DNA from: Dehalococcoidia bacterium
GTDB taxonomy: Bacteria; Chloroflexota; Dehalococcoidia; SM23-28-2; RBG-16-64-32
Length of the DNA: 64,000 bases
Assembly (NCBI GenBank): GCA_030649945.1
Contig: JAUSFE010000050.1
Span: 1,859 to 65,858, forward strand
Reading direction: 5' to 3'
Of this stretch, positions 1 through 64,000 are shown piece after piece. Every line of letters starts with the position of its first letter. Positions within the stretch are counted from its first letter, which is position 1. Both the position numbers and the translations under genes were made by a program. Below the pieces are notes generated by a model that searched no databases, was not told where the DNA came from, and worked only from the letters and a program-made list of their open reading frames with translations.

Positions 1-388
1 GCCGGGTGCCCTCACCCCAGATACCTACGGCATCGCCTGCTTCGCGACCAAGTCTTGTGCCGCGCTCCAGTCCCGCCGCGACGCGGCGAGCCCCATGCAG
101 GGCCATGTAGCCAGTACTTATCCGGTCGAACAACCCACCGGGTATGAACTGAGCGACCTCGTGGCGAACGGAGGCCCAAGTGTCCGAGGAGAAGTCCGCA
201 CCGACGACTCTCCCAGCCTTACGTACTAGCGCAGCTGCAAGCACGTTCTGGCGGAGTTCGGAGGCTAACGCTCTGACGCAACCTATCCTCGTCCGCTCGA
301 CGCGTCTGCGCTCGATCTCAAGCGCTCCCACAAACCCGCCGACAACACCCAACAAAGCCGAACCAAACGCAATGGTGGCCGTGTCCAT
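1..388 (-). CDS. partial CDS (N-terminal part; gene continues past the window start) of a hypothetical membrane-anchored protein
   Basis: Manual minus-strand translation from ATG (complement 386-388): MDTATIAFGSALLGVVGGFVGALEIERRRVERTRIGCVRALASELRQ...; hydrophobic N-terminus. Its ATG overlaps the hspR stop (TGATG). Absent from the ORF track because it is truncated by the window edge. Confidence 0.35.
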   Translation of the reverse strand, partial: MDTATIAFGSALLGVVGGFVGALEIERRRVERTRIGCVRALASELRQNVLAAALVRKAGRVVGADFSSDTWASVRHEVAQFIPGGLFDRISTGYMALHGARRVAAGLERGTRLGREAGDAVGIWGEGTR

Positions 389-738
389 CAGTCTGTCTCC
401 CTCCCTTTTACCGCCGGCAGCACGCGGTCGCGGTACGCCTGTAGCTCCGCGCGCAGGTGCGCCATCTCGCGCTCCATCTGGCGCAGGCGCTCGTTCATGC
501 GCATCACGACCTCGGCGCCGGCCAGGTTCAGGCCCAAGTCCTGCATCAGGCGCTGGATGTAGCGCAGACGGTCGACATCGGACTGCGAGTAGAGGCGGAC
601 GCGCCCGCGGGAGCGGCTGGGGCTGATGAGGCCCTGGCGCTCGTAATTGCGCAGGCTCTGGGCGTGCATGCCGACCATGCGGGCGGCCACGCTGATGACG
701 TAGCAGGGCTCGTGGTCCGGGTTGCGTTCGTCTACCAT
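388..738 (-). CDS. hspR: MerR-family heat-shock transcriptional repressor HspR
   Basis: 116 aa. N-terminal MerR HTH (YVISVAARMVGMHAQSLRNYERQGLISPSRSRGRVRLYSQSDVDRLRYIQRL). Lies immediately downstream of dnaJ on the same strand, the classic dnaJ-hspR arrangement. Confidence 0.85.
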   Translation of the reverse strand: MVDERNPDHEPCYVISVAARMVGMHAQSLRNYERQGLISPSRSRGRVRLYSQSDVDRLRYIQRLMQDLGLNLAGAEVVMRMNERLRQMEREMAHLRAELQAYRDRVLPAVKGRETD

Positions 739-1378
739 GTCACGTTACCGCCGGTGTTCCTGTTTGGCGCGCCGTCGTTCCGGGCCGAGGCGCCGTAGGG
801 GGCGCAGCACTCGGGTAACGTGGTCGCGCCGGGGGATGGCCGGCTCCCGATTGCTGAGGCGGCTGCAACCGTTGGGCTGGCGTGCTGCGCCCCTACGCCC
901 CGCCCTGCCCTGACGCCGCGCCATACACGCATCGCGGTTACGCCGGCTCGTTCGTTCATCATGTCACATTACCGCCGGTGTTCCTGTTTGGCGTGGCGTC
1001 GTTCCGGGGCGGGTCACCGTAGGGCGCAGCACGAGGGCCGCGACGGTCGCGCCGGCGGGCGGCTGGCTTCCGGTTGCTGAGGCGGCTGCAACCGTTAGGC
1101 TCGCGTGCTGCGCCCCTACGCCCCGCCCTGCCCTCACGCCGTGCCATACACGCATCGCGGTCATGCCGGCTCGTTCGTTCATCATGTCACATTACCGCCG
1201 GTGTTCCTGTTTGGCGTGGCGTCGTTCCGCGGCGGGTCACCGTAGGGCGCAGCACGAGGGCCGCGCCGGGGGGGCTGGCTTCCGGTTGCTGAGGCGGCTG
1301 CAACCGTTAGGCTCGCGTGCTGCGCCCCTACGCCCCGCCCTGCCCTCACGCCGTGCCATACACGCATCGCGGTCATGC
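736..1378. repeat. tandem triplication (about 222 bp unit x3) between hspR and dnaJ. Each unit carries the hspR RBS/start region and a long REP-like inverted repeat (GTAGGGCGCAGCACG...CGTGCTGCGCCCCTAC)
   Basis: Units start near 736, 958 and 1181 with CATGTCAC(A/G)TTACCGCCGGTGTTCCTGTTTGGCG. Copies are more than 90% identical. The ORF-track hits 732..962, 964..1185 and 1182..1376 (MMNERAG...) are repeat-borne pseudo-starts. Confidence 0.85.
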
Positions 1379-2449
1379 CTTCGCTCCTGCGGGGGCCTTG
1401 CGGCGCTCCTCGCGTAGCTGCTCGAAGAGCGCGCGCTCGCGGTCCGACAGCTTTTCCGGGAGGACGACGCGGATGCGGGCGTAGAGGTCGCCGGACGGAC
1501 GGCCGCCCGCCGCGCGCGTCTGGGGCTGGGCGTGGCCCCTGGGCTTGCCGTCCAGGCGGGGCATGCCGAGGCCGGCCAGGCGGATGCTGCGGCCGTTCTG
1601 GGTGAGGGGCGGGATGGTGACGGCGATGCGCTTGCCGGCCAGCGTCTCGATGTGCACCTCGCCGCCGAGGACGGCGTCCTCCAGCGGCACCGGCACGTCT
1701 GTGTAGAGGTCGTCGCCCCTGCGCTCGAAGCGCGGGTGCGGGCGCACGCGCACGACGACGTAGAGGTCGCCGCGGGGGCCGGCCCTTCCAGGAGAAGGAC
1801 TGCCCTCGCCGGCCAGGCGCACGCGGGTGCCGTCACGGGCGCCGCGGGGGATGTTTACCTCCAGACGGCGGGGGCGCAGGACGGCGCCCTGTCCCTGGCA
1901 GACGTGGCAGACGGCGCCGGCCACCTGGCCGCTGCCGCCGCAAGTTGGGCACGGCTCCTCGCCCTGGAGCTCCAGGGCGCGGGCGGCGCCGTGGTGGGCC
2001 TCCTCGAGGGTGATCTCGGCGGCATACTCCACGTTCTGGCCGCGCAGGGGCCCGCGGCGGCCGACGGACGGGCGGCCGCCGCTCCCGGCGAAGACGTTGC
2101 CGAAGATGCTCTCGAAGCCACCGGCGCCGGCGCGGCCGACGAGGTCGCCGAGGTCGTTCAGGTTGAACTGGAAGGTCTGCCCTCCGCCTGAGGCGGACTG
2201 GGCGCGCGCCTTCTCGAAGGCCTCAGCCTGCTCCCAGCGCTCGCCGTAGCGGTCGTACTTGGCGCGCTTCTGGGCGTCGGAGAGCACCTCGTAGGCGCGG
2301 GTGATGGCCTTGAAGCGGGCTTCCGCGCCCTTGTCGCCCGGGTTGACGTCCGGGTGATGCTTGCGGGCGAGCTTGCGGTACGCCTGCTTGACCTCCTTGT
2401 CGGAGGCGCTGCGCTTGAGGCCGAGAATCTCGTAGTAGTCTTTCGCCAT
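1373..2449 (-). CDS. dnaJ: molecular chaperone DnaJ
   Basis: 358 aa. J-domain with HPD motif ([37 protein letters not shown]), G/F-rich linker, and CxxCxGxG zinc-finger repeats ([16 protein letters not shown]). Confidence 0.9.
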
Positions 2450-2580
2450 CAGACGTTTTCCGCGAGGCCTGGCGGTGGGCCCGCGCCGGCAGCCGGCGCA
2501 CGGGCGCCGCTGCGCCTGGATACAATTCTAGAGGGAAATGGGAGAGAAGTCAAAGGGGCCGGTGAATAAACATGATACGC

Positions 2581-2605
2581 GTGCTGTCAAGAGACTTGAC
2601 AGCAC
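2581..2605. promoter_or_regulatory. perfect 11-3-11 palindrome GTGCTGTCAAG-AGA-CTTGACAGCAC in the divergent dnaJ / DUF1326 promoter region; candidate operator (HspR/HAIR-like or other)
   Basis: Seen directly in the sequence. Each arm contains a TTGACA hexamer. Located 130 bp upstream of the dnaJ start. Confidence 0.35.
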
Positions 2606-2702
2606 GCCGGTTGGCCGGGGTGCCGTATTGACATCGTCCCCGCCCGCCAGCATCATGGGTGCGTCGTCTCGGATTCAAGCAGCGGTAGACAAGGAGGAAG
2701 GG

Positions 2703-3305
2703 ATGCCCTGGAACATTAGCGGCCAGTACATGGAGACTTGCAACTGCGACTACCTTTGCCCGTGCCCCCTTACCGGCATGGCGGAGACCACGCACGGCTA
2801 CTGCATCTTTGCGATGGCGTTCCGCACTGATAAGGGGGAGTACAACGGCATCCCGCTGGACGGCGTCAAGTTCGTCATCATCGGGCGCACGCCGGAGGCC
2901 ATGGGCGCCGGCAACTGGCAGGTGGGGTTGCTTGTGGACGCGGGCGCGAACCAGGCCCAGCAGGATTCGCTGGCGCAGATCGTGGGCGGGCAGGCCGGCG
3001 GCCCGATGGCGAACATCGCGCCGCTGATCGGCCAGTTCATGGGCGTCGAGGCGCGGCCGATCGAGTTCGAAGGCAGCGGCAGCAAGTGGCAGGTCAAGGT
3101 CGCCGGCAGGCTGGACCAGGCGCTGGAGGGCGCTACGGGGCTTGGCGGCGAGAACCTCTACCTGGACAACATGGGCCACCCGGTGGCGAACCGCCTGGCG
3201 CTGGCACGCGCGCAGCACAGCCGCCTGCACGCCTTCGGCATCGACTGGGAGGACGACAGCGGCCGTAACAACGGCCACTTCGCACCGTTCGACTGGCGCG
3301 GCTAG
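2703..3305 (+). CDS. DUF1326 family protein
   Basis: Internal ATG with a strong RBS (AAGGAGGAAGGG) at 2703. N-terminus MPWNISGQYMETCNCDYLCPCP matches the DUF1326 signature (NCxCxxxCPC). The ORF-track start at 2538 is an upstream extension through the promoter region. Confidence 0.75.
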   Translation: MPWNISGQYMETCNCDYLCPCPLTGMAETTHGYCIFAMAFRTDKGEYNGIPLDGVKFVIIGRTPEAMGAGNWQVGLLVDAGANQAQQDSLAQIVGGQAGGPMANIAPLIGQFMGVEARPIEFEGSGSKWQVKVAGRLDQALEGATGLGGENLYLDNMGHPVANRLALARAQHSRLHAFGIDWEDDSGRNNGHFAPFDWRG

Positions 3306-3420
3306 GGCCACGTTAGCGGGGCGGACACACGGATCCGCCCCTACGACCGGGCGGGCGCGGGCGGACACACGGGTCCGCCCCTACGACGGGCGGGCGCGGG
3401 CGGACACGCGGGTCCGCCCC
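3306..3420. terminator. three tandem copies of an about 39-bp GC-rich hairpin unit (GGGCGGACACACGGATCCGCCCCTACGAC) between convergent genes; likely bidirectional terminator array
   Basis: Direct tandem repeats seen in the sequence. Each unit forms the stem GGGCGGA...TCCGCCC. Lies between the DUF1326 stop (3305) and the GH15 stop (3420). Confidence 0.5.
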
Positions 3421-5237
3421 TACGCCGTGATGACCTTGCCCAGCTCGACGCTCTTGAGGGCGCGGTCAAGGTTCCTCGCGGTGTGGATGAGCGCTATGTG
3501 GGTGAACGCCTGCGGGTAGTTCCCCAGGTAATCGCCGGTCTCCGGGTCCAGCATCTCGGAGTAGAGGCCCACGTGGTTGCCCAGGCTGAGGACGCGCTCG
3601 AAGAGGTCGCGCGCCTCCTGCAGGCGTCCGGCGGCCACCAGGCTCCCGGCCAGCCAGAGGCTGCACATGGTGAAGGTGCCCTCGCGGCCCGGCAGCCCAT
3701 CGTCGGCGAGCTCGGGGAGGTAGCGATAGACGAGGCCGTCCACGCCAAGCTCCTTCCACACGGCGTCTATCGTCGCGTTCATGCGCGGGTCGTCAGCAGC
3801 CAGGAAGCCGACCATGGGGATGAAGAGCAGGCTGGCGTCCAGGCCGACGCCGCCGTAGTGCTGAATGAAGGAGCCGCGCTTGGCGTTCCAGCCGTGGGTC
3901 AGAATGTCCTGGCGGATCTCCTCGCGGGCCTTGCGCCAGCCGTCGAAGTCCACCGGCCGGCGCAGCGCTCGGGCCAGCCGCAGGCCGCGGTCCACTGCCA
4001 CCCAGGCCATGAGCTTGGAGTAGGTGAAGTGGCGGGGCCCCGTGCGGAACTCCCAGATGCCCAGGTCCGGTTCCCGCCAGCGGCGGACGGCGGCCTCCAC
4101 CAGGCAGCGCGCCACGTTCCACAGCCTCTCGTCGATGGCGCCGCCGACCCGCTGGTAGGAGTCCAGCGCCAGCATGATCTCGCCGAAGACGTCCAGCTGG
4201 AACTGATGGAAGGCGGCGTTGCCCACGCGTACCGGCCGCGAGGCGCGGTACCCCTCCAGGTGGTCAAGGGTATACTCCTCCAGCTCGTGGCCGTTCCGCC
4301 CCTCGATGCTGTACAGCGAGTGCAGGTCGCCGTTGCTCTCGCAGATCGCCAGGTTGGCGAGCCAGTCAACGAAGGGCTTGGTGTAGGTGGTGTGGCCCAG
4401 GCGGTGGAAGACGTCCATGGTGAAGGCGGCGTCGCGCAGCCAGGAGAAGCGGTAGTCCCAGTTGCGCACGCCGCCGATGCGCTCCGGCAGCGACGTGGTG
4501 ACGGCGGCGCAGACGGTGCCCGAGGGGACGTACAGGAGCAGGTGCAGCGCCAGCATGGAGCGCTTCACCACCTGCTCCCAGCGTCCGGTATAACGCCAGT
4601 CCTGCGAGACGAAGCGCCAGAACGCCTCCGTCTGGCCCAGGCGGCCGTGGACGTCGTAGCCGTCAACCGGCGGCGGCGAGTCCTGCCCCCACGCGACCAC
4701 GAACGCGGCCGATTCGCCCTGCCGTACCGTGAACCGCGCGCGGGCGGCGCCTTCCGCGGCCTCCAGATCGACCGCGGACGACAGCGAAAGGCAGCTGCGG
4801 CCGTGACGGGCCACGGCCACGCGGCTTTGAACGGAGACCTCCGTGCGGCCGCGGGCGTAGTCCAGGCGCGGCTGGAAGTGCAGGTCCATCTCCACGGCGC
4901 CCCGCTCGCAGCGCAGGAGGCGGATGAGGCTGCTTTCGCGCTGAGTGATCTGCTCGCCGACGGGCATGAAGTCGGTAAGCGTGGCGCCGCCGGAGGGGGT
5001 CTCGAACTCCGTGACCAGGACGTTGCTGTCAGGCAGGTAGCGCTGGCGGGACGTGAAGTCTCCGGGCGGGCTGACCTGGAAACGCCCGCCGGCGCCGTCG
5101 TCCAGAATGGCGGCGAAGACGCTGGGAGAATCGAAGCGCGGGAAGCACAGCCAGTCGATGGAGGCGTCAGAGCCGACGAGCGCGGCGGAATGCATATCGC
5201 CGATCACGCCGTAATCGTTAATACGCTTATACGCCAT
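3420..5237 (-). CDS. glycoside hydrolase family 15 protein (glucoamylase / trehalase-like)
   Basis: Typical GH15 N-terminus from the internal Met (MAYKRINDYGVIGDMHSAALVGSDASIDWLCFPRFDSPSVFAA). (alpha/alpha)6-barrel region motifs (WEFRTGPRHFTYSKLMAWVA). The ORF-track start at 5333 is probably a 5' extension. Confidence 0.85.
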   Translation of the reverse strand: MAYKRINDYGVIGDMHSAALVGSDASIDWLCFPRFDSPSVFAAILDDGAGGRFQVSPPGDFTSRQRYLPDSNVLVTEFETPSGGATLTDFMPVGEQITQRESSLIRLLRCERGAVEMDLHFQPRLDYARGRTEVSVQSRVAVARHGRSCLSLSSAVDLEAAEGAARARFTVRQGESAAFVVAWGQDSPPPVDGYDVHGRLGQTEAFWRFVSQDWRYTGRWEQVVKRSMLALHLLLYVPSGTVCAAVTTSLPERIGGVRNWDYRFSWLRDAAFTMDVFHRLGHTTYTKPFVDWLANLAICESNGDLHSLYSIEGRNGHELEEYTLDHLEGYRASRPVRVGNAAFHQFQLDVFGEIMLALDSYQRVGGAIDERLWNVARCLVEAAVRRWREPDLGIWEFRTGPRHFTYSKLMAWVAVDRGLRLARALRRPVDFDGWRKAREEIRQDILTHGWNAKRGSFIQHYGGVGLDASLLFIPMVGFLAADDPRMNATIDAVWKELGVDGLVYRYLPELADDGLPGREGTFTMCSLWLAGSLVAAGRLQEARDLFERVLSLGNHVGLYSEMLDPETGDYLGNYPQAFTHIALIHTARNLDRALKSVELGKVITA

Positions 5238-5365
5238 TGGCACCCCTGGGCTGGGAGAAGCCCGCCTCATCTCCACTATAGCGAACGCCGCCGCCGTCTG
5301 GGAAGTTAAGGGGTGGTGAACGTTGGGTGTCATCGCGGCCGGCTCCGCCGAAGGCGGACGGTGCT

Positions 5366-6448
5366 ATGATCGGGAAAGTGGAAACTGGAATGTGGGGCAT
5401 AGCCGGCAACGAAAGGGCCGTAGCGGCGGTGGCGCGGGCCGTGGCGGACGGCTCCTGTGCGCATGCCTACCTGTTCGTGGGCCCGGAGCGTGTTGGCAAG
5501 GCGGCCACGGCGGGCAGGCTGGCGCAGGCGGTAAACTGCGTGGGTGCCGCCGTTCCCTGCCTCGACTGCCGCGCCTGTACGCGCATTGGCAACGGGATAC
5601 ATGCCGATGTGCAGACGGTGACGGTGGAGCCGGGGGAAGACGGCGCGCAGCGCACGGCCATCAGCGTGGAGCAGGTGCGCGAGATTGAGCGGGCGGTGGC
5701 CCTCAACCCCTTCGAGGGGAAGACCCGCGTGGTGATCCTGGACCCGGCGGACGAGATGTCGCCGCAGGCCCAGAACGCCTTTTTGAAGACGCTGGAAGAG
5801 CCGCCGCCGCACGTCATATTCGTGCTCATCGCCCGGCGGGAGGAGCGGCTGCTGGAGACGGTGCGCTCCCGCTGCCGGCGCATCGGCTTCAGCCTGGCGC
5901 CGGTGGCGGTGATCGAGCGGGTGCTGCTGGAGAGGGAGGCGCCGCCGGAGCAGGCGCGGCTGCTGGCCAGGCTCTCGCGGGGGCGCGCCGGCTGGGCGCT
6001 GGAGATGGCGAGCGACGCCCAGGCGGCCGGGCGCCGGCGGGAGGCGCTGGAGTCCGCGCGCGCCCTGGCGCGCATGACGGTGGCGCAGCGCCTGGACCTG
6101 GCGGAGCGGCTCTCGGATGACTTCAAGCGGGACCGGGAGGGCGTGTTAACGCTGCTGGCGCAGTGGCAGGACTGGTGGCGGGACGTGCTGCTGACCGGGT
6201 GCGGAGCGGAAGAGGGCATGGCGAACCTGGACATGGCGGAGGAGCTGCGGGAGGACGCCGCCCGGCACGGCGCGCGGGAGGCGGCGGCGTTCGTGCAGGC
6301 GCTGCGGGAGGCGCGGCAGCAGCTGGAGGAGAACGTGCAATCACGCGTGGCGCTGGAGGCGCTGGTGCTGCAGGCACCGACGGCGGCCCTGCCTGCCGGA
6401 CAGGCAGGCCCGGGCGCGGCGGTGGCGGCGGAGTTGTCCACTTCTTAG
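5366..6448 (+). CDS. holB: DNA polymerase III subunit delta-prime
   Basis: AAA+ clamp-loader motifs: HAYLFVGPERVGKAATA, the zinc module CLDCRACTRIGNGIHADV, Walker B VVILDPADEMS, sensor SRC. Start taken at MIGKVETG; the ORF-track start at 5327 is also possible. Confidence 0.8.
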   Translation: MIGKVETGMWGIAGNERAVAAVARAVADGSCAHAYLFVGPERVGKAATAGRLAQAVNCVGAAVPCLDCRACTRIGNGIHADVQTVTVEPGEDGAQRTAISVEQVREIERAVALNPFEGKTRVVILDPADEMSPQAQNAFLKTLEEPPPHVIFVLIARREERLLETVRSRCRRIGFSLAPVAVIERVLLEREAPPEQARLLARLSRGRAGWALEMASDAQAAGRRREALESARALARMTVAQRLDLAERLSDDFKRDREGVLTLLAQWQDWWRDVLLTGCGAEEGMANLDMAEELREDAARHGAREAAAFVQALREARQQLEENVQSRVALEALVLQAPTAALPAGQAGPGAAVAAELSTS

Positions 6449-6665
6449 CAGGGTGCTGACAAACGAGTTCTCGTCCCCCCCCCCACCTCCATCCCCGAGC
6501 GGCGCCCCTACGGCGGCCCGTGTTCAGCCCGACGCGGATGTTCGTGCGACGGGTGGCGCTGAGGGCGCGGCACCCCCCGCCCTACCCCCATCCCCGAGCG
6601 GCGCCCCTACGCCGTGGTTCCAGGACAGGCCTCTGCACTCTCCTTATTTCAGCACGCTGTTAGTC
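6446..6665. mobile_element. MITE-like element (about 215 bp) bounded by terminal inverted repeats TTAGCAGGGTGCTGACAAACGAG ... TTTCAGCACGCTGTTAG, with nested family-R8 sequence
   Basis: The same TIR family recurs at 20661, 50467-50500, 51735-51770 and 60172..60305 (complete copy). The interior contains CCCCGAGCGGCGCCCCTAC repeats also found at 25490-25560. Confidence 0.5.
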
Positions 6666-6947
6666 GTTAACCTCCCTTCTATCGCCCCAGTCAGGATCAC
6701 TGCTCGCTGTTGTTCCCTTCTGTTCATCGTGATGTCCCTCATGAGAGGACAGAATCACAGAACAGTTAACCCTCAGACCATCTACAGGGCGCCGCAAACG
6801 CATTGCGTACCCCCCCTGCCTGTGCTATGATGCGTCCGTTTGAGAACCGAATAAGCCTGCCTGTCGGTGGGCAGGTCTCTCCGTGGCCCCCTCGCCTTCT
6901 CCGGTCAAGTGAGGAGAGGACGGGGAGGCCATTCAAGCACAAAGGAG

Positions 6948-7343
6948 GGATCGATGCACGTCATTATCGACGGCTTTGGGGGTGATCCGGACCAGCTTTC
7001 GGATGAAAACGTGGTCCGCGTGATTTTGGATCAGTACCCGCAAATGATGGGGATGACCAGAATCACGCAGCCCACAGTAGTTCGCTATACGGGGAGCAAA
7101 CCCGAGGACTGGGGCGTCTCCGGCTACGTGATGATCGCTGAGAGTCACATCGCGGTGCACACGTTCCCGGAGCGCCGTCTTGTTTGGGCCGATATCTTCT
7201 CCTGCAAGGACTTCGAGGCGGCCCAGGTCCTCGAGGACATCAAGCGGCGCTTCCGCCTGCGCCAGATGGACGTCAAGGTCCTGGAGCGCAGCCTGGAGTC
7301 CTCACCCGTCGTCGCGCGGGAGCCGGCCGCCCCGGTGCGATGA
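6948..7343 (+). CDS. speH: S-adenosylmethionine decarboxylase proenzyme (pyruvoyl-dependent, SpeH/class 1b)
   Basis: 131 aa. Processing/catalytic motif AESHIAVHTFPE. Extended -10 (TGtGcTATGAT) about 110 nt upstream, giving a long 5' leader. Confidence 0.85.
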   Translation, partial: GSMHVIIDGFGGDPDQLSDENVVRVILDQYPQMMGMTRITQPTVVRYTGSKPEDWGVSGYVMIAESHIAVHTFPERRLVWADIFSCKDFEAAQVLEDIKRRFRLRQMDVKVLERSLESSPVVAREPAAPVR

Positions 7344-8428
7344 ACCCGCCCGCGGACCATCCCGGGCGCCCGGGCCACGGTGCGGGCGCCGAGGGTGGTC
7401 TCATCCACCCCTTCCCCATCGGCGAGCAGACCACGACGGCCGAGACGGTGGGCCGCATGGCGGACACCGCCTTCCAGGCGCGCAACCTGGGGCAGGCCGC
7501 CCGCATCTGGGACGCCGCGCTGCGGGACGAGGCGACGATCTTCTTCGGCCTGGCGGGCGCCATGGTGCCCGCCGGCATGCGGCCGGTGATCGTCTATCTG
7601 ATCGAGAACCGGCTGATAGACGTGATCGTGAGCACCGGCGCCAACCTTTACCACGACGTCTACGAGTCGCTGGGCTTCAGCCACGCGGCGGGCGACCCCG
7701 AGGGGGACGACGTGCGCCTGGCGCACCTGCGCCTGCTGCGCTTCTACGACGTCCTGGCGCCCGAGCACGAGTTCAGCCGCGGGGAGCGCTTCTGCACGGA
7801 GTTCGCGCTGACCCTGGATGGGGACCGGCCCTACCCCACGCGCGAGTACTTCCAGCTCTTCGGGCAGGCGCTGGCGGCGGTGGCGAAGGAGGAGGGGATC
7901 CTGACGGCGGCGGCGAAGCACGGCGTGCCGGTATACTGTCCCGCCGTGGGGGACAGCGTGCACGGCCTGGCCGTGGCGGAGGCGCGCCTGCGGGGCAAGC
8001 GCATCGTCTTCGACATCATCGGCGACGTGCTGGAGCTGGTGCACCTATCGGTGACGGCGAAGAAATCGGCCGTCATCTACATCGGCGGCGGGACGCCCAA
8101 GAACTTCATCCAGCAGTCCGGCGCCGCCTGCTACCTTTACGACCGCGACCCGCCGGGCCACAGCTATGGCATCCAGATCACGATGGACCAGCCGCAGTGG
8201 GGCGGCCTCAGCGGCTGCACCTTCGAGGAGGCGCAGTCCTGGCGCAAGATCGCGCCGGACGCCCGCTTCGTGACGGTGAACGTGGAGGCCACGGTCGCGC
8301 TGCCGCTCATCGTCAGCGCGCTGGCGGAGGGCTCGCAGAGCGCCATCAAGGGCCGGCGGCTGCCGGAGCTGGACTGGGAATGGGAGAAGGCGGCCCGCGG
8401 CCAGGGCGCCTTCTCTGAGAAGCCTTAA
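7340..8428 (+). CDS. deoxyhypusine synthase-like protein (homospermidine/DHS family)
   Basis: Internal ATG at 7340 overlaps the speH stop (ATGA), giving translational coupling. DHS family motifs: IFFGLAGAMVPAGMRPVIVYLIENRLIDVIVSTGANLYHD, YIGGGTPKNFIQQ. Confidence 0.85.
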   Translation: MNPPADHPGRPGHGAGAEGGLIHPFPIGEQTTTAETVGRMADTAFQARNLGQAARIWDAALRDEATIFFGLAGAMVPAGMRPVIVYLIENRLIDVIVSTGANLYHDVYESLGFSHAAGDPEGDDVRLAHLRLLRFYDVLAPEHEFSRGERFCTEFALTLDGDRPYPTREYFQLFGQALAAVAKEEGILTAAAKHGVPVYCPAVGDSVHGLAVAEARLRGKRIVFDIIGDVLELVHLSVTAKKSAVIYIGGGTPKNFIQQSGAACYLYDRDPPGHSYGIQITMDQPQWGGLSGCTFEEAQSWRKIAPDARFVTVNVEATVALPLIVSALAEGSQSAIKGRRLPELDWEWEKAARGQGAFSEKP

Positions 8429-8452
8429 GCATCCGTTAGAAGGAGGACAACG

Positions 8453-8833
8453 ATGGGCCACACCAACGCAGATACCCTGCGCAAGGCATACGACGCCTTT
8501 AGCCGGGGCGACCTGGACGGCATCCCTTTCGCTGACGATGTCGTCTTTCACATCCCCGGCAAGAGCCCGATGGCCGGCGACTACAGGGGCAAGGCAGCCG
8601 TATTCGGCTTCCTGGGGCAAGTGATGGAGCGCACCGGCGGCAGCTTCCGCCTGGAGGTACACGACATCGCCGCCAGCGACGATCACGCCGTGGGCCTGAC
8701 GGTGCACAGCGGGCAGCGCGGCGGCAAGGCCGGTGGCTACAACAGCGTGCACGTCTGGCACGTGAAGAACGGCAGGCTGGCGGAGTTCTTCGAGTTCCCG
8801 GACCAGCCGGCGTTCGACGACTTCTGGGCGTGA
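8453..8833 (+). CDS. SnoaL-like / NTF2-fold (ketosteroid isomerase-like) protein
   Basis: 126 aa; TLRKAYDAFSRGDLDGIPFADDVVFHIPG... is the typical SnoaL_2 pattern; RBS GAAGGAGGAC. Confidence 0.65.
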   Translation: MGHTNADTLRKAYDAFSRGDLDGIPFADDVVFHIPGKSPMAGDYRGKAAVFGFLGQVMERTGGSFRLEVHDIAASDDHAVGLTVHSGQRGGKAGGYNSVHVWHVKNGRLAEFFEFPDQPAFDDFWA

Positions 8834-9014
8834 GGAGGGGAGTCCGCCGGGCGGTGACGATGCGAATGAGGAATCCGGTGGTTGAGCGGGCCCTGGGTGC
8901 TCATCAGAAGCCGCGCCCCCGGCAGAGTCCCGGCACGCATACGAACGCGGCTCCCTTGTTCCCGGACAGACCCTTCGATTCCTCAGGGTGACATTGTCCT
9001 CAGGGTGACAATCA

Positions 9015-9929
9015 ATGGCTGACGAGCGCTTCTTCCCGGCCGGCAACTTCGCGGCGCTGTCCGCTGAGTACAGCGCCTACGAGCGGTCGCGCGTCGTCAT
9101 CCTGCCCGTGCCGTATGACTCCACCGCCTCCGGCTGGGTAGGCTCGCGCGAGGGCCCGGCGGCCATCATCGCCGCCTCCGCCAACATGGAGCTGTACGAC
9201 ATCGGCCTGCCTACCCTGCCTACCGGCAGGCAGGCCGGACAGGCAGGCACCGGGGCCGAGCCGTACCTCGCCGGCATCCACACCCTGCCGGAGGTGGCCG
9301 TGCACACCGGCAACCCGCAGGGGATGGTGGAGCGCATCGAGGAGATCGTGGGCGAGCTGATCGACGCCGGGAAGTTCGTGGTCACGCTCGGCGGCGAGCA
9401 CACGGTGGCCGTGGGCGCGGCCAGGGCCCACGCCAGGCGCATCCCGGCCCTCTCCGTGCTGGCCTTTGACGCCCACGCGGACATGCGGGACACGTACCTG
9501 GACTCGCCCTACAACCACGCCTGCACGCTGCGCCGTATCTCGGAGGTCGCGCCGATCGTCCAGGTGGGGCTGCGCAGCGCCGAGCGCGAGGAGCACGAGT
9601 ACATCCGCGAGCAGGGCCTGCGTTTCTACGGCCCGCGGGAGTACCGGGCGCTGGGGCCGGAGGGCGTGGCGGAGCAGCTATCGGACAGCGTGTACGTGAC
9701 GTTCGACCTGGACGCCTTCGACTCGTCGGTCGTGGCGGCGGTGGGGACGCCGGAGCCGGGCGGGCTGCTCTGGGACGAGGTGAGCGAGCTGCTGGAGACG
9801 GTCGCCCGGCGGCGGCGCCTCGTGGGGTTCGACGTGACGGAGCTGGCGCCCTCGCTGGGCCCGCGGGCGAACGCGCAACTGGCGGCCAAGCTGGCGTACC
9901 GCATCATCGGCCTGGCGCTGCGGGAGTAA
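9015..9929 (+). CDS. speB: agmatinase (arginase/ureohydrolase family)
   Basis: Mn-binding motifs LGGEHTVAVG, DAHADMRD and SFDLDAFD(S). Co-located with speH and the DHS-like gene. Confidence 0.85.
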   Translation: MADERFFPAGNFAALSAEYSAYERSRVVILPVPYDSTASGWVGSREGPAAIIAASANMELYDIGLPTLPTGRQAGQAGTGAEPYLAGIHTLPEVAVHTGNPQGMVERIEEIVGELIDAGKFVVTLGGEHTVAVGAARAHARRIPALSVLAFDAHADMRDTYLDSPYNHACTLRRISEVAPIVQVGLRSAEREEHEYIREQGLRFYGPREYRALGPEGVAEQLSDSVYVTFDLDAFDSSVVAAVGTPEPGGLLWDEVSELLETVARRRRLVGFDVTELAPSLGPRANAQLAAKLAYRIIGLALRE

Positions 9930-9939
9930 GGGGGCGCCC

Positions 9940-10416
9940 TTACGCCACAGCCGCCCGCACGTCCAGCATCTGCGCCAGGTGCGCGCGGGCGTGCTCGACC
10001 TCCATCTCGGCCCGGCTGCGCACCGTCACCGGGCCGCTTTCCGGGTGCACGCCGGAGCGCTCCCACGCCTCGTCCGGCAGGTGCTCCAGCTGGTAAGCCA
10101 GGCCTGCCAAGAACGCGCGCAACCCCGTGAGCGCCTTCTGCGGGTCTTCCCCCTGGTAGTTGCGTTCCACGGCCCACGCGTCCTGGTCGTAGGACACAAG
10201 GGTGGGGTTGTCGTCCTCCACCAGGCGACGGACCCGCAACCCCTCCTCGGCGGCGGAGTCCCGCAGGTGGCAGACGATCTCCAGGAGCGACCACTCTCCC
10301 TCCGCCTGAGGCGGACGGCGCAGCTGGTCGTTGCTCAGGCCCCGGCAGGCGGCCTCGACGTCGTCCGGCGCCTGTCGCAGGAGGGTGATGATCTCGGTGC
10401 GGTGCATGGGTGGCAT
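9940..10416 (-). CDS. DinB/YfiT-like four-helix-bundle family protein
   Basis: 158 aa; the pattern LSNDQLRRPPQAEGEWSLLEIVCHLRDSAAEE...EVEHARAHLAQM is a DinB_2-like His-containing helical bundle. Confidence 0.6.
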   Translation of the reverse strand: MPPMHRTEIITLLRQAPDDVEAACRGLSNDQLRRPPQAEGEWSLLEIVCHLRDSAAEEGLRVRRLVEDDNPTLVSYDQDAWAVERNYQGEDPQKALTGLRAFLAGLAYQLEHLPDEAWERSGVHPESGPVTVRSRAEMEVEHARAHLAQMLDVRAAVA

Positions 10417-10461
10417 TATACGGGCTGCGGCAGGGTGCTGCGCCGGGCCGGAGACGCGGCG

Positions 10462-10677
10462 TCAGCGGAGCTTCACGTTGAGCGCAGGCAAGGCTTCGGT
10501 CTCGAGAGTCTTGAGGTCAAGCCTGTGCGAGGCGCGCTGAATGTCGATCCCGACCACGTTGCCGTCGGCGTCGAGGTCCAGGACCACGCCGTCGGCCACC
10601 TCTCGTGAATCGGCGCCGGGGTTTGGGTTCAAGTCGATGTAAAGCGAATCAGTCTCGGGGTAGTAGTGCAGCTTCAT
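10462..10677 (-). CDS. DUF2283 family protein (putative antitoxin partner)
   Basis: 71 aa: MKLHYYPETDSLYIDLNPNPGADSREVADGVVLDLDADGNVVGIDIQ. Overlaps the upstream DUF4258 gene by 4 nt (ATGA). Confidence 0.7.
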   Translation of the reverse strand: MKLHYYPETDSLYIDLNPNPGADSREVADGVVLDLDADGNVVGIDIQRASHRLDLKTLETEALPALNVKLR

Positions 10678-10934
10678 GGTTCCTCTCGCGCCTGTCCCGA
10701 TGGTACCACGAAGTCCCGGTCCGGGAAGGCGTTGTGAACGGTCTCCCCGTCTTCCAGCGTAACGACGCGCAGTACGCGCTCACCCAATTCCGGTACCGTT
10801 GCCCAATATCGTATGCGGCCGTCCGGCTGAACCTCGCGCCGCGCCGGGCGCGCAAGAACACGCTCGCACCACTCGCGCCGAATGTAGGGTCGCTTGCGCA
10901 TGACCTGCTCCTCGAAGTACCGCGTGGTCTTCAT
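10674..10934 (-). CDS. DUF4258 family protein (putative toxin of a DUF4258/DUF2283 pair)
   Basis: 86 aa; YFEEQVMRKRPYIRREWCERVLARP...GRIRYWATVPELGERVLRVVTLEDGETVHNAF. Confidence 0.7.
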   Translation of the reverse strand: MKTTRYFEEQVMRKRPYIRREWCERVLARPARREVQPDGRIRYWATVPELGERVLRVVTLEDGETVHNAFPDRDFVVPSGQAREEP

Positions 10935-10946
10935 GCCAGCGCGGCG

Positions 10947-11810
10947 CTATCTCGCGGCGATCTGCGGGTGGGCGCGCAGCCTCTCCTCCACCTGGCGCCG
11001 GTCCGGGATGCCCTCGATGCCGATGCCCTCCACGGCTATGGAGGCGGCGCAGGAGGCGAAGCGGGCCGCCTCCCAGGGATCGCCCGTCTCGTGGAAGCGG
11101 ATCAGGAAGCCGGCGGCGAAGACATCGCCGGCGCCGGTGAGGTCCACGGGGTGCGCGGGGAAGGCTTCGATGTGCCGCCAGCGGCCGCGCACGCCCACGT
11201 CTGCGCCGTTGTAGCCGCGGGTGAAGGCGAGGATATCGACCATGGCGCCCCAGCGCTTGAGGGCGGCGGGCGCCTGGCCGGGGAGCACGTCCTCATCGGA
11301 GAGAAAGAGCGCCGCTGTGTGGCGCAGGACGGGCGCGGCGTCCCAGCGGGCCGGCGGCACCGGCCGCACCTGGGTGTCCGGCCTGATCCGGCGCAGCCAG
11401 CCCTGGGCGCCGGCGCCGACCAGCGAGGCCGGGAAAGAGGCGGCCAGGGCATCGTCAATCTCTCCCGCCACCGGCCCCAGCAGCACTACCGGGGTCTGCC
11501 TCCAGTGGTCCGGCAGGTGCTCCGCCAGCAGGCGCGCGCCGCACTGCGGCACGAACTGGCGGCGGCGCCCTTTGCCGTAGACGTTGCGTATGCGCGTCGT
11601 CGTTTCGCTGGGCGCCAGGCGGCACTCGACGCCCGGCAGCAGGTCCGCCAGGGGCAGGTCCGGCGCGGCGGCGGTGAGGGCGGCGGTGCGCAGGCCCAGC
11701 CGGCGGGCGAGGGTGGCGGCGTAAGCGACGGCGCCGCCCAGCCGCCAGCTGCCTTCGTCCGAGAGCAGGTCCTGGACGACGTGGCCGACGACCAGGAACT
11801 CCGGCGGCAT
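10947..11810 (-). CDS. PfkB-family carbohydrate kinase (ribokinase-like)
   Basis: 287 aa. Ribokinase-like fold with C-terminal motif DLTGAGDVFAAGFL and N-terminal VVGHVVQDL. Confidence 0.8.
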   Translation of the reverse strand: MPPEFLVVGHVVQDLLSDEGSWRLGGAVAYAATLARRLGLRTAALTAAAPDLPLADLLPGVECRLAPSETTTRIRNVYGKGRRRQFVPQCGARLLAEHLPDHWRQTPVVLLGPVAGEIDDALAASFPASLVGAGAQGWLRRIRPDTQVRPVPPARWDAAPVLRHTAALFLSDEDVLPGQAPAALKRWGAMVDILAFTRGYNGADVGVRGRWRHIEAFPAHPVDLTGAGDVFAAGFLIRFHETGDPWEAARFASCAASIAVEGIGIEGIPDRRQVEERLRAHPQIAAR

Positions 11811-12601
11811 CAGACGCCGGGGGGACGGCCGCGGCCGTCGAAGTCCGGGCGCTGGGGGCGCTGCCCGCCCTGGCTATCGCCGCGCGGGCGGATTACCACC
11901 TTGCGCTCGTCGCCGACGCCCACGGACCCGGTCATGACGTAGGGGTCGTCCACGAGCGCCAGATGGATGATGCGGCGCTCGGCGGCGGGCATCGGCTCCA
12001 GCGTGATCGGCCGGCGGGAGTTGCGCACACGGTCAGCCATGCGCTGCGCCAGGCCGTGCAGGGTGTCTTCCCGGCGGCGGTGGTAGTGCTCAACGTCCAC
12101 GGTCACGAGCACGCGGCTGCCCAGCTTGCGGGTGACCATGACGTTGATCAGGTACTGGAGCGCGGAGAGGGTGACGCCGCGGCGGCCGATGAGCAGGCCC
12201 AGGTCCTCGCCCTCGATGTCCAGGACGGCGGTGGCCCGGCCCAGGCCGTCGGCGGCGGTCTCGGGCGCGCGTACGGACACTTCGGCCTCGGCGCCCGCCA
12301 GCTCCAGCAGCGTGCGCAGGTAGTCCACGGCCAAGTCCACCTCTTCGGCGTGGATGTCCTTGACCTCGACAGCGCCCTCGGGGACGTCTTCAGACTCCTC
12401 TTCCACGGCAGCCGGGCGCGCGGTCCCTTCCTCCAGGGCCGTCACGCGCACGCGCGCCTGCTCTCCGCCCAGGCCGAAGATGCCGGGCTTGCCGGGGGTC
12501 AGGATCTCTATGTTCGCTTGATTGCGCTTCAGCCCGAGTTCATCGAGAGCGATGTCGATGGCCTCATCGACGGTTTTTGCGCTTACCTCTACGCTTTCCA
12601 T
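11810..12601 (-). CDS. jag: RNA-binding protein Jag/KhpB (Jag_N + KH + R3H domains)
   Basis: 263 aa. Jag_N MESVEVSAKTVDEAIDIALDELG; KH GRRGVTLSALQYLINVMV; R3H LEPMPAAERRIIHLAL. Follows yidC. Confidence 0.85.
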   Translation of the reverse strand: MESVEVSAKTVDEAIDIALDELGLKRNQANIEILTPGKPGIFGLGGEQARVRVTALEEGTARPAAVEEESEDVPEGAVEVKDIHAEEVDLAVDYLRTLLELAGAEAEVSVRAPETAADGLGRATAVLDIEGEDLGLLIGRRGVTLSALQYLINVMVTRKLGSRVLVTVDVEHYHRRREDTLHGLAQRMADRVRNSRRPITLEPMPAAERRIIHLALVDDPYVMTGSVGVGDERKVVIRPRGDSQGGQRPQRPDFDGRGRPPGV

Positions 12602-13559
12602 GGGACGGCCTCACTCTTTCCACCGGAGCCGCGGGGGCCGGCTCCTCGTTGTCTCTTGCTTCTTGATCACGGCTGTCAGCCGTGGGCTTTCTGGCCGCCG
12701 GAGCGGGCTCTGGGGCGGGGCCGGGCAGCAGCAGATAGCGCCAGCTGAGGACGCGGCGGCCGTAGACGTAGTAGCTGGCGAAGAGGCTGAACACGTTGGA
12801 CGCCACCCAGTAGACGCCCACGCCGCTGGGCAGGTTCAGCGTGAAGAACACCAGCATCATGGGCATCATCCACATCATCATCTGCTGCTGCAGCTGCTGC
12901 TGGGCGCTGGCGTTGGGCGTCTGGCTCATCTTCTGCTGGATGTAGGTGGACAGGCCGACGATGAGCGGCAGGATGAAGGTGGTGTCCGGCTGGCCCAGGT
13001 TCAGGTAGAGGAAGTGCTGCTCGAGGGGCACCTGGTTCTGCAGGAAGGAGATGGGGTACAGCCGCTGCGAGAGGGCCACCAGGCTCTCCGGGCTGCCGCC
13101 CACAACGAACACCAGCGACCGGTAGAGGGCGATGAAGACGACCATCTGGATGACCATGGGCAGGAAGCAGCCCAGGGGGTTGATGTTGTGCTCCCGGTAG
13201 AGCTTCAGCATCTCCTCCTGGCGGCGCTTGGGGTCCTTGTACTTCTTCTGGATCTCCTGCATCTGCGGCTGGGCGGTCTGCATGGCCTTCGTGGACTGTA
13301 GCTGGCGGATGGTGAACGGCAGCGTGGCGAGGCGCAGGAGCAGCGTGAAGAGCAGGATGGCCAGGCCAAACTGGCCCAGGACGACCAGGTTCAGCAAGAG
13401 CAGGGCGTTAATGAGCGGATCAATGAGCAGGAGGTTGAACGTGTTGGAGAAGCCGTAAAAGACGAGCATTGAGAGGAAGACCGCGATGACCAGGAACATG
13501 CCGGCGGCGAAGGGGCTGAAGCGGCCCGGGCGGGGAGCAGAGGCGGGCTGCGCGCTCAA
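12564..13559 (-). CDS. yidC: membrane protein insertase YidC/Oxa1 family
   Basis: 331 aa, polytopic. YidC C-terminal region motifs (LPFTIRQLQSTKAMQ..IQKKYKDPKRRQEEMLKLYREHNINPLGCFLPMVIQ). Basic C-terminal tail. Confidence 0.9.
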   Translation of the reverse strand: MSAQPASAPRPGRFSPFAAGMFLVIAVFLSMLVFYGFSNTFNLLLIDPLINALLLLNLVVLGQFGLAILLFTLLLRLATLPFTIRQLQSTKAMQTAQPQMQEIQKKYKDPKRRQEEMLKLYREHNINPLGCFLPMVIQMVVFIALYRSLVFVVGGSPESLVALSQRLYPISFLQNQVPLEQHFLYLNLGQPDTTFILPLIVGLSTYIQQKMSQTPNASAQQQLQQQMMMWMMPMMLVFFTLNLPSGVGVYWVASNVFSLFASYYVYGRRVLSWRYLLLPGPAPEPAPAARKPTADSRDQEARDNEEPAPAAPVERVRPSHGKRRGKRKNRR

Positions 13560-14725
13560 CCCGGCACCTCCACCAGGCGCGTGGAGCCGGCCTGGGGATC
13601 CACGGTGAAGAGATCACCGCCCTCGGCGACGATGAGCACCTCCGCCGGCGTGTCCGGGAGGAGCAGCGGGTCGGAGAGGACGGCCTTGGCGAGGATGGAG
13701 GGGCCGGACCAGACGGACTTGCCGGTCCTGGGGTCCAGCCCGGAGACGTTGCCGTGGCGATCCACGATCAGGAGCACGCTACCGGCGAGGAGCGGGGACG
13801 AGCGCACCGACGCCTCCGCCTGGAAGGGCTGCTGCCAAGCGTTGCTGCCGTCCGCGACGTTGAGGGCGTAGACCTTGTGGTCCAGGTTCGGCACGTAGAC
13901 AATGCCGCCGTCCACGAGCGGGCGGCCCCAGAACCAGCTGCCGGCCTTGAAGGACCACTTCTCGCTGCCGTCGCTGGCATCGACGGCGTAGAGCTGCTTG
14001 CCGATGCCGCCGACGAGGACGGTGTTCTTATCGGCAAGGACCGGGTCGGTGAGGAGAGCGGCGTCCGCCTTGAACGGAGCGGCCCACAAGGGGTCCAGGG
14101 TCTCGGGGTCCAGGGCGAACAGCCTGCCGCCTACGGTGGCGACGTAGACGGCTGATTCGGTGACAAGCGGTGTGGCCCAGACAGGGTCTCCGGCATCGAA
14201 GGTGTGTACGACGGCGCCCTTGTTGTTCGGGTCCAGGGCGTAGACGCGGCCGTCTTCCGACCCCACGAAGAGCCGGTCAATGGTCTGCGCGGCGCCCGCG
14301 GCGCGGGCGGCGACGCCGCTGACGATCGGTCCGCCTGTCTCGAACGGCCCCCAGCGCTGGCTGCCGTCCTGCGTGCTGAGCGCGTAGACGTTGCCGTCGT
14401 AGGCGCCGAAGTAGATGGTGTCCGCGGTCACGACCGGCGAGCCGTAGATGCCTTCCAGGTCCAGCTTCTTGCCTTCGCTGGTGTCCGGCGGGAACACCCA
14501 CTTCACGCTCATGCCGTCTTGATTGAGCGCGGCCATCTTGCCCCTCTCGATGCTGACGTAGAGCGTGTCGCCGGCCAGAGCCGGGCCGGCCCAGCCCTGC
14601 GGCTTCGTGACGCTGGCGCAGCCGGCGGCGATGAGGACGAAGGCAACCCCCAGCAGCAGCCAGGGCAGCCGGCGCCGCAAGGAGCGGATCGCGCCGTCTT
14701 CGCTGCGGTCAGCGGACTGGGTCAT
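13556..14725 (-). CDS. PQQ-like beta-propeller repeat lipoprotein (BamB-like fold)
   Basis: 389 aa. Signal peptide with lipobox LIAAGC. Eight repeats of about 40 aa with the Y(A/V)(L/V)D...G...W pattern (LYALDPETLDPLW, VYALNVADGSNAW). Confidence 0.75.
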   Translation of the reverse strand: MTQSADRSEDGAIRSLRRRLPWLLLGVAFVLIAAGCASVTKPQGWAGPALAGDTLYVSIERGKMAALNQDGMSVKWVFPPDTSEGKKLDLEGIYGSPVVTADTIYFGAYDGNVYALSTQDGSQRWGPFETGGPIVSGVAARAAGAAQTIDRLFVGSEDGRVYALDPNNKGAVVHTFDAGDPVWATPLVTESAVYVATVGGRLFALDPETLDPLWAAPFKADAALLTDPVLADKNTVLVGGIGKQLYAVDASDGSEKWSFKAGSWFWGRPLVDGGIVYVPNLDHKVYALNVADGSNAWQQPFQAEASVRSSPLLAGSVLLIVDRHGNVSGLDPRTGKSVWSGPSILAKAVLSDPLLLPDTPAEVLIVAEGGDLFTVDPQAGSTRLVEVPG

Positions 14726-14918
14726 AACCGCCGCTATTGAACGGATTGCAGCGGACCAGGCGCCACGCCGTTAACAGCGCTCCCTTGAGGACGCCGTGCC
14801 GGCCGATCGCGTCGTAGCCGTAGTGGGAGCAGGTGGGCTGAAAGCGGCAACCGGCGGGCAGGCCGGGCGAGACGCGGCGCTGGTAGAAGCGGATGGCGGC
14901 CAGGGCGGTGCCCTTCAT
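14709..14918 (-). CDS. yidD: membrane protein insertion efficiency factor YidD
   Basis: 69 aa; FYQRRVSPGLPAGCRFQPTCSHYGYDAIGRHG is the canonical YidD motif. Confidence 0.85.
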   Translation of the reverse strand: MKGTALAAIRFYQRRVSPGLPAGCRFQPTCSHYGYDAIGRHGVLKGALLTAWRLVRCNPFNSGGYDPVR

Positions 14919-15277
14919 GCTCCGTTCGCCTCCGTGGCGTCCCGCGCCAGGAGACCGGCGCGGGAGAGCAGATTGACTACCGCCCGCCGCAGTTCGGAGA
15001 AGGGGGCGCGGGCGGCGGCGGTCTTCGCGGAGAGAACGAGGTCCCAGCCCGGCTGTACGGGGAGCACGCGGACAACCTCCCGCAGGCGGCGGCGGACGCG
15101 ATTGCGGACGACGGCGCCGCCCAGCCGCTTGCTGGTGACGAAGCCGTAGCGGTTGTGCTGGAGGCTATTGGCGAGCGATCTCAGCACGAGAAGGTCGTTG
15201 TTCCAGCGGCTGCCTGTGCGGAAGACCGCATCGAAGTCCTTGCGATGCCGTAGCCGCAGCTCCCTGGGAATGCCCAA
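14915..15277 (-). CDS. rnpA: ribonuclease P protein component
   Basis: Probable TTG start (complement 15275-15277) with RBS GGGGGAG. LRLRHRKDFDAVFRTGSRWNNDLLVLR...KRLGGAVVRNRVRRRLRE is the RnpA signature. The ORF-track 5' extension to 15556 would overlap rpmH. Confidence 0.8.
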   Translation of the reverse strand: MGIPRELRLRHRKDFDAVFRTGSRWNNDLLVLRSLANSLQHNRYGFVTSKRLGGAVVRNRVRRRLREVVRVLPVQPGWDLVLSAKTAAARAPFSELRRAVVNLLSRAGLLARDATEANGA

Positions 15278-15311
15278 GCGCGCTCCCCCCTGCTGTGCGG
15301 GAGAGCGGAGC

Positions 15312-15449
15312 TCAGACGGCGAGCCGCCACCTGCCCTTGAGCATTCTGCGCTTAAGGACCGCTTTCCCTTTCTTAGTGCTGTTCCGGGCCATGAAGCCGT
15401 GGACGCGCTTGCGGCGGCGCGCTTTCGGCTGGTAAGTGCGCTTGGGCAA
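15312..15449 (-). CDS. rpmH: 50S ribosomal protein L34
   Basis: Not in the ORF track (TTG start, 45 aa). Manual translation: (M)[44 protein letters not shown], with RBS GGAGG 8 nt upstream. Confidence 0.85.
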
Positions 15450-15599
15450 GAGGGCGCCTCCAAATGCCTACACAAAGTATCGCCCGCCTCCGGCGGACGG
15501 GCGCCGCTGGGGCGGGGCCGCTCTGCATTATAGGCCGGGGGCGATTCTGGGGTCAATGAAATGGCGGCGCAGATGGCGTCTCAGAAGATTCATGGTTTA

Positions 15600-16000
15600 T
15601 CCGGCAAGACGGCACCTTGAAGGGTGTGGCATCAGGAGGCTATCGCTGCCGCAGCCTTCAGGCTGCGGTCTAAGTGTAGTGTCTCAAGAACAGCCTTACC
15701 ACGGCGCACCCTTGAAGTGAGAGACGGTACACGAGGGGTTCGGGCGCGCCATCGTCCCTCGCTCGCAGGTCTGCCCCACCCCAGATCCCTTCGCGAAGCT
15801 GCGCAGAGCCACGTGGCAGATGTCGTCTCGCTCAGGATGACGGACGGGATGGCGCCGCGCCTGCCTACCGCAGGCAGGCTCAACGTACCACGGGATACAG
15901 TCAAGGTATTTTGGAGACGGTACAATAGTAAGACCACACCCTTCAGGGTGTGGCATCAGGGGGCTATCGCCGCCGTCGGCTTCAGGCTGCGGTCAACTAC
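15600..16000. repeat. two direct copies (about 15617-15680 and about 15940-16000) of a roughly 60-bp element with two perfect hairpins (CACACCC-TTCA-GGGTGTG; GCAGCC-TTCA-GGCTGC), plus a copy of dispersed family R4 (CCCCAGATCCCTTCGCGAAGCT)
   Basis: Seen in the sequence. Region is non-coding and lies between rpmH and the ileS leader promoter. Confidence 0.5.
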
Positions 16001-16110
16001 GCCGTCACGTCGCCCCCGTTCGGTAACCCTACCCTTGAGGCAACGGCTTTCCTTCGGTAACCGTTATTATGAGGCAGATCGTAACCGTTTAAGTGAGGCA
16101 GATCGGCTGT

Positions 16111-16139
16111 TTGACAGCCCGCCCGGGCATGCCTACACT
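16111..16139 (+). promoter_or_regulatory. sigma-70-like promoter TTGACA-17bp-TACACT driving the ileS leader
   Basis: Consensus -35 hexamer, 17-bp spacer, near-consensus -10; about 410 nt upstream of the ileS ATG. Confidence 0.5.
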
Positions 16140-16145
16140 AGGGTC

Positions 16146-16440
16146 ACAATCGAACAACAAAGGCGAAGACGGAGACGAGTACGGCGCGCGGGGCCGGCCA
16201 GCGAGTCCCGCAGGGTGCGAGGGGACGCGGAGCCGCCGCCCGAAAATCACTCCCGAGCCGCCGACCGAACAGCGCCCCGAAGCGCCCAGTAGACTCGGCC
16301 GGAAGCCACCGTTAGCAGAGGCAGGCGTATAAGTCCGCCACCGGCGGGCCGTATGCCGGAATGAGCGTCCCCGCCTGAGGCGGGGAAATCAAGGTGGTAC
16401 CACGGGCAGAAGCTCGTCCTTTTGGGACGGGCTTTTTTGT
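16146..16440 (+). promoter_or_regulatory. T-box riboswitch leader (Ile-specific candidate) with intrinsic terminator, upstream of ileS
   Basis: T-box consensus AATCAAGGTGGTACCACGGG at about 16386-16405. This is immediately followed by the terminator hairpin GCTCGTCC-TTTT-GGGACGGGC + TTTTTTGT (16412-16439). Candidate specifier AUC-A at about 16246. Confidence 0.55.
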
Positions 16441-16555
16441 TGGGGAAGGAGCGAGAAGTCATGCAATCAAGCAATCATGCAATCAAGCAATCAACGCGCG
16501 TCGTCTCGCTTGATCCGATGATCGCATGCTTGCCTGATCGCCGAAGGAGCGCGCT

Positions 16556-19792
<3,237 letters not shown>

Positions 19793-19995
19793 CCCCCGGG
19801 CCCCGGGCCAACATCCTCATCCGGGTTGTACGGCGGCCGAACGTAGGGCGCAGCATGCTGCGCCCTACGGCGCACGGCGTTCCGCTCGCCGGGGCGGTGT
19901 GGCGCGGTGCGACAGGGTGGCGCCGGGCACAAGGGGTTGACGGCCCGAGGCCGGTCTCTCGTATACTCTGGCTGATGCAGACACAGGAGGTTAAC

Positions 19996-20664
19996 ATGTC
20001 CCCACTGGGGGAGACCCTCCGCCGTGCCCGACTCGCTAAAGGGATCACGATTGAAGACGCCGAGCGCGTAACTCGAATCCCCCGCAAGTACCTGGAAGCA
20101 CTGGAGCTGGAGAACTTCACCATCCTGCCCGCGCCCGTGTACGCGCGGGGTTTTCTGCGCTCCTACGCCGGCTACCTGGGGCTGGACGCCGCGGCGCTGC
20201 TGCCCTTCTTCCCCGTGGGCCACGTTGATGAGCCGCGGCTGGAACCGCTGCCGGAGGTGAAGCAGCCGCGGACCTGGAATATGAGCGGCGTCATCGCCAT
20301 CGCCGTCGTCGGTTTCCTGATCATGATCGTCGTCGCCCTGTACAGCGTCGGCCGCGAGGACAGCAACCCCGCCTTCATCAGCGGCCGCGCGCTGGACACC
20401 ACCAGCGGCCAGAACGGTGGGACGATCGTGCCGCCGGAGGGCGAGGGGGGGAGCGCGGAAGGGGGGCCGGCCATCGCCCTGCCGGACTTCGCCGGGGGCA
20501 GCCTGCAGGACGCCGTCGGCGTGATCGAGCGGGCGGGCGCCACCTACATTGTGGTCGAGATCCGCGGCGGCGACGTGCCCACCGGCCAGGTGGTGGACCA
20601 GGCCCCGCCGCCCGGAACGGCCGTGGGCGCCGGCGACCTGGTGACGATCACCGTCGCGCGCTAG
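19996..20664 (+). CDS. RodZ-like membrane protein: N-terminal XRE-type HTH, single TM helix, C-terminal PASTA-like domain
   Basis: ATG at 19996 with RBS AGGAGG and upstream -10 TATACT. N-terminal MSPLGETLRRARLAKGITIEDAERVTRIPRKYLEALE; TM VIAIAVVGFLIMIVVALY. The ORF-track start at 19162 overlaps ileS and is rejected. Confidence 0.65.
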   Translation: MSPLGETLRRARLAKGITIEDAERVTRIPRKYLEALELENFTILPAPVYARGFLRSYAGYLGLDAAALLPFFPVGHVDEPRLEPLPEVKQPRTWNMSGVIAIAVVGFLIMIVVALYSVGREDSNPAFISGRALDTTSGQNGGTIVPPEGEGGSAEGGPAIALPDFAGGSLQDAVGVIERAGATYIVVEIRGGDVPTGQVVDQAPPPGTAVGAGDLVTITVAR

Positions 20665-20990
20665 CGGGGTGCTGAAGAACGAGTCCTACAAACTTTTGTG
20701 TCTTCGTGTCTTCGTGGTGAGAATTCCCAGGGATCAACACGAAGGCACTACGACACAAGAGGGGTTCCTTATACAAGGGCTGGCTCTCCCCCGCCCCGCC
20801 CCGGTTGGACGCACCTGAAGGTACCTCCCTACTTTGGTGCCTTTGTGTCTTCGTGTCTTCGTGGTGAGAACTCCCAGGGATCAACACGAAGGCACTAAGA
20901 CACAATAGGGGTTCCTCATCCAAGGGCTGGGTCTCCCCCGCCCCGCCTCGGTTGGAGGCACCTGAAGGTACCTCCCTACGGGAATCCGGC
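20661..20990. repeat. two tandem copies of an about 140-bp MITE-like unit (families R7 GGTGCCTTTGTGTCTTCGTG and R3 CACCTGAAGGTACCTCCCTAC), preceded by an R2 terminal repeat (CTAGCGGGGTGCTGAAGAACGAG)
   Basis: Direct repeat copies near 20690-20830 and 20830-20975. Each has an internal inverted repeat GTGTCTTCGTG...CACGAAGGCAC. Confidence 0.8.
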
Positions 20991-21018
20991 CTAGGAACTA
21001 CAGCCAGGCCACTGGCGC

Positions 21019-22353
21019 CTACTCCAGCGGCCAGACGTCGCAGCGCATCAGGTCGTCGTAGTCCTCGCGGCGGCGCATCAGCTTCGCCTCGCCGTCGGCG
21101 ACGAGGACGACGGCCGGGCGCAGGGAGGCGTTGTAGTTGCCGGCCATGGCGAGGGCGTAGGCGCCGGCCGCGGGGATGGCCAGGATATCGCCCGGCGCAA
21201 GCGGCGGCAGCTCGGCGTCGCGCAGGAGGACGTCGCCGGACTCGCAGTACTTGCCGGCCACCGTCACCGTCTCCCGCCGCTCGTCCCGCACGCGGTTGGC
21301 GACGAGCGCGGCATACTGCGAGCCGTAGAGCGCCGGGCGGATGTTGTCGGCCAGGCCGCCGTCCACGGAGACGAAGCGCATGACGCCGGGCACCTCCTTG
21401 GACGAGCCGACGGTGTACAGCGCCACCCCCGCGCGGGCGACGATGGCGCGGCCGGGCTCGACGAAGAGCTTCGGCAGCGGCAGGCCGTACTCCGCGCAGG
21501 CCTTACGCAGGCCCGAAACCACGATCTCGGCGTATTCGTCCGGTTGGGGCGCCTCCTGGTCCGGCACGCAGGTGACCGCGAAGCCGCCGCCGGGGCTGAA
21601 CTCGCGCATCTCGAACCCGTAGGCCTTGCGCATGCGTGCCGCGAACTCCAGCACGACGGCCACGGCCTGCGCGAACGGCGCCAGCTCGAAGACGGGGGAG
21701 CCCAAGTGCACGTGCAGGCCGGCGAGGTCGATGCCGGGCAGGTCCAGCGCCTGGCGGACGGCGGCCTCCGCCTGGCCGGTGGGCAGCGGGATGCCGAACT
21801 TGTTCTCCAGGGTACCTGTCGTCGTGTAGGCGTGGGTGTGCGGGTCGATGCCGGGAGAAAGGCGGAGGAGCGCGGTCTGGCGGCCGCCCCGGCCCTGCGC
21901 CAGGCCGTTCAGCATCTGCATCTCGTGGAAGTTGTCTATGACCACGCGGGCGACGCCGTAGTCCAGGGCCTCGCGCAGCTCCTCTTCCGACTTGTTGTTG
22001 CCGTGGAAGTGGATGCGCTCCGGCGGGAAGGCCACGGAGCGGGCGATGGCCAGCTCGCCGCCGGAGACCACGTCCAGGTCCAGCCCCTCCTGCATGACGA
22101 TGCCGGCCAGGGCGCGGCCGAGGTAGGCCTTGGCGGCATAGGCGACGGCGGTGTCCGCGTAGCGGGAACGGAAGGCGGCGAGGAAGGTTCGGCACTGGCC
22201 CCGCAGCGTCTGGTCGTCGAAAACGTAAAGGGGCGTGCCGAACTCGCGGGCGAGCCCGACGGCGTCGCAGCCGCCGAGCGTCAGGTGGCCGGCCTCGTTG
22301 ACGGCGGCGGTGACGGGGAGGACCGTGGCGAGGGGGAGCTCCTGCGTCTGCAT
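21019..22353 (-). CDS. lysA: diaminopimelate decarboxylase
   Basis: PLP-dependent fold III decarboxylase: AYAAKAY (Lys), HVGS-like HVHLGSPV, GGGF (SPGGGFAV), EPGRAIVA, CESGD. Start at MQTQELPLAT. Confidence 0.9.
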   Translation of the reverse strand: MQTQELPLATVLPVTAAVNEAGHLTLGGCDAVGLAREFGTPLYVFDDQTLRGQCRTFLAAFRSRYADTAVAYAAKAYLGRALAGIVMQEGLDLDVVSGGELAIARSVAFPPERIHFHGNNKSEEELREALDYGVARVVIDNFHEMQMLNGLAQGRGGRQTALLRLSPGIDPHTHAYTTTGTLENKFGIPLPTGQAEAAVRQALDLPGIDLAGLHVHLGSPVFELAPFAQAVAVVLEFAARMRKAYGFEMREFSPGGGFAVTCVPDQEAPQPDEYAEIVVSGLRKACAEYGLPLPKLFVEPGRAIVARAGVALYTVGSSKEVPGVMRFVSVDGGLADNIRPALYGSQYAALVANRVRDERRETVTVAGKYCESGDVLLRDAELPPLAPGDILAIPAAGAYALAMAGNYNASLRPAVVLVADGEAKLMRRREDYDDLMRCDVWPLE

Positions 22354-22584
22354 GGTGAGGCGATTATACAAGCGAGAGCGGGGCGCAGGCGACAACATTC
22401 GGGGTGTCTTCCTCCGCTCGCCCTACGAGTGCCTCAGGGCGAGCGGGACGGGGCTCAGTGCGAGGCCAGAACGGGTGTGCCTCGCCCCCCCCGCACCTAC
22501 GCCACCGCAGGGGGCTCCTTCCCGCTCATGGTGAGGCGCTCACACCATGAGCGGAGGTGGCCCAGAGCGCAGCATGCTGCGCCC

Positions 22585-23490
22585 CTACGACGGCACCCAT
22601 TCATCGCCGGTGCGGGCGATGCGGCCCTCCGTCTCCAGCTTCGCGAGGTGGGCTTCGATCTGGCGCCGGGCCATGGGGAGGATGCGCCTGTCCAGCTCCG
22701 GGTAGATGGCGGAAAGCAGCGCCTGCGGGGTGCGCTTGCCGTCCGCGAGCAGGTGCAGTATCTGAGCCTCGCGCTCGTGCCGGTGGTCGATCAACTCCTG
22801 CAGCTTGGCCGGGACGTCATGCACCGCCTGACCATGGCCGGGGAGCATGAGTGCGCAGTCGTAGGACTTCAGCCGTTCGAGCGACTGCAGGTAGAGCGCC
22901 ATGTCGCCGTGGGGCGGGGGGGAGATGGCGACGGTGCCCAGGCCCAGGGCGGTATCGCCGGTGAAGAGGGCGCGCTCCTGCGGGATGTAGATGCAGACGG
23001 AGCCCAGGGTGTGGCCGGGCGTGTGCACCACCTCCAGGGTCAGCGCGCCCACCTGAAAGGTGTCGCCGTCGTTGACCAGGACCTCTGGCGCCGCCTCCGC
23101 GGCCTGCTGACGGAAGCGCTGGATCTGCTCGGCGATCGCCTTCTGATCGCCCGGCACCTCGATGTCCTGGGGAATATCGCTCTGCCAGTCGCGCAGGAAC
23201 TTCTCCTCCGCCGGGTGCAGGGTCACCTGCGCGCCGGTGGCCTCGCGGATCTGCTTGGCCCCGCTGGCGTGGTCGAAGTGGTGGTGCGTGAGGATGATGT
23301 AGCGGACACGAACGTCCGGATGCCCCTTCAGGAAGTCGAGCCGCTCGCGGACGGACTTCTCGTCGCCGAAGCCGCTGTCGATGAGCGCGCCCTCGCCGCC
23401 GTCGCGCACCAGGAAGACGTTGGGGGACTGCGGGCCGGTGTAGAAGGCCGGCTGCGCGGGGAGGGAGTGGATGCGGGGCGTTATCTCCAT
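22585..23490 (-). CDS. MBL-fold metallo-hydrolase with C-terminal winged-helix-like extension
   Basis: THHHFDH motif (ILTHHHFDHASG), HTPGHT; 301 aa. Confidence 0.8.
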   Translation of the reverse strand: MEITPRIHSLPAQPAFYTGPQSPNVFLVRDGGEGALIDSGFGDEKSVRERLDFLKGHPDVRVRYIILTHHHFDHASGAKQIREATGAQVTLHPAEEKFLRDWQSDIPQDIEVPGDQKAIAEQIQRFRQQAAEAAPEVLVNDGDTFQVGALTLEVVHTPGHTLGSVCIYIPQERALFTGDTALGLGTVAISPPPHGDMALYLQSLERLKSYDCALMLPGHGQAVHDVPAKLQELIDHRHEREAQILHLLADGKRTPQALLSAIYPELDRRILPMARRQIEAHLAKLETEGRIARTGDEWVPS

Positions 23491-23543
23491 TGGATCCTCA
23501 CATCGTTACGGGTGTGGCCCGTAGGGGCGAACGCCGTTCGCCC

Positions 23544-24095
23544 CTACGGGCACGCGTCCTCCGCCAGCGCGCCCATTATCACCATGTTCAGGGGCTTGCC
23601 GTGGCGCAGGCGGTGGCCGCGCAGCAGCCCCTCGCGCACGAAGCCGCACTTCTCGTAGCAGCGGATGGCGCGCGCGTTGTCCTCGTCCGCGATCAGATGC
23701 ACGCGGCGCAGCCCCAGCTCGCCGAAGGCGTGGCGCAGGAGCGCGCGGATGGCGTCGGCGCCGTAGCCGCGGCTCCAGCAGTCTTTCTCGCCGATGCTGA
23801 TGCCGAGTTCCGCGCGGCCGTGCGGGTGGATGTTCAGCAGCCCAATCTCTCCGATGGGCGTCCCGCCTTTCGTCTCGATGACCCAGGAGACGTGGCCCGG
23901 GTCGTCGCGGATGCGCTCCCAGCGCTCGCGGTGCGCCCGCAGGGAGCGCATGACCTGCGGCGGGTCCTCCGAGAGGTGGTGCCACTGGAGCACCTCGGGG
24001 TCGTTGAACCACTTGTGGAGGAGCGGCACGTCGTCGTCGCTGAACGGCCGCAGCCGCACCTTCTCGCCGGCGAGGGTCGCGGTGGGGATGGCCAT
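23544..24095 (-). CDS. GNAT family N-acetyltransferase (RimJ/RimL-like)
   Basis: 183 aa; acetyl-CoA-binding motif region RGYGADAIRALLRHAFGELGLRRVHL...NARAIRCYEKCGFVREG. Confidence 0.8.
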   Translation of the reverse strand: MAIPTATLAGEKVRLRPFSDDDVPLLHKWFNDPEVLQWHHLSEDPPQVMRSLRAHRERWERIRDDPGHVSWVIETKGGTPIGEIGLLNIHPHGRAELGISIGEKDCWSRGYGADAIRALLRHAFGELGLRRVHLIADEDNARAIRCYEKCGFVREGLLRGHRLRHGKPLNMVIMGALAEDACP

Positions 24096-24098
24096 GCG

Positions 24099-24668
24099 TC
24101 AGGCCGCCGCCGTCCGCCCGCGCGCCCGCCATTCCTTCTTCAGCACTGACATGAAGATGGTGTTGCCGTACTTGCCGTCCATGAGCCGGTGCTCGCGCAG
24201 CAGCCCTTCGCGCACGAAGCCGCACTTCTCGTAGCAGCGGATGGCGCGGCCGTTCCGTTCGTCCGTGGTCAGCTCGACGCGGTTGAGCTTGAGTTCGCGG
24301 AAGGCGTAGTCCACGACGAGGAGCATGGCGTCGGTGCCGTAGCCCTTGCTCCACTGCGACCTGTCGTGGATGCCGATGCCCACCTCGGCGCGGTTGGCCG
24401 CCGTGTTCAGGCGCAGCTCGACGTTACCGAGCAGCCGGCCGTCCAGAGTCTCGATCGCCCACATTACGGCGTCCGGGTCAGAGCGGCGGCGCTCGTACCA
24501 TTCGTACTCGTCGTCCAGCGTGGGCGGCGTGCCCATAGCGGCCAGCCAGCGCGTCACCTCGCGGTCGGCCAGCCAGGCCACGTACTGCGGCAGGTCACTC
24601 TCCTGCACGGGGCGCAGGCGTACCCTTTGGCCCTGGAGAATGGATTCGGAGATCACAGCGGGAGTCAT
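24099..24668 (-). CDS. GNAT family N-acetyltransferase (paralog of the preceding gene)
   Basis: KGYGTDAMLLVVDYAFRELKLNRVEL...NGRAIRCYEKCGFVREG; start taken at MTPAVISE; the ORF-track 5' extension to 24800 is rejected. Confidence 0.75.
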   Translation of the reverse strand: MTPAVISESILQGQRVRLRPVQESDLPQYVAWLADREVTRWLAAMGTPPTLDDEYEWYERRRSDPDAVMWAIETLDGRLLGNVELRLNTAANRAEVGIGIHDRSQWSKGYGTDAMLLVVDYAFRELKLNRVELTTDERNGRAIRCYEKCGFVREGLLREHRLMDGKYGNTIFMSVLKKEWRARGRTAAA

Positions 24669-24813
24669 GTTATCATGCGGGTTCAGGAGCCAGGAACAAT
24701 AGATACCGTGGATGGCGATACCGAACCCCAGCTTGAGGGCATGTCCACCCTCTTCGATGCCCCCGCCTTCAGGCGGGGGTGCAGCCGAGCAACAGGGCAC
24801 ACGGAGGACTCCT

Positions 24814-25452
24814 ATGGAGACGCATGAGTTCGGGGACCTGCGGGTGATCAGGTGCGGGCCGCTGGGGCCGTACGGGAATAACGCTTACGCCATCGCGGAC
24901 GAGCGCTCGCGCGAGGCGGTGGCTGTCGATATGCCGTCCGGCAGCGACGAGCTGGTGCGCGCGCTGCAGGGCTTCCGGGTGAAGGCGATCCTGCTGACGC
25001 ACACGCACCCGGACCACTGGGCGGAGTACGACAGCGTGAAGCAGGCGCTGGCGGCCCCCGTGCTCTGCCATCCGGACGAGCGCATTATGCCACGGGAGAA
25101 GAGCGACGGCCCGCTGGCGGACGGCCAGGAGATAGCGGCGGGGCCGTACGTTATCCGCTGCCTGCACACGCCGGGACATACGCCGGGCAGCACCTGCCTG
25201 CTGGTGGAGCGCTTTCTCCTCTCAGGCGACGTGCTGTTCCCGGGCGGGCCGGGGCGCACCCAGACGGCGGACGATCTGCGGCAGTCGATCGCCTCCATCA
25301 CCGGCAAGCTGTACACGCTGCCGGACGAGACGCTGATGCTACCGGGGCACGGAGGCGGCACGACGATCGGCGAGTCCAGGCGGGAGTACGCGGGGTTCGC
25401 CTCGCGTCCGCACGCGGCGGACCTGTGCGGCGACGTGTCCTGGGAGATGTAG
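24814..25452 (+). CDS. MBL-fold hydrolase (hydroxyacylglutathione hydrolase / glyoxalase II-like)
   Basis: Start METHEFGDL with RBS ACGGAGG. Motifs LLTHTHPDH and HTPGHTPGS. Confidence 0.8.
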   Translation: METHEFGDLRVIRCGPLGPYGNNAYAIADERSREAVAVDMPSGSDELVRALQGFRVKAILLTHTHPDHWAEYDSVKQALAAPVLCHPDERIMPREKSDGPLADGQEIAAGPYVIRCLHTPGHTPGSTCLLVERFLLSGDVLFPGGPGRTQTADDLRQSIASITGKLYTLPDETLMLPGHGGGTTIGESRREYAGFASRPHAADLCGDVSWEM

Positions 25453-25649
25453 ACGCCGTCACGCCCTGGCAGGGTGCGGAAGGCCGTGCGACGGGTGGCG
25501 CTGGGGGCGCGGCACCCACCGCCCTGCCCCCGTCCCCGAGCGGCGCCCCTACCGTGCGTAGTTCCGGACGCTGGAACCTGCACCCAACGTGAATCCAGCG
25601 CCAACCGTTCCTAAACCCCGCGGCGACGGCGCCATCGTAGACTGGGCGC

Positions 25650-25880
25650 ATGCGAAACGAAACGATACGAAACCGCCACACGGAACTGGCTCTGGCGCTG
25701 GCCAGCGCCGACCAGCGGTTGCTGGACACGCTGACGCAGCGCCCGCATCTGCTCAACCCCTATCCCAACATCATCACGCGGCTCTCCCGGCGGAGCCGGC
25801 GCTTCCGCCAGCGGTTCGCCGGAGACCGCGAGCTGCGGCGGCAGTTGCTGGGCAGGACGTGGCGGGTGACAGTGCCCTAG
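25650..25880 (+). CDS. possible small hypothetical protein (76 aa), weakly supported
   Basis: ORF in a lower-GC patch of an otherwise repeat-filled intergenic region (family R8 copy at 25490-25560). No recognisable motif. Confidence 0.2.
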   Translation: MRNETIRNRHTELALALASADQRLLDTLTQRPHLLNPYPNIITRLSRRSRRFRQRFAGDRELRRQLLGRTWRVTVP

Positions 25881-26013
25881 CCGCGTTGACCGTGCCCCCG
25901 GCGTAACCTACACTGCAACTCAGGCCAGACGACAGGAAAAGGCCCCGACCTGCCTACCGGCAGGCAGGCAACTCGGGGCCTTGCCTCTTTCAGAGCACAC
26001 TGGCCTGGCCCCA

Positions 26014-27309
26014 ATGACGCAGACTGCAAGCAGCAACGCCCAGGACACCTACCGGCGGACGGTCCTGCCCAACGGCCTCCGCATCCTGACCGCGCCCATG
26101 CCCCATACCCACTCCGTGGCCCTGACGCTGTACGTGGGCACCGGCTCCCGCTACGAGCGGGACGAGGAGGCGGGGGTCTCGCACATCCTTGAGCACATGC
26201 TGTTCAAGGGCACGGAGAAGCGCCCGACGGCGAAAGAGATAGCGGAGGCGGTGGACGGCGTGGGCGGGGTGATCAACGGCGCGACCGACCGCGAGTACAC
26301 GGTGTACTACCTGAAGGTGGCTCGGCCGCACCTGGACCTGGCGCTGGACCTGCTGGTGGAGTTCGTGCGGCGGCCGCTGATTGACGCGCGGGAGATGGAG
26401 AAGGAGCGGCAGGTGGTGCTGGAGGAGCTGGCGATGGTGGCCGACTCGCCGCCGCAGATCGCGGACCTGCTCCTGGACTCCATCCTCTGGCCGGACAACC
26501 CCCTGGGCCGCGACATCGCCGGGACGCCGGAGACGGTGGGCGCCATCAGCCGCGAGGCGGTGCTGGATTACCTGCACGGGCAGTACGTGCCGAACAACAT
26601 CGTGCTGGCGGTGGCCGGGAACATCACGGACGAAGAGATCGTGGAGGCGCTGCGCGCGGCGCTGGGCGACTGGCAGCCGGGCACGCCGTCGTCCTGGGTG
26701 CCTGCGCCCAGCCAAAACGGTGTGCGCTGCGCCGTGCGCTACAAGGCCACGGAGCAGGCCCACATCAGCCTGGCGCTGCCGGGGCTGCCGCTGAACCACC
26801 CGGACCGCCACGCCATCTCGTTCCTCTCGGTGATCCTGGGCGAGGGGATGTCCTCGCGCCTGTTCCTGGAGCTGCGGGAGAAGCGCGGCCTGGTCTACGA
26901 CGTGCACACGTACGTCTCGCAGTTCCTGGACGTGGGCACGTTCAACATCTACACGGGCGTGGACCCGAAGAACGCCGTGGAGGCGCTGGGGGTGGTGCTG
27001 GCGGAGCTGGCGCAGTTGCGCGCGCAGGGCCCGGACAGCGGGGAGCTGACCAAGGCGCGCGAGCTGTCCAAGGGGCGGCTGCTGCTGCGCATGGAGGACA
27101 CGCGGGCGGTGAGCGGCTGGATCGGCGGGCAGGAGCTGTTGCTGGGGAAGGTGCGCGGCGTGGAGGAGGCGGTGGCGGAGATGGACGCGGTGACGCTGGA
27201 GGACCTGCAGCGCGTCTCTCGCGAGCTGCTGGACCCGCGCCAGACCTATCTGGCGGTCGTCGGGCCGTACCGGTCGGACAAGCGGTTCGCGTCGCTCTTG
27301 CCGGCGTAG
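26014..27309 (+). CDS. M16 family zinc peptidase (insulinase/pitrilysin-like)
   Basis: Inverted zinc motif HILEHMLFKG (HxxEH) and downstream E (REYTVYY... region). Start at MTQTASSNAQD. Confidence 0.85.
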   Translation: MTQTASSNAQDTYRRTVLPNGLRILTAPMPHTHSVALTLYVGTGSRYERDEEAGVSHILEHMLFKGTEKRPTAKEIAEAVDGVGGVINGATDREYTVYYLKVARPHLDLALDLLVEFVRRPLIDAREMEKERQVVLEELAMVADSPPQIADLLLDSILWPDNPLGRDIAGTPETVGAISREAVLDYLHGQYVPNNIVLAVAGNITDEEIVEALRAALGDWQPGTPSSWVPAPSQNGVRCAVRYKATEQAHISLALPGLPLNHPDRHAISFLSVILGEGMSSRLFLELREKRGLVYDVHTYVSQFLDVGTFNIYTGVDPKNAVEALGVVLAELAQLRAQGPDSGELTKARELSKGRLLLRMEDTRAVSGWIGGQELLLGKVRGVEEAVAEMDAVTLEDLQRVSRELLDPRQTYLAVVGPYRSDKRFASLLPA

Positions 27310-27358
27310 GCGCGAAGGGCAGTTGACGTGTTTCTGTATTTACGGCTATGCTTGGCTC

Positions 27359-27583
27359 ATGGCTACTAACAAAGCCCGGTTGACCATCGACCTTGAGCCG
27401 CAGCTCCATTCCAGGCTAAAGGTTGTGGCGGCGAAGAAGCGTACAAGCATGCGGGAGTACACAGTCGAGGCGATCGAGCGCCGGCTTGCGGAGGAGCCCG
27501 CCGAGTATCTCACGGCCGAGGCTGAGCCCGTCCTTGCGGAGCTATGGGACAACGATGATGACGCCGTCTACGACGATCTTTAG
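27359..27583 (+). CDS. ribbon-helix-helix (CopG/ParD-like) antitoxin
   Basis: MATNKARLTIDLEPQLHSRLKVVAAKKRTSMREYTVEAIERRL is the RHH pattern. Immediately precedes and overlaps the MazF-like gene. Confidence 0.6.
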   Translation: MATNKARLTIDLEPQLHSRLKVVAAKKRTSMREYTVEAIERRLAEEPAEYLTAEAEPVLAELWDNDDDAVYDDL

Positions 27584-27926
27584 CCGCGGCGATATCGTCC
27601 TCGTCCCATTCCAGTTCACCGATAAGCCCATTGCCAAGGTTCGCCCGGCCGCCGTCGTTAGCTCAACGTCATATCACTCGGCACGGCAAGAGGTGATCAT
27701 TGCGGCGATCACCAGCCGCGTCCGCGATCCGCTGCTCTTCGGCGACCACCTCATTCTCGGCTGGCGGACCGCCGGCCTGCCGAAACCGTCCGTTGTCACC
27801 GCTATCTTGCGCACGGTGAAGCAGGGGATGATCGCGCGCCGGGTGGGCAGGCTGGCGGAAGACGACCTCGCGCACGTGGACGGGCACCTCGCCGTGGCGC
27901 TGGCGCTGACGGCCGCCGCGCGATAA
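27555..27926 (+). CDS. PemK/MazF-family toxin (type II TA endoribonuclease)
   Basis: RGDIVLVPFQFTDKPIAKVRPAAVVSSTSYHSARQEVIIAAITSR is the MazF/PemK signature. The ORF-track start at 27423 is an out-of-context extension. Confidence 0.75.
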   Translation: MMTPSTTIFSRGDIVLVPFQFTDKPIAKVRPAAVVSSTSYHSARQEVIIAAITSRVRDPLLFGDHLILGWRTAGLPKPSVVTAILRTVKQGMIARRVGRLAEDDLAHVDGHLAVALALTAAAR

Positions 27927-27947
27927 CGGGCGCCGGAGCCCCCCGGC

Positions 27948-28003
27948 GGTCGTCGGGCCGTACCGGTCGGACAAGCGGTTCGCGTCGCTCTTGCCGGCGT
28001 AGA
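27948..28003. repeat. about 56-bp direct repeat duplicating the 3' end of the M16 peptidase gene (27250..27309); flanks the RHH-MazF cassette
   Basis: GGTCGTCGGGCCGTACCGGTCGGACAAGCGGTTCGCGTCGCTCTTGCCGGCGTAG occurs at 27250-27309 and again at 27948-28003. Confidence 0.8.
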
Positions 28004-28047
28004 CGTGCCGGCCTCCTGCCGTGCCCGGCTATAATAGAGGCGGCAGC

Positions 28048-28728
28048 GTGAAGACAATCCTCGTCGTAGACGATGAACCGACTCTGGCGGCCACGGTCCG
28101 CTACAACCTGGAGCAGGGCGGCTACCGGGTAATCACCGCTGCAGACGGTGAGTCCGGTCTTTCCCTGGCCCGCTCCGAACGCCCGGATACGATTGTCCTG
28201 GACCTGATGCTGCCCGGGCTGGATGGGCTGGACGTGTGCCGCATCCTGCGCCGGGAGTCCAGCGTGCCCATCCTGATGCTCACGGCCCGCGGTGAAGAGA
28301 CGGACCGTGTGGTGGGACTGGAACTGGGCGCGGACGACTACCTGACGAAGCCCTTCAGCATGCGCGAGCTGCTGGCCCGCGTGCGGGCGCTGCTGCGGCG
28401 CTCTGAGATGGCCACCCAGGTGGATGGCGAAGTAGTGACATGCGGAGATCTGGAAGTGGACGCCGCCCGCCACCAGGTACGCCGGTCCGGGGCTGAAGTC
28501 GCGCTGAAGCCCAAGGAATTCGAGCTCCTGGCGTTCTTGATGCGCAACCGCAGGCGAGTATTCACGCGGGAGCAGCTGCTGAACCAGATCTGGGGCTACG
28601 AGTTCGCCGGGGATACGCGGACAGTGGACGTGCACGTGAGCTGGTTACGCCAGAAGGTTGAGGACAACCCACAACACCCGGCGCTCATCGTTACGGTGCG
28701 CGGCATCGGCTACCGCTTCGACGGATGA
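28048..28728 (+). CDS. OmpR/PhoB-family response regulator (PhoB/PhoP-like, phosphate regulon)
   Basis: GTG start after the -10 TATAAT (28031). Receiver domain (ILVVDDEP...D...LMLPGLDG, K in LTKPF). Winged-helix output. Adjacent HK and pstSCAB-phoU. Confidence 0.85.
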   Translation: MKTILVVDDEPTLAATVRYNLEQGGYRVITAADGESGLSLARSERPDTIVLDLMLPGLDGLDVCRILRRESSVPILMLTARGEETDRVVGLELGADDYLTKPFSMRELLARVRALLRRSEMATQVDGEVVTCGDLEVDAARHQVRRSGAEVALKPKEFELLAFLMRNRRRVFTREQLLNQIWGYEFAGDTRTVDVHVSWLRQKVEDNPQHPALIVTVRGIGYRFDG

Positions 28729-30119
28729 AGTTGCCGGGCAGCCTCCGCGGCCGCAGCGCTGGCACGTACATCGCGCTCGTCGCCGTCGCCTATTCGCTCC
28801 TGGGCGTCTACCTCTCCAGCAAGGTGGAGAGCGGCAACGGTGACGCCCTTGCGCTGGCTCTCCTCGTCGCCTTCCTCGTCACCACCGCCGCCATCATCGT
28901 GGCCGGCCTGGTCCTGGGCCGGGCGGTATCGCGGCAGTTCAGCAGCCTTGCCGATGCCGCGCGCGCTATTGCGAGCGGGGAACTGGATACGCGCCTGGAC
29001 CCCGGGGTGTCCGCGGAGATGGGCGGATCAGCCAACGCCTTCAACGAGATGGCGGGCAGCTTGCAGTCGCTGATCGAGGCCGCATCGCAAGAGCGCAACC
29101 GCCTGCTGGCCTCGCTCAACAGCGCCACCGATGCAATCCTGGCCATAGGCGGAGATGGGCGCGTGGCGTTTGCGAACAGTAGCGCGGAGCTACTCTTCGA
29201 GCGTTCTCAGGCCGAACTTGTGGGCAACCCGCTGGCGTGGGTCCTGCCCAACAAGCAGGTGCTGGACGCGCTGCGGGCCAGCGCCGAAGACGGTCGCAGC
29301 GAAACTCAACTGATTGAGCGGCCGAACCGGCGTTCGTTGCAGGTCATCACCGCGCCGGTCATCGGCGGCGGCGAATGGACGGCGCTCGTCGTCTTCCACG
29401 ACATGACGGAGATGAGCCGCGTGGAGCAGGTGCGGCGGGACTTCATCGCCAACGTCTCGCATGAGCTGCGCACGCCGCTGGCTTCGGTGAAGGCGGTGAT
29501 CGAGACGCTACGCGGCGGGGCGATGAGAGACGAGCGTGTGGCCGCGGACTTCCTTTCACGAGCGGAGACGGAGGTGGACCGGCTGGTGGAGATTGTGGAG
29601 GAGCTGCTGGAGCTCTCACGCATCGAATCCGGGCTGGCGCCTATGGCCCAACAGCCGGTGGACCTGGGCGAGGTGTGCGCGCGAGCCGTGGAACGCCTGC
29701 GGGCGCAGGCGGAGAAGCAGGGCGTGAAGCTGCAGACGGAAGCCGCAACGAGGCTGCCGAACGTGACAGGCGATGCGGAGAGGCTGGAGCGGGCGGTGAT
29801 CAACCTGGTGCACAACGCTATCAAGTTCACGGCGCCCGGCGGCACGGTCACTGTGTCCACATGCCTCCTGGACGGGCGTGTTGCGGTGAGTGTGACGGAC
29901 ACGGGCGTGGGCATAGCGCCGGAGGACGTGCCGCGCATCTTTGAGCGGTTCTACAAGGCGGACCGCGCGCGCCAGGGCGGCGGCACGGGCCTGGGCCTGG
30001 CGGTGGTCAAGCACACCGCGGAAGCGCACGGCGGCACCGTGGCCCTCGAAAGCACACCGGGGGCGGGCTCCACGTTCACGCTCATCCTCCCGGCAACGGC
30101 CGCCTCTGTCCGCGGCTGA
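28725..30119 (+). CDS. sensor histidine kinase (HAMP-PAS-HisKA-HATPase; PhoR-like)
   Basis: H-box NVSHELRTPL; N-box LVHNAIKFT; G-boxes DTGVGI, GGTGLGLAVV; 2 TM + HAMP. Start overlaps the RR stop (ATGA). Confidence 0.85.
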   Translation: MKLPGSLRGRSAGTYIALVAVAYSLLGVYLSSKVESGNGDALALALLVAFLVTTAAIIVAGLVLGRAVSRQFSSLADAARAIASGELDTRLDPGVSAEMGGSANAFNEMAGSLQSLIEAASQERNRLLASLNSATDAILAIGGDGRVAFANSSAELLFERSQAELVGNPLAWVLPNKQVLDALRASAEDGRSETQLIERPNRRSLQVITAPVIGGGEWTALVVFHDMTEMSRVEQVRRDFIANVSHELRTPLASVKAVIETLRGGAMRDERVAADFLSRAETEVDRLVEIVEELLELSRIESGLAPMAQQPVDLGEVCARAVERLRAQAEKQGVKLQTEAATRLPNVTGDAERLERAVINLVHNAIKFTAPGGTVTVSTCLLDGRVAVSVTDTGVGIAPEDVPRIFERFYKADRARQGGGTGLGLAVVKHTAEAHGGTVALESTPGAGSTFTLILPATAASVRG

Positions 30120-30137
30120 CTTTCGGCGCTGCTCAAG

Positions 30138-30180
30138 TTTTACACTACGTTAACCGGCGTTAACGGGCGCTTAAAGGCGG
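30138..30180. promoter_or_regulatory. candidate PHO box: TTTACA followed by 10-11-bp-phased direct repeats of GTTAAC (CGTTAACCGG CGTTAACGGG CGCTTAAAGG)
   Basis: Nearly identical copies at 30778-30820 (upstream of the phosphatase gene) and 32103-32140 (about 45 bp upstream of pstS). Confidence 0.45.
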
Positions 30181-30268
30181 TTATCTACGATGGGGTCAGG
30201 ATGTGACCATGGTGGCAGAGAGCAGACAGCCGACCGCACCGAAGACAACGCCTCGCCCTGGGTTTCGA

Positions 30269-30697
30269 ATGGAGAAGACCAAGAGGATTGCGCTGATCGC
30301 GCACGACAACAAGAAGCCAGACCTGCTGGAGTGGGCGACGTTCAACAGACATACCCTTTCGCAACACGAGTTGTTTGCCACCGGAACGACAGGAACGATC
30401 CTCGCGACTGAACTTGGCGTCGAAATCACCAGATTTCGAAGCGGGCCGTTGGGAGGTGACCAGCAAGTCGGGGCGAAAATCACAGAAGGGGAAATTGACT
30501 TCGTAGTCTTCTTTTGGGATCCGCTCGAACCCCACCCCCATGATGTGGATGTCAAAGCCCTGCTTCGAATCGCTGTTGTTTACAACATCCCCATTGCCTG
30601 CAACCGGGCGTCAGCCGACTTCCTAATTTCCTCGCCTTTGATGTGTGCTGAATACGAGCGTTCTGTGCCTTCGGCGCTTCTCGCGCAGCCAGAATAG
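30269..30697 (+). CDS. mgsA: methylglyoxal synthase
   Basis: IALIAHDNKKPDLLEWA, LFATGTTG, GPLGGDQQVGA, DFVVFFWDPLEPHPHDVDVKALLRIAVVYNIPIACN. Start taken at MEKTKRIALIAHD. Markedly lower GC (about 52%) than the surrounding sequence. Confidence 0.8.
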   Translation: MEKTKRIALIAHDNKKPDLLEWATFNRHTLSQHELFATGTTGTILATELGVEITRFRSGPLGGDQQVGAKITEGEIDFVVFFWDPLEPHPHDVDVKALLRIAVVYNIPIACNRASADFLISSPLMCAEYERSVPSALLAQPE

Positions 30698-30777
30698 CAG
30701 GGGGCCGTCGTGGATTCCGCAGCTGGTGATACCTGTGGCCCCACTCCCGCGCTAGCATCCAACTTTCTCGCAAGACT

Positions 30778-30820
30778 TTTACATTACGTTAACCGGCGTT
30801 AACACGCGCTTAAAGCCACG
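30778..30820. promoter_or_regulatory. second copy of the candidate PHO box (TTTACATTACGTTAACCGGCGTTAACACGCGCTTAAAG)
   Basis: Direct repeat of the 30138-30180 motif, upstream of a long leader and the histidine phosphatase gene. Confidence 0.45.
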
Positions 30821-31121
30821 TGGCTAACATCAGTCCTAGAGGGAAGGGATTGATAACAAACGCAAGGAGCCAGCGGCAGTCCAGGACAGAACCGTTCAAG
30901 CAGGCTTCTGGCGCGCCACACAGCAGACTCGCGGGGGGAGAGCACCCCCAAGCTCTCCCGATGAGACCCGGTAGCTCCGGCGGTGGTGCGAGCCACCGCC
31001 GGAGCTCGTTCCGGTCAGCCACAGCAGGGGAAAGTGATGGCACGCGCCTGGCGAAGCTGATCCGCCGGCGCATCCTGATCTTATTGCCGGCGCAGCATGT
31101 GCGCACAGAAGGAGAGCTGCA

Positions 31122-31853
31122 ATGACCCGCACAGCCGTGGCCACGCGTGGTCCAGCCACAAGCGACGCCGTGTACTCCGTGGCGGTAGACGAAGCGCTGG
31201 AGCACTTATTCGGCCTGGCGGACACAGCTACCACGGAGCTGGTGCTGGTCCGTCACGCAGAGCCAGACCACAACCGCGCGCTGAGGGCTGGGGGCGCGTT
31301 CGATCCAGCGCTGAGCGAACGCGGGCGCTGCCAGGCGATGCGGCTGGCGATGCGCCTGCGGCCCGCTGACATAGCCGCCATCTACACTTCCACCGCCCGC
31401 GCCGCAGTGGAGACCGCGGCGGTGGTAGCCGCGGCGAAAGACATGCCCATGATCCGGGCGCCGCAGCTACGAGACCCGGCTGTGCATGGCTGCGCTGCAA
31501 GAGCAAAGGAGAGCGACCCTCAGAGGCTGGTGGCGGAGGCGACCGTGCGGTTCCTCAACCGGCCGCGCTGGGACGCCCTGCCGGGGCTGGAGCGCTCCAA
31601 GCAGTTCCGGCACCGCGTGGTGCAGGCACTGGAAGGCGTAGTCTCGCATCACTCCGGGAAGACGGTGGTTGTGGTCACGCACCAGGGCGTGATCAACGCG
31701 TATCTGAGCATGATTCTGGACATCCCGCGCGACGTGTTCTTCCTGCCTGACTACACTTCACTTTCGGTCGTACGGATCCTGTCGGACCGGTACGGAGTGC
31801 GGCATTTGAATGATACGGCCCACCTGCTCCCCGCAGGCAACCCGCGCGGATGA
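31122..31853 (+). CDS. histidine phosphatase (phosphoglycerate mutase superfamily; PhoE-like broad-specificity phosphatase candidate)
   Basis: RHG-type catalytic motif LVLVRHAEPDHN; C-terminal H in VVVTHQGVI; 243 aa. Confidence 0.75.
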   Translation: MTRTAVATRGPATSDAVYSVAVDEALEHLFGLADTATTELVLVRHAEPDHNRALRAGGAFDPALSERGRCQAMRLAMRLRPADIAAIYTSTARAAVETAAVVAAAKDMPMIRAPQLRDPAVHGCAARAKESDPQRLVAEATVRFLNRPRWDALPGLERSKQFRHRVVQALEGVVSHHSGKTVVVVTHQGVINAYLSMILDIPRDVFFLPDYTSLSVVRILSDRYGVRHLNDTAHLLPAGNPRG

Positions 31854-31879
31854 GAGCCGTGAGGTAAGGAGAGACAAAG

Positions 31880-32128
31880 TTGGATGAGGTCCTGGCTGCC
31901 ACGGACGAAGCCAGTCTGCGAGCGCAATACCTGATCTGCCAGCGGCTGGTGAGAGCGTGCCGCCACGCGATGTACGAAATAGCGCTGGATGAGGACGACG
32001 ACCAGAACGTCAGACGACTCGCCATCCAGGCGATGAAGGGCATTCTGGACGACTGGGCAGAAGCGCAGAAGAGCCTGCGGCGGGAGATGGAATCGCGGCA
32101 GATTTTACGGTCCGTTAACGCTGGTTAA
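31880..32128 (+). CDS. hypothetical small protein (82 aa)
   Basis: ORF with moderate GC located between the phosphatase gene and the third PHO-box copy; no recognisable motif. Confidence 0.35.
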   Translation: MDEVLAATDEASLRAQYLICQRLVRACRHAMYEIALDEDDDQNVRRLAIQAMKGILDDWAEAQKSLRREMESRQILRSVNAG

Positions 32129-32140
32129 CACAACGCTGAG
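32103..32140. promoter_or_regulatory. third copy of the candidate PHO box (TTTACGGTCCGTTAACGCTGGTTAACACAACGC) immediately upstream of pstS
   Basis: GTTAAC direct repeats with 11-bp phasing, 40-80 bp upstream of the pstS ATG at 32182. Confidence 0.45.
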
Positions 32141-32181
32141 GTTCGCGGGCTAAGATGCGGTTCAAGAAAGGGGGCAGATTG

Positions 32182-33180
32182 ATGAAATTCTTGCGCCGGA
32201 TGCGTTCGGCGATTTCTGAGTCCAGGTTGGTCCTGCTGCTGGTTGTGGCCGTCGCAGCCATGGCTGTGTTCGTGGCGTGCGGGGATGACGACAGCACCAG
32301 CGCTACCAAGACGCCGGGCGGCGCGCCCACGCAGACACCGGGGCCGCAACTCTCCGGAAGCATCAACGGCGACGGATCAAGCACCGTCTTTCCGATCTCC
32401 GAGGCCGTGGCCGAGGAGTTCCGCAAGGTGCAGCCCGGCGTGGACGTGGTGGTGGGCATCGCCGGCACCGGCGGCGGCTTCAAGAAGATCTGCAACGGCG
32501 AGACGGACTTCAACGACGCCTCACGGCCGGTGAAGGACGCGGAGACGCAGGCGTGCGCGGCCAAGAACATCGAACTCGTCGAGTTCCAGGTCGCGTTCGA
32601 CGGGCTGTCCGTCCTCGTCAACCCGGCCAACGACTTCGCCGAGTGCCTGACGGTAGCCGAACTGAAGAGCATCTGGCAGCCGGGCAGCACGATCAAGAAC
32701 TGGAAGGACGTGCGGGCGGGATTCCCGGACATGCCGCTCACCCTCTACGGACCGGACACGGACTCCGGGACCTTCGACTACTTCACGGAGGTGATCAACG
32801 GCGAGGCGAAGGCGAGCCGCCCGGACTACACGGCCAGCGCCGACGACAACACGCTGGTGCAGGGCATCGCCGGCGACGATAATGCCCTGGGATACTTCGG
32901 GTTCGCCTACTACGAGGAGAACCAGGATAAGCTAAAGCTGTTGGGCGTGGATGCGGGCAGCGGCTGCGTGCAGCCCTCCCGCGAGACGATCCTGGACGAG
33001 TCCTACGCCCCGCTATCCCGGCCGCTTTTCGTCTACGTGCGCGGGGATGCGCTGGAGCGTCCCGAAGTGAAGGCGTTCATGCGCTTTTACCTGGAGAACG
33101 GCAAGCAGCTGGTGGGCGAGGTGGGGTACGTGGAAGCGCCGGACTCCGTCTATCAGCAGGAGTTGGCGAAACTGAAATAG
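32182..33180 (+). CDS. pstS: phosphate ABC transporter substrate-binding lipoprotein PstS
   Basis: Lipobox VFVACG. PBP fold motifs [38 protein letters not shown]. Confidence 0.9.
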
Positions 33181-33259
33181 GCAAACTACTTCGAGCCTCT
33201 GTCTTGGCCAAGCATCCCTGAGCGCCCGGGGATGCTTGGCCCTTTTCCGGAGAAAAGGG

Positions 33260-34216
33260 GTGACCAAGGTGGCACTGGGCGAGACCGAACTGGCGCGGCG
33301 CTCCCGGGTGAGGCCGCGGGGGCCCCTGGAGGCGCGTCTGCGGCGAGGCCGCGAGGCTGTGATCCATGGGGTGCTCTTCCTCTGCGCCTTCGTGTCCATC
33401 CTGACGACGGCCGGCATCATCGCCACGCTGCTGGAGGAGACGATCGGCTTCTTTGGCCAGGTCTCCATCTGGGATTACCTGACGGGGACCAGGTGGACGC
33501 CCCTTTTCAGCCCCGCCAGCTTCGGCATCCTGCCGCTCCTGGCCGGGACGCTGCTGGTGGCGGCGTTCGCGGCGCTATTCGCGGTGCCCATCGGCCTGCT
33601 CACCGCCGTCTTCCTGAGCGAATACGCCCCTTCCTGGCTGCGCAGCATCGCCAAGCCGCTCCTGGAAATGCTGGCCGGCATCCCCACCGTGGTGCTGGGC
33701 TTCTTTGCCCTCACGTTCATCTCGCCGGAGATCATCCGTCCGTTCTCGAATGCCAGCGTCTTCAACGCGCTGGCGGCGGCGATCGCCGTTGGGATCATGA
33801 TCATCCCCCTGATCTCATCGCTGAGCGAGGACGCGATGAGCGCGGTCCCCCAGAGCCTGCGAGAGGGCGCCTACGCCCTGGGGGCGACGAAGTACGAGGT
33901 CGCGCGGCGGGTCGTCATCCCGGCCGCCCTTTCGGGCATCGTCGCCTCGTTTATCCTGGCGATCTCGCGCGCGTTAGGGGAGACGATGATCGTCGTGCTG
34001 GCGGCAGGCGGCACGCCGAACCTGACGTGGAACCCGCTGGAGGCCGTGCAAACGATGACGGCCTACATCGTGCAGGTGAGCCTGGGCGATACACCGCAGG
34101 GCAGCCTGGAGTTCCAGACGATCTTCGCGGTGGGGATGACGCTGTTCGTGATGACGCTGGCGCTGAACGTGGTCAGTCAGTACCTGCTGCAGAAGTTCCG
34201 GGAGGTGTACGAATGA
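33260..34216 (+). CDS. pstC: phosphate ABC transporter permease PstC
   Basis: Six TM helices; EAA-like loop; start approximate (GTG after RBS GGAGAAAAGGGG; the ORF-track ATG at 33236 is also possible). Confidence 0.8.
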
Positions 34217-35094
34217 CCGTCTCGCAGGCGCATTTCCGCAGGCGCCTGCTCCTGCGCAGGGCTGCCGGCATCGCCTTTGCGGCGCTCTGCGTGGCCGCCA
34301 CCGCGGCGGCCATCGCTGCCCTGGGCGTGCTGCTGGTGCAGGTCGCCGCGAAGGGCATCGACAGGGTCGGCTGGGACTTCCTCAACGCCTTCCCCTCCCG
34401 GAAGCCGGAGGAGGCGGGGATCAAGGCGGCGCTCTGGGGGACGATCTGGCTGATGGGGCTGACGGCGGCGTTCGCCGTGCCGCTGGGGCTGGGCGCCGCG
34501 ATCTACCTTGAGGAGTACGCGCCCCGCAACTGGCTGACGCGGGTGATCCAGGTCAACATCGCCAACCTGGCCGGCGTGCCTTCGATCGTCTACGGGTTGC
34601 TGGGGCTGGCGCTCTTCGTGCGGGCGCTGGAGCTGGAGCGCAGCGTCCTGGCCGGGTCGCTGACGATGGCGCTGCTCGTGTTGCCGATCGTCATCATCGC
34701 CTCCCAGGAGGCGCTGCGGGCCGTGCCGAACTCCATCCGCGAGGCGGGGTGGGCGCTGGGCGCCACGCGGTCGCAGGTGGTGTTCAGACAGGTGGTGCCG
34801 GCGGCGCTGCCCGGGATCATGACGGGCATCATCCTGGCGCTTTCGCGCGCGATCGGGGAGACGGCGCCGCTGATCATGATCGGCGCGCTGCTGTTCGTCC
34901 CGTTCACGCCCAGCGGCCCCATGGACAGGTTCACGGTCCTTCCCATCCAGATCTTCAACTGGGCGTCCCGGCCGCAGAAGGAGTTCCAGGTGGACGCGGC
35001 GGCCGGGATCATCGTGCTGTTGGCCGTGCTGCTGGCGATGAACTCGGTCGCTATCGTCCTGCGCAACCGTTTCCAGGCGGGCGGCCGGAGGTAG
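34213..35094 (+). CDS. pstA: phosphate ABC transporter permease PstA
   Basis: ATG overlaps the pstC stop (ATGA); permease with motif [27 protein letters not shown]. Confidence 0.85.
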
Positions 35095-35097
35095 ATA

Positions 35098-35985
35098 ATG
35101 ATCCGCGAGCGTCTAGAGGACATTCTGCGAGAGAGAGCGAGGCTACAGACGGGCGATCCTCAAATGGAAGCGGCGGAAGCGGCGCCCCCAGCAGCGGCGG
35201 CGCCCCCGGCGGCTGAAGATCCGGGCGCCGCCCTCCGCACCGAGGGGCTGGCGGTGTACTACGGTCACTTCCAGGCGCTGCGTGACGTGTCGCTGCAGGT
35301 GCCCGGCAACCGGGTGACGGCGATCATCGGCGCCTCCGGTTGCGGCAAGAGCACGCTGCTGCGCTGCTTCAACCGCATGAACGATGCGATCCCGGGCTTC
35401 CGCCTCCAGGGCGCCGTGCTGTTCAAGGGCCAGGACATCTACGAACGCGGCGTGGACGTGGTGGACGTGCGCCGGCGCATCGGGATGGTGTTCCAGAAGC
35501 CGAACCCGTTCCCGAAGTCGATCTACGAGAACGTGGCGTTCGGGCCGCGCATCAACGGGTACGAGGGGCGTCTGGACGAGATAGTGGAGCGGGCGCTGCG
35601 CCACGCCGCCCTCTGGGAAGAGGTGAAGGGCAAGCTGCGGCAGGGCGCGCTGACCCTGTCAGGCGGCCAGCAGCAGCGCCTGTGCATCGCGCGGGCGCTG
35701 GCGGTGGAGCCGGAGGTGATCCTGATGGACGAGCCGTGCTCTGCGCTGGACCCGGTGGCCACGCTCAAGATCGAGGACTTGATGCGGGAGCTGGCGAAGG
35801 AGTATACGATCGTCATCGTCACGCACAATATGCAGCAGGCGGCGCGCGTCTCGGACTGGACGGCGGTGATGATGATGGCGGAGGACCGGGCGGGCGAGAT
35901 GGTAGAGTTCGCGGATACCAGGAGCATCTTCACCAACCCTCGTGACAAGCGGACGGAGGACTACATCACCGGCCGCTTCGGCTAG
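35098..35985 (+). CDS. pstB: phosphate ABC transporter ATP-binding protein PstB
   Basis: Walker [10 protein letters not shown]; signature [15 protein letters not shown]; Walker [12 protein letters not shown]. Confidence 0.9.
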
Positions 35986-35996
35986 GAGACGGGCCA

Positions 35997-36662
35997 ATGA
36001 CACGCACAGCTTTCGAGCACCAGCTGGAGGAGATCCAGGAGGACATGCTGACCATGGCCGGCCTGGTGGAGCTGGCCATTGAGCGCGGCATTGAGGCGCT
36101 GAAGACCCGCAACGCGGACCTGGCGCGGCAGATCATCGCCGACGACCTGACGATCAACCGGATGCGATACGAGACGGAAGACAAGTGCCTGGAGCTGATC
36201 GCCACCCAGCAGCCGCTGGCCAGCGACCTGCGCACGATAGTCTCCGTCCTGCACATCACGGTCGATCTCGAGCGCATGGGCGACCACGCCGAGGGCATCG
36301 CCAAGATCGCCATCATGCTGGCGGACGAGGCGCCGCTCAAGCCGTACATCGATATCCCGCGCATGGCCGAGATCGGAATGCGGATGCTGATGGACAGCCT
36401 GGAGGCGTTCAAGCAGCGCGATACGGCGCTGGCGCGCGCCGTCTGCAACCGGGACGACGAGGTGGACGCGCTGTACGAGCAGGTCTACCAGAAGCTGCTT
36501 GGGTTCATGATCCAGGACCCGCAGACGATCCAGCGGGCCACGTACCTGATGTGGGTGGCGCACAACCTGGAGCGCATCGCGGACAGGGTCACGAACATCT
36601 GCGAGCGCGTGGTCTATCTGGTGGACGGGCACATCGAAGAGATGAACGTCTCGAAGTACTGA
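35997..36662 (+). CDS. phoU: phosphate signalling complex protein PhoU
   Basis: 221 aa; two PhoU repeats (DxxxD...ERxxDH pattern: LERMGDHAEGIAK, LERIADRVTNICE). Confidence 0.9.
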   Translation: MTRTAFEHQLEEIQEDMLTMAGLVELAIERGIEALKTRNADLARQIIADDLTINRMRYETEDKCLELIATQQPLASDLRTIVSVLHITVDLERMGDHAEGIAKIAIMLADEAPLKPYIDIPRMAEIGMRMLMDSLEAFKQRDTALARAVCNRDDEVDALYEQVYQKLLGFMIQDPQTIQRATYLMWVAHNLERIADRVTNICERVVYLVDGHIEEMNVSKY

Positions 36663-36875
36663 CGGCGCGCGGCAGGGAACTGGGAGTCAGGAGCTGGGAA
36701 CTAGGAGCCGCCCCGCCCGCGCACGCCGTCACGCGCAGAACGCCGTAGGGGCGCACGGCGTTCGCCCCTACGTTTGCGTTGGGCCGTCGCCTGCCGCGTA
36801 AGGCCGGGCGGTTGACAGCGAGTGGGCCGGCGGTATGCTTGTAACGCGTCCCGCTTCGGCGCATGGAGGGCCACC

Positions 36876-38243
36876 GTGGAACAACAGATCCGCTTCTGCA
36901 CAACAACTGACGGCGTGCGCATCGCCTACGGCACCGTGGGCCAGGGGCCGCCGCTGATCCGCGTGCTGGGCTGGTTCACTCACCTGGAGTTCGAGTGGGA
37001 GAACCCCCGCTGGCGCCGTCTTTACGAAGGCATGGCGGACCGCTTCACCTACATCCGCTACGACGGAAGGGGGATGGGTCTTTCCGACAGGGACGTGACC
37101 GACTTCTCGTCGGATGCCTTCGTGCATGATCTGGAAGCGGTAGTCGATGCCACGGGTTTTGAGAGGGTCGCGCTCTACGGCATCTCTCAGGGAGGTCCTA
37201 CGGCCATCCTCTACGCTCTGCGCCACCCGGAGCGCGTCAGCCACCTCATAATCTACGGCTCCGCCGTTCGGTCTACCTGGCCTGAAGAGCAACAGGAGAT
37301 GATGCTGTCCCTAATCCGCCAAGGCTGGGGCAGCGACGTCCCTGCTCACCGTCAGTTCTTCACTGGCCTGTTCATGCCTGACGGTGATATGGAGGCGATT
37401 CAGGCGTTCAACGAGATGCAGCGGGTGTCGGCCTCGGCCGAGAACGTTGCGGCGATGCTCACGCCGCCGCCGGAACTCCCTCCATTCGATCTTAGAGAAT
37501 TGCTGCCTCAAGTCGCTGTGCCAACCCTCGTGATCCACCGGCGCGGCGACGCCATCGTCCCCTTCGAGGCAGGACGCGAGATCGCCGCCGGCATTCCCGG
37601 CGCCCGTTTCCTCCCTCTGGAGGGTAGGAACCACGCCGCCCTTGCCGACGCGGATCAGCCGGTCATGGAGATTATGGCCAAGGCCATCGCCGACTTCGTG
37701 GGCGAAGGCCAGCAGGCCGTCACCGCGGACACGCCCTCCGGGATGGTCACCATCCTCTTCACGGACATGGAGGGCTCTACCACCCTCACTCAGCGGCTGG
37801 GGGACGCCAGGGCGCAGGAGGTGCTGCGCGCCCACAACACCATCGTCCGCGAGGCGCTGAAGGCGCACGGGGGCAGCGAAATCAAGCACACCGGCGACGG
37901 CGTCATGGCCTCGTTCCCAACGGCCTCCGGCGCGCTGGAGTGCGCCATCGCCGTGCAGCTGGCCTTCGCCGCGCACAACGAGTCGGCCGAGACGCCCGTC
38001 CGCGTGCGCATCGGCCTGAACGCGGGCGAGCCGGTGGCGGAGGAAGAGGACCTGTTCGGCACGGCCGTGCAGCTAGCCGCCCGTGTATGCGCCCAGGCTG
38101 AGCCGGGCCGGATCCTGGTGCCGGACGGCGTGCGTCACCTGGTGGCCGGCAAGGGGTTCCTGTTCTCGGACCAGGGCGACGTCGTCCTGCGGGGCTTCGA
38201 GGACCCCGTGCGGCTCTACGAGGTGCGCTGGGAGGAGGCCTAG
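36876..38243 (+). CDS. alpha/beta-hydrolase domain fused to class III adenylyl/guanylyl cyclase catalytic domain (LipJ/Rv1900c-like), copy A
   Basis: GTG start with RBS GGAGGG. Hydrolase nucleophile elbow GISQGG. CHD motifs FTDMEGST (metal Asp), EIKHTGDG (Lys + Asp), GLNAGEP (Asn), and R in GRILV. Confidence 0.8.
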   Translation: MEQQIRFCTTTDGVRIAYGTVGQGPPLIRVLGWFTHLEFEWENPRWRRLYEGMADRFTYIRYDGRGMGLSDRDVTDFSSDAFVHDLEAVVDATGFERVALYGISQGGPTAILYALRHPERVSHLIIYGSAVRSTWPEEQQEMMLSLIRQGWGSDVPAHRQFFTGLFMPDGDMEAIQAFNEMQRVSASAENVAAMLTPPPELPPFDLRELLPQVAVPTLVIHRRGDAIVPFEAGREIAAGIPGARFLPLEGRNHAALADADQPVMEIMAKAIADFVGEGQQAVTADTPSGMVTILFTDMEGSTTLTQRLGDARAQEVLRAHNTIVREALKAHGGSEIKHTGDGVMASFPTASGALECAIAVQLAFAAHNESAETPVRVRIGLNAGEPVAEEEDLFGTAVQLAARVCAQAEPGRILVPDGVRHLVAGKGFLFSDQGDVVLRGFEDPVRLYEVRWEEA

Positions 38244-38245
38244 CC

Positions 38246-39592
38246 ATGGAACAACAGATCCGCTTCTGCACAACCTCCGACGGGGTGCGCATCGCCTACG
38301 CCACTGCAGGCCAGGGCCCGCCGCTGGTGCTGATCACCGCTTGGGTGGGTCACCTTCAGTTCGAATGGAGCCACGCCGAGACCAAGGCGTTCTACGAAGG
38401 CTTGGCGAACGGGCGGCTACTCGTTCGCTTTGACAAGCGTGGCACCGGCCTAAGCGACAGGCAGGCAGAAGACTTCTCCGTAGAGGCGCGCCTGCGCGAT
38501 CTGGAGGCGGTGGTCGATGCCCTGCGCCTGAAACGCTTTGCCCTCATGGGCTTTTCCGAGAGCGGGCCCACGGCCATAATCTACGCAGCCCGCCATCCTG
38601 AGCGGGTGACGAACCTCGTCATCTATGGCTCCTACCACCGCTGGCCGTACCCTGCAGGGGCCGCCAATCCCGTCATGGCCCTGATCCGCTCGCAGTGGGG
38701 CATGGGATCAGCGGCGCTCTCTGCCATCTTCGTTCCCTCCGGCGATCCCGCCCAGGTAGCGTGGTGGACGGAGTTGCAGCGGGTCTCGGCCTCGCCAGAG
38801 AGTGCTGCCTCTATCTTCGAAGTGAACACCGGGCTTGATGTGACCTCCGTTCTCAGTGACATCCGGGCCCCGGCCCTCGTCATTCACCGGAACAACGATA
38901 CTGTCTGCCCCTTCGATGTCGCTCGCGAGATGGCTGCCCTCATCCCGGCTGCCCGTTTCGAGCCCCTGGAAGGCGATATCCATCCCCCCATGTTCGGCGA
39001 CACTGCCGCCGTCCTCAACGCCGTAGATTCCCTGCTGCCCAGCGGCGCGCGCCGCAGGCAGGCCGTCACCGCGGGCACGCCCTCCGGCCTCGTCACCATT
39101 CTCTACACCGACATGGAGGGCTCTACCCCCCTGACCCAGCGACTGGGCGACGCCAAAGCGCAGGAGGTGCTGCGCGCGCACAACACCATCGTCCGCGAGG
39201 CCCTCAAGGCGCACGGCGGGTCCGAGATCAAGCACACCGGCGACGGCGTCATGGCCTCCTTCCCAACGGCCTCCGGCGCGCTGGAGTGCGCCATCGCCGT
39301 GCAGCAGGGCTTCGCCGCGCACAACGAGTCGGCTGAGACGCCCGTCCGCGTGCGCATCGGCCTGAACGCGGGCGAGCCGGTGGCGGAGGAAGAGGACCTG
39401 TTCGGCACGGCCGTGCAGCTGGCGGCGCGCGTCTGCGCCAGGGCGGAGCCGGGGCAGGTCCTGGCCTCGAACGTGGTGCGTGAGCTGGCCGCCGGCAAGG
39501 GGTTCCTGTTCTCCGACCAGGGCGACGTGGTCCTGCGCGGCTTCGAGGATCCCGTGCGGCTGTACGAGGTGCGCTGGCAAGCGGCGGGCTGA
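38246..39592 (+). CDS. alpha/beta-hydrolase + class III cyclase fusion, copy B
   Basis: Starts 2 nt after the copy A stop. Hydrolase elbow GFSESG. The CHD region is about 95% identical to copy A (LYTDMEGSTPLTQRLGDAKAQEVLRAHNTIVREALKAHGGSEIKHTGDGVMASF...). Confidence 0.8.
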   Translation: MEQQIRFCTTSDGVRIAYATAGQGPPLVLITAWVGHLQFEWSHAETKAFYEGLANGRLLVRFDKRGTGLSDRQAEDFSVEARLRDLEAVVDALRLKRFALMGFSESGPTAIIYAARHPERVTNLVIYGSYHRWPYPAGAANPVMALIRSQWGMGSAALSAIFVPSGDPAQVAWWTELQRVSASPESAASIFEVNTGLDVTSVLSDIRAPALVIHRNNDTVCPFDVAREMAALIPAARFEPLEGDIHPPMFGDTAAVLNAVDSLLPSGARRRQAVTAGTPSGLVTILYTDMEGSTPLTQRLGDAKAQEVLRAHNTIVREALKAHGGSEIKHTGDGVMASFPTASGALECAIAVQQGFAAHNESAETPVRVRIGLNAGEPVAEEEDLFGTAVQLAARVCARAEPGQVLASNVVRELAAGKGFLFSDQGDVVLRGFEDPVRLYEVRWQAAG

Positions 39593-41028
39593 TGGACGCG
39601 CCGCCCATCCAGTACGCGAAGACCGCCGACGGCGTCAGCATCGCCTTCTGGACGCTCGGCGAAGGCCCCCCGCTCGTGATCCTGCCCAACCTGACCGCCA
39701 GTCACGTGCAGGTGGAGTGGGAGTGGGACGTCCGCCGGATCGCCTACCAGCGGCTGGCGCAGCACGCCACGGTCATCCGCTACGATTGTCGCGGCCTGGG
39801 GCTGTCTCAGCGCGATTGCCCCGACTTCTCCGCCGAGGCAGGGGGCCTCGACCTGGAGGCCGTCGTTGACCGCCTCGGCCTGGAGCGCTTCGCCATCTAC
39901 GGCTCCGACTCCACGGGCGACGTAACTTTCGCCTTCCCCGCCGGCCATCCGGAGCGGGTGAGTCACTTGATCATCGGCGTGCCGCATATCCAGCGCGGCT
40001 TCCGCCGCCGCCTGGCCGCCGTTCAGCCGCTCATTGATCAGGACTGGGAGCTGTTCATCGAAATCTTTCCGCGGCTCGCGGGGGGTTGGGACAGCCCCCA
40101 GGCGGCCCAGGTGCCGGCTGTGATGATGGGTACGCACACGCCCTCTAGCTTCCGCTCGGCTCTCGACGCGATGGCCGCCTTCTCGCCGGAGCCCTACCTG
40201 GCGGCTATTCAGGCGCCGTCGTTGATCATGCACCCGCTGCAGAGCGGCCGGGACAACCGGACAGCGCGAGTGCTGGCGGGCGCTATCGCCGGCGCTCACA
40301 TGGTAGGAATCCCGGGCTGGCCGCTCGCCTCAACACTCAACGAGACGGCCGTTGCGGCCATCCTGGACTTCATCAATACCGCGCCGGCCGCGCCGGGCCA
40401 CGCGATCCCCGCGCCGCAGATAGACATCAGCGCCGTCCGCACCATCGTCTTCACCGATGTCGAAGGCTCCACGGCGCTCAATGAGCGGCTCGGCGACGAG
40501 GGCGCCCGGGAGGTCCTGCGCGAGCACGAGCGACTGACGCGCGAGGCGCTCGCGTCGCACGGCGGCTCCGAGGTGAAGGCGATGGGCGACGGCTTCATGG
40601 CCTGGTTCCCATCGGCGACGCGCGCTGTGGAGTGCGCCATCGCCTTACAGCAAGCGTTTGACGAACGTAATCGGAAGGTAGGGGCGCAGCAACATGAGCC
40701 AAGTAGGAAGGATATCGAATCGTCTTCCGATGTTGCTGCGCCCCTACGCACCGCCTCCCGGCCACGCCTCGACACGCCCGAACCGATCCGCGTCCGTATC
40801 GGCATCAACGCCGGGGAGCCAATTGCCGAAGGAGACGACCTCTTCGGCGCATCGGTGATCACGAGCGCCCGCATCACCGCGCAGGCGAAGGGCGGCCAGA
40901 TCCTGGCTTCGGACGTGGTGCGCCAGCTCCTCGCCGGCAAGGGGTTCCTCTTCTCCGACCAGGGCGACGTCGTCCTGCGCGGCTTCGAGGACCCCGTGCG
41001 CCTGTACGAGGTGCGCTGGCGCCAGTAG
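39592..41028 (+). CDS. alpha/beta-hydrolase + class III cyclase fusion, copy C (carries an in-frame REP-element insertion in the CHD)
   Basis: ATG overlaps the copy B stop (TGATG). CHD motifs FTDVEGST, EVKAMGDGFMAWF, GINAGEP. The hydrolase GxSxG motif is degenerate (YGSDSTG). Extra 30 aa (KVGAQQHEPSRKDIESSSDVAAPLRTASRPRLDTPEP) relative to A/B/D. Confidence 0.8.
   Translation: MDAPPIQYAKTADGVSIAFWTLGEGPPLVILPNLTASHVQVEWEWDVRRIAYQRLAQHATVIRYDCRGLGLSQRDCPDFSAEAGGLDLEAVVDRLGLERFAIYGSDSTGDVTFAFPAGHPERVSHLIIGVPHIQRGFRRRLAAVQPLIDQDWELFIEIFPRLAGGWDSPQAAQVPAVMMGTHTPSSFRSALDAMAAFSPEPYLAAIQAPSLIMHPLQSGRDNRTARVLAGAIAGAHMVGIPGWPLASTLNETAVAAILDFINTAPAAPGHAIPAPQIDISAVRTIVFTDVEGSTALNERLGDEGAREVLREHERLTREALASHGGSEVKAMGDGFMAWFPSATRAVECAIALQQAFDERNRKVGAQQHEPSRKDIESSSDVAAPLRTASRPRLDTPEPIRVRIGINAGEPIAEGDDLFGASVITSARITAQAKGGQILASDVVRQLLAGKGFLFSDQGDVVLRGFEDPVRLYEVRWRQ
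40683..40752. mobile_element. REP-like palindromic element (GTAGGGGCGCAGCA...TGCTGCGCCCCTAC, long loop) inserted in-frame inside cyclase copy C
   Basis: Same palindrome arms as the intergenic REP copies at 19843, 22568, 43255 etc. Replaces the short ESAETP linker present in copies A and B. Confidence 0.7.
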
Positions 41029-41131
41029 GGGCGAACCGCCGTTCGCCCCTACGTTTGCCTTGCGTCTTCGCCTGCCTCCACCGCACCCGGCCGGTAGCCG
41101 CGCGGCATTTGACACGGTTGCGACCAGGAGT

Positions 41132-42535
41132 ATGATTCACGGTGCGGAGTGGCGTGAAAACGAAGTGAACCCATCGATCCAGTACGTGCACACGGCTGAT
41201 GGGGTCGCCATCGCCTACTGGGCCCTGAACGAGGGGCTGCCGCTGGTCTATGCGCCCATTATCCCCTTCAGCCACATTCAGCTGGAGTGGCAGATCCCGC
41301 AGTGCCGCCGCTGGTACGAGCAGCTGGCCGGCCACCGGCAGTTGATCCGCTATGACGCACGCGGCTGCGGCCTCTCGGAGCGCGACGTCTCGGACTTCTC
41401 GCTGGACGGGCTCGTCCTGGACCTGGAAGCGGTGGCAGACGGCTTGCACCTGGACAACTTCGCGCTGTTCGCCTCGTCTGACGCCTCGATGATGGCGATC
41501 GCTTACGCGGCGCGGCACCCGGATCGCGTGTCGCACCTGATCCTCTGGAGCGCGTGGGCGCGGCGAGAGGACGTCTCGCGGTCCGCGCAGGCGCGCTCGC
41601 TGCGCGCCGTCCTGGAGCAGGACTGGACCATCTACACGGAGACCGTGGCGCGCGTGCTGATGGGCTGGGCTGCGGAAGGGCCGGCGCGCGAGTTCGCGGC
41701 CTTTTACCGGGCGTGCACCAGCGCGGACGCCGTTCGCGCGCTGGCGGCGTCCGCCTACGAGACCGACGTGTCGGCTCTACTCCCCCAGATCAGGTGCCCG
41801 ACCCTGGTGGTGCACCGCAGCCACATCCCCGGCGTGGGCCTGCCCGTTGTGCGCGACCTGGCGGCCCGCATCCCCAACGCCCGCCTGGCGCTCCTGGAGG
41901 GGTTGTCTCCGCTGCCCTTCTTGGAAGACACGCAAGCGGTTGTACGGGCCATTCAGGTGTTCTTGGGGGAAGAGCCGGAAGACGATGCGGCCGCGCCGGA
42001 TGTCGCGGGCCGGGCGATCGCCAGCGCACCCGTCACGATCCTCTTCACGGACATGCAGAGCTCCACCGCCATGACGCAGCGCCTGGGGGACGCGCGGGCC
42101 CAGGACGTGCTGCACGTGCACAACAGCATCGTGCGGGCCGCGCTGAAGCGGCTGGACGGGTCGGAGGTCAAGCACACGGGGGACGGCATCATGGCCTCGT
42201 TCGCTTCGGCGACGAGAGGGCTGGAGTGCGCCGTCGCCATCCAGCGGGCGCTGGCCACCCACAACGCCTCTGCGCCGGACGGCGCGATCCACGTGCGTAT
42301 CGGCCTGAACGCCGGCGAGCCCGTGGCGGAGGAGTCGGACCTCTTCGGAACGGCAGTCCAGATCGCCGCGCGCGTCTGCGAGCATGCGGAGCCGGACCAG
42401 ATCCTGGTGTCGAACGTCGTGCGCGAGCTGGCGTCCGGGAAGGGGTTCCTGTTCTCGGACCGCGGCGACAGTGTGTTGCGCGGCTTCGAGGACCCGGTGC
42501 GGCTGTTCGAGGTGAGGTGGTCGCCCGGCGACTAA
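41132..42535 (+). CDS. alpha/beta-hydrolase + class III cyclase fusion, copy D (most divergent)
   Basis: Start approximate (internal ATG giving MIHGAEWRENEV...; the ORF-track TTG at 41060 lies within a REP hairpin). CHD motifs FTDMQSST, EVKHTGDGIMASF, GLNAGEP. Hydrolase nucleophile motif lost (FASSDAS). Confidence 0.75.
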   Translation: MIHGAEWRENEVNPSIQYVHTADGVAIAYWALNEGLPLVYAPIIPFSHIQLEWQIPQCRRWYEQLAGHRQLIRYDARGCGLSERDVSDFSLDGLVLDLEAVADGLHLDNFALFASSDASMMAIAYAARHPDRVSHLILWSAWARREDVSRSAQARSLRAVLEQDWTIYTETVARVLMGWAAEGPAREFAAFYRACTSADAVRALAASAYETDVSALLPQIRCPTLVVHRSHIPGVGLPVVRDLAARIPNARLALLEGLSPLPFLEDTQAVVRAIQVFLGEEPEDDAAAPDVAGRAIASAPVTILFTDMQSSTAMTQRLGDARAQDVLHVHNSIVRAALKRLDGSEVKHTGDGIMASFASATRGLECAVAIQRALATHNASAPDGAIHVRIGLNAGEPVAEESDLFGTAVQIAARVCEHAEPDQILVSNVVRELASGKGFLFSDRGDSVLRGFEDPVRLFEVRWSPGD

Positions 42536-42617
42536 CCATTCCGCGCAAGGAACCCGCACCCGGCGCGCCGGAGGGAAGCGCGCGCACCAACGCTTGTAGC
42601 GAAAGGGAGGGAAAGCG

Positions 42618-43067
42618 ATGCCGCCTTACAGTACCCTGAGGACGTTCATCACGTCCCTGCAGACGGGCAGAACGAACATAACGGATTCGCTGGAGCGGCT
42701 GATGAGCGATCACGGCGCGCTCAAGGGAAACATCCACTTCCAGGACCTGCGGCAGGGCGGCGCAGCAGACTCTCCGATGCCCGTGTGGGCAAGGGCAGCC
42801 CTGCGCGCTAGCGGCATGTCCAAGGACGAGGTGGACCACATTGACCGCTGGCCGGACCCGCAGAAGGAGGCGGTGCGCGCGGCGCTGGTGGCGGCCGTGG
42901 ATGGGACCCGCGCGATGCACCTCCTCTGGGAGCTTTACGACGGCAACGACGCCGCGACGGAGGTCCGCGACCCCGACGGCTCGGGCGGCATCACGATCAT
43001 CTTCCGCAGCCCGCGGGCGGGCGTGCAGCTGACCCCGAGCATCGGCTGGGTGCACGTGGAGGTCTGA
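42618..43067 (+). CDS. hypothetical protein (149 aa) downstream of the cyclase array
   Basis: Strong RBS GGGAGGGAAAGCG before the ATG; no recognisable domain. Followed by three REP hairpins (43180-43300). Confidence 0.55.
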   Translation: MPPYSTLRTFITSLQTGRTNITDSLERLMSDHGALKGNIHFQDLRQGGAADSPMPVWARAALRASGMSKDEVDHIDRWPDPQKEAVRAALVAAVDGTRAMHLLWELYDGNDAATEVRDPDGSGGITIIFRSPRAGVQLTPSIGWVHVEV

Positions 43068-43301
43068 GCGCAGCTCCGGCGTCGCCCCCCACCTCCGCCC
43101 CGCTGGAAGCCTGAAGGCATCCGCTACGTTCGCCGGCGGCAACGCGACCGCCCCGCCGGCGCGCGGCCGTCACGCCCGGAAACGCCGTAGGGGCGAACGG
43201 CGTTCGCCCAGAAACGCCGGACGGCCAAACGCGGTTCGCCCACACAAACGCCGTAGGGGCGCAGCATGCTGCGCCCCTACGTTCGTGTCGCGAGTCTCGC
43301 G

Positions 43302-44930
<1,629 letters not shown>

Positions 44931-44939
44931 GGGTTACCT

Positions 44940-45025
44940 CCTACGGTCGGGTGGATGGAGGTTGGAGGTTGGACGTTGGATGGCTGAATCCGGTCCAACC
45001 TCTATTCTCCAACCTCTAACTTCTA
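44940..45025. repeat. imperfect long hairpin built of GGTTGGAGG repeats (family R6) in the groES-groEL intergenic spacer
   Basis: GGAGGTTGGAGGTTGGACGTTGGA...TCCAACCTCTATTCTCCAACCTCT; the same family is inserted in purM at about 63000-63060. Confidence 0.6.
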
Positions 45026-45026
45026 A

Positions 45027-45368
45027 CTAGGCCAGCTTGGCCAGGACGTCGGACTCCTTGAGGATCATGTAGTCTTCCTCGTCGCCGAAGACGCCGCGGG
45101 GGACGTCCTGGCCGCTGTACTTGGCGTAGAGGACGCGGTCCCCGACCTTGAGGTCGATGATGACGCGCTTGCCGTTGTCGTCCAGACGGCCGGGGCCGAC
45201 GGCGATCACCTGGCCCAGCTGCGGCTTCTCGCGGGCGGTGTCGGGGATGACGAGGCCGCTGGCGCGCACCTCGTCCTGGCGGGTCTGTTTCACGACGACA
45301 CGGTCGCCCAGGGGTACGACCCTGGGTGCAGCCGCGCGGGCGGGCTTGCTCTTGGTGGCGGTAGCCAT
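45027..45368 (-). CDS. groES: co-chaperonin GroES
   Basis: 113 aa; PLGDRVVVK...GLVIPDTAREKPQ.GQVIAVG is the canonical GroES sequence. Confidence 0.95.
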   Translation of the reverse strand: MATATKSKPARAAAPRVVPLGDRVVVKQTRQDEVRASGLVIPDTAREKPQLGQVIAVGPGRLDDNGKRVIIDLKVGDRVLYAKYSGQDVPRGVFGDEEDYMILKESDVLAKLA

Positions 45369-45413
45369 AGTCAGGAATCCTCCTCCTTCTGTGCAGTCGA
45401 TAGGGCGGTGGGT

Positions 45414-45440
45414 TTAGCACTCGCGTGTGCTGAGTGCTAA
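45414..45440. promoter_or_regulatory. CIRCE element (HrcA operator) TTAGCACTC-N9-GAGTGCTAA upstream of groES
   Basis: Perfect match to the CIRCE consensus, about 45 bp upstream of the groES start. Confidence 0.85.
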
Positions 45441-45603
45441 CCAAACGGAATCTTAAGGCAGCGGCAGGGGGATGCGCAAGGGGGAGGAGGGATGGAACAA
45501 TGGAGCAATAGAGCATTGGAGCAGAGGAAGGATTGCTCCATTGCTTCAAATGCTCTGATGCTCCGCCCTTGCGGCTCTACACGTTTCCGTGTAAGATCAG
45601 GGC

Positions 45604-45852
45604 ATGCCGGAGGAGAGGGTCCCCTACCGCCCGCGGCCGGGAACGGAGACGCCGCCGTGGGACGCCGCCCGCGTGCGGGCGCTGCGCCGGCACCTGCGCC
45701 TGAGCCAGGGGGGGCTGGCACGGGAGCTGGGCACCCGCCAGCAGACGATCAGCGAGTGGGAGACGGGCCGCTACCGCCCGCGCGGGGCCTCGGCGCGGCT
45801 GCTCGGCATCGTCGCCGAGCGGGCAGGGTTCGAGTACGGCGGCGCGAAATGA
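45604..45852 (+). CDS. XRE-family helix-turn-helix transcriptional regulator (small, 82 aa)
   Basis: LRRHLRLSQGGLARELGTRQQTISEWETGRYRPR is a Cro/C1-type HTH. Confidence 0.7.
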   Translation: MPEERVPYRPRPGTETPPWDAARVRALRRHLRLSQGGLARELGTRQQTISEWETGRYRPRGASARLLGIVAERAGFEYGGAK

Positions 45853-46124
45853 GCGCAAGAGACAGGGTCATGGGGGCGGGAGGCAGGCCTGCCTGGCCGG
45901 CAGGCAGGCGCTAACCGGTGGCGAGCAGGACTATCGCCGCCCGCGCGTTGCCCGGGACCGCCCCACGCCACCCCGTAGGGAGGCACCCTTCGGCAGGCTC
46001 AGGGCAGGCTCTGAAGGTACCTCCCTACGGGAATCTGGCGGACTCAGCTCGCGCTGCGCGTTCCGCTTCCTCACCCCGGCGCGGCGCCGCCAGCGGGGGG
46101 CCGGCTGCCGCCTGCCAGCCCCCG

Positions 46125-47279
46125 GCGCTCTGCGAGCGCGACCTGGCCCGGCTCTGGGAGGGGCAGCGCTTCCCGCCGGAGGCCCTGCGCACGCGCGGCG
46201 GCGAGCGGCTGCGGGTGATCTACCGGGGGCGCGCCGGCAGCGGGCCGGGGCCGGACTTCAGAGACGCGGTCATCGCCACGCCGCAAGGGCTCTTGCACGG
46301 GGACGTGGAGCTGCACGTGCGCACGTCTGACTTCCGCCGCCACGGCCACGGGCGGGACCCCGGATACGACGGGGTGGCGCTGCACCTGGTGTTCTGGCAC
46401 GACGAGGCCGAGGATACGCTCCTGGCCAGCGGGCGCAGGGTACCGGTGGTGGGGCTGGCGGACTGGCTGGCGGAGCGCACGCGGGAGATCCAGGGCTGGC
46501 TGTCACGCCCGGCGCAGTGGCAGGAGCCCTGCCGGAGCGCCGTGGAGCGCCTGGGAGCGGACGCGGTGGGGGCGGCCCTGGACGCGCTGGGGGAGCGGCG
46601 CTTCCAGCAGCTGCGGGACGGCTGGCGGGTCCGCCTCAGGCGGAGCGGCGACGGCGAGGAGCTGCTGTGGGCGGGGCTGCTGGAGGGGCTGGGCTACGGC
46701 GGCCAGAGGGAACTCTGGCGGCTGCTGGGCGGCAGGCTGGCCTGGGCGCAGCTGCGGCCGGAGATCATGGCGCAGGAGCGGCGCGAGCGCCTGGGGGCGG
46801 CCCGCCGCCTGCTGTGCACGGCCGCGGCAGGCCTGCCGTGCCGCGTCCGCAGCGCGGGCGTGCGGCCCGGCAACCGGGTGGAGCTGCGGCTGGAGGCGGC
46901 GGCGCACCTGGCGGTGCGCTTCGCGCCGGGGGGACTGGCGAGCGCCCTGCTGGCGCCGCTGGCCGGGCCGCCCGCCGGGGCCCAGCGCGAGCTGGCGCGG
47001 GCCCTGACCGTGCACGGACTGATTGGGCCGGCGCGGGCACTGGAGCTGCTGGCGAACGCGGTCCTGCCCCTGGCCGCCGAACTGGGCGGCGCCGCCGCCG
47101 AGGCGACGGCGCGGGCGATCTACGCCCGCCTGCCGCTGCCGGCGCGCTACGGGTCGCTGCGCCACCTGCACCGGGCTGCCGCCGCCGTGCCCGTGAACAT
47201 GCGCCGCCAGCAGGGGATGCTCTACCTGCTCAAGCACTACTGCACGCAGGGTGGCTGCGGCAAGTGCCCGCTGTCGTAG
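46125..47279 (+). CDS. DUF2851 family protein
   Basis: ERDLARLWEGQRF...GPDFRDAVIATPQGLLHGDVELHVRTSDFRRHGH... matches the DUF2851 N-terminal pattern. True start uncertain (probably non-ATG near 46125); the ORF-track start at 45918 runs through R3/R5 repeat copies. Confidence 0.55.
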   Translation, partial: ALCERDLARLWEGQRFPPEALRTRGGERLRVIYRGRAGSGPGPDFRDAVIATPQGLLHGDVELHVRTSDFRRHGHGRDPGYDGVALHLVFWHDEAEDTLLASGRRVPVVGLADWLAERTREIQGWLSRPAQWQEPCRSAVERLGADAVGAALDALGERRFQQLRDGWRVRLRRSGDGEELLWAGLLEGLGYGGQRELWRLLGGRLAWAQLRPEIMAQERRERLGAARRLLCTAAAGLPCRVRSAGVRPGNRVELRLEAAAHLAVRFAPGGLASALLAPLAGPPAGAQRELARALTVHGLIGPARALELLANAVLPLAAELGGAAAEATARAIYARLPLPARYGSLRHLHRAAAAVPVNMRRQQGMLYLLKHYCTQGGCGKCPLS

Positions 47280-47487
47280 GTCACGAGACAGGAGACACGA
47301 ATGTGCCGGCGTGCGCCGTGCCCCGGCTGTCTGCGTCGCGTTAGGCCCCGCCGCCCGTTAGCCACAGATGACACGGATCGCCGCAGATGCACACAGATGC
47401 CCTTCCCCACCCCGCCTGGTCTGCTTGATTGCCTACCTAATTGCTTGATTGATTGCCTGATTTTACCTGCTTCCCGCTTCCCAGTTC

Positions 47488-48192
47488 CTAACCGCCCAAC
47501 TGGACGGCCGCGCCGGGCGCCGGACACCCCGCCGCCTGGCTGACGGGCAGGTCTACCAGGTCTCGGGCGGTCTTCTGGGCGTCGCCGATCGTGACGCCGT
47601 TCTGGCAGTCCAGGTCGCCCCAGAGGCGGGACGTGCCGTCCACCGTCACTGCCGCCCCGGGCGCCGGGCAGCCAGGGCCCTGGGTGATGGGGATGTCTAC
47701 CAGGTCGCGGGCGATCTTCTGGGCGTCGCCGATGGTGATGCCGCTCTGGCAGTCGAAATCGCCCCAGAGGCGGCCGGCGGGCGTCGCCGTAGGTCCGGCC
47801 GTGGGGCTCGGCGCCGTCGTTGGGCTGGGGCTCGGCCCAGCGGGGAAGTCCGCCGCATCGCCGGGCCAGGTGTGGGCGTTTATCTCGGCGATGTTGGTGG
47901 CGCCGTCGCCGTCAGAGTCCAGGTTCTCCACCGCTGTCAACGCCGGATCGATACCGAGACCGATGTGGCCCTTGACGGCATCGCCATAAGTGTTCCAGTC
48001 GCCCGTGTCACCGGAGACATGGCAGGCGTCGCAACTGTTTAGCTTGGTACCGGTGAGGTTGTACTTGTTGACGAAAGCGGTCCTGTAGCTGCCCAAGCCC
48101 AAGACGGAGGATCCCGTCAGCAACGCCGCCGTGACTACGACTCCCGCCACCACCAGCAAGACAGCGAGACGACCTCGGTTCGTGGTCATATC
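47488..48192 (-). CDS. secreted protein with one CxxCH motif and three dockerin/EF-hand-like Ca-binding repeats
   Basis: Signal/TM MTTNRGRLAVLLVVAGVVVTAALL. CDACH. DSDGDGATNIAEI. Two repeats of GD(F/L)DCQ.G(I/V)TIGDAQK.ARDLVD. Confidence 0.6.
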   Translation of the reverse strand, partial: DMTTNRGRLAVLLVVAGVVVTAALLTGSSVLGLGSYRTAFVNKYNLTGTKLNSCDACHVSGDTGDWNTYGDAVKGHIGLGIDPALTAVENLDSDGDGATNIAEINAHTWPGDAADFPAGPSPSPTTAPSPTAGPTATPAGRLWGDFDCQSGITIGDAQKIARDLVDIPITQGPGCPAPGAAVTVDGTSRLWGDLDCQNGVTIGDAQKTARDLVDLPVSQAAGCPAPGAAVQLGG

Positions 48193-48294
48193 CTTAGCCC
48201 TCCTTACGGGGCCAATGTTAAGGGAGGACTCGGGCATGACACACATATCTTTGGGTAGGTTCCAGTCACGGGCGACGGACGCCTCTATCCAGCC

Positions 48295-49284
48295 TCAACC
48301 GATATGAAGGCCGGGCTGAACGTCCAGGTCTAACGCCGCCACGGCGCCCGCCTGCAGGCGGTAGTAGCCGCAGGCGGCGATCATGGCGCCGTTGTCCGTG
48401 CACAGGTCCGGCGGCGGCACGATCACGGGCAGCGGCGAGCGCTCCGCCAGCACGGCGCGCAGGAGCGAGTTCGCGGCGACACCGCCGGCGAGAATGATCT
48501 CCCGTGCGCCGTGGTCGCGGGCGGCCTGCACGGCCCTGGTCACGAGCGAATCCACGACCGACTCCTGGAAGGCGGCGGCGATCGCGGCCGCAGGGGGGGG
48601 CTCGCCCTCCTCCCCCCGCACGATGCGCTGCACCTTCGTCTTCAGGCCGCTGAAGCTGAAGTCATAGGGCCCGTCCAGCCGCGCGCGGGGCAGGCGCAGC
48701 GGCGTAGGCGCTGCGGCGGCGGCCAGGCGGTCGATGGCGGGGCCGCCCGGGAAGCCGAGGCCGAGGAGACGGGCCACCTTGTCGAAAGCCTCGCCGGCGG
48801 CGTCGTCCACGGTCTGGCCCAGCCGCTGGTAGCGCCCGTGGCCCGCCATGAGGACGACGTCGCTGTGGCCGCCGGAGACGATGAGGACGAGCGCCGGGAA
48901 ACGCGGCGCGCGGTCGTTGTCGAGCCAGGCGGCGTAGAGGTGGCCCTCCAGGTGGTTGACGGGCACCAGGGGCAGGCCGCGGGCGTAGGCCAGGGCCTTG
49001 GCGAAGTTGAGGCCTACCAGCAGGGCGCCGGCCAGCCCGGGCCCGTAGGTGACGGCGACGGCGTCGAGCTCCTCCAGGCGGCAGGAGGCGCCGGCCAGCG
49101 CCCGCTCCAGGACCGGGATGATGGCCTGCACGTGCTGGCGCGAGGCGAGTTCCGGGACGACGCCGCCGTACTCCGCGTGCAGGGCCACCTGCGAGGCGAC
49201 CACGTTCGCGAGCAGGCGCCGCCCGTCTTCGACGACGGCGACGGCCGTCTCGTCGCAGGAGGTCTCGATGCCGAGGAGCTTCAT
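48295..49284 (-). CDS. tsaD: tRNA N6-adenosine threonylcarbamoyltransferase TsaD
   Basis: MKLLGIETSCDETAVAVV; GVVPELASRQH; GGVAANSLLR; Kae1/TsaD family. Confidence 0.9.
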   Translation of the reverse strand: MKLLGIETSCDETAVAVVEDGRRLLANVVASQVALHAEYGGVVPELASRQHVQAIIPVLERALAGASCRLEELDAVAVTYGPGLAGALLVGLNFAKALAYARGLPLVPVNHLEGHLYAAWLDNDRAPRFPALVLIVSGGHSDVVLMAGHGRYQRLGQTVDDAAGEAFDKVARLLGLGFPGGPAIDRLAAAAAPTPLRLPRARLDGPYDFSFSGLKTKVQRIVRGEEGEPPPAAAIAAAFQESVVDSLVTRAVQAARDHGAREIILAGGVAANSLLRAVLAERSPLPVIVPPPDLCTDNGAMIAACGYYRLQAGAVAALDLDVQPGLHIG

Positions 49285-49289
49285 GGTGG

Positions 49290-49385
49290 GTAAGGGTCAG
49301 GGGTCAAGATCAAGGGTCAAAGGGTCAAAGGGTCAGGGGTCACGACGTCACTGTCCACTGTTCACTGTCCACTATTCACTATTCA
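49290..49385. repeat. heptanucleotide microsatellite block: (GGGTCAA/GGGTCAG)x6 followed by (CACTGTC/CACTGTT/CACTATT)x5, immediately upstream of the tsaD start
   Basis: Seen directly: GGGTCAGGGGTCAAGATCAAGGGTCAAAGGGTCAAAGGGTCAGGGGTCA ... CACTGTCCACTGTTCACTGTCCACTATTCACTATTCACT. Confidence 0.8.
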
Positions 49386-50027
49386 CTAGTCCTGCGCCAG
49401 GAGGAGCGCGGCGCAGTTGGGCAGCGCGCGCGCCCGCTTGTAGACGGCGGGCAGCGCGTCCTCCGGGGGCAGGGCCAGGGCGGCGGCAAGCTCGGCGGCG
49501 GGAACGGTCTCCAGAAGGGCCGGCGTCAGCAGGAGGAGGCGGAACCCGGCGGCGAGCTCGAGGCGGGAGAAGTCCGGCCAGAACTCCTCGAACAGGCCCA
49601 GCGGCTCGAGGGCGTCCGGCAGCGCGGGCCGCCGCAGTTCGAGGGCGCCGTCGCGGTAGATTACGGCGGCGGCGGGGCCTACCTGCGCCAGGTAGCCCGC
49701 GCGCCCCTGGACGGCGACGCAGGAGACGCCGGCAGCCACGCGGCTGTCCTTCATGCTGCGGCGGTTCCAGTCGCGCAGGTTCTCGTGAGCGGAGCGCAGG
49801 GCGCCCAGGATGCCGCCGGTGAGGGAGACCCTGTTCTTGTGAAAGACGGCGCCGATGGCCTCCTTCATCTCGGCGCAGAACTCCTCGCTGCCGGGCAGCG
49901 CGGGCTCGACGATGAGGTAGAGGTCCGACGGCTCCTCGGTGCGCCCGGGGTCCGGGAAGGCGCCCACCCAGGGCGTCTCCTCGCGCGCCTCCCCGTCGGC
50001 GATGCCGAACTGCCCGACCCAGAGCAT
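49386..50027 (-). CDS. hypothetical protein (about 213 aa)
   Basis: Start at MLWVGQFGIADGE; no confident domain assignment; the ORF-track extension to 50156 enters the repeat-rich spacer. Confidence 0.5.
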   Translation of the reverse strand: MLWVGQFGIADGEAREETPWVGAFPDPGRTEEPSDLYLIVEPALPGSEEFCAEMKEAIGAVFHKNRVSLTGGILGALRSAHENLRDWNRRSMKDSRVAAGVSCVAVQGRAGYLAQVGPAAAVIYRDGALELRRPALPDALEPLGLFEEFWPDFSRLELAAGFRLLLLTPALLETVPAAELAAALALPPEDALPAVYKRARALPNCAALLLAQD

Positions 50028-50029
50028 GG

Positions 50030-50500
50030 TGCGATTATACGGGAGGCAGGAGGCGGGAAGTAGGAAGCGGGAAGGGGGAAGGTTCACCACGAAGACATAA
50101 AGGCACCAAGCTTGCAGATTACTCGCGCGATTCTTCCCTTCCGGCCAGAATGACAATGCCAGGGGAAAGTGGCACTAGACCCGGCGACCGAAGTCGATCC
50201 TGGAGTTCATCGGCCAGCGCCCTCAGAGTGGCCGTTGCCGCCTGTCATCCTGTCCGCAGACAGGATCCGGCGGGGCGGTGGGGTGTAGCTGCGGTTCGAC
50301 ATGATGTAAACGTGGTAGCGGCGGCTGGATGTATGGCTCATGCCTTCACAGTTGCGGTGCGTTCGCGCACCCCCACCAGATTCTGGCTGCGGCCAGAATG
50401 ACAACGATCTGCCACACCCCTTCTGTTTTATCGGAGAAACGCAAGATACAAGAATGACAGAAGGGGAGGGACGAGAACTCGTTTCCAGCACCCTGATAGC
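50030..50500. repeat. about 470-bp non-coding spacer composed of dispersed repeat families R7 (CCACGAAGACATAAAGGCACCAAG), R4 (CCAGAATGACAA x2, AGAATGACAG) and an R2 terminal repeat (GGACGAGAACTCGTTTCCAGCACCCTGATAG)
   Basis: Each motif has near-identical copies elsewhere in the window (51655-51725, 54390, 54620, 6446). Confidence 0.6.
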
Positions 50501-51141
50501 TAGGCGGCGCCGGCCGGCTCGGCGGGCCTGGCGGCCGGGCGGATGCGGTAGGTGCAGGCGCGCTCGCCGCGCATCAGGCTGCGCGTGAGGCGGGTATCGG
50601 CGCCGGTGAGCAGGCGCACGAACTCCACGTGCAGGGCGCAGACGGCGCGGTCACGCTCGGCGGTCTTGGGGAAGGGGCAGGTGAACTCGTCGATGTAGAA
50701 GGCGTCCTCGCCCTCGGACCACTCGACGAGGCAGCCCTGCTCCTCCATGATGAGCGCGGTCTCTTGCACGCGTTCGCCCAGCGGCCTACCATCCACGCGC
50801 TCCTGGTGCGGGGCGGCCAGGCGCTGGGCGCTGCGCTGCAGGAGCTGGTACAGCTTCTCGTTGCCGTCCGTGGCCCTGATCTCTTCCAGAAGGGCGGTGG
50901 CCAGGGTATCGTAGGTCTTGGGAAAGAGGGCGTCGGCCCTCTCGGTCAGGGAGTATACTAGGGTCGGCCGGCCCACGCGCCCGCGCTCCTCGTGCGCCGC
51001 CACGAGGGCGTCGCGCTCCAGTACGGTGAGGTGCTGACGGATGCCCGTGGAGGTGAGGCCGAGCAGCTGGCCGAGTTCCTTGACGGTACCTCTGCCGTGG
51101 CGTTGCAGGTATTCCAGTATCTGCTGACGGGTGGACTGCAT
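50500..51141 (-). CDS. winged-helix (ArsR/MarR-like) transcriptional regulator with C-terminal ligand-binding-like domain
   Basis: N-terminal wHTH RQQILEYLQRHGRGTVKELGQLLGLTSTGIRQHLTVLERDALV; start at MQSTRQQ. Confidence 0.6.
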   Translation of the reverse strand: MQSTRQQILEYLQRHGRGTVKELGQLLGLTSTGIRQHLTVLERDALVAAHEERGRVGRPTLVYSLTERADALFPKTYDTLATALLEEIRATDGNEKLYQLLQRSAQRLAAPHQERVDGRPLGERVQETALIMEEQGCLVEWSEGEDAFYIDEFTCPFPKTAERDRAVCALHVEFVRLLTGADTRLTRSLMRGERACTYRIRPAARPAEPAGAA

Positions 51142-51234
51142 GTGCAGATTGGTGGCCACCATAGGAGGAGTTTAGCAGATTGAGCAATAATAGGAAATGG
51201 TAACAGCGAAAATGCCTGCTGAGGGCTGAAGACC

Positions 51235-51630
51235 ATGCCGGATGACCCGCTGGAGTTGAAGGCCGATGCGGACGCCGTGCTGGACCGCGCGGCGGAGCGC
51301 CTGCGCCGCCTGCTGCACGCGGCGACCGCCCGCCTGGACCCCTTCCCGCCGTTCCCCGGCGCCTTCTTTTCCTTCGGGATCGAGATCGAGGCGCCGGGCC
51401 AGGAGTCCCACGACCGCGGCTGCGTAGTGCTGGCGCCGGACGGGGAGCTGTACGAGCTGAAGATGGGCCAGGAGGTGCCGGCGTTCGAGTTTGAGATGGC
51501 GGACCCGGTGGCGCTGCGGCAGGAGGAGCTGAAGCCGCTGGAGCTGCACCCGCGGGAGTACGTGGCGTACGCCCACTGCGCGCTGACGAAGGTGGTGGAG
51601 CTCTTGCTGGAGCGCGGGCCGGCGGAGTAA
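51235..51630 (+). CDS. hypothetical protein (131 aa)
   Basis: ORF with reasonable codon usage; no recognisable motif. Confidence 0.4.
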   Translation: MPDDPLELKADADAVLDRAAERLRRLLHAATARLDPFPPFPGAFFSFGIEIEAPGQESHDRGCVVLAPDGELYELKMGQEVPAFEFEMADPVALRQEELKPLELHPREYVAYAHCALTKVVELLLERGPAE

Positions 51631-51767
51631 GTCCGCCGGTAACCACTAAGGCACGAAGACACAAAGGCTTCTCTTGTGCTCCAGTGCTGTATGTCTGCAA
51701 GCTTGGTGCCTTTGTGTCTTCGTGGTCCCCGGAAAAAGGCCCCCTCATTCCTTATTTCAGCACCCTG

Positions 51768-53636
51768 TTAGGGCGCGGCCACGCTGTCGGGGGCGGGGAA
51801 GTCCGGGTCCGCGAAGAGCGTGAAGGCGCTGTCTGCGTAGACCTCCCGGAAGCCGAGGACGGTGCGGATGTAGCCGTCCAGCCGCTTCAGCTCCTCGCCG
51901 CCCACCAGCCAGCCGTGCGGCGTCACGTAGTGCAGGGCCACGTACTTGATGCGGTACTTGAGGAACGTCTCCTGCACAAGCGCGGCGTTCAGGTCGTCGG
52001 CGTCCGGGCGGGCGGGGCAGAGGGCCGGGCAAGCCAGGTACTTGATCCCCGGCGGCGTGTCCACCCAGAAGAGCGTCTCGTTGGGCGCGCGGGAGATGTA
52101 TCCGCCCAGGGAGGGCTTCTGGTAGATGCGCTGATAGTAGTCGGCCATGATGGCGCCCGCCTGCGTGCCGCCCAGCGTCCAGGTAGAGCGGCCGAGGGGA
52201 GCGTCCAGGACGGCGAAATCACCCGCTTCGCGGCTGATGGCGACGAGCGCCGCCGGCGTTTCCAGCCTGGCGGTCACCTGGGGTGGGTTCCAGTACTCCA
52301 CGGCGACAAACGCGAAAAGGAGGACAGCCGCCAGGGGCACGAGCTTCAGGTAGTGTCCTCGCAGCCACGAGAGGATGGCGGCGGCGCCCATGGCCGCCAG
52401 TATGCTGAGGGCCAGGTACCCGAAGACAATCAGGCGGGCGATGCCCCGGCGCTCCTTGATCAGCGGTATCTTCTCGTATAGCTGGTAGGGCATGGGGACG
52501 GTGAAGTGGAGGCCCAGGAGTGAGAAATCCTTGTTGTCGCCCAGGTAGAGGTGCGGGCCCATGGCCAGGGAGACGAAGAACAGGAGGACGGCGGCCCAGA
52601 ACACCTGGACGTGCGAGAGGCGACGCACCTGGGCCAGCGCCACCGCGGCCAGGAGGAGCGGCGTAATCCCCAGGTAGACGGTGTTCTCGATGTCGCCGGT
52701 GGGGAAGTGCTGCAAGGAGCCGAGGTCCCACGTGGGCACCTTCCCGGGGCCCCAGAGGGGGCTGGGCGTGAAGAGGGCGCCCAGGTCGCTGGACATGGAC
52801 TCCGAGGCCACGGGCATGCTCACCTCATTGCGGCGGATGCTGATGAGGGCGGGCACGAGGAGCGGCCCGCCGACCACGAAGAGCGCCGCGACGGCGATGG
52901 GCACCACGCGCCAGAGCGGGAGCAGGCGCGGCCACTCGCGGGCCCTGGCGTAGACGAGCGACCAGTAGAGGAGGAAGAGACCCAGGAACATCCCGGCGTC
53001 CACGGCGTATTCCAGGTTGGTGTAGGCGATGATGGCCCAGGCGGCGCCGGCGGCGGCGGCGTCCCACCAGCGGCCGCGCTCCTGGAAGCGGAAGAGGAAG
53101 AGGGCGAACACCGGCAGCGGCCACACGGTGGCGATGTTCCAGTGGCCGTGGAAGCGCATGACGACGAAGGGGGCGAAGGCGAAGATGAAGCCCGCGATGA
53201 GCGAGGCGGCATCGTTCTTCGTGAAGCGGTACGCCAGGGCGTAGGTGGCCACCCCGGAAGCGGCGAAGAGCAGCAGGCCCAGGATGTTCCAGGAAAGGAT
53301 GATGTTGCCGGTGAGCAGTTGCAGGGGGATGGAGAGGACGGCGTCCACCGTGTTCAGCGTGTGCAGGTAGAGATCGGCGCCCTGGGGGTAGAAGAGCAGG
53401 TCCGTGTGGAAGGGGTTGGAGAAGCTGAAGAGGGCGTGCTTCACCCACCAGAGGTTCCAGAGGTTCATCCAGGAGTCCTCCGGGCGCACGGGCCAGTAGC
53501 TCAGGCTGTTTCCGGCGTGCAGGACCAGTGGCCACGTCTGAATGACGGCCCAGAGCAGGAAGAAGGCGGCGACCAGGACCCAGCGCAGAAGCTGAGCGGG
53601 CGGCGCCGGCAGCCGTTGCGGCAGACGCGCGATCAT
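51768..53636 (-). CDS. large polytopic membrane protein, GT-C-type glycosyltransferase-like (YfhO/ArnT-like)
   Basis: 622 aa, at least 12 predicted TM helices in the N-terminal two thirds plus a C-terminal soluble domain; exact family not assignable. Confidence 0.6.
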   Translation of the reverse strand: MIARLPQRLPAPPAQLLRWVLVAAFFLLWAVIQTWPLVLHAGNSLSYWPVRPEDSWMNLWNLWWVKHALFSFSNPFHTDLLFYPQGADLYLHTLNTVDAVLSIPLQLLTGNIILSWNILGLLLFAASGVATYALAYRFTKNDAASLIAGFIFAFAPFVVMRFHGHWNIATVWPLPVFALFLFRFQERGRWWDAAAAGAAWAIIAYTNLEYAVDAGMFLGLFLLYWSLVYARAREWPRLLPLWRVVPIAVAALFVVGGPLLVPALISIRRNEVSMPVASESMSSDLGALFTPSPLWGPGKVPTWDLGSLQHFPTGDIENTVYLGITPLLLAAVALAQVRRLSHVQVFWAAVLLFFVSLAMGPHLYLGDNKDFSLLGLHFTVPMPYQLYEKIPLIKERRGIARLIVFGYLALSILAAMGAAAILSWLRGHYLKLVPLAAVLLFAFVAVEYWNPPQVTARLETPAALVAISREAGDFAVLDAPLGRSTWTLGGTQAGAIMADYYQRIYQKPSLGGYISRAPNETLFWVDTPPGIKYLACPALCPARPDADDLNAALVQETFLKYRIKYVALHYVTPHGWLVGGEELKRLDGYIRTVLGFREVYADSAFTLFADPDFPAPDSVAAP

Positions 53637-53804
53637 TCGTCAGTTGGCCTGGTGCTCAGATTCCGGGCGGGCGCCATGGGTTCTCCCGATAATACACTCC
53701 GGGTCCGGCGAAGCGCCACGGCGTGTGCGCAGGGCCCGGTCGCCCTTGTCAGGGTACGCACGCTGACGTAAGTTAGACGTGTCCCCAGATATAAGGAGCG
53801 GTAG

Positions 53805-54236
53805 ATGCCGAAGGAAGTTACGTTCGAAAAGGCACTGGAACGGGCCAGGCGCATGTCCGAGCGCTACGTGGAGAAGGGCGCCTACGAGTTCTTCCCGCTG
53901 CCCGATATCGTGGATGAGGTCCAGCGCGGCCTGGCCAAGAACCTGGTGACGCACGGGCACCTGTATTGCCCCTGAATGACGCTCTCCGGCGATCCTGATG
54001 AGGATCGCAAGAAGATCTGCCCGTGTGAGCGGCACCACGAAGACATTGCGCGGGACGGGTTCTGCATCTGAATGTTCTTCGTGAGCGAAGAGTATCTTCG
54101 CCGGTACCAGGAGACGGGGGACGTGGGCGCCAGCACGCTGGGCGAGGTGACCCCGCTGGGGGAATCGCTCTTCCCGGCGGAGAAGGACGCGGAGCACCTG
54201 CCGAAGTCCCAGCGCGGGCCCAGAGCCCGGGCGTAG
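53805..54236 (+). CDS. candidate selenoprotein: ferredoxin-thioredoxin reductase catalytic-subunit (FtrC)-like protein with two in-frame UGA (Sec) codons at 53973-53975 and 54069-54071
   Basis: RBS AAGGAG 6 nt upstream of the ATG. Read-through translation: MPKEVTFEKALERARRMSERYVEKGAYEFFPLPDIVDEVQRGLAKNLVTHGHLYCP-U-MTLSGDPDEDRKKICPCERHHEDIARDGFCI-U-MFFVSEEY...RA. This reproduces the FtrC CPC...CPC...CHC-MLF motif with U at the two redox-active Cys positions. Hairpins GCGATCCT-GAUG-AGGATCGC (13 nt after UGA1) and CGAAGA-GUA-UCUUCG (15 nt after UGA2). Absent from the ORF track because the UGAs split it into pieces of less than 60 aa. Confidence 0.5.
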
Positions 54237-54710
54237 AGACGCCCCGGCGGGGCGTCTCAGGCGCTCGTAGTGGGTACGCCGCGCTGTCTGCCCTGCGCCC
54301 CGACCACCTGGCTTCACCTCCCCACCGCCCCAGATTCCTTCGCGAAGCTACGTGTCAGCCGCGCTCAGGCGCCATCTCGCTCAGAATGACAGGGTGCGTT
54401 CGCACGGCGCTCATTACCCGCGCAGCAGCGGTGGTAGAGACGCCCCGCCGGGGCGTCTCAGGCGCTCGTCGTGGGTACGGCGCGCCGTCTGCCCTGCGCC
54501 ACGGCCGCCTGGCTTCACCTCCCCACCGCCCCAGATTCCCCTTCGGCTGCGCTCAGGGCAGGCTTCGCGAAGATGCGCCTTCGCTCCGAAGGATGTCGAT
54601 ACCGCTCAGAATGACAGATCGTGCGTCGCGGCGCCGCCGCCGGGTGCGGTGAGGCCGGCGCTCAGAACGACGAAGGCCGCCGGGAGGGCGGCCTTCGCCC
54701 GGTTGTCAGC
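54237..54710. repeat. about 200-bp tandem duplication (units starting near 54233 and 54432) carrying the perfect hairpin GAGACGCCCCGGCGGGGCGTCTC and R4 motifs. The second unit has a nested R5 insertion (CTTCGGCTGCGCTCAGGGCAGG). Ends with the terminator hairpin AAGGCCGCC-GGGAG-GGCGGCCTT
   Basis: Direct repeats seen in the sequence, between the convergent FtrC-like and desulforedoxin genes. Confidence 0.7.
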
Positions 54711-54854
54711 CTAGTCCGCCGACGGCAGGACTTTGGGCTGCATGAGATCCATGGCCTTGCCGCAGCACTCCACGCCGCCGTCCCCGGCCTTGATGCACAG
54801 CACCTCGGAACCGCAGGTCTCGCACTGGAACCGTTTGCCTAGCTGATTGGGCAC
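54711..54854 (-). CDS. desulforedoxin-like small Fe(Cys)4 protein (47 aa), copy 1
   Basis: Not in the ORF track (GTG start, under 60 aa). Translation: (M)PNQLGKRFQCETCGSEVLCIKAGDGGVECCGKAMDLMQPKVLPSAD. The CxxC...CC desulforedoxin signature. RBS GGAGG 6 nt upstream. Confidence 0.6.
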   Translation of the reverse strand: MPNQLGKRFQCETCGSEVLCIKAGDGGVECCGKAMDLMQPKVLPSAD

Positions 54855-54888
54855 AGCCTACCTCCATACTCCACGACGCGCCGGGCGC

Positions 54889-55008
54889 CTATTGCTTCTG
54901 CTGCATGGGCTGGCCGCAGCAGGCCAGCGCGCCTTCACCGCCCTTGGTGACGATCATCTCGGTACCGCACTTCGTGCACTGGTACCTCTTTCCAACCTGG
55001 TTAGCCAC
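54889..55008 (-). CDS. desulforedoxin-like small Fe(Cys)4 protein (39 aa), copy 2
   Basis: (M)ANQVGKRYQCTKCGTEMIVTKGGEGALACCGQPMQQKQ; same CxxC...CC signature; RBS GAGGAG. Confidence 0.6.
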   Translation of the reverse strand: MANQVGKRYQCTKCGTEMIVTKGGEGALACCGQPMQQKQ

Positions 55009-55115
55009 TTCTCCTCACTCTCTCAGACGGTTGTCCGGGGTTGAATCCGGAGTCCAGCGGCGAATATAGCGCAGCGGCCGGTGGAACGTCAACAAACAGG
55101 CGGGGCCGCCGCCGC

Positions 55116-55622
55116 CTACTGGACGGCGATCCGTCCGCCCATAGAGCCGGGGTGGAAGTCGCAGCGGAAGGTGTAGGCGCCGGCGACAAGGGGAGCGAAC
55201 GTCAGCTCTCCCGCGGCGCCACCGCCGATGGTGTCGGGTTCGGTCACCGCGTCGTCCTCTGTCTCGTACCGGCCGTCCGGCCCGGCGAGGCGCAGGTTGT
55301 GCGGCTGGGCGTCGTTGTTTGTGACACGGATCGTCACGGCGGCGCCGGCCGGGACGCGGAGGTTGTTGGGGGCGAACTGGGCGTCCCGGGCGGCCACTGC
55401 CAGCGCGCCGTCCTGGGGCTCGGTGACCGCGGGGGCCAGCGGTTGCACGGGCTCCGGCTGGGGCTGCAACTCGGGGAGCGAGGGCGCGCCGGGCGGGCTG
55501 CCGGTGGGCGCCGTCTCCTCGCCGCCGCCGCAGGCGCCCAGCAGGAGCAGCGCCAAGCCCGAGAGCGTCGTGGCGCAGAGGAAGGAGCGGCGGAGCGGAC
55601 GTGACATCTGCATATTTGACAT
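55116..55622 (-). CDS. type-1 (blue) copper cupredoxin lipoprotein
   Basis: Signal + lipobox LLLGAC. Cupredoxin ligands H...C-x2-H-x2-M (FRCDFHPGSMGG) and upstream H (QPHNLRL). Confidence 0.75.
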   Translation of the reverse strand: MSNMQMSRPLRRSFLCATTLSGLALLLLGACGGGEETAPTGSPPGAPSLPELQPQPEPVQPLAPAVTEPQDGALAVAARDAQFAPNNLRVPAGAAVTIRVTNNDAQPHNLRLAGPDGRYETEDDAVTEPDTIGGGAAGELTFAPLVAGAYTFRCDFHPGSMGGRIAVQ

Positions 55623-55641
55623 GGCGTGGACCCGCCGGGCG

Positions 55642-56784
55642 CTACTTCGCGGTGATGTCACCCTTCATATCAAGCGGGTGGAAGTCGCAGCGGTAGCTGC
55701 CGGCGCCCGCCGGAAGGGTAGTAGTAAGCGTGGCACTGGAACCGGGAGGCACCAAGTCCGGGCTGGAAACAGTGTCATCGTCCGTATCGAACTTGTTGTC
55801 GGGCCCGGCGATGCGCAGGTTATGGGGGGCGTTGCCACCGTTCTTGAGGTTGAAGGTAACGGCCTGGCCGGCCGTCACTTCCAGCGGCGGGTTCTGCTGG
55901 GCCCCGAACTTGAAGAAGTTGTCGCCCATGGTCACGTCCGCCGTGCCGCTGACCTGGACCGGCGGCCCGGGCGTGGCCGCGGGGGCGGCGGCCTTCTGGC
56001 CGCAGGGCGGGGTGCCGATCTCGCCGTTGATCGTCGTGCCGGGCAGCACCGGACCTTTGAAGACCTCCGAGCCCAGCTTATGCGCCGAGGCCGCGGTCCC
56101 CATGGCGCCGCGCTCGACTTCGATCTTGCCGCTACCCTCGCTAACGCTCTTGATGACGACCAGTTCATAGACGCCGTCGACGGGATCGTCGTCGAGCCGC
56201 AGGACGTCTTCCGCCTTGATGCCGTCCACTGAGTCCAGCGCGAGCGTCGTGCCGCCTTTACCGATGTCCGCCTCGAGGCGCTTTGGGGGGGCGAATTCGT
56301 CGTGGTGGGCGGCGCGCTCTACGGCGTGCGCCCAGCCCAGCTCTGACGCCAGCGGGTCATGCGCGCCGTCCAGCATGCGGCCCGTGATGAGGGCGACGAG
56401 CTGCTCGATCTGAAAGTCGTTGAGCGGGCCGTTCTGCGCCTGAGACCACGCCGGCATGACGGTGCCCACGCGGCCGCAGACGATCGTGTCGCGCATGCGG
56501 TTCTGCAGGGCCAGAATCTGGCCGGCGCTGCCCTCGCGGTTGGCGGACAGGTTGAGCGGGACGCCGGGAAGGCCGCCGCGCTCGAGCGGGCCCTGGCCGG
56601 TGAGGCCGTGGCAGGAGCGGCAGTTAAGGGCGAAAAGGGCGCCCCCGCGCTCCGCGTTGACGCGCAGCTGGCGCTCGGTAGCTTCGTCCGCGCGCGCGGA
56701 GTCCCAGAGGAAGTAGAGCAGGGTGCCGACGAGGAACACCATGAGCAGGCCGACCATCACGTTGACCTGCTTGCTGGTGTTCAT
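55642..56784 (-). CDS. membrane-anchored mono-heme cytochrome c fused to a C-terminal cupredoxin domain
   Basis: N-terminal TM. CxxCH (CRSCHG). C-terminal cupredoxin ligands YRCDFHPLDMKG. Confidence 0.75.
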   Translation of the reverse strand: MNTSKQVNVMVGLLMVFLVGTLLYFLWDSARADEATERQLRVNAERGGALFALNCRSCHGLTGQGPLERGGLPGVPLNLSANREGSAGQILALQNRMRDTIVCGRVGTVMPAWSQAQNGPLNDFQIEQLVALITGRMLDGAHDPLASELGWAHAVERAAHHDEFAPPKRLEADIGKGGTTLALDSVDGIKAEDVLRLDDDPVDGVYELVVIKSVSEGSGKIEVERGAMGTAASAHKLGSEVFKGPVLPGTTINGEIGTPPCGQKAAAPAATPGPPVQVSGTADVTMGDNFFKFGAQQNPPLEVTAGQAVTFNLKNGGNAPHNLRIAGPDNKFDTDDDTVSSPDLVPPGSSATLTTTLPAGAGSYRCDFHPLDMKGDITAK

Positions 56785-56805
56785 TCGCTCGTGGTCCCGT
56801 CCTTG

Positions 56806-57480
56806 CTATGCCTTCGGAGGTGTTTCGCTGCCCGGCTCGTGGGCCGCGGCGCGCGACGGGTTGCCCGGCCCGCCGCTGAACTCGTGCTGGCGGCCGGTCT
56901 GGACGACGATGCTCTTGTCATCCTGCACCTGTAAGGGGAATACATCCAGGGACCTGGGCGCGGGCCCGAAGACCAGCACGCCACCCTCCCTGGTGTAGGT
57001 GGAGTTGTGGCAGGGGCAGCGGAACCAACCCTTGCGCCCCTGGAACTCGAAGCCCGGATTCCAGGGCACGGTGCAGCCGAGATGGGGGCATTTCCGCCAG
57101 AGGGCGAGCAGGCCGCCGGGGGTCTCCTCGCCGTTGGGCGTCGTGCCGGGCTTGAGGTTCAGGAGGAAGAAGCGGCCCTCCGGGATGACGACAGGGTCGC
57201 CCTCCGGCGCCGGGATTCTGTCCGGCGTGACGGGGATGGGGCCGCCGAAACCGGCGAGCTTGCGCGGCCACATGAAGTCCAGGGACGGCCCCGCAAGCCC
57301 TACGATGGCGAGCATGAGGCCGCTCCAGAACCCGCCCAGGATGAAGACGCGCCGCGTGACCAGGCCGCGCCTGGGAACGGGCTTCGCGACCGGGGTATCG
57401 ACAACCAGCGAGCCGCCGGCGATCGCGGGGGCGGCGGGTTCCCGCGGCATGGCGCCTGCGCTCTGGCTTTCAGCTTCCAA
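56806..57480 (-). CDS. Rieske [2Fe-2S] iron-sulfur subunit of a cytochrome bc-type complex
   Basis: Rieske boxes CPHLGC and CPCHNS with N-terminal TM anchor. Confidence 0.85.
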   Translation of the reverse strand: MEAESQSAGAMPREPAAPAIAGGSLVVDTPVAKPVPRRGLVTRRVFILGGFWSGLMLAIVGLAGPSLDFMWPRKLAGFGGPIPVTPDRIPAPEGDPVVIPEGRFFLLNLKPGTTPNGEETPGGLLALWRKCPHLGCTVPWNPGFEFQGRKGWFRCPCHNSTYTREGGVLVFGPAPRSLDVFPLQVQDDKSIVVQTGRQHEFSGGPGNPSRAAAHEPGSETPPKA

Positions 57481-57503
57481 TAGTAGTCACCTCTTGCAGG
57501 CCG

Positions 57504-58487
57504 TCAGCCCTCGTCCACCTTGATGTCCCAGGGCGGGATCAGCGCCTGCGCCTGCCCGCGGAAGAAGCTGCCGATCATGGACAGGGTGAGATAGGAGGCC
57601 ATGACGGCGGTGAACATGATGAGGAACACGTCGCGCCTGGTCCTCACCCAGCCCAGGCGGAAGAGCACGTAGATGATGAGCACCGCCAGGAAGGCGATGG
57701 TCGAGAGCGGGATCACCTGGTCCGACATGATGACGGGAATGTTCAGGTGCATGTCGCACCATAAATGAAAGCTGCCGATGTTCCCGCAGACGTTGTTAAG
57801 GGGTACCGGGATGTGATCCAGGTCGCCAGGCCAGTCCAGGTTCTTGTCGTGGATGCCCCAGATGTTCGGGAAGGGGACGCTGAACTGCAGGCGCTTGGAG
57901 ACATCCTTGACGGAGATGATGCCCTCGTGCTTGGTCGGGTCAGCGTCGCGCAGGCAGGGCGACCCCTGGTGCGCCGCCTGGGTATCGCAGGAGGGGATCC
58001 AGCGGGTCAGGCTCTCGGTGTGCGTGCGGTCGCCGGCGTCGAAGATGACCAGCCCGGCGCTGACGACGACGGCGTAGACGGCAGCGATAACCGTGAGGCG
58101 CACGGCGTACTTCGTGCCGAACCAGACGCCCTGGGCCTGGCGGCTGCGGTCCAGATAGGGGATGACGGCGAAGAACGCGAGGGCGACGGTGGGCAGGAGG
58201 ACGCCGGCCCAGGACTTATCCATGTGCAGGAGCAGCTCCTGGAGGTTCAAGAAGTACCAGGGCGCCTTGGAAGGGTTGGGAGTGACGTCCTGGTTGGCGT
58301 GATTGAGCAGCGGGGCGTTGATGAAGACGGAGAGGAGGAGGAAGGTGATGGTGAAGAGGACGGCGGCGACGAACTCTATGAAAACGAGGTCAGGCCAGAC
58401 CAGGACCTCTTCCTCACGCTCCCGCTTCGGCCGGGGCCGCGCCGGCTCCGCCGGCCGGGCGGCTGGTCTCTGCGCCTCTACAGCCAT
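57504..58487 (-). CDS. cytochrome b C-terminal-domain protein (subunit IV-like) of a split cytochrome b
   Basis: PNPSKAPWYFLNLQELLLH corresponds to the PEWY region; multiple TM helices. Confidence 0.8.
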   Translation of the reverse strand: MAVEAQRPAARPAEPARPRPKREREEEVLVWPDLVFIEFVAAVLFTITFLLLSVFINAPLLNHANQDVTPNPSKAPWYFLNLQELLLHMDKSWAGVLLPTVALAFFAVIPYLDRSRQAQGVWFGTKYAVRLTVIAAVYAVVVSAGLVIFDAGDRTHTESLTRWIPSCDTQAAHQGSPCLRDADPTKHEGIISVKDVSKRLQFSVPFPNIWGIHDKNLDWPGDLDHIPVPLNNVCGNIGSFHLWCDMHLNIPVIMSDQVIPLSTIAFLAVLIIYVLFRLGWVRTRRDVFLIMFTAVMASYLTLSMIGSFFRGQAQALIPPWDIKVDEG

Positions 58488-58502
58488 GGCGGGTGCGGCC
58501 TG

Positions 58503-59282
58503 TTACAGCGGCCTCGCCATGCCGCCGTCGCGCCGGATGCGCCAGAAGTGCACGGCCATGAAGATGGCCGCCAGGAGCGGCAGCGCGATCACGTGCAGCG
58601 TGTAGAAGCGGAGCAGGGTGCTGGGGCCGATCTCAAAGCCGCCGAAGACGATGAGCTGCGTCTCGTCGCCGAAGTAGGGAGCGGAGCCGGCGATGCCGAG
58701 GCCGATCGTGGCCGCCCACAGTGCCAGCTGGTCCCAGGGCAGCAGGTAGCCGGTGAAGCTGAGCACCAGCGTCAGCACGAGCAGGATGACGCCGACCACC
58801 CAGTTGAACTCCCGCGGCGGCTTGTAGGCGCCGGTGTAGAACACGCGCATCATGTGCAGGAAGACCAGGATGACCATGGCATGGGCCGTCCAGCGGTGCA
58901 TGTTGCGCATGAGCAGCCCGAATTTGACGTTCGTCTCCAGCTCGGCGATGTCCTGGTACGCCCTCTCCACAGAGGGTACGTAGTAGAACATGAGGAGGAC
59001 GCCCGTGACGGTGAGGATGAGGAACATGAAGAAGGTGAGGCCGCCCAGGCAGTAGGTGTGCGTGACCTTGACGTGGGTGCGGTGCAGGCGCGTGGGGTGG
59101 AGGTGGAGGAAGACGTTGGTGGCCACCACCAGCATCTGGTTGCGCGGGGTGTTGGGATAGCCGGAGCGGAAGATGGACTGCCAAACATAGTTGTGGAAGA
59201 TCTTATCGTAGATGCGGTCCTGGAGGACGCCGATGCGCTCCGACCAGTTGCGTGGTTTTCCCGGATCTTCCGTCACCGCCAT
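58503..59282 (-). CDS. cytochrome b6-like (cytochrome b N-terminal domain) subunit
   Basis: Four-helix heme-binding core with conserved His pairs (MRNMHRWTAHAMV...FLHMMRVF; VIALPLLAAIFMAVHFWRIR). Confidence 0.85.
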   Translation of the reverse strand: MAVTEDPGKPRNWSERIGVLQDRIYDKIFHNYVWQSIFRSGYPNTPRNQMLVVATNVFLHLHPTRLHRTHVKVTHTYCLGGLTFFMFLILTVTGVLLMFYYVPSVERAYQDIAELETNVKFGLLMRNMHRWTAHAMVILVFLHMMRVFYTGAYKPPREFNWVVGVILLVLTLVLSFTGYLLPWDQLALWAATIGLGIAGSAPYFGDETQLIVFGGFEIGPSTLLRFYTLHVIALPLLAAIFMAVHFWRIRRDGGMARPL

Positions 59283-59294
59283 CTGCCGGCCTCC

Positions 59295-59417
59295 TTAGCG
59301 GGACCACCAGGCCCCGAGCAGGACCATGATCCCCAGCGAGCCGAGGACGGTGAAGAGCACACCCAGGAACTCGTACCCCTCAGGGACCTGCCGGAACAGT
59401 ATATCGAGAGGCGGCAT
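59295..59417 (-). CDS. small single-TM subunit (40 aa) at the head of the bc-complex operon
   Basis: Not in the ORF track. MPPLDILFRQVPEGYEFLGVLFTVLGSLGIMVLLGAWWSR. Its stop overlaps the RBS (TAAGGAGG) of the cytochrome b6 gene. Confidence 0.5.
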   Translation of the reverse strand: MPPLDILFRQVPEGYEFLGVLFTVLGSLGIMVLLGAWWSR

Positions 59418-59624
59418 GTCTTTGTCCTTAGTCCCTTCCTCTGCTTCGGTGGTACCCGCTGGGAGCTACGATTGTTTGCAAGCGCAATCTAGCACCGCGA
59501 CGGGGGTGTGTCAATACGCAGGAGGGGCGCTAGCGTTCGCCGCACGGAACTATTCGCTGGCAGTGGCTGTACTATTGGCAGGAGGATCGAATCCGTGTGG
59601 CCGGCAACTGTAATCCCGAGGGTG

Positions 59625-60173
59625 ATGCGACACAGCCTCTTCCTGGTGGCGATAATTGCGCCAATTACTGCCGGATGCGCTGGAGGTGGGGCCTTGAACA
59701 AAGCACCGGACCAATCGCCCTCTGGAACACCGGCGCTCACACGGATGGAACCGGCGGTGCGCCCATCTCCACCCCGGACATGCCCGGCTTCGACCGCCGA
59801 GCCGGTTCGGCCTGATGTCGCTCCAGGCCTCGGTGGTCCCGTCTGGATGATCACCGGCGTCTCATCCGTCCTGGAGTGGCATGGTCCGGACGCGTTGGAG
59901 AAAACTCTGTGGATTGTAGACGATGGCGTTAGCGGGACCGTCACGGTTACGGGTCGCCGTCTCGACGGCGACGGCGTCACCCTCTTCCAACGCTATGATG
60001 GTACTCGGCAGAATCGCGACACGCTGGTATTGGAGGGACCCCACGCGCGGCGAACCGACCATATCGGCTACGTCGTCTACTCAAGCCCGGGCTGCTGGCA
60101 ATTGACCACCCGCGCCAGCGATCAGACGCTGGAGGTCACAGTGTACCTGTTCGCCCCCGAGTCTGACCGTTAG
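59625..60173 (+). CDS. hypothetical lipoprotein
   Basis: MRHSLFLVAIIAPITAGCAGG lipobox; lower GC than surroundings; the ORF-track start at 59508 is an extension. Confidence 0.5.
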   Translation: MRHSLFLVAIIAPITAGCAGGGALNKAPDQSPSGTPALTRMEPAVRPSPPRTCPASTAEPVRPDVAPGLGGPVWMITGVSSVLEWHGPDALEKTLWIVDDGVSGTVTVTGRRLDGDGVTLFQRYDGTRQNRDTLVLEGPHARRTDHIGYVVYSSPGCWQLTTRASDQTLEVTVYLFAPESDR

Positions 60174-60305
60174 CAGGGTGCTGAAAAAGCGAGATCTCGC
60201 CCCACCCGCCACCCCACCCCAAGAGAAAGGCTAAATCTGGGGGACACCCCCAGACCCCCGTCAAAGGAGCTTCGCCCCTCTGTACTCCCCTTTTCTCAGC
60301 ACCCT
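60172..60305. mobile_element. complete about 135-bp MITE-like element with terminal inverted repeats GTTAGCAGGGTGCTGAAAAAG ... CTTTTCTCAGCACCCTGTTAG (family R2)
   Basis: Perfect 15-nt TIR cores; sits exactly between the lipoprotein stop and the purH stop. Confidence 0.65.
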
Positions 60306-60306
60306 G

Positions 60307-61917
60307 TTAGTGCCGGAAGGCCCGCGTGCCGGTGAAGACCATGGCCACGCCGTACTCGTTGCACACCGCCACCGCCTCCTCGTCACGGACGCCGCCGCCG
60401 GGCTGGATGACGGCGGTGACACCCGCCCGGCACGCCGCCTCGACGGCGTCGCCCCGCGCGAACGGGAAGAAGGCATCGGACGCGAGCACCGCGCCCTGCG
60501 CCCGCTCGCCGGCGCGCTCGATGGCCTGCTGCGTGGGCCAGAGGCGGTTGGGCTGGCCGGCGCCGATGCCGACGGCGGCCCCGTCGCGGGCGACGACGAT
60601 GGCGTTGGACCGGACGTGCTTGAGCGCGGTCCAGGCGAAGCGCAGGTCCGCCAGCTCGCCGGCCGTGGGGGCCCGCTTTGTGACCACGCGCAGCTCCAGT
60701 TCGTCCGCGCGGCGGGTGTCCCGCTGCTGGACGAGCATGCCACCGATGATGCTGCGGTATTCGAGCGCCGGGCTCCCGCGCTCCGCCTCCCCTTTGGACA
60801 GACCTGAAGGTGTGTCCCTACGGTTGCTCGCGGGCGCTGCTGCTCCTTCGATGAGCAGGATGCGCAGGTCGCGCCGTTTTCGCAAGCGCTCCAGGGCGGC
60901 GGCGTCGTAGGCCGGCGCGACGATGATGTCGTAACGCTTGCCCTTCATCGCCTCGGTCATGTCCCAGGTGACGGGGCGGTTGGCGGCGATGATGCCGCCG
61001 AAGGGCGAGACGGGATCGCAGTCATAGGCACGCTCGTAGGCGACGGCGATGTCGGCGTGGGAGGCGATGCCGCAGGGCGTGGCGTGCTTGACGATGACTA
61101 CCGTGGGGCCGGCGAACTCGGTGGCCGCGCGCCAGGCGGCGTCGGCGTCGAGGTAGTTCAGGTAGGACATCTCCAGGCCGTGCAGGCGCTCCGCCGCCAG
61201 CAACCCCGTGGCCGGCCCCGGGGCGTCTTCCCGGTAGAGCGCCGCCTTCTGGTGGGGGTTCTCGCCGTAGCGCAGCTCCGCCGCCTGCTGGAGGCCGACC
61301 GTGACCTGCGGCGGAAAGAGCGGCTCGCCCGCGCGCAGATACTGCGCGATGGCCGTGTCGTAAGCGGCGACGTGCTGGAAGGCCTTGGCGGCGAGGCCCC
61401 GGTGGTACTCCGCGTCATCGGGGCTGGGGCCCTGATCTACGGAAGCGCGCAGGTGGTCCAGGGCCTGCTCATAGTCGGCGGGGTCTACGACGACGAGGAC
61501 GGACGGGTGGTTCTTGGCGGCGGCGCGCAGCATGGCCGGCCCGCCGATATCGATGTTCTCCAGCGCCTCCTCGACCGTGACGCCGGGCCGGGCGATCGTT
61601 TCGCGGAAGGGGTAGAGATTGACGCAGACGAGGTCTATGGGCGGGATCTCGCTGCGGCGCAGCTCCTCCATGTGCTCCGGCTTGTCGCGCCGGGCCAGGA
61701 TGCCGCCGTGGACCATGGGATGCAGCGTCTTCACGCGGCCGTCCAGGATCTCCGGGAAGCCGGTGAGCGACGAGACCGAGTGGACGGGGAGGCCGGCCTC
61801 CTCCGCCAGGTAGCGCTGCGTGCCGCTGGTGGAGTAGATATCGAAGCCCAGCTCCGCCAGGCCGAAGGCGAACTCCTTGAGGCCGGTCTTATCGTAGGGC
61901 GCGAGGAGGGCGATCAT
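60307..61917 (-). CDS. purH: bifunctional AICAR transformylase / IMP cyclohydrolase PurH
   Basis: MGS-like N-terminal domain (MIALLAPYDKTGLKEF...), KTLHPMVHGGIL, C-terminal AICARFT domain; carries an about 20-aa in-frame insert (see repeat at 60775-60850); the ORF-track 5' extension to 62244 is rejected. Confidence 0.85.
   Translation of the reverse strand: MIALLAPYDKTGLKEFAFGLAELGFDIYSTSGTQRYLAEEAGLPVHSVSSLTGFPEILDGRVKTLHPMVHGGILARRDKPEHMEELRRSEIPPIDLVCVNLYPFRETIARPGVTVEEALENIDIGGPAMLRAAAKNHPSVLVVVDPADYEQALDHLRASVDQGPSPDDAEYHRGLAAKAFQHVAAYDTAIAQYLRAGEPLFPPQVTVGLQQAAELRYGENPHQKAALYREDAPGPATGLLAAERLHGLEMSYLNYLDADAAWRAATEFAGPTVVIVKHATPCGIASHADIAVAYERAYDCDPVSPFGGIIAANRPVTWDMTEAMKGKRYDIIVAPAYDAAALERLRKRRDLRILLIEGAAAPASNRRDTPSGLSKGEAERGSPALEYRSIIGGMLVQQRDTRRADELELRVVTKRAPTAGELADLRFAWTALKHVRSNAIVVARDGAAVGIGAGQPNRLWPTQQAIERAGERAQGAVLASDAFFPFARGDAVEAACRAGVTAVIQPGGGVRDEEAVAVCNEYGVAMVFTGTRAFRH
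60775..60850. mobile_element. family-R3-like repeat (GACCTGAAGGTGTGTCCCTACGG) inserted in-frame within purH
   Basis: Encodes the extra segment AAPASNRRDTPSGLSKGEAERGSPA, which is absent from canonical PurH. Motif matches the intergenic copies at 20950 and 46010. Confidence 0.55.
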
Positions 61918-62369
61918 CCGACGGTGATCTCCCCGCCGCCCTCTTCTTCGCCGTACTCCTCCAGGAACTCGTCCGCCACCTCTTCGTCCACCTCGCCGGT
62001 GCCGTCGCAGAGGGGGCAGGTGACCTTGCCGGGCGTGCGCTCGTCCAGGCCCTGGTACTCCATGAGCTTGCCTTGCTCCACCCAGATGTAGGTGCGGTCG
62101 GGGTCGTAGCCGCCGACGCCCTCGACCGGGTGCGCCTCCCCATCCTCCTCCACGATGTGGACCTCTCTGCGGTCGCTCAGGTGGTCGCGGAAGAAGGCTT
62201 CCAGGGCGCCGGACTCGCTCTTGGCCTCCACCTCTTCCTCCCACTCCGTCTCAGACACGTACTCCGCGTTCGCGCGGTAGAGGCGCGCGGCGGCCGTGAC
62301 CATGGACGGGTCGCGGGCGGCGGGATGGTTCACCTCGCGCTCGGCGTAGTAGATGCGGTAGGTAGGCAT
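61914..62369 (-). CDS. hypothetical acidic protein (151 aa) translationally coupled to purH
   Basis: Stop overlaps the purH ATG. C-terminal CPLCDGTG and a poly-E tail. No family assignment. Confidence 0.5.
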   Translation of the reverse strand: MPTYRIYYAEREVNHPAARDPSMVTAAARLYRANAEYVSETEWEEEVEAKSESGALEAFFRDHLSDRREVHIVEEDGEAHPVEGVGGYDPDRTYIWVEQGKLMEYQGLDERTPGKVTCPLCDGTGEVDEEVADEFLEEYGEEEGGGEITVG

Positions 62370-62406
62370 TGTCCAGGTGTCAGGTGTCAGGTGACAGGTG
62401 TCAGCA
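62370..62406. repeat. heptanucleotide repeat (CAGGTGT/CAGGTGA)x4 directly abutting the start codon of the 61914..62369 gene
   Basis: TGTCCAGGTGTCAGGTGTCAGGTGACAGGTGTCAGC seen in the sequence. Confidence 0.75.
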
Positions 62407-62722
62407 GCGGCGATGCCAGGAGCAAGAGTGGTTCGAACGGGCGAAGCTGGCCGGTACCGCGGTCAACTTCAAGAAGGAGGCCCATCAGCGTCGATAGGCC
62501 AAGGACCGCTCCATTCGCGTCCTCGGAGACCGAGAAGGAGGCGATGCTCGAGTGCCCTTCGCGGCGGAATGTGGCGTAAGAATCAGAAAGCCCCAGTTCT
62601 TCCACGAGTGCGCGCGGCAGGATGGCGATGGGGTGGTTCACATCAACCGTCGCATCGATGGTTGTGCAGCGTCCGGGCGATCGAGGGTTGCTGATCGTCA
62701 CCTGCAGTGTCACGTGTCCCAT
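62387..62722 (-). CDS. hypothetical protein (111 aa)
   Basis: ORF track; no recognisable motif; stop overlaps the heptanucleotide repeat. Confidence 0.35.
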   Translation of the reverse strand: MGHVTLQVTISNPRSPGRCTTIDATVDVNHPIAILPRALVEELGLSDSYATFRREGHSSIASFSVSEDANGAVLGLSTLMGLLLEVDRGTGQLRPFEPLLLLASPLLTPVT

Positions 62723-63834
62723 TCTACTCCGTTGCCCTTCACCACCTCGCCGATCTTGCGCGCCTCTGGCAACTGCGACTGCACGCCGGCCGCGTCCGCC
62801 GGCGCCACGGCCAGGACGATGCCCACGCCCATGTTGAACGTGCGGAACATCTCCTCTTCGTCGATGCCCCCGTGCTCCTGGATCAACCTGAACAGCGCCG
62901 GCACACGCCAGGCTGAGCGGTCGATGTGCACGCCGAGGCCGGCGGGCAGGATGCGCGGGACGTTGCCGGGGATGCCGCCGCCGGTAATGTGGGCGATGCC
63001 TCTGATTGGAGGTTGGAGGTTGGAGGTTAGAGGTTGGAGGTTAGACCCTTCGGCTGCGCTCAGGGCAGGGGTTGGAGGTTGGAGCAGCGGGCGCAGGTCT
63101 GGCAGGTAGCAGCGGTGGGGCGCCAGGAGGGCGTCGCCGAGGCTGCCCTCCAGGCCCGGGAAGTTCGAGTTGAGGACGGCGCGCTCGGCCCCGGCGTCGC
63201 GGTCCAGGCCCACGCCGAAGACCTTGCGCACGAGCGAGTAGCCGTTGGTGTGCAGGCCCCTGGAGGGCAGCGCCAGGAGGACATCGCCCGCGCGGATGCG
63301 GGAACCGTCAATCACCGCGTCGCGCTCGACGACGCCGACGATGAAGCCAGCCAGGTCGAAGTCACCCTCGGCGTAGGTGCCGGGCATGTCCGCCGTCTCG
63401 CCGCCCAGGAGCGCGCAGCCGGCCTCGCGGCAGGCCTCCACGCAGCCGCGCACGAGGTCGGCCTTGGCGTCGTCGCTGAGGCCGCAGTTGCCGATGTAGT
63501 CCAGGAAGAAGAGGGGCTCCGCGCCGGCCGTCAGGATGTCGTTGACGCAGTGGTTGACGAGGTCGTGGCCGACGGTGTCGTAGCGGCCGAGCAGCGAGGC
63601 GAGCTTGACCTTGGTGCCCACGCTGTCCGTGCTGGCCACGAGGACCGGCTCGCGGTAGGCGCCGAGGCGGAAGAGGCCGGCGAAGGGGCCGACGTCCGCC
63701 AGCACCTCCGGCCGGCGCGCGCTCTTCGCCAGCTCCGCGATGCGCGAAACCAGCCGCTCGGCAGCGTCGATGTCCACGCCGGCGGCGGCGTAGGAAGGGC
63801 GCGGAGTCTCGGTCACGCGCGTATTATCCCGCAA
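62710..63834 (-). CDS. purM: phosphoribosylformylglycinamidine cyclo-ligase (AIR synthetase) PurM
   Basis: AIRS N- and C-domains (VASTDSVGTKVKLA, GHDLVNHCVNDIL, GYSLVRKV, IAHITGGG); contains an in-frame repeat insertion at about 63000-63070. Confidence 0.85.
   Translation of the reverse strand: MRDNTRVTETPRPSYAAAGVDIDAAERLVSRIAELAKSARRPEVLADVGPFAGLFRLGAYREPVLVASTDSVGTKVKLASLLGRYDTVGHDLVNHCVNDILTAGAEPLFFLDYIGNCGLSDDAKADLVRGCVEACREAGCALLGGETADMPGTYAEGDFDLAGFIVGVVERDAVIDGSRIRAGDVLLALPSRGLHTNGYSLVRKVFGVGLDRDAGAERAVLNSNFPGLEGSLGDALLAPHRCYLPDLRPLLQPPTPALSAAEGSNLQPLTSNLQPPIRGIAHITGGGIPGNVPRILPAGLGVHIDRSAWRVPALFRLIQEHGGIDEEEMFRTFNMGVGIVLAVAPADAAGVQSQLPEARKIGEVVKGNGVEWDT
63000..63070. mobile_element. 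family R6 + R5 repeat (GGTTGGAGGTTAGAGGTTGGAGGTTAGACC CTTCGGCTGCGCTCAGGGCAGG GGTTGGAGGTTGGAG) inserted in-frame within purM
   Basis: Encodes RPLLQPPTPALSAAEGSNLQPLTSNLQPP between the conserved LAPHRCYLPDL and IAHITGGG; same motifs occur intergenically at 44950 and 54540. Confidence 0.6.
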
Positions 63835-63872
63835 ACGGCGCGCGCTGCGACAGGGCCCGCCGGCGAAGGCCG

Positions 63873-64000
63873 TTATCTGTGTCCGTTACCCGTCGGTGCG
63901 ATGTTCTGGTTCATGCGGAAGAAGTTTGTCGGGTCGTACTTGTTCTTCAGGTCCACCATCGTCTGGTAGTGACTCCCGAAGCTTTCGCGTACGCGCTGGT
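63873..64000 (-). CDS. partial CDS (C-terminal end; gene continues beyond the window): FAD-linked oxidase, BBE-like C-terminal domain
   Basis: Manual translation: ...QRVRESFGSHYQTMVDLKNKYDPTNFFRMNQNIAPTGNGHR*, which is the berberine-bridge-enzyme C-terminal signature. Confidence 0.5.
   Translation of the reverse strand, partial: QRVRESFGSHYQTMVDLKNKYDPTNFFRMNQNIAPTGNGHR

What the first reader, a model, noticed from the sequence alone, without database searches (positions are those of the whole stretch)
60775..60850. Third in-frame repeat insertion, in purH
PurH carries an extra AAPASNRRDTPSGLSKGEAERGSPA segment. Its DNA contains GACCTGAAGGTGTGTCCCTACGG, a variant of the CACCTGAAGGTACCTCCCTACGGGAATC family seen at 20800, 20950 and 46010.

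Three independent essential genes within 64 kb carry in-frame repeat insertions. This argues for a genome-wide process rather than coincidence.
Basis: seen in the sequence. Interest (0 to 1): 0.55.

Follow-up and report, generated by a model that had tools for sequence, protein, structure and literature searches.

The report
REP hairpin repeat inside purH
A short selfish-type DNA hairpin repeat (a REP element, normally found between genes) sits in frame inside the essential purine gene purH, where it adds about 20 floppy amino acids to a surface loop; this is real, but it is a kind of event already described in other bacteria.

Summary
purH (60307-61917, minus strand) carries about 20 extra codons. 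On the coding strand they read GTAG-GGACACACC-TTCA-GGTCTGTCC plus a G-rich tail. This aligns over 49 nt (about 80%) with the intergenic copies at 20807-20832 and 20954-20979, and no shuffle scored as well.

The element is a GTAG-tagged palindromic repeat (REP). It has a 9-bp stem, a TTCA loop, and compensatory stem changes between copies. The same 26-mer family occurs in at least 120 metagenome contigs, often as inverted dimers. In five contigs a REP-associated tyrosine transposase gene lies on the same contig, closely flanked by copies in two.

The insert uses rare codons (GC3 0.46 against 0.93). It lies in a predicted disordered loop between two strands. It is slightly decayed (one C.C mismatch), and a 79%-identical homolog shares it, so it is an old relic.

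The same PurH loop carries this hairpin in 27 of 120 Chloroflexi homologs and other repeats in many more. ileS and purM in this window also carry in-frame repeat inserts.

The best explanation is REP/RAYT spread filtered by selection, with survivors in permissive loops. Intragenic REPs are already known (Di Nocera 2013; Rickettsia RPEs). This is a new member of a known kind, of modest interest.

The parts
60307..61917 (-). purH (bifunctional AICAR transformylase / IMP cyclohydrolase), 536 aa, intact reading frame
   Evidence: ORF. Homologs carry Pfam PF02142 + PF01808. The PDB match to 3zzm has E 1.5e-128.
60768..60846 (-). In-frame insert, peptide AAAPASNRRDTPSGLSKGEAERGSPA (residues about 358-384). 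The boundaries are approximate.
   Evidence: Alignment with 120 homologs and with 3zzm. The AF2 model gives pLDDT < 50 for residues 360-380, with no secondary structure, between strands 352-355 and 385-390. Rare codons: GC3 is 0.455 in the hairpin part against 0.932 in the rest of the gene.
60796..60821 (-). REP core on the coding strand: GTAG tag (60821-60818), then the hairpin GGACACACC-TTCA-GGTCTGTCC. The stem is 9 bp with one C.C mismatch.
   Evidence: Hairpin scans. The DNA fold centroid keeps this hairpin on both strands. Covariation across 14 copies: 96% of cells paired, 5 of 9 pairs with compensatory change.
60773..60795 (-). Tail of the element (AAAGGGGAGGCGGAGCGCGGGAG). It is homologous to the TCCAAC-CGAGGCGGGGCGGGGGAG tail of the intergenic copies.
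   Evidence: Alignments. The same hairpin plus G-rich tail composite occurs in L082 purH, L108 and L153.
20695..20979 (-). Two tandem 147-bp intergenic units. Each begins, on the - strand, with a family copy: 20954-20979 gtagGGAGGTACC-ttca-GGTGCCTCC, and 20807-20832 with one arm changed. They lie just downstream of a - strand decarboxylase gene (21019-22422), between convergent genes.
   Evidence: (D9).
45973..46030 (.). A family copy with the same arms (GTAGGGAGGTACC / GGTGCCTCCCTAC), but with a 24-nt second repeat nested in the loop. It folds as one long hairpin. It lies upstream of the DUF2851 domain of the adjacent ORF.
   Evidence: Sequence. Fold -24.1 kcal/mol, z -4.5. The Pfam domain starts at residue 75 of the stop-to-stop ORF.
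17222..17249 (+). Another GTAG palindrome (GTAGGGGCGCTT-cgcg-AAGCGCCCCTAC), in frame in ileS. It encodes VGALREAPL within a stretch of about 13 extra residues.
63005..63084 (-). In-frame composite repeat insert in purM. It consists of CTCCAAC/CTCTAAC heptamers flanking CCTGCCCTGAGCGCAGCCGAAGGG and adds 21 residues.
   Evidence: (I11).

Best explanation
The extra segment in PurH is a copy of a GTAG-tagged repetitive extragenic palindrome (REP) with its G-rich tail. REPs are small non-autonomous hairpin elements that multiply in a genome, most likely through a REP-associated tyrosine transposase (RAYT) acting on single-stranded DNA.

Copies land everywhere, and selection removes those that break genes. 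This copy survived for three reasons:
(a) It lies in a solvent-exposed, disordered loop between two beta strands of the transformylase domain.
(b) Its length keeps the reading frame.
(c) It is read in one of the four stop-free frames of the element, the one that gives a hydrophilic Pro/Gly/Ser-rich peptide (R-R-D-T-P-S-G-L-S).

The copy is old. It has one stem mismatch, and a 79%-identical homolog shares it. It is probably neutral for the enzyme.

What is shown: family membership, hairpin architecture with compensatory changes, non-coding-like codon usage, loop location, in-frame copies of the family in other proteins, and RAYT genes on the same contigs as the family in related metagenome DNA.

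What is inferred: that a RAYT moved it, that PurH is still active, and that the peptide has no function.
For: - Motif and formal alignment against shuffles.
- GTAG head, 9-bp stem and TTCA loop in the purH copy and in the intergenic copies.
- Stem covariation: 96% of cells paired, 5 of 9 pairs changed on both sides, 0 of 500 shuffles as high, slid controls 24-40%.
- In 142 metagenome copies, the three stem positions left free by the search pattern are Watson-Crick in 128. About 1/32 of copies (4-5 of 142) would be expected by chance.
- At least 120 contigs carry the 26-mer family, often as inverted dimers.
- RAYT genes score above the NCBIfam equivalog cut-off (NF047646, 94-120 bits against 80) on five of those contigs. 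They are closely flanked by copies in L084 and L139.
- In-frame copies occur in an MMPL transporter, a radical-SAM/SPASM protein (two copies), a TPR membrane protein and others.
- Codon usage: 7 of 11 hairpin codons have <= 6% relative usage, and GC3 is 0.455 against 0.932.
- AF2: pLDDT < 50 for residues 360-380.
- In the window, GTAG hairpins are strongly depleted from coding sequence.
- Literature: GTAG REPs occur in Chloroflexi and inside genes of several species (PMC3733652).
Against: - No RAYT gene is present in the 64-kb window (tblastn), so the link to a transposase in this genome is indirect.
- Only three related copies are in the window, so copy number in this genome is unknown.
- The purH hairpin belongs to the GGACA stem variant, whereas the window's intergenic copies have GGAGG stems. 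The source copy is therefore not in the window.
- A filled and empty pair of purH alleles, 94.9% identical in DNA, does not differ by a clean insertion: 27 nt are replaced by 69 nt. No target-site signature could be read.
- Recurrence at one loop in many lineages, together with compensatory stem changes in orthologous inserts (L207 vs L208), could also mean the hairpin is maintained for a reason.
Confidence: 0.8

Rival explanations
1. The hairpin in purH is functional and kept by selection. It could act as an mRNA or DNA structure (a translational pause between subdomains, an RNase or RAYT binding site, or a supercoiling site), or as a useful surface peptide. On this view the PurH loop is a conserved host site rather than a graveyard for repeats.
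For: - 27 of 120 homologs carry the hairpin peptide at exactly this loop and in this frame.
- By my reading of those loop peptides, about 18 of the 27 are still consistent with an intact stem (RPSGLS or RASALS).
- Orthologous inserts with near-identical tails differ by a C-G to G-C swap in the stem (L207 vs L208).
- Some homolog loci have no other copy within 10-20 kb (L083, L206).
Against: - Close relatives (90-97% identical outside the loop) lack it or carry unrelated repeats there.
- About 9 of the 27 copies, including the window's own and L081, are decayed.
- Compensatory change in inverted repeats can arise without selection, by template switching (PMC8794818, PMC7202029) or by conversion from other genomic copies. 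L208 has both stem variants nearby.
- The peptide is predicted to be disordered.
Confidence: 0.1
2. The hairpin was not inserted by transposition. It was either built in place by replication template switching in a hypervariable loop, or imported by homologous recombination or gene conversion from other purH alleles or from other REP copies.
For: - The filled and empty alleles differ by a replacement, not a clean insertion.
- The loop content changes between proteins that are 96-97% identical elsewhere, which suggests allele shuffling.
- Template switching is known to create and perfect hairpins (PMC8794818).
Against: - The insert shares the stem, the GTAG tag, the TTCA loop and about 23 nt of non-palindromic tail with intergenic units. 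Local template switching would not produce that.
- The same composite occurs in intergenic DNA of other contigs (L108, L153).
- Recombination would explain spread between alleles, but not the origin.
Confidence: 0.07
3. Chance resemblance: the loop is simply a naturally variable PurH region, and the 18/21-nt match is coincidence in a repeat-rich, GC-rich genome.
For: - CCCTACGG-type motifs are common in the window (15 exact copies).
- The best shuffle score (40) comes close to the observed 42.
Against: - 0 of 100 and 0 of 60 shuffles reach the observed values.
- The top-ranked hits are exactly the predicted family copies.
- The hairpin geometry is identical, with compensatory differences.
- Codon usage in the segment is strikingly non-native.
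- The same element is at the same place in many homologs.
Confidence: 0.02

Closest known systems
GTAG-tagged REPs / REPINs mobilised by RAYTs (Nunvar 2010, PMC2817692; Bertels & Rainey 2011, PMC3116915; Ton-Hoang 2012, PMC3333891; Di Nocera 2013, PMC3733652)
   Same: - A GTAG tetranucleotide lies next to a short GC-rich stem-loop.
- There are many dispersed copies, mostly intergenic and often downstream of genes or between convergent genes.
- Inverted dimers occur.
- RAYT genes are flanked by copies.
- Copies occasionally sit inside genes, adding 20-30 residues.
- The superfamily has been reported in Chloroflexi (T. roseum GTAG-23).
   Different: - The sequence family (GGACAGACC-TTCA-GGTCTGTCC and the GGAGGTACC variant, with a G-rich tail) is not one I could match to a described family. 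The paper's figures are not held.
- The host is an uncultured soil-type Chloroflexi lineage.
- Some lineages have GTAC instead of GTAG.
- The recurrent occupation of one PurH loop across many lineages has not been described, as far as I could find.
Rickettsia palindromic elements (RPE; Ogata et al. 2000 Science, cited from memory; discussed in PMC3733652)
   Same: Palindromic repeats are inserted in frame in many unrelated, often essential genes. The proteins remain functional, and the inserts are thought to sit in surface loops.
   Different: RPE-1 is much longer (about 100-150 bp). Di Nocera classes the intragenic R. conorii repeats (RPE-4 and RPE-6) as CGTC-tagged. The host is an alphaproteobacterial endosymbiont with a reduced genome. 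There is no sequence relationship.
Bacterial MITEs (Correia/NEMIS, RUP, ERIC, Nezha; reviewed in PMC10969869)
   Same: Small non-autonomous repeats that can fold, are transcribed with neighbouring genes, and are occasionally found in frame in genes.
   Different: MITEs have terminal inverted repeats and target-site duplications derived from DDE-type IS elements. Neither was seen here, and the unit is far shorter (26 nt core).
Quasipalindrome template-switch mutagenesis (PMC7202029, PMC8794818)
   Same: It explains how imperfect inverted repeats are perfected and how both arms change together without selection, as seen between orthologous purH inserts.
   Different: It is a mutational process acting on an existing repeat. 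It is not a dispersed element family, and it does not explain the shared tag and tail.

Membership tests
GTAG-tagged REP superfamily | GTAG tetranucleotide at one end, immediately next to the stem | tested here: met
   On the coding strand, gtagGGACACACC-ttca-GGTCTGTCC at 60821-60796. The intergenic copies are the same. In the metagenome scan, whose pattern allowed either tag, 132 copies have GTAG and 10 have GTAC.
GTAG-tagged REP superfamily | Short (about 8-10 bp) GC-rich stem with a small loop, and the structure conserved among copies | tested here: met
   9-bp stem, TTCA loop, one mismatch in the purH copy. 96% of cells paired across 14 copies, 5 of 9 pairs compensatory, 0 of 500 shuffles as high. 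128 of 142 copies are Watson-Crick at the free positions.
GTAG-tagged REP superfamily | Many dispersed copies in the same genome, predominantly extragenic | tested here: inconclusive
   Only 64 kb of this genome is available. It holds 4 related copies and 19 GTAG-hairpin loci of several families, strongly depleted from coding sequence.
GTAG-tagged REP superfamily | A cognate RAYT (REP-associated tyrosine transposase) gene flanked by copies of the repeat | tested here: inconclusive
   Met for the family elsewhere: RAYT at L084:690-1118 between inverted copies at 634-659 and 1139-1164, and at L139:6853-7326 between copies at 6753 and 7369. NF047646 scores are 94-120 bits against a cut-off of 80. 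Not met in the window: there is no tblastn hit at 1e-3.
REPIN (inverted REP doublet as the mobile unit) | Two REPs in inverted orientation, separated by a short spacer | tested here: not met
   The purH copy is a singleton, with no inverted partner in the insert. Many metagenome copies are doublets, and the MMPL gene of L139 carries an in-frame doublet.
Rickettsia palindromic elements | Sequence similarity to RPE consensus families; a Rickettsia host | not tested
   No RPE sequences were compared. The host is Chloroflexi, judging from the closest PurH loci. The resemblance is in behaviour only: in-frame insertion in essential genes.
MITE | Terminal inverted repeats of 15-30 bp and a target-site duplication | tested here: not met
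   No terminal inverted repeats or duplicated flanks are visible around the insert. The comparison of filled and empty alleles shows no duplication.
PurH (AICARFT/IMPCHase) | Both Pfam domains (MGS-like and AICARFT_IMPCHas) and a full-length alignment to solved PurH structures | tested here: met
   The alignment to 3zzm is end to end (residues 3-536). The only large unaligned block is the insert. Homologs carry PF02142 + PF01808.

The most novel reading that the evidence does not exclude
The loop between strands 352-355 and 385-390 of PurH may be a specific, long-lived 'safe harbour' or target for REP hairpins, and for heptamer repeats, across a whole Chloroflexi lineage. On this reading the hairpin is actively maintained, as suggested by compensatory stem changes in orthologous inserts. 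The reason would be that it does something at the DNA or mRNA level: for example a translational pause, a binding site for a RAYT or another hairpin-binding protein, or a seed copy that keeps the REP population alive through vertical descent.
Probability: 0.1. Interest if true: 0.6.

Novelty: new member of a known kind. Interest (0 to 1): 0.3.

Why it matters
It shows that REP/RAYT-type hairpin repeats are active in an uncultured, high-GC Chloroflexi lineage, and that they shape the proteins of core metabolism (purH, purM, ileS).

For annotation:
- Odd low-complexity segments such as RRDxPSGLS, VGALREAPL or SNLQPLTSNLQ in these genomes are repeat-derived, not functional motifs.
- They can distort alignments, domain calls and phylogenies.

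For evolution, the PurH loop offers a natural series of filled, empty and decayed sites at 3-25% divergence. This series could be used to measure the rates of REP gain, loss and hairpin maintenance.

The phenomenon itself, REPs decorating proteins in permissive loops, is already known.

Tried and rejected
- I tried to census the REP-encoded peptide (RRDRPSGLS and variants, alignment A3) in the 5.8-billion protein set. 
- I looked for a RAYT in the window by tblastn with the L139 RAYT and found none.
- Rfam gave no family at the insert. The window has no tRNA genes.
- I looked for a clean empty site. L204 (filled) and L205 (empty) come from the same sample and are 94.9% identical. They differ by a replacement of 27 nt by 69 nt, so no target site or duplication could be read.
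- The whole 86-nt insert does not fold better than shuffles (z 0.39 and -0.11). Only the 22-nt core hairpin is meaningful.
- The second GTAG palindrome in ileS (18785-18808) aligns with native residues of T. thermophilus IleS, with only 2 extra residues. I do not count it as a clear insertion.
- Long ORFs spanning REP copies in high-GC metagenome contigs (L114, L126, L132, L167, L193) translate to junk-like sequences. I discarded them as spurious.
- I considered an intein, a pseudogene and an assembly artefact. All three are rejected, because the frame is intact, the segment has no intein features, and the same insert is seen in independent assemblies.

Full report
**The gene and the insert**

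The region 60307-61917 on the minus strand encodes a full-length PurH of 536 aa. It aligns end to end with solved PurH structures: 3zzm at E 1.5e-128.

I aligned PurH with 120 homologs. These are 66-80% identical, and the closest genomic loci are soil Chloroflexi MAGs. The segment lies in a hypervariable loop between the conserved RDLRIL and LEYRS motifs. The shortest loops there have about 7-9 residues, and the window's protein has about 20 more.

**The DNA match is real and longer than reported**

- The 23-mer is at 60801-60823.
- The relaxed motif occurs four times in the window, against 0 expected.
- A local alignment of the 79-nt insert against the rest of the window ranks the 20.8-21.0 kb copies first. 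The score is 42. Sixty dinucleotide shuffles gave mean 29.2, sd 2.6, max 40.
- The aligned stretch is 49 columns at about 80% identity, window 60773-60821.

**Anatomy**

Read on the purH coding strand, the insert is GTAG-GGACACACC-TTCA-GGTCTGTCC-AAAGGGGAGGCGGAGCGCGGGAG. The intergenic copy at 20954-20979 is GTAG-GGAGGTACC-TTCA-GGTGCCTCC-AACCGAGGCGGGGCGGGGGAG.

Both copies share these features:
- a GTAG tag;
- a 9-bp stem, with one C.C mismatch in purH and one T.G pair in the intergenic copy;
- a TTCA loop;
- a G-rich tail.

The stems differ at paired positions. The copy at 45973-46030 has the same arms, with a second small repeat nested in the loop, and it folds as one long hairpin (z -4.5).

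I tested the stem on 14 copies: the window copies, six purH inserts from other loci, and five metagenome copies.
- 96% of cells are paired.
- 5 of 9 pairs changed on both sides.
- No shuffle out of 500 reached the covariation score.
- Slid controls pair at only 24-40%.

**The family outside the window**

I made one metagenome scan with GTASGGACANNSCTTCAGSNNTGTCC. The contigs range from 38 to 71% G+C.

The three stem positions left free by the pattern are Watson-Crick in 128 of the 142 copies, in six stem variants. Chance expectation is about 1 in 32.

Many copies are inverted doublets of the form GTAGGGACAGACCTTCAGGTCTGTCC..spacer..GGACAGGTCTAAAGACCTGTCCCTAC. This is the REPIN arrangement.

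Five contigs also encode a small protein that passes the NCBIfam equivalog cut-off for REP-associated tyrosine transposase (NF047646, 94-120 bits against 80; Pfam Y1_Tnp). In L084 the gene (690-1118) sits between inverted copies at 634-659 and 1139-1164. In L139 it sits between copies at 6753 and 7369.

This matches the published definition of GTAG-tagged REPs. That paper reports them in Chloroflexi, and inside genes in several species, including tRNA synthetase genes. It proposes that such inserts are tolerated in flexible linkers or loops (PMC3733652).

**Evidence that the purH segment is foreign and non-coding in origin**

- The 11 codons spanning the hairpin have GC3 of 0.455, against 0.932 for the rest of purH.
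- Seven of those codons are rare, at 6% or less of their amino acid's usage in 12 long window genes: CGT, AGG, ACA, CCT, TCA, GGT and AAA.
- In every purH insert whose DNA I read, the loop serine is the rare TCA codon.

**Why it is tolerated**

An AlphaFold2 model built from 49 homologs has mean pLDDT 81.5. The model gives pLDDT below 50 and no secondary structure for residues 360-380, between strands 352-355 and 385-390.

The element has stop codons in two of its six frames. purH uses the sense frame that reads RDxPSGLS.

Among in-frame copies in credible metagenome proteins, this frame is the commonest: six copies, against one DRPEGLSL and one TDLKVCPY. The proteins are an MMPL transporter, a radical-SAM/SPASM protein with two copies, a TPR membrane protein, an outer-membrane-like protein, and another PurH. 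The sample is small.

**Age and dynamics**

The window's copy is imperfect. Homolog P0015 (L081) is 79% identical outside the loop. It has GAC ACG CCT TCA GGT CTG TTC at the same place: the same unusual ACx codon, no GTAG, and a weaker stem. So the insert predates their split and is decaying.

Across the 120 homologs:
- 27 carry the hairpin peptide in this loop and frame. By my reading of the loop peptides, about 18 have RPSGLS or RASALS, which imply an intact stem, and about 9 have broken versions.
- Many others carry peptides that are translations of heptamer repeats, for example GTRNKEQG = (GGAACAA)n and EEGRRKEE = (GGAAGAA)n. This is my reading of the alignment; the DNA was seen only for L001 and L083.

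Turnover is fast:
- P0029 (filled) is 96% identical outside the loop to P0062 (empty).
- P0069 (hairpin) is 97% identical to P0090 (heptamer type).
- The filled and empty pair L204 and L205 comes from one sample and is 94.9% identical in DNA. The difference is a 27-to-69-nt replacement, not a clean insertion.

L207 and L208 have near-identical tails but differ by a C-G to G-C swap in the stem. L208 has both stem variants in nearby intergenic copies. This is compatible with three things: selection for the hairpin, conversion from other copies, or template-switch correction of quasipalindromes. The last needs no selection (PMC8794818, PMC7202029).

**The wider claim**

The window has 19 GTAG-headed hairpin loci belonging to several stem families. 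Only 4-6 of them lie in the roughly 80% of the window covered by GC3-supported ORFs (binomial p <= 8e-6).

- ileS carries GTAGGGGCGCTTCGCGAAGCGCCCCTAC in frame, within about 13 residues that T. thermophilus IleS lacks.
- purM carries a 21-residue insert made of CTCCAAC-type heptamers around a CCTGCCCTGAGCGCAGCCGAAGGG motif. A close variant of that motif sits in the loop of the 45973-46030 element.

So three core genes in 64 kb do carry in-frame repeat inserts. The pattern fits proliferation of small repeats followed by purifying selection.

**Limits**

- Only this window of the genome is available, and no RAYT lies in it.
- Copy number, and frame and strand statistics in this organism, are therefore untested.
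- Transposition by a RAYT is inferred from the family's association elsewhere and from the literature.
- Enzyme activity and translation of the segment are inferred from the intact frame and conserved catalytic regions.

**Verdict**

The feature is a GTAG-tagged REP relic in a permissive PurH loop. It is a new member of a known kind. The recurrent use of one loop across a Chloroflexi lineage is the only mildly unusual aspect.

Noticed in passing
window 63005-63084 (-), in purM (62710-63834): A 21-residue in-frame insert (PPTPALSAAEGSNLQPLTSNLQ). It is made of CTCCAAC/CTCTAAC heptamer repeats flanking the motif CCTGCCCTGAGCGCAGCCGAAGGG. The heptamer run is an inverted match to intergenic 44994-45026. 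Variants of the motif occur at 18961-18994, 54539-54572 and inside the 45973-46030 hairpin.
   Followed up: partly
window 17222-17249 and 18785-18808 (+), in ileS (16556-19792): Two GTAG palindromes of another stem family, both with a cgcg loop. The first encodes VGALREAPL within about 13 extra residues relative to T. thermophilus IleS. The second overlaps residues that align with the native protein and is ambiguous.
   Followed up: partly
PurH homologs P0001-P0120; DNA seen in L001:4036-4116 and L083:11072-11215: The same PurH loop in many relatives holds peptides that are translations of tandem heptanucleotide repeats (GTRNKEQG, GARSKEQG, EEGRRKEE, GNRKSEIG, WKTEDE), and a recurrent RGFPASA motif. 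The loop is a general sink for several repeat classes.
   Followed up: partly
metagenome loci L084-L203: The 26-mer GTAGGGACAGACCTTCAGGTCTGTCC is nearly invariant in contigs ranging from 38% to 71% G+C. This implies either a very wide host range or horizontal spread of one REP/RAYT system. The hosts were not identified.
   Followed up: no
window 16157-16424 (+): A T-box leader upstream of ileS (RF00230, 74 bits, E 5.8e-16; below the gathering score of 93). A heptamer repeat array (GCAATCA/GCAATCAA type, 16457-16493) lies between the leader's terminator and the ileS start.
   Followed up: partly
window 15648-15669, 15933-15954, 24759-24780 (+): Three more 9-bp hairpins with the same TTCA loop but unrelated stems and no GTAG head. 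Two of them lie in the ORF-poor stretch from about 15470 to 16150, between the rpmH side and the ileS leader.
   Followed up: no
window 725-1379: Tandem array of units of about 223 bp (3 copies, 85-99% identical) that contain CCCTACG-type motifs.
   Followed up: no
window 36816-42535 (+): Four tandem paralogous genes with start-to-start spacing of 1346-1594 nt and repeats 62-91% identical. GTAG palindromes lie between them (36745, 41025).
   Followed up: no
window 50086-50118 and 51694-51726: A 33-nt inverted repeat, 97% complementary, flanks a 1575-nt segment. The arms share the GTGTCTTCGTG motif with the 147-bp units at 20695-20979.
   Followed up: no
window 61914-62369 (-) and L082, L083, L206, L208: A small acidic ORF (about 140-150 aa, no Pfam hit) immediately upstream of purH, overlapping its start. 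It is conserved in position in all related loci, within a conserved purF - BBE oxidase - (purM) - small ORF - purH - cytochrome b gene order.
   Followed up: no

What the first reader, a model, noticed from the sequence alone, without database searches (positions are those of the whole stretch)
63000..63070. Dispersed repeat (GGTTGGAGG family + CTTCGGCTGCGCTCAGGGCAGG) inserted in-frame in purM
PurM contains about 20 extra residues (LQPPTPALSAAEGSNLQPLTSNLQPP) between two universally conserved segments. These residues are encoded by repeat motifs found intergenically at 44950-45030 (groES-groEL spacer), 54540 and 45990.

This is the second case of a housekeeping enzyme tolerating an in-frame MITE insertion.
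Basis: seen in the sequence. Interest (0 to 1): 0.6.

Follow-up and report, generated by a model that had tools for sequence, protein, structure and literature searches.

The report
Nested tiny DNA repeats inside purM
An essential purine-synthesis gene carries an in-frame 69-base passenger, a run of 7-base repeats with a 24-base hairpin module inserted in it, and near-identical copies of that module occur in many bacterial phyla, including inside other essential genes.

Summary
purM (62710..63834, minus strand) encodes 23 extra residues in a loop that is 12-14 residues long in other PurMs. The AlphaFold model shows the extra part as a low-confidence coil.

The extra DNA is two nested repeats, not a MITE. 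One is a CCTCCAA heptanucleotide tandem array (63005-63045 and 63070-63084). The other is a 24-nt module, CCTGCCCTGAGCGCAGCCGAAGGG (63046-63069). Removing exactly 24 nt restores the heptamer register here and in three unrelated loci.

The closest PurM relative (82% aa identity) has no insert. A 72%-identical ortholog carries the same composite, identical over 59 nt, although the genes are only 74% identical. Across 120 relatives this one loop holds different heptamer arrays, GTAG palindromes or nothing.

The module has sharp 24-26 nt borders. It occurs in at least 120 genome stretches from many phyla. It lies in frame in IleRS of this window, and in ValRS, PheT, ribosomal protein S7 and other PurM loops elsewhere.

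The best reading is a tolerated passenger insertion of very small repeats, closest to the cyanobacterial "small dispersed repeats" embedded in heptamer arrays. How the module moves is unknown.

The parts
62710..63834 (-). purM (AIR synthetase), an intact 374-codon ORF that hosts the insert.
   Evidence: TIGR00878, E 3e-103. PDB PurM hits. The AF2 model matches PurM structures with TM 0.8-0.89. The purF..purM-AspProtease-like-151aa-purH synteny is shared with relatives.
63005..63045 (-). Heptamer array on the 3' side of the module in the coding sense: TCTAAC CTCCAAC CTCTAAC CTCCAAC CTCCAAC CTCCAAT. It encodes SNLQPLTSNLQPP(I).
   Evidence: TRF period 7, 5.3 copies, 93% matches. Codon view. It is 21 nt (3 units) longer than the array in L001.
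63046..63069 (-). 24-nt module CCTGCCCTGAGCGCAGCCGAAGGG. It encodes PALSAAEG and is inserted inside the heptamer array.
   Evidence: An exact 22-nt copy elsewhere, with 0 expected by chance. Deleting exactly 24 nt restores the period-7 register, 6 of 7 matches across the junction. The unit has sharp borders in 123 instances from other genomes.
63070..63084 (-). Heptamer array on the 5' side of the module in the coding sense: CTCCAAC CTCCAAC C. It encodes LQPPT.
   Evidence: TRF period 7. Codon view.
54539..54564 (-). Intergenic copy of the same module. The 24 nt are identical to the purM copy and carry the 5' AG tag. It lies next to sister modules of the GTCATTCTGAGCG.. type.
18971..18994 (+). 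Copy of the module inside ileS: CCTGCCCTAGGCGGAGCCGAAGGG, encoding PALGGAEG. It is an in-frame 8-residue insertion.
   Evidence: A 3-mismatch match. An exact 8-residue gap against T. thermophilus IleRS 1ile. The ORF is 16556..19792.
45986..46008 (-). A 23-nt variant of the module. It sits in the loop of a long hairpin: CCCGTAGGGAGG..CCTCCCTACGGG.
   Evidence: As DNA, 45955-46040 folds at -24.1 kcal/mol, z = -3.55.
44953..45028 (.). The same heptamer family (TTGGAGG / CCTCCAA) as an inverted pair of arrays. It forms a hairpin in the groES-groEL spacer.
   Evidence: The DNA fold gives z = -2.9.

Best explanation
The extra PurM loop is a tolerated passenger with no role in PurM chemistry. It is the in-frame translation of two nested classes of very small repeated DNA.

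Step 1 (shown by comparison). A CCTCCAA heptanucleotide tandem array occupies a permissive helix-to-strand loop of PurM. Three heptamers make 21 nt, or 7 codons (PPTSNLQ). The array can therefore change length only in 3-unit steps if the frame is to survive.

Step 2 (shown). A discrete 24-nt module, CCTGCCCTGAGC-GNA-GCCGAAGGG, was inserted into that array without a target duplication. Its inner part has a GC-GNA-GC mini-hairpin. Its outer stem covaries among sister modules.

Why it is tolerated (shown or inferred from the sequence).
- Both parts add multiples of three nucleotides.
- The frame in use has no stop codon.
- The purM insert has no strong predicted secondary structure.
- The model places the extra residues in a low-confidence coil, which suggests a flexible loop.

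Step 3 (inferred). Array length changes by replication slippage. The module spreads by a copy-and-paste process that favours DNA prone to being single-stranded, such as heptamer arrays and hairpin loops. The process might use an HUH/RAYT-like single-strand transposase or template switching. The enzyme is unknown.

The window and L001 share an identical composite. This is best explained by recent acquisition of the composite as a unit, by lateral transfer or copying. Common descent explains it poorly.
For: **The insert is real and in frame**
-.

**It sits in a low-confidence coil**
- Residues 252-276 are coil. The 10-residue blocks 251-260 and 261-270 have mean pLDDT 56 and 47. The coil lies between helix 244-251 and strand 277-282.
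- This segment is 12-14 residues in 48 of the 53 distant PurMs where it could be located, against 35 here.

**The order of events**
- Relatives carry the array without the module at the same site: L004, P0003 and P0048.

**The module is a discrete insertion**
- Deleting exactly 24 nt, and no other length from 23 to 30, restores the heptamer register. This holds in window/L001, L080, L101 and L087.
- Across 123 instances, conservation stops abruptly outside positions -2 to +23.

**The insert is not ancestral**
- The sister, P0002/L005, is 82% identical in protein and 84% in DNA and has no insert.
- The window and L001 inserts are identical over 59 nt. Gene-wide identity is 74%, and 60% at third codon positions. 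Identity drops at the insert borders.

**Length changes keep the frame**
- The window array is exactly 21 nt longer than the L001 array.

**Repeats flow into coding DNA generally**
- The same PurM loop holds at least 5 different heptamer-encoded peptides, GTAG palindromes or nothing. These states are scattered over the PurM tree.
- Three other PurM loops carry the module family in reverse orientation.
- The module is in frame in IleRS here. Elsewhere it is in frame in ValRS, PheT, ribosomal protein S7, an integrase and a flavoprotein.

**Hairpin character**
- The loop triplet is G-N-A in 91 of 123 instances.
- The outer stem is fully complementary in 59% of 29 sister modules, against 32% +/- 5% after re-pairing the partners.
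Against: - No enzyme, target rule or presence/absence pair in near-identical genomes was found. Mobility is therefore inferred from patterns.
- Nearest-neighbour folding does not rate the 24-nt module as unusually stable, z about 0 to 0.5.
- Contiguous flanking stems are only weakly enriched: 20% against 12% with stems of 6 bp or more.
- The window and L001 share even the variant unit TCTAAC next to the module. Stepwise independent insertion in both lineages is therefore unlikely, and the route of sharing is unresolved.
- The PurM tree is a neighbour-joining tree without support values.
- Whether this PurM is active was not tested.
Confidence: 0.78

Rival explanations
1. The repeat is a functional RNA or DNA signal, not a passenger. 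In the mRNA the CCUCC-containing heptamers match the anti-Shine-Dalgarno core. They could pair with GGAGG ribosome-binding sites or with the TTGGAGG arrays and so tune translation or mRNA stability in the purM operon. Selection on the nucleic acid would explain the 59-nt identity.
For: - The insert is 100% identical at the DNA level between genes that are 74% identical.
- The same heptamer forms a stable hairpin just upstream of the groEL start, next to its GGAGG site.
Against: - The insert is absent in the closest relative and in many others.
- Other lineages have unrelated heptamers without CCTCC at the same site, such as CACTCAG, CTCCGAC and ACTCGCA.
- The purM insert itself is not structured, z = 0.27.
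Confidence: 0.1
2. The loop is an adaptive, lineage-specific protein feature, for example a docking or regulatory loop of PurM, that happens to be repeat-encoded.
For: - The ORF is intact and the insert is kept in frame in two lineages.
- RPE-bearing Rickettsia enzymes remain active, sometimes with altered kinetics (PMC2229807).
Against: - Length and sequence are hypervariable at the protein level across relatives. The insert is absent in the sister.
- Conservation is at the DNA level, not the protein level.
- The model shows a low-confidence coil.
- The same module encodes unrelated peptides in other frames and in other proteins.
Confidence: 0.05
3. The heptamer array makes purM a contingency (phase-variable) locus. 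Slippage by one or two units shifts the frame and switches purine synthesis off and on.
For: - Seven is not a multiple of three.
- The array has 6.4 units in total, of which 5.3 are uninterrupted.
- Only a 3-unit difference is seen between the two alleles.
Against: - No frameshifted allele was seen among the homologs.
- purM is a housekeeping gene in a conserved operon.
- The units are imperfect and interrupted by the module, which lowers slippage.
- The pattern fits purifying selection on the frame equally well.
Confidence: 0.04
4. The insert is an assembly or binning artefact, a chimeric join through repeats.
For: - The source is a metagenome-assembled genome.
- The exact protein was seen on one contig only.
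Against: - The insert is in frame and has correct PurM sequence on both sides.
- An almost identical composite is present in another assembly, and in an independent Logan assembly of a sequencing run, L001 and L002.
- Many relatives carry related inserts at the same site.
Confidence: 0.02

Closest known systems
Small dispersed repeats (SDR) of filamentous cyanobacteria. Source: Elhai et al. [quoted passage not shown] The paper is not held in the library. Its content is given from my own knowledge. The citation was seen in PMC3116915 and PMC4390886.
   Same: - Units of 21-27 nt, dispersed, with precise borders.
- A hairpin-type secondary structure supported by compensatory changes.
- Often embedded inside tandem heptamer arrays or mini-transposons.
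- Precise insertion without obvious duplication. PMC4390886 notes that SDR5 inserts precisely between nucleotides 3 and 4 of HIP1.
- The mobilising machinery is unknown.
   Different: - The hosts here are Chloroflexota (a Dehalococcoidia-type MAG) and at least seven other non-cyanobacterial groups.
- Sequence identity to SDR1-8 could not be checked.
- The module is found in frame inside essential protein genes.
- Nearly the same 24-mer is shared across phyla.
Rickettsia palindromic elements (RPE), inserted in frame in protein genes. Source: Ogata et al. 2000, as reviewed in PMC2229807.
   Same: - A repeat is translated in frame inside conserved housekeeping proteins. 19 genes were reported.
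- The host enzyme was still active in the one product tested, guanylate kinase.
- From my own knowledge, the RPE insertions lie at surface sites of the host proteins.
   Different: - RPEs are 105-146 bp long palindromes restricted to Rickettsia.
- Here the units are 7-nt tandem repeats and a 24-nt module.
- The distribution here spans several phyla.
REP / GTAG-tagged palindromes and REPINs mobilised by RAYT transposases (PMC3733652, PMC3116915).
   Same: - Short (20-40 bp) hairpin repeats.
- Reported in Chloroflexi.
- Some lie inside genes and are translated.
- The window has its own GTAGGGGCG..CGCCCCTAC family, including a copy inside ileS.
- The same PurM loop holds such a palindrome in L208.
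   Different: - The purM module has no GTAG or CGTC tag. It has a 5' AG.
- It has only a short stem.
- It is not arranged as inverted pairs.
- No RAYT gene was linked to it.
Heptanucleotide tandem repeats: cyanobacterial STRR, and heptamer long simple-sequence repeats (summarised in PMC4679880).
   Same: - Tandem 7-nt units in many arrays per genome.
- Slippage-prone.
- Specific heptamers are shared between distant lineages. CCTCCAA arrays are also read through in small ORFs of Moorea and Tepidiforma.
   Different: - Those arrays are described mainly between genes.
- Here one lies inside an essential ORF, where only 21-nt steps are allowed.
- Different heptamers replace one another at the same codon position across relatives.
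Bacterial MITEs such as Correia/NEMIS, ERIC, RUP and Nezha (PMC2229807, PMC10969869).
   Same: - Non-autonomous small repeats.
- Some are fused in frame to ORFs.
   Different: - MITEs are about 100-200 bp or more, with terminal inverted repeats and usually a target duplication.
- None of these features is present in the purM insert.

Membership tests
Bacterial families are about 100-200 bp (PMC2229807). | tested here: not met
   The module is 24-26 nt. The whole composite is 69-80 nt and is made of two unrelated repeat types.
   The flanks are direct heptamers. The DNA fold of 62995-63095 gives z = 0.27 on the coding strand and -0.85 on the + strand.
   Removing exactly 24 nt restores the heptamer register with nothing left over, in 4 independent arrays.
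   The window was not screened for transposases. The whole genome is not available.
Small dispersed repeats (SDR, Elhai 2008) | A unit of 21-27 nt, highly repeated and dispersed, with precise borders. | tested here: met
   Three 24-nt copies plus one 23-nt variant lie in 64 kb. At least 120 genome stretches carry it. Information content falls to about 0 outside positions -2 to +23.
Small dispersed repeats (SDR, Elhai 2008) | Embedded within tandem heptamer arrays or mini-transposons. | tested here: met
   Heptamer-embedded copies: purM, L001, L080, L087 and L101. Copies inside TGTCATTCTGAG..CTCAGAATGACA elements: L009 and L118.
Small dispersed repeats (SDR, Elhai 2008) | A shared secondary structure supported by compensatory changes. 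| tested here: inconclusive
   The outer 3 bp are complementary in 59% of 29 sister modules, against 32% +/- 5% after re-pairing. The loop is GNA. The predicted energy is not better than shuffles and the sample is small.
Small dispersed repeats (SDR, Elhai 2008) | Mobility shown by filled and empty sites in close relatives. | tested here: inconclusive
   Arrays with and without the module exist at the same PurM site (L004 against window and L001). However, the genomes are only about 75-80% identical in this gene. No near-identical pair was available.
Small dispersed repeats (SDR, Elhai 2008) | Sequence belongs to one of SDR1-8, with a cyanobacterial host. | not testable with these tools
   The paper and its sequences are not held.
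REP / REPIN (RAYT-associated) | A GTAG or CGTC tetranucleotide tag at one end of a 20-40 bp palindrome. | tested here: not met
   The module is preceded by AG, with G in 115 of 123 and A in 86 of 123 instances. It is not a full palindrome. A separate GTAG family does exist in the window.
REP / REPIN (RAYT-associated) | A linked RAYT (Y1 HUH transposase) gene. | not tested
   No search for RAYT genes was made. It would need complete genomes.
RPE-type in-frame repeat insertion | The repeat is translated in frame within conserved proteins at structurally permissive sites. | tested here: met
   PurM. IleRS. ValRS, PheT and S7.
RPE-type in-frame repeat insertion | A 105-146 bp palindromic element specific to Rickettsia. 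| tested here: not met
   The sizes are 24 nt and 7-nt units, and the host is a Chloroflexota MAG.
Heptanucleotide tandem repeats (STRR-like) | At least 3 tandem copies of a 7-nt unit, with several arrays per genome. | tested here: met
   Period-7 arrays with 3.6 or more copies lie at 44956, 49288, 49349, 50040, 62374 and 63006. A seventh, with 2.1 copies, lies at 63070.

The most novel reading that the evidence does not exclude
The 24-nt unit AG-CCTGCCCTGAGC-GNA-GCCGAAGGG may be a pan-bacterial, ultra-small mobile module. On this reading it is copied without target duplication into DNA that tends to be single-stranded, such as heptamer arrays and hairpin loops.

Its length is a multiple of three and five of its six frames are open. 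It could therefore repeatedly seed 8-residue loops in essential proteins, including PurM, IleRS, ValRS, PheT and S7.

Its near-identity across Acidobacteriota, Chloroflexota, Planctomycetota, Bacteroidota, Proteobacteria and Nitrospirota would imply one of two things. Either a conserved, still unidentified mobilising machinery exists, or the module is exchanged frequently between phyla. Either way, the cyanobacterial SDR phenomenon would become a general feature of bacterial genomes.
Probability: 0.35. Interest if true: 0.8.

Novelty: new variant of a known kind. Interest (0 to 1): 0.6.

Why it matters
It is already known that repeats can be translated inside housekeeping enzymes, as in Rickettsia RPEs and intragenic REPs. 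Three things here go further.

1. The smallest class of dispersed repeat, about 24 nt and previously described as SDRs in cyanobacteria, also exists outside cyanobacteria and sits nested in heptamer arrays there too.
2. Nearly the same 24-mer occurs across many phyla and lands in frame in aminoacyl-tRNA synthetases, a ribosomal protein and PurM.
3. One PurM loop has been occupied again and again by three different repeat classes. This gives a natural series of filled, differently filled and empty sites.

That series, together with the precise 24-nt excision signature, makes two long-open questions testable. One is how such tiny elements move. The other is how often they create new protein loops.

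There is also a practical point. These inserts inflate apparent protein divergence and create spurious low-complexity segments and ORFs in metagenome annotation.

Tried and rejected
- **Degenerate codon scan.** A pattern for the PurM left flank found nothing in metagenome contigs.
- **PurM-based scan.** The follow-up scan returned only distant PurMs, at most 62% identical. They served only as a length baseline. No near-identical strain was found, so polymorphism could not be tested.
- **Peptide search for other hosts of the composite.** A 41-aa idealised query found only small ORFs that read through CCTCCAA arrays in Moorea and Tepidiforma, and no other host protein.
- **Rfam.** No family reached gathering score in the window. 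None overlapped the module in 8 loci at E <= 1. The module is therefore not a described RNA family.
- **Literature search by sequence.** Fragments of the motif gave only chance hits in primer lists. The key SDR paper is not held.
- **Thermodynamic folding of the isolated module.** It was no better than shuffles. The standard parameters may not capture GNA-loop or sheared G-A stability, so this is not decisive.
- **The idea that the module always sits in the loop of a flanking hairpin.** Contiguous flanking stems of 6 bp or more occur in 20% of instances against 12% in controls. This holds only for a subset.
- **The idea that the module is generally linked to heptamers.** Strict period-7 runs flank only a few of 116 instances, mostly in Chloroflexota. 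The link is lineage-specific.
- **Exact insertion junction in the L030 propeller repeats.** Comparison of paralogous repeats shows a net gain of 24 nt, but the junction is ambiguous.
Full report
**1. What is in the window**

The ORF 62710..63834 on the minus strand is PurM, AIR synthetase. It matches TIGR00878 at E 3e-103 and PDB PurM structures down to E 2e-89.

Against Geobacillus PurM (2z01) there is a 21-residue gap opposite query residues 252-272. The gap lies between ...HRCYLPDLRPL and IRGIAHITGGG.

Read codon by codon, the extra DNA is:

CTG [CTCCAAC CTCCAAC C][CCTGCCCTGAGCGCAGCCGAAGGG][TCTAAC CTCCAAC CTCTAAC CTCCAAC CTCCAAC CTCCAAT]C AGA

This is a tandem heptamer array with a 24-nt block inside it. 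The array is 63005-63045 plus 63070-63084 (TRF period 7, 5.3 copies, 93% matches). The block is 63046-63069.

Three heptamers make 21 nt, which is why the peptide repeats as PPTSNLQ.

- An exact 22-nt copy of the block lies at 54541-54562, and a 3-mismatch copy at 18971-18992. Chance expects none.
- The heptamer recurs at 44953-44982 with an inverted partner reaching 45028. The motif gives 8 overlapping matches, all in this spacer or the purM insert, against 0.03 expected.
- That site lies in the groES-groEL spacer.
- A 23-nt variant of the block lies at 45986-46008.

**2. Where the insert sits in the protein**

An AlphaFold2 model built from a 46-sequence alignment has mean pLDDT 76. It matches solved PurM structures at TM 0.8-0.89.

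Residues 252-276 form a coil. The 10-residue blocks 251-260 and 261-270 have mean pLDDT 56 and 47. The coil lies between helix 244-251 and strand 277-282.

In 80 more distant PurMs, the segment between P-x-R-x-Y and G-x-AHITGGG could be located in 53. It is 12-14 residues in 48 of those 53. Here it is 35.

**3. Relatives**

The source is a Dehalococcoidia-type metagenome-assembled genome (P0001, 100% identity). The 120 closest PurMs are about 70-82% identical over aligned positions. At exactly this loop they show a striking variety:
- no insert (P-V-L-P-K/Q-L-x-G);
- LQPPTSNLQPP;
- other 7-residue-periodic peptides (LHSAPGTQHSA, LAPDTSHLTP, LPSSSFPLPS, LNSQLST...);
- VGAPLAAPSRSGAQRAAPL-type peptides;
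- in P0023, LQPPTPALSAAEGSNLQPP.

DNA from syntenic loci confirms the following:
- These peptides are translated heptamer arrays of different sequence: CTCCAAC in L004, CTCCGAC in L006, ACTCGCA in L007 and CACTCAG in L209.
- L208 has a GTAG-type palindrome dimer that includes GGGGCGCTTCGCGAAGCGCCCCTAC.
- L005 and L210 have empty sites.

A neighbour-joining tree with the insert columns removed pairs the window with P0002, which has no insert. P0002 is 82% identical in protein and 84% in DNA. The tree scatters the LQPPTSNLQPP type over at least five clades, mixed with empty and differently filled sites. The tree has no support values, but the window-P0002 pairing also follows from plain identity.

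**4. The insert has its own history**

L001 (P0023) is 72% identical to the window PurM in protein and 74% in DNA, with 60% identity at third codon positions. Yet it carries the same composite with 59 consecutive identical nucleotides. Identity falls back to the gene-wide level in the first codons on either side.

If those sites had diverged like the gene's third codon positions (60% identity), 59 of 59 matches would be vanishingly unlikely. The composite was therefore acquired recently in at least one lineage, or is held constant by something acting on the DNA.

The only difference between the two alleles is 21 nt, exactly three heptamers. That is the only kind of slippage step that keeps the frame.

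L001's allele is also present in an independent Logan assembly, L002. This argues against an assembly artefact.

**5. The 24-nt block is a discrete, widespread module**

Hits came from:
- Acidobacteriota, the majority, including the isolate Edaphobacter aggregans;
- Chloroflexota (Dehalococcoidia, Anaerolineae, Chloroflexaceae);
- Planctomycetota, Bacteroidota, Alphaproteobacteria, Nitrospira and Myxococcota;
- Desulfovibrionales and Thermodesulfobacteriota.

A position-by-position count over 123 instances shows that the free positions are also conserved:
- A at -2 in 86 instances;
- G at -1 in 115;
- G at +23 in 118;
- the central triplet is G-N-A in 91.

Conservation vanishes immediately outside these positions. 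The unit is therefore 24-26 nt with sharp borders, and its centre reads GC-GNA-GC.

Among sister modules that share the inner CTGAGC-NNN-GC-(N)-GAAG, the three outer positions on each side are complementary in 59% of 29 cases (ATC/GAT, GTC/GAC, ACC/GGT...). After re-pairing the partners the figure is 32% +/- 5%. This is modest evidence for a hairpin with a covarying stem.

Standard folding energies do not single the module out.

No Rfam family covers it. No paper in the library contains the sequence.

**6. It behaves as an insertion**

The module lies inside heptamer arrays of unrelated sequence in four independent cases: window/L001, L080, L101 and L087. In each, deleting exactly 24 nt restores the period-7 register across the junction (5-6 of 7 matches). 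Deleted lengths from 23 to 30 nt were tried, and apart from 24 nt none gave more than 4 of 7.

So the array came first, the module was inserted into it, and no target duplication was made.

**7. Coding genes are hit repeatedly**

In this window, IleRS (16556..19792) has an exact 8-residue gap against T. thermophilus IleRS opposite PALGGAEG. That peptide is the 3-mismatch module copy at 18971-18994.

IleRS also contains a perfect 28-nt GTAG palindrome at 17222-17249, encoding VGALREAPL.

Elsewhere the module lies in frame, in either orientation, in the following proteins:
- a ValRS, where it is again flanked by heptamers (NLQ-PFGGAQGR-PPMPNIQYPIPNIQ);
- a PheT;
- a ribosomal protein S7 from a Pirellulales genome;
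- a tyrosine recombinase;
- an HI0933-like flavoprotein;
- three blades of a Saprospiraceae propeller protein.

Three other loops of PurM homologs carry 7-8-residue inserts. Their DNA is the same module family in reverse orientation:
- CCCTTCGAGAGCCTCAGGGCAGGCT
- CCCTTCGACAGGCTCAGGGCAG
- CCCTTCGACCGGCTCAGGTCGAACG

By inspection, the forward frame CCT GCC CTG AGC... gives P-A-L-S-x-A-E-G. One forward frame contains TGA. The other four frames are open.

**8. Interpretation**

The best-supported reading is a passenger: two nested classes of very small repeats occupying a permissive PurM loop.

*Shown*
- The anatomy of the insert.
- The order of events, array first and then the module.
- The 24-nt precision.
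- The absence of the insert in the nearest relative.
- The DNA-level identity with a distant ortholog.
- The recurrence of such inserts in many proteins and phyla.

*Inferred*
- Slippage governs array length.
- The module is copied by a process that prefers single-stranded or slipped DNA.
- The shared composite was moved as a unit.

*Weaker rivals*
- An RNA-level role for the CCUCC heptamers.
- An adaptive protein loop.
- Phase variation of purM.
- An assembly artefact.

**9. Comparison with known systems**

The MITE label fails on size, terminal inverted repeats and target duplication.

The closest described system is the SDR family of Elhai et al. 2008. Its features are units of 21-27 nt, hairpins supported by compensatory changes, and nesting in heptamer arrays or mini-transposons. 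I give these from my own knowledge because the paper is not held. The citation and the precise-insertion property appear in PMC3116915 and PMC4390886. Whether this module is one of the named SDRs could not be tested.

In-frame tolerance parallels Rickettsia RPEs, which were found in 19 genes (PMC2229807). It also parallels intragenic REPs, which have been reported in Chloroflexi (PMC3733652).

Heptamer arrays are a known abundant class of repeat and are thought to arise by slippage (PMC4679880). Finding them inside an essential ORF, limited to 21-nt steps, is unusual.

**10. Verdict**

- Novelty: a new variant of a known kind. It is SDR-like and RPE-like, occurs outside cyanobacteria and Rickettsia, and involves a module shared across phyla.
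- Interest is moderate to high. This rests mainly on the generality of the 24-nt module and on the natural series of filled and empty sites in PurM.

Noticed in passing
window 18971-18994 (+), inside ileS 16556..19792: The same 24-nt module, with 3 mismatches, lies in frame in IleRS and encodes PALGGAEG. It gives an exact 8-residue gap against T. thermophilus IleRS (1ile).
   Followed up: yes
window 17222-17249 (+), inside ileS; also 18785-18811: A perfect 28-nt palindrome, GTAGGGGCGCTTCGCGAAGCGCCCCTAC, is translated in frame as VGALREAPL within IleRS. A degenerate second copy, GTAGGGGCCGTTCGCGAACGGCCC, lies further on in the same gene. No check was made that relatives lack them.
   Followed up: partly
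window 23521-23547, 36745-36771, 41025-41052, 43187-43215, 43253-43280, and CCCCTAC ends at 896, 1119, 1331, 3344-3423, 22588, 40747: A GTAG-tagged REP-like palindrome family, GTAGGGGCG..CGCCCCTAC, has at least 8 copies in 64 kb. A closely related element fills the PurM loop in L208.
   Followed up: partly
window 49288-49392, 50040-50081, 62374-62404: Further heptamer arrays of other sequence are present. GGGTCAA x7.9 lies directly next to CACTGTC x6.1. CGGGAAG x6 is another. CAGGTGT x4.4 overlaps the 3' end of the Asp-protease-like ORF (62387..62722) and the spacer before the next gene.
   Followed up: no
window 725-1379, 20695-20979, 47507-47773: Long tandem repeats are present: 223 bp x3, 147 bp x1.9 and 144 bp x1.9. 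Their nature is unknown. The 223-bp unit ends in a ..GCGCCCCTAC motif.
   Followed up: no
L087 (Anaerolineae ValRS) and L064 (Anaerolineales PheT): Both synthetases carry several repeat-derived inserts. ValRS has a roughly 50-residue segment that includes VLSLSKG, a sister module. PheT has VTQSPSH heptamer-encoded repeats and a 10-residue tandem repeat, SSRATAEGRQ x3.
   Followed up: partly
L030 (Saprospiraceae), propeller-repeat protein: Three of about 13 blades have YD-PSASLRAGS-xSF instead of YDG-xSF, a net gain of 24 nt from the module in reverse orientation. This reflects either three separate hits or blade duplication after a single hit.
   Followed up: partly
L128 (metagenome PurM, 62% identity): The same PurM loop reads ILGRVEAVREPPLLK. 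This looks like the translation of a GTAG-type palindrome in a much more distant PurM. The DNA was not inspected.
   Followed up: no
P0121, P0122, P0124 (Moorea, cyanobacteria) and P0123 (Tepidiforma): Small annotated 'proteins' are read-throughs of CCTCCAA heptamer arrays (NLQPPTS repeats). The same heptamer is therefore used by cyanobacteria and Chloroflexota.
   Followed up: partly
L007 and L211: Two different purM genes, P0013 and P0090, come from one NCBI assembly (GCA_040961615.1). Its contig numbering runs beyond 200,000. The 'genome' is probably a mixed or unbinned assembly.
   Followed up: no
window 60307..62244 (-) and 45918..47279 (+): The longest ORFs of purH and of the gene downstream of groES begin with Arg/Gly-rich or repeat-encoded N-terminal stretches. 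These are probably not translated. The true starts likely lie further in.
   Followed up: no
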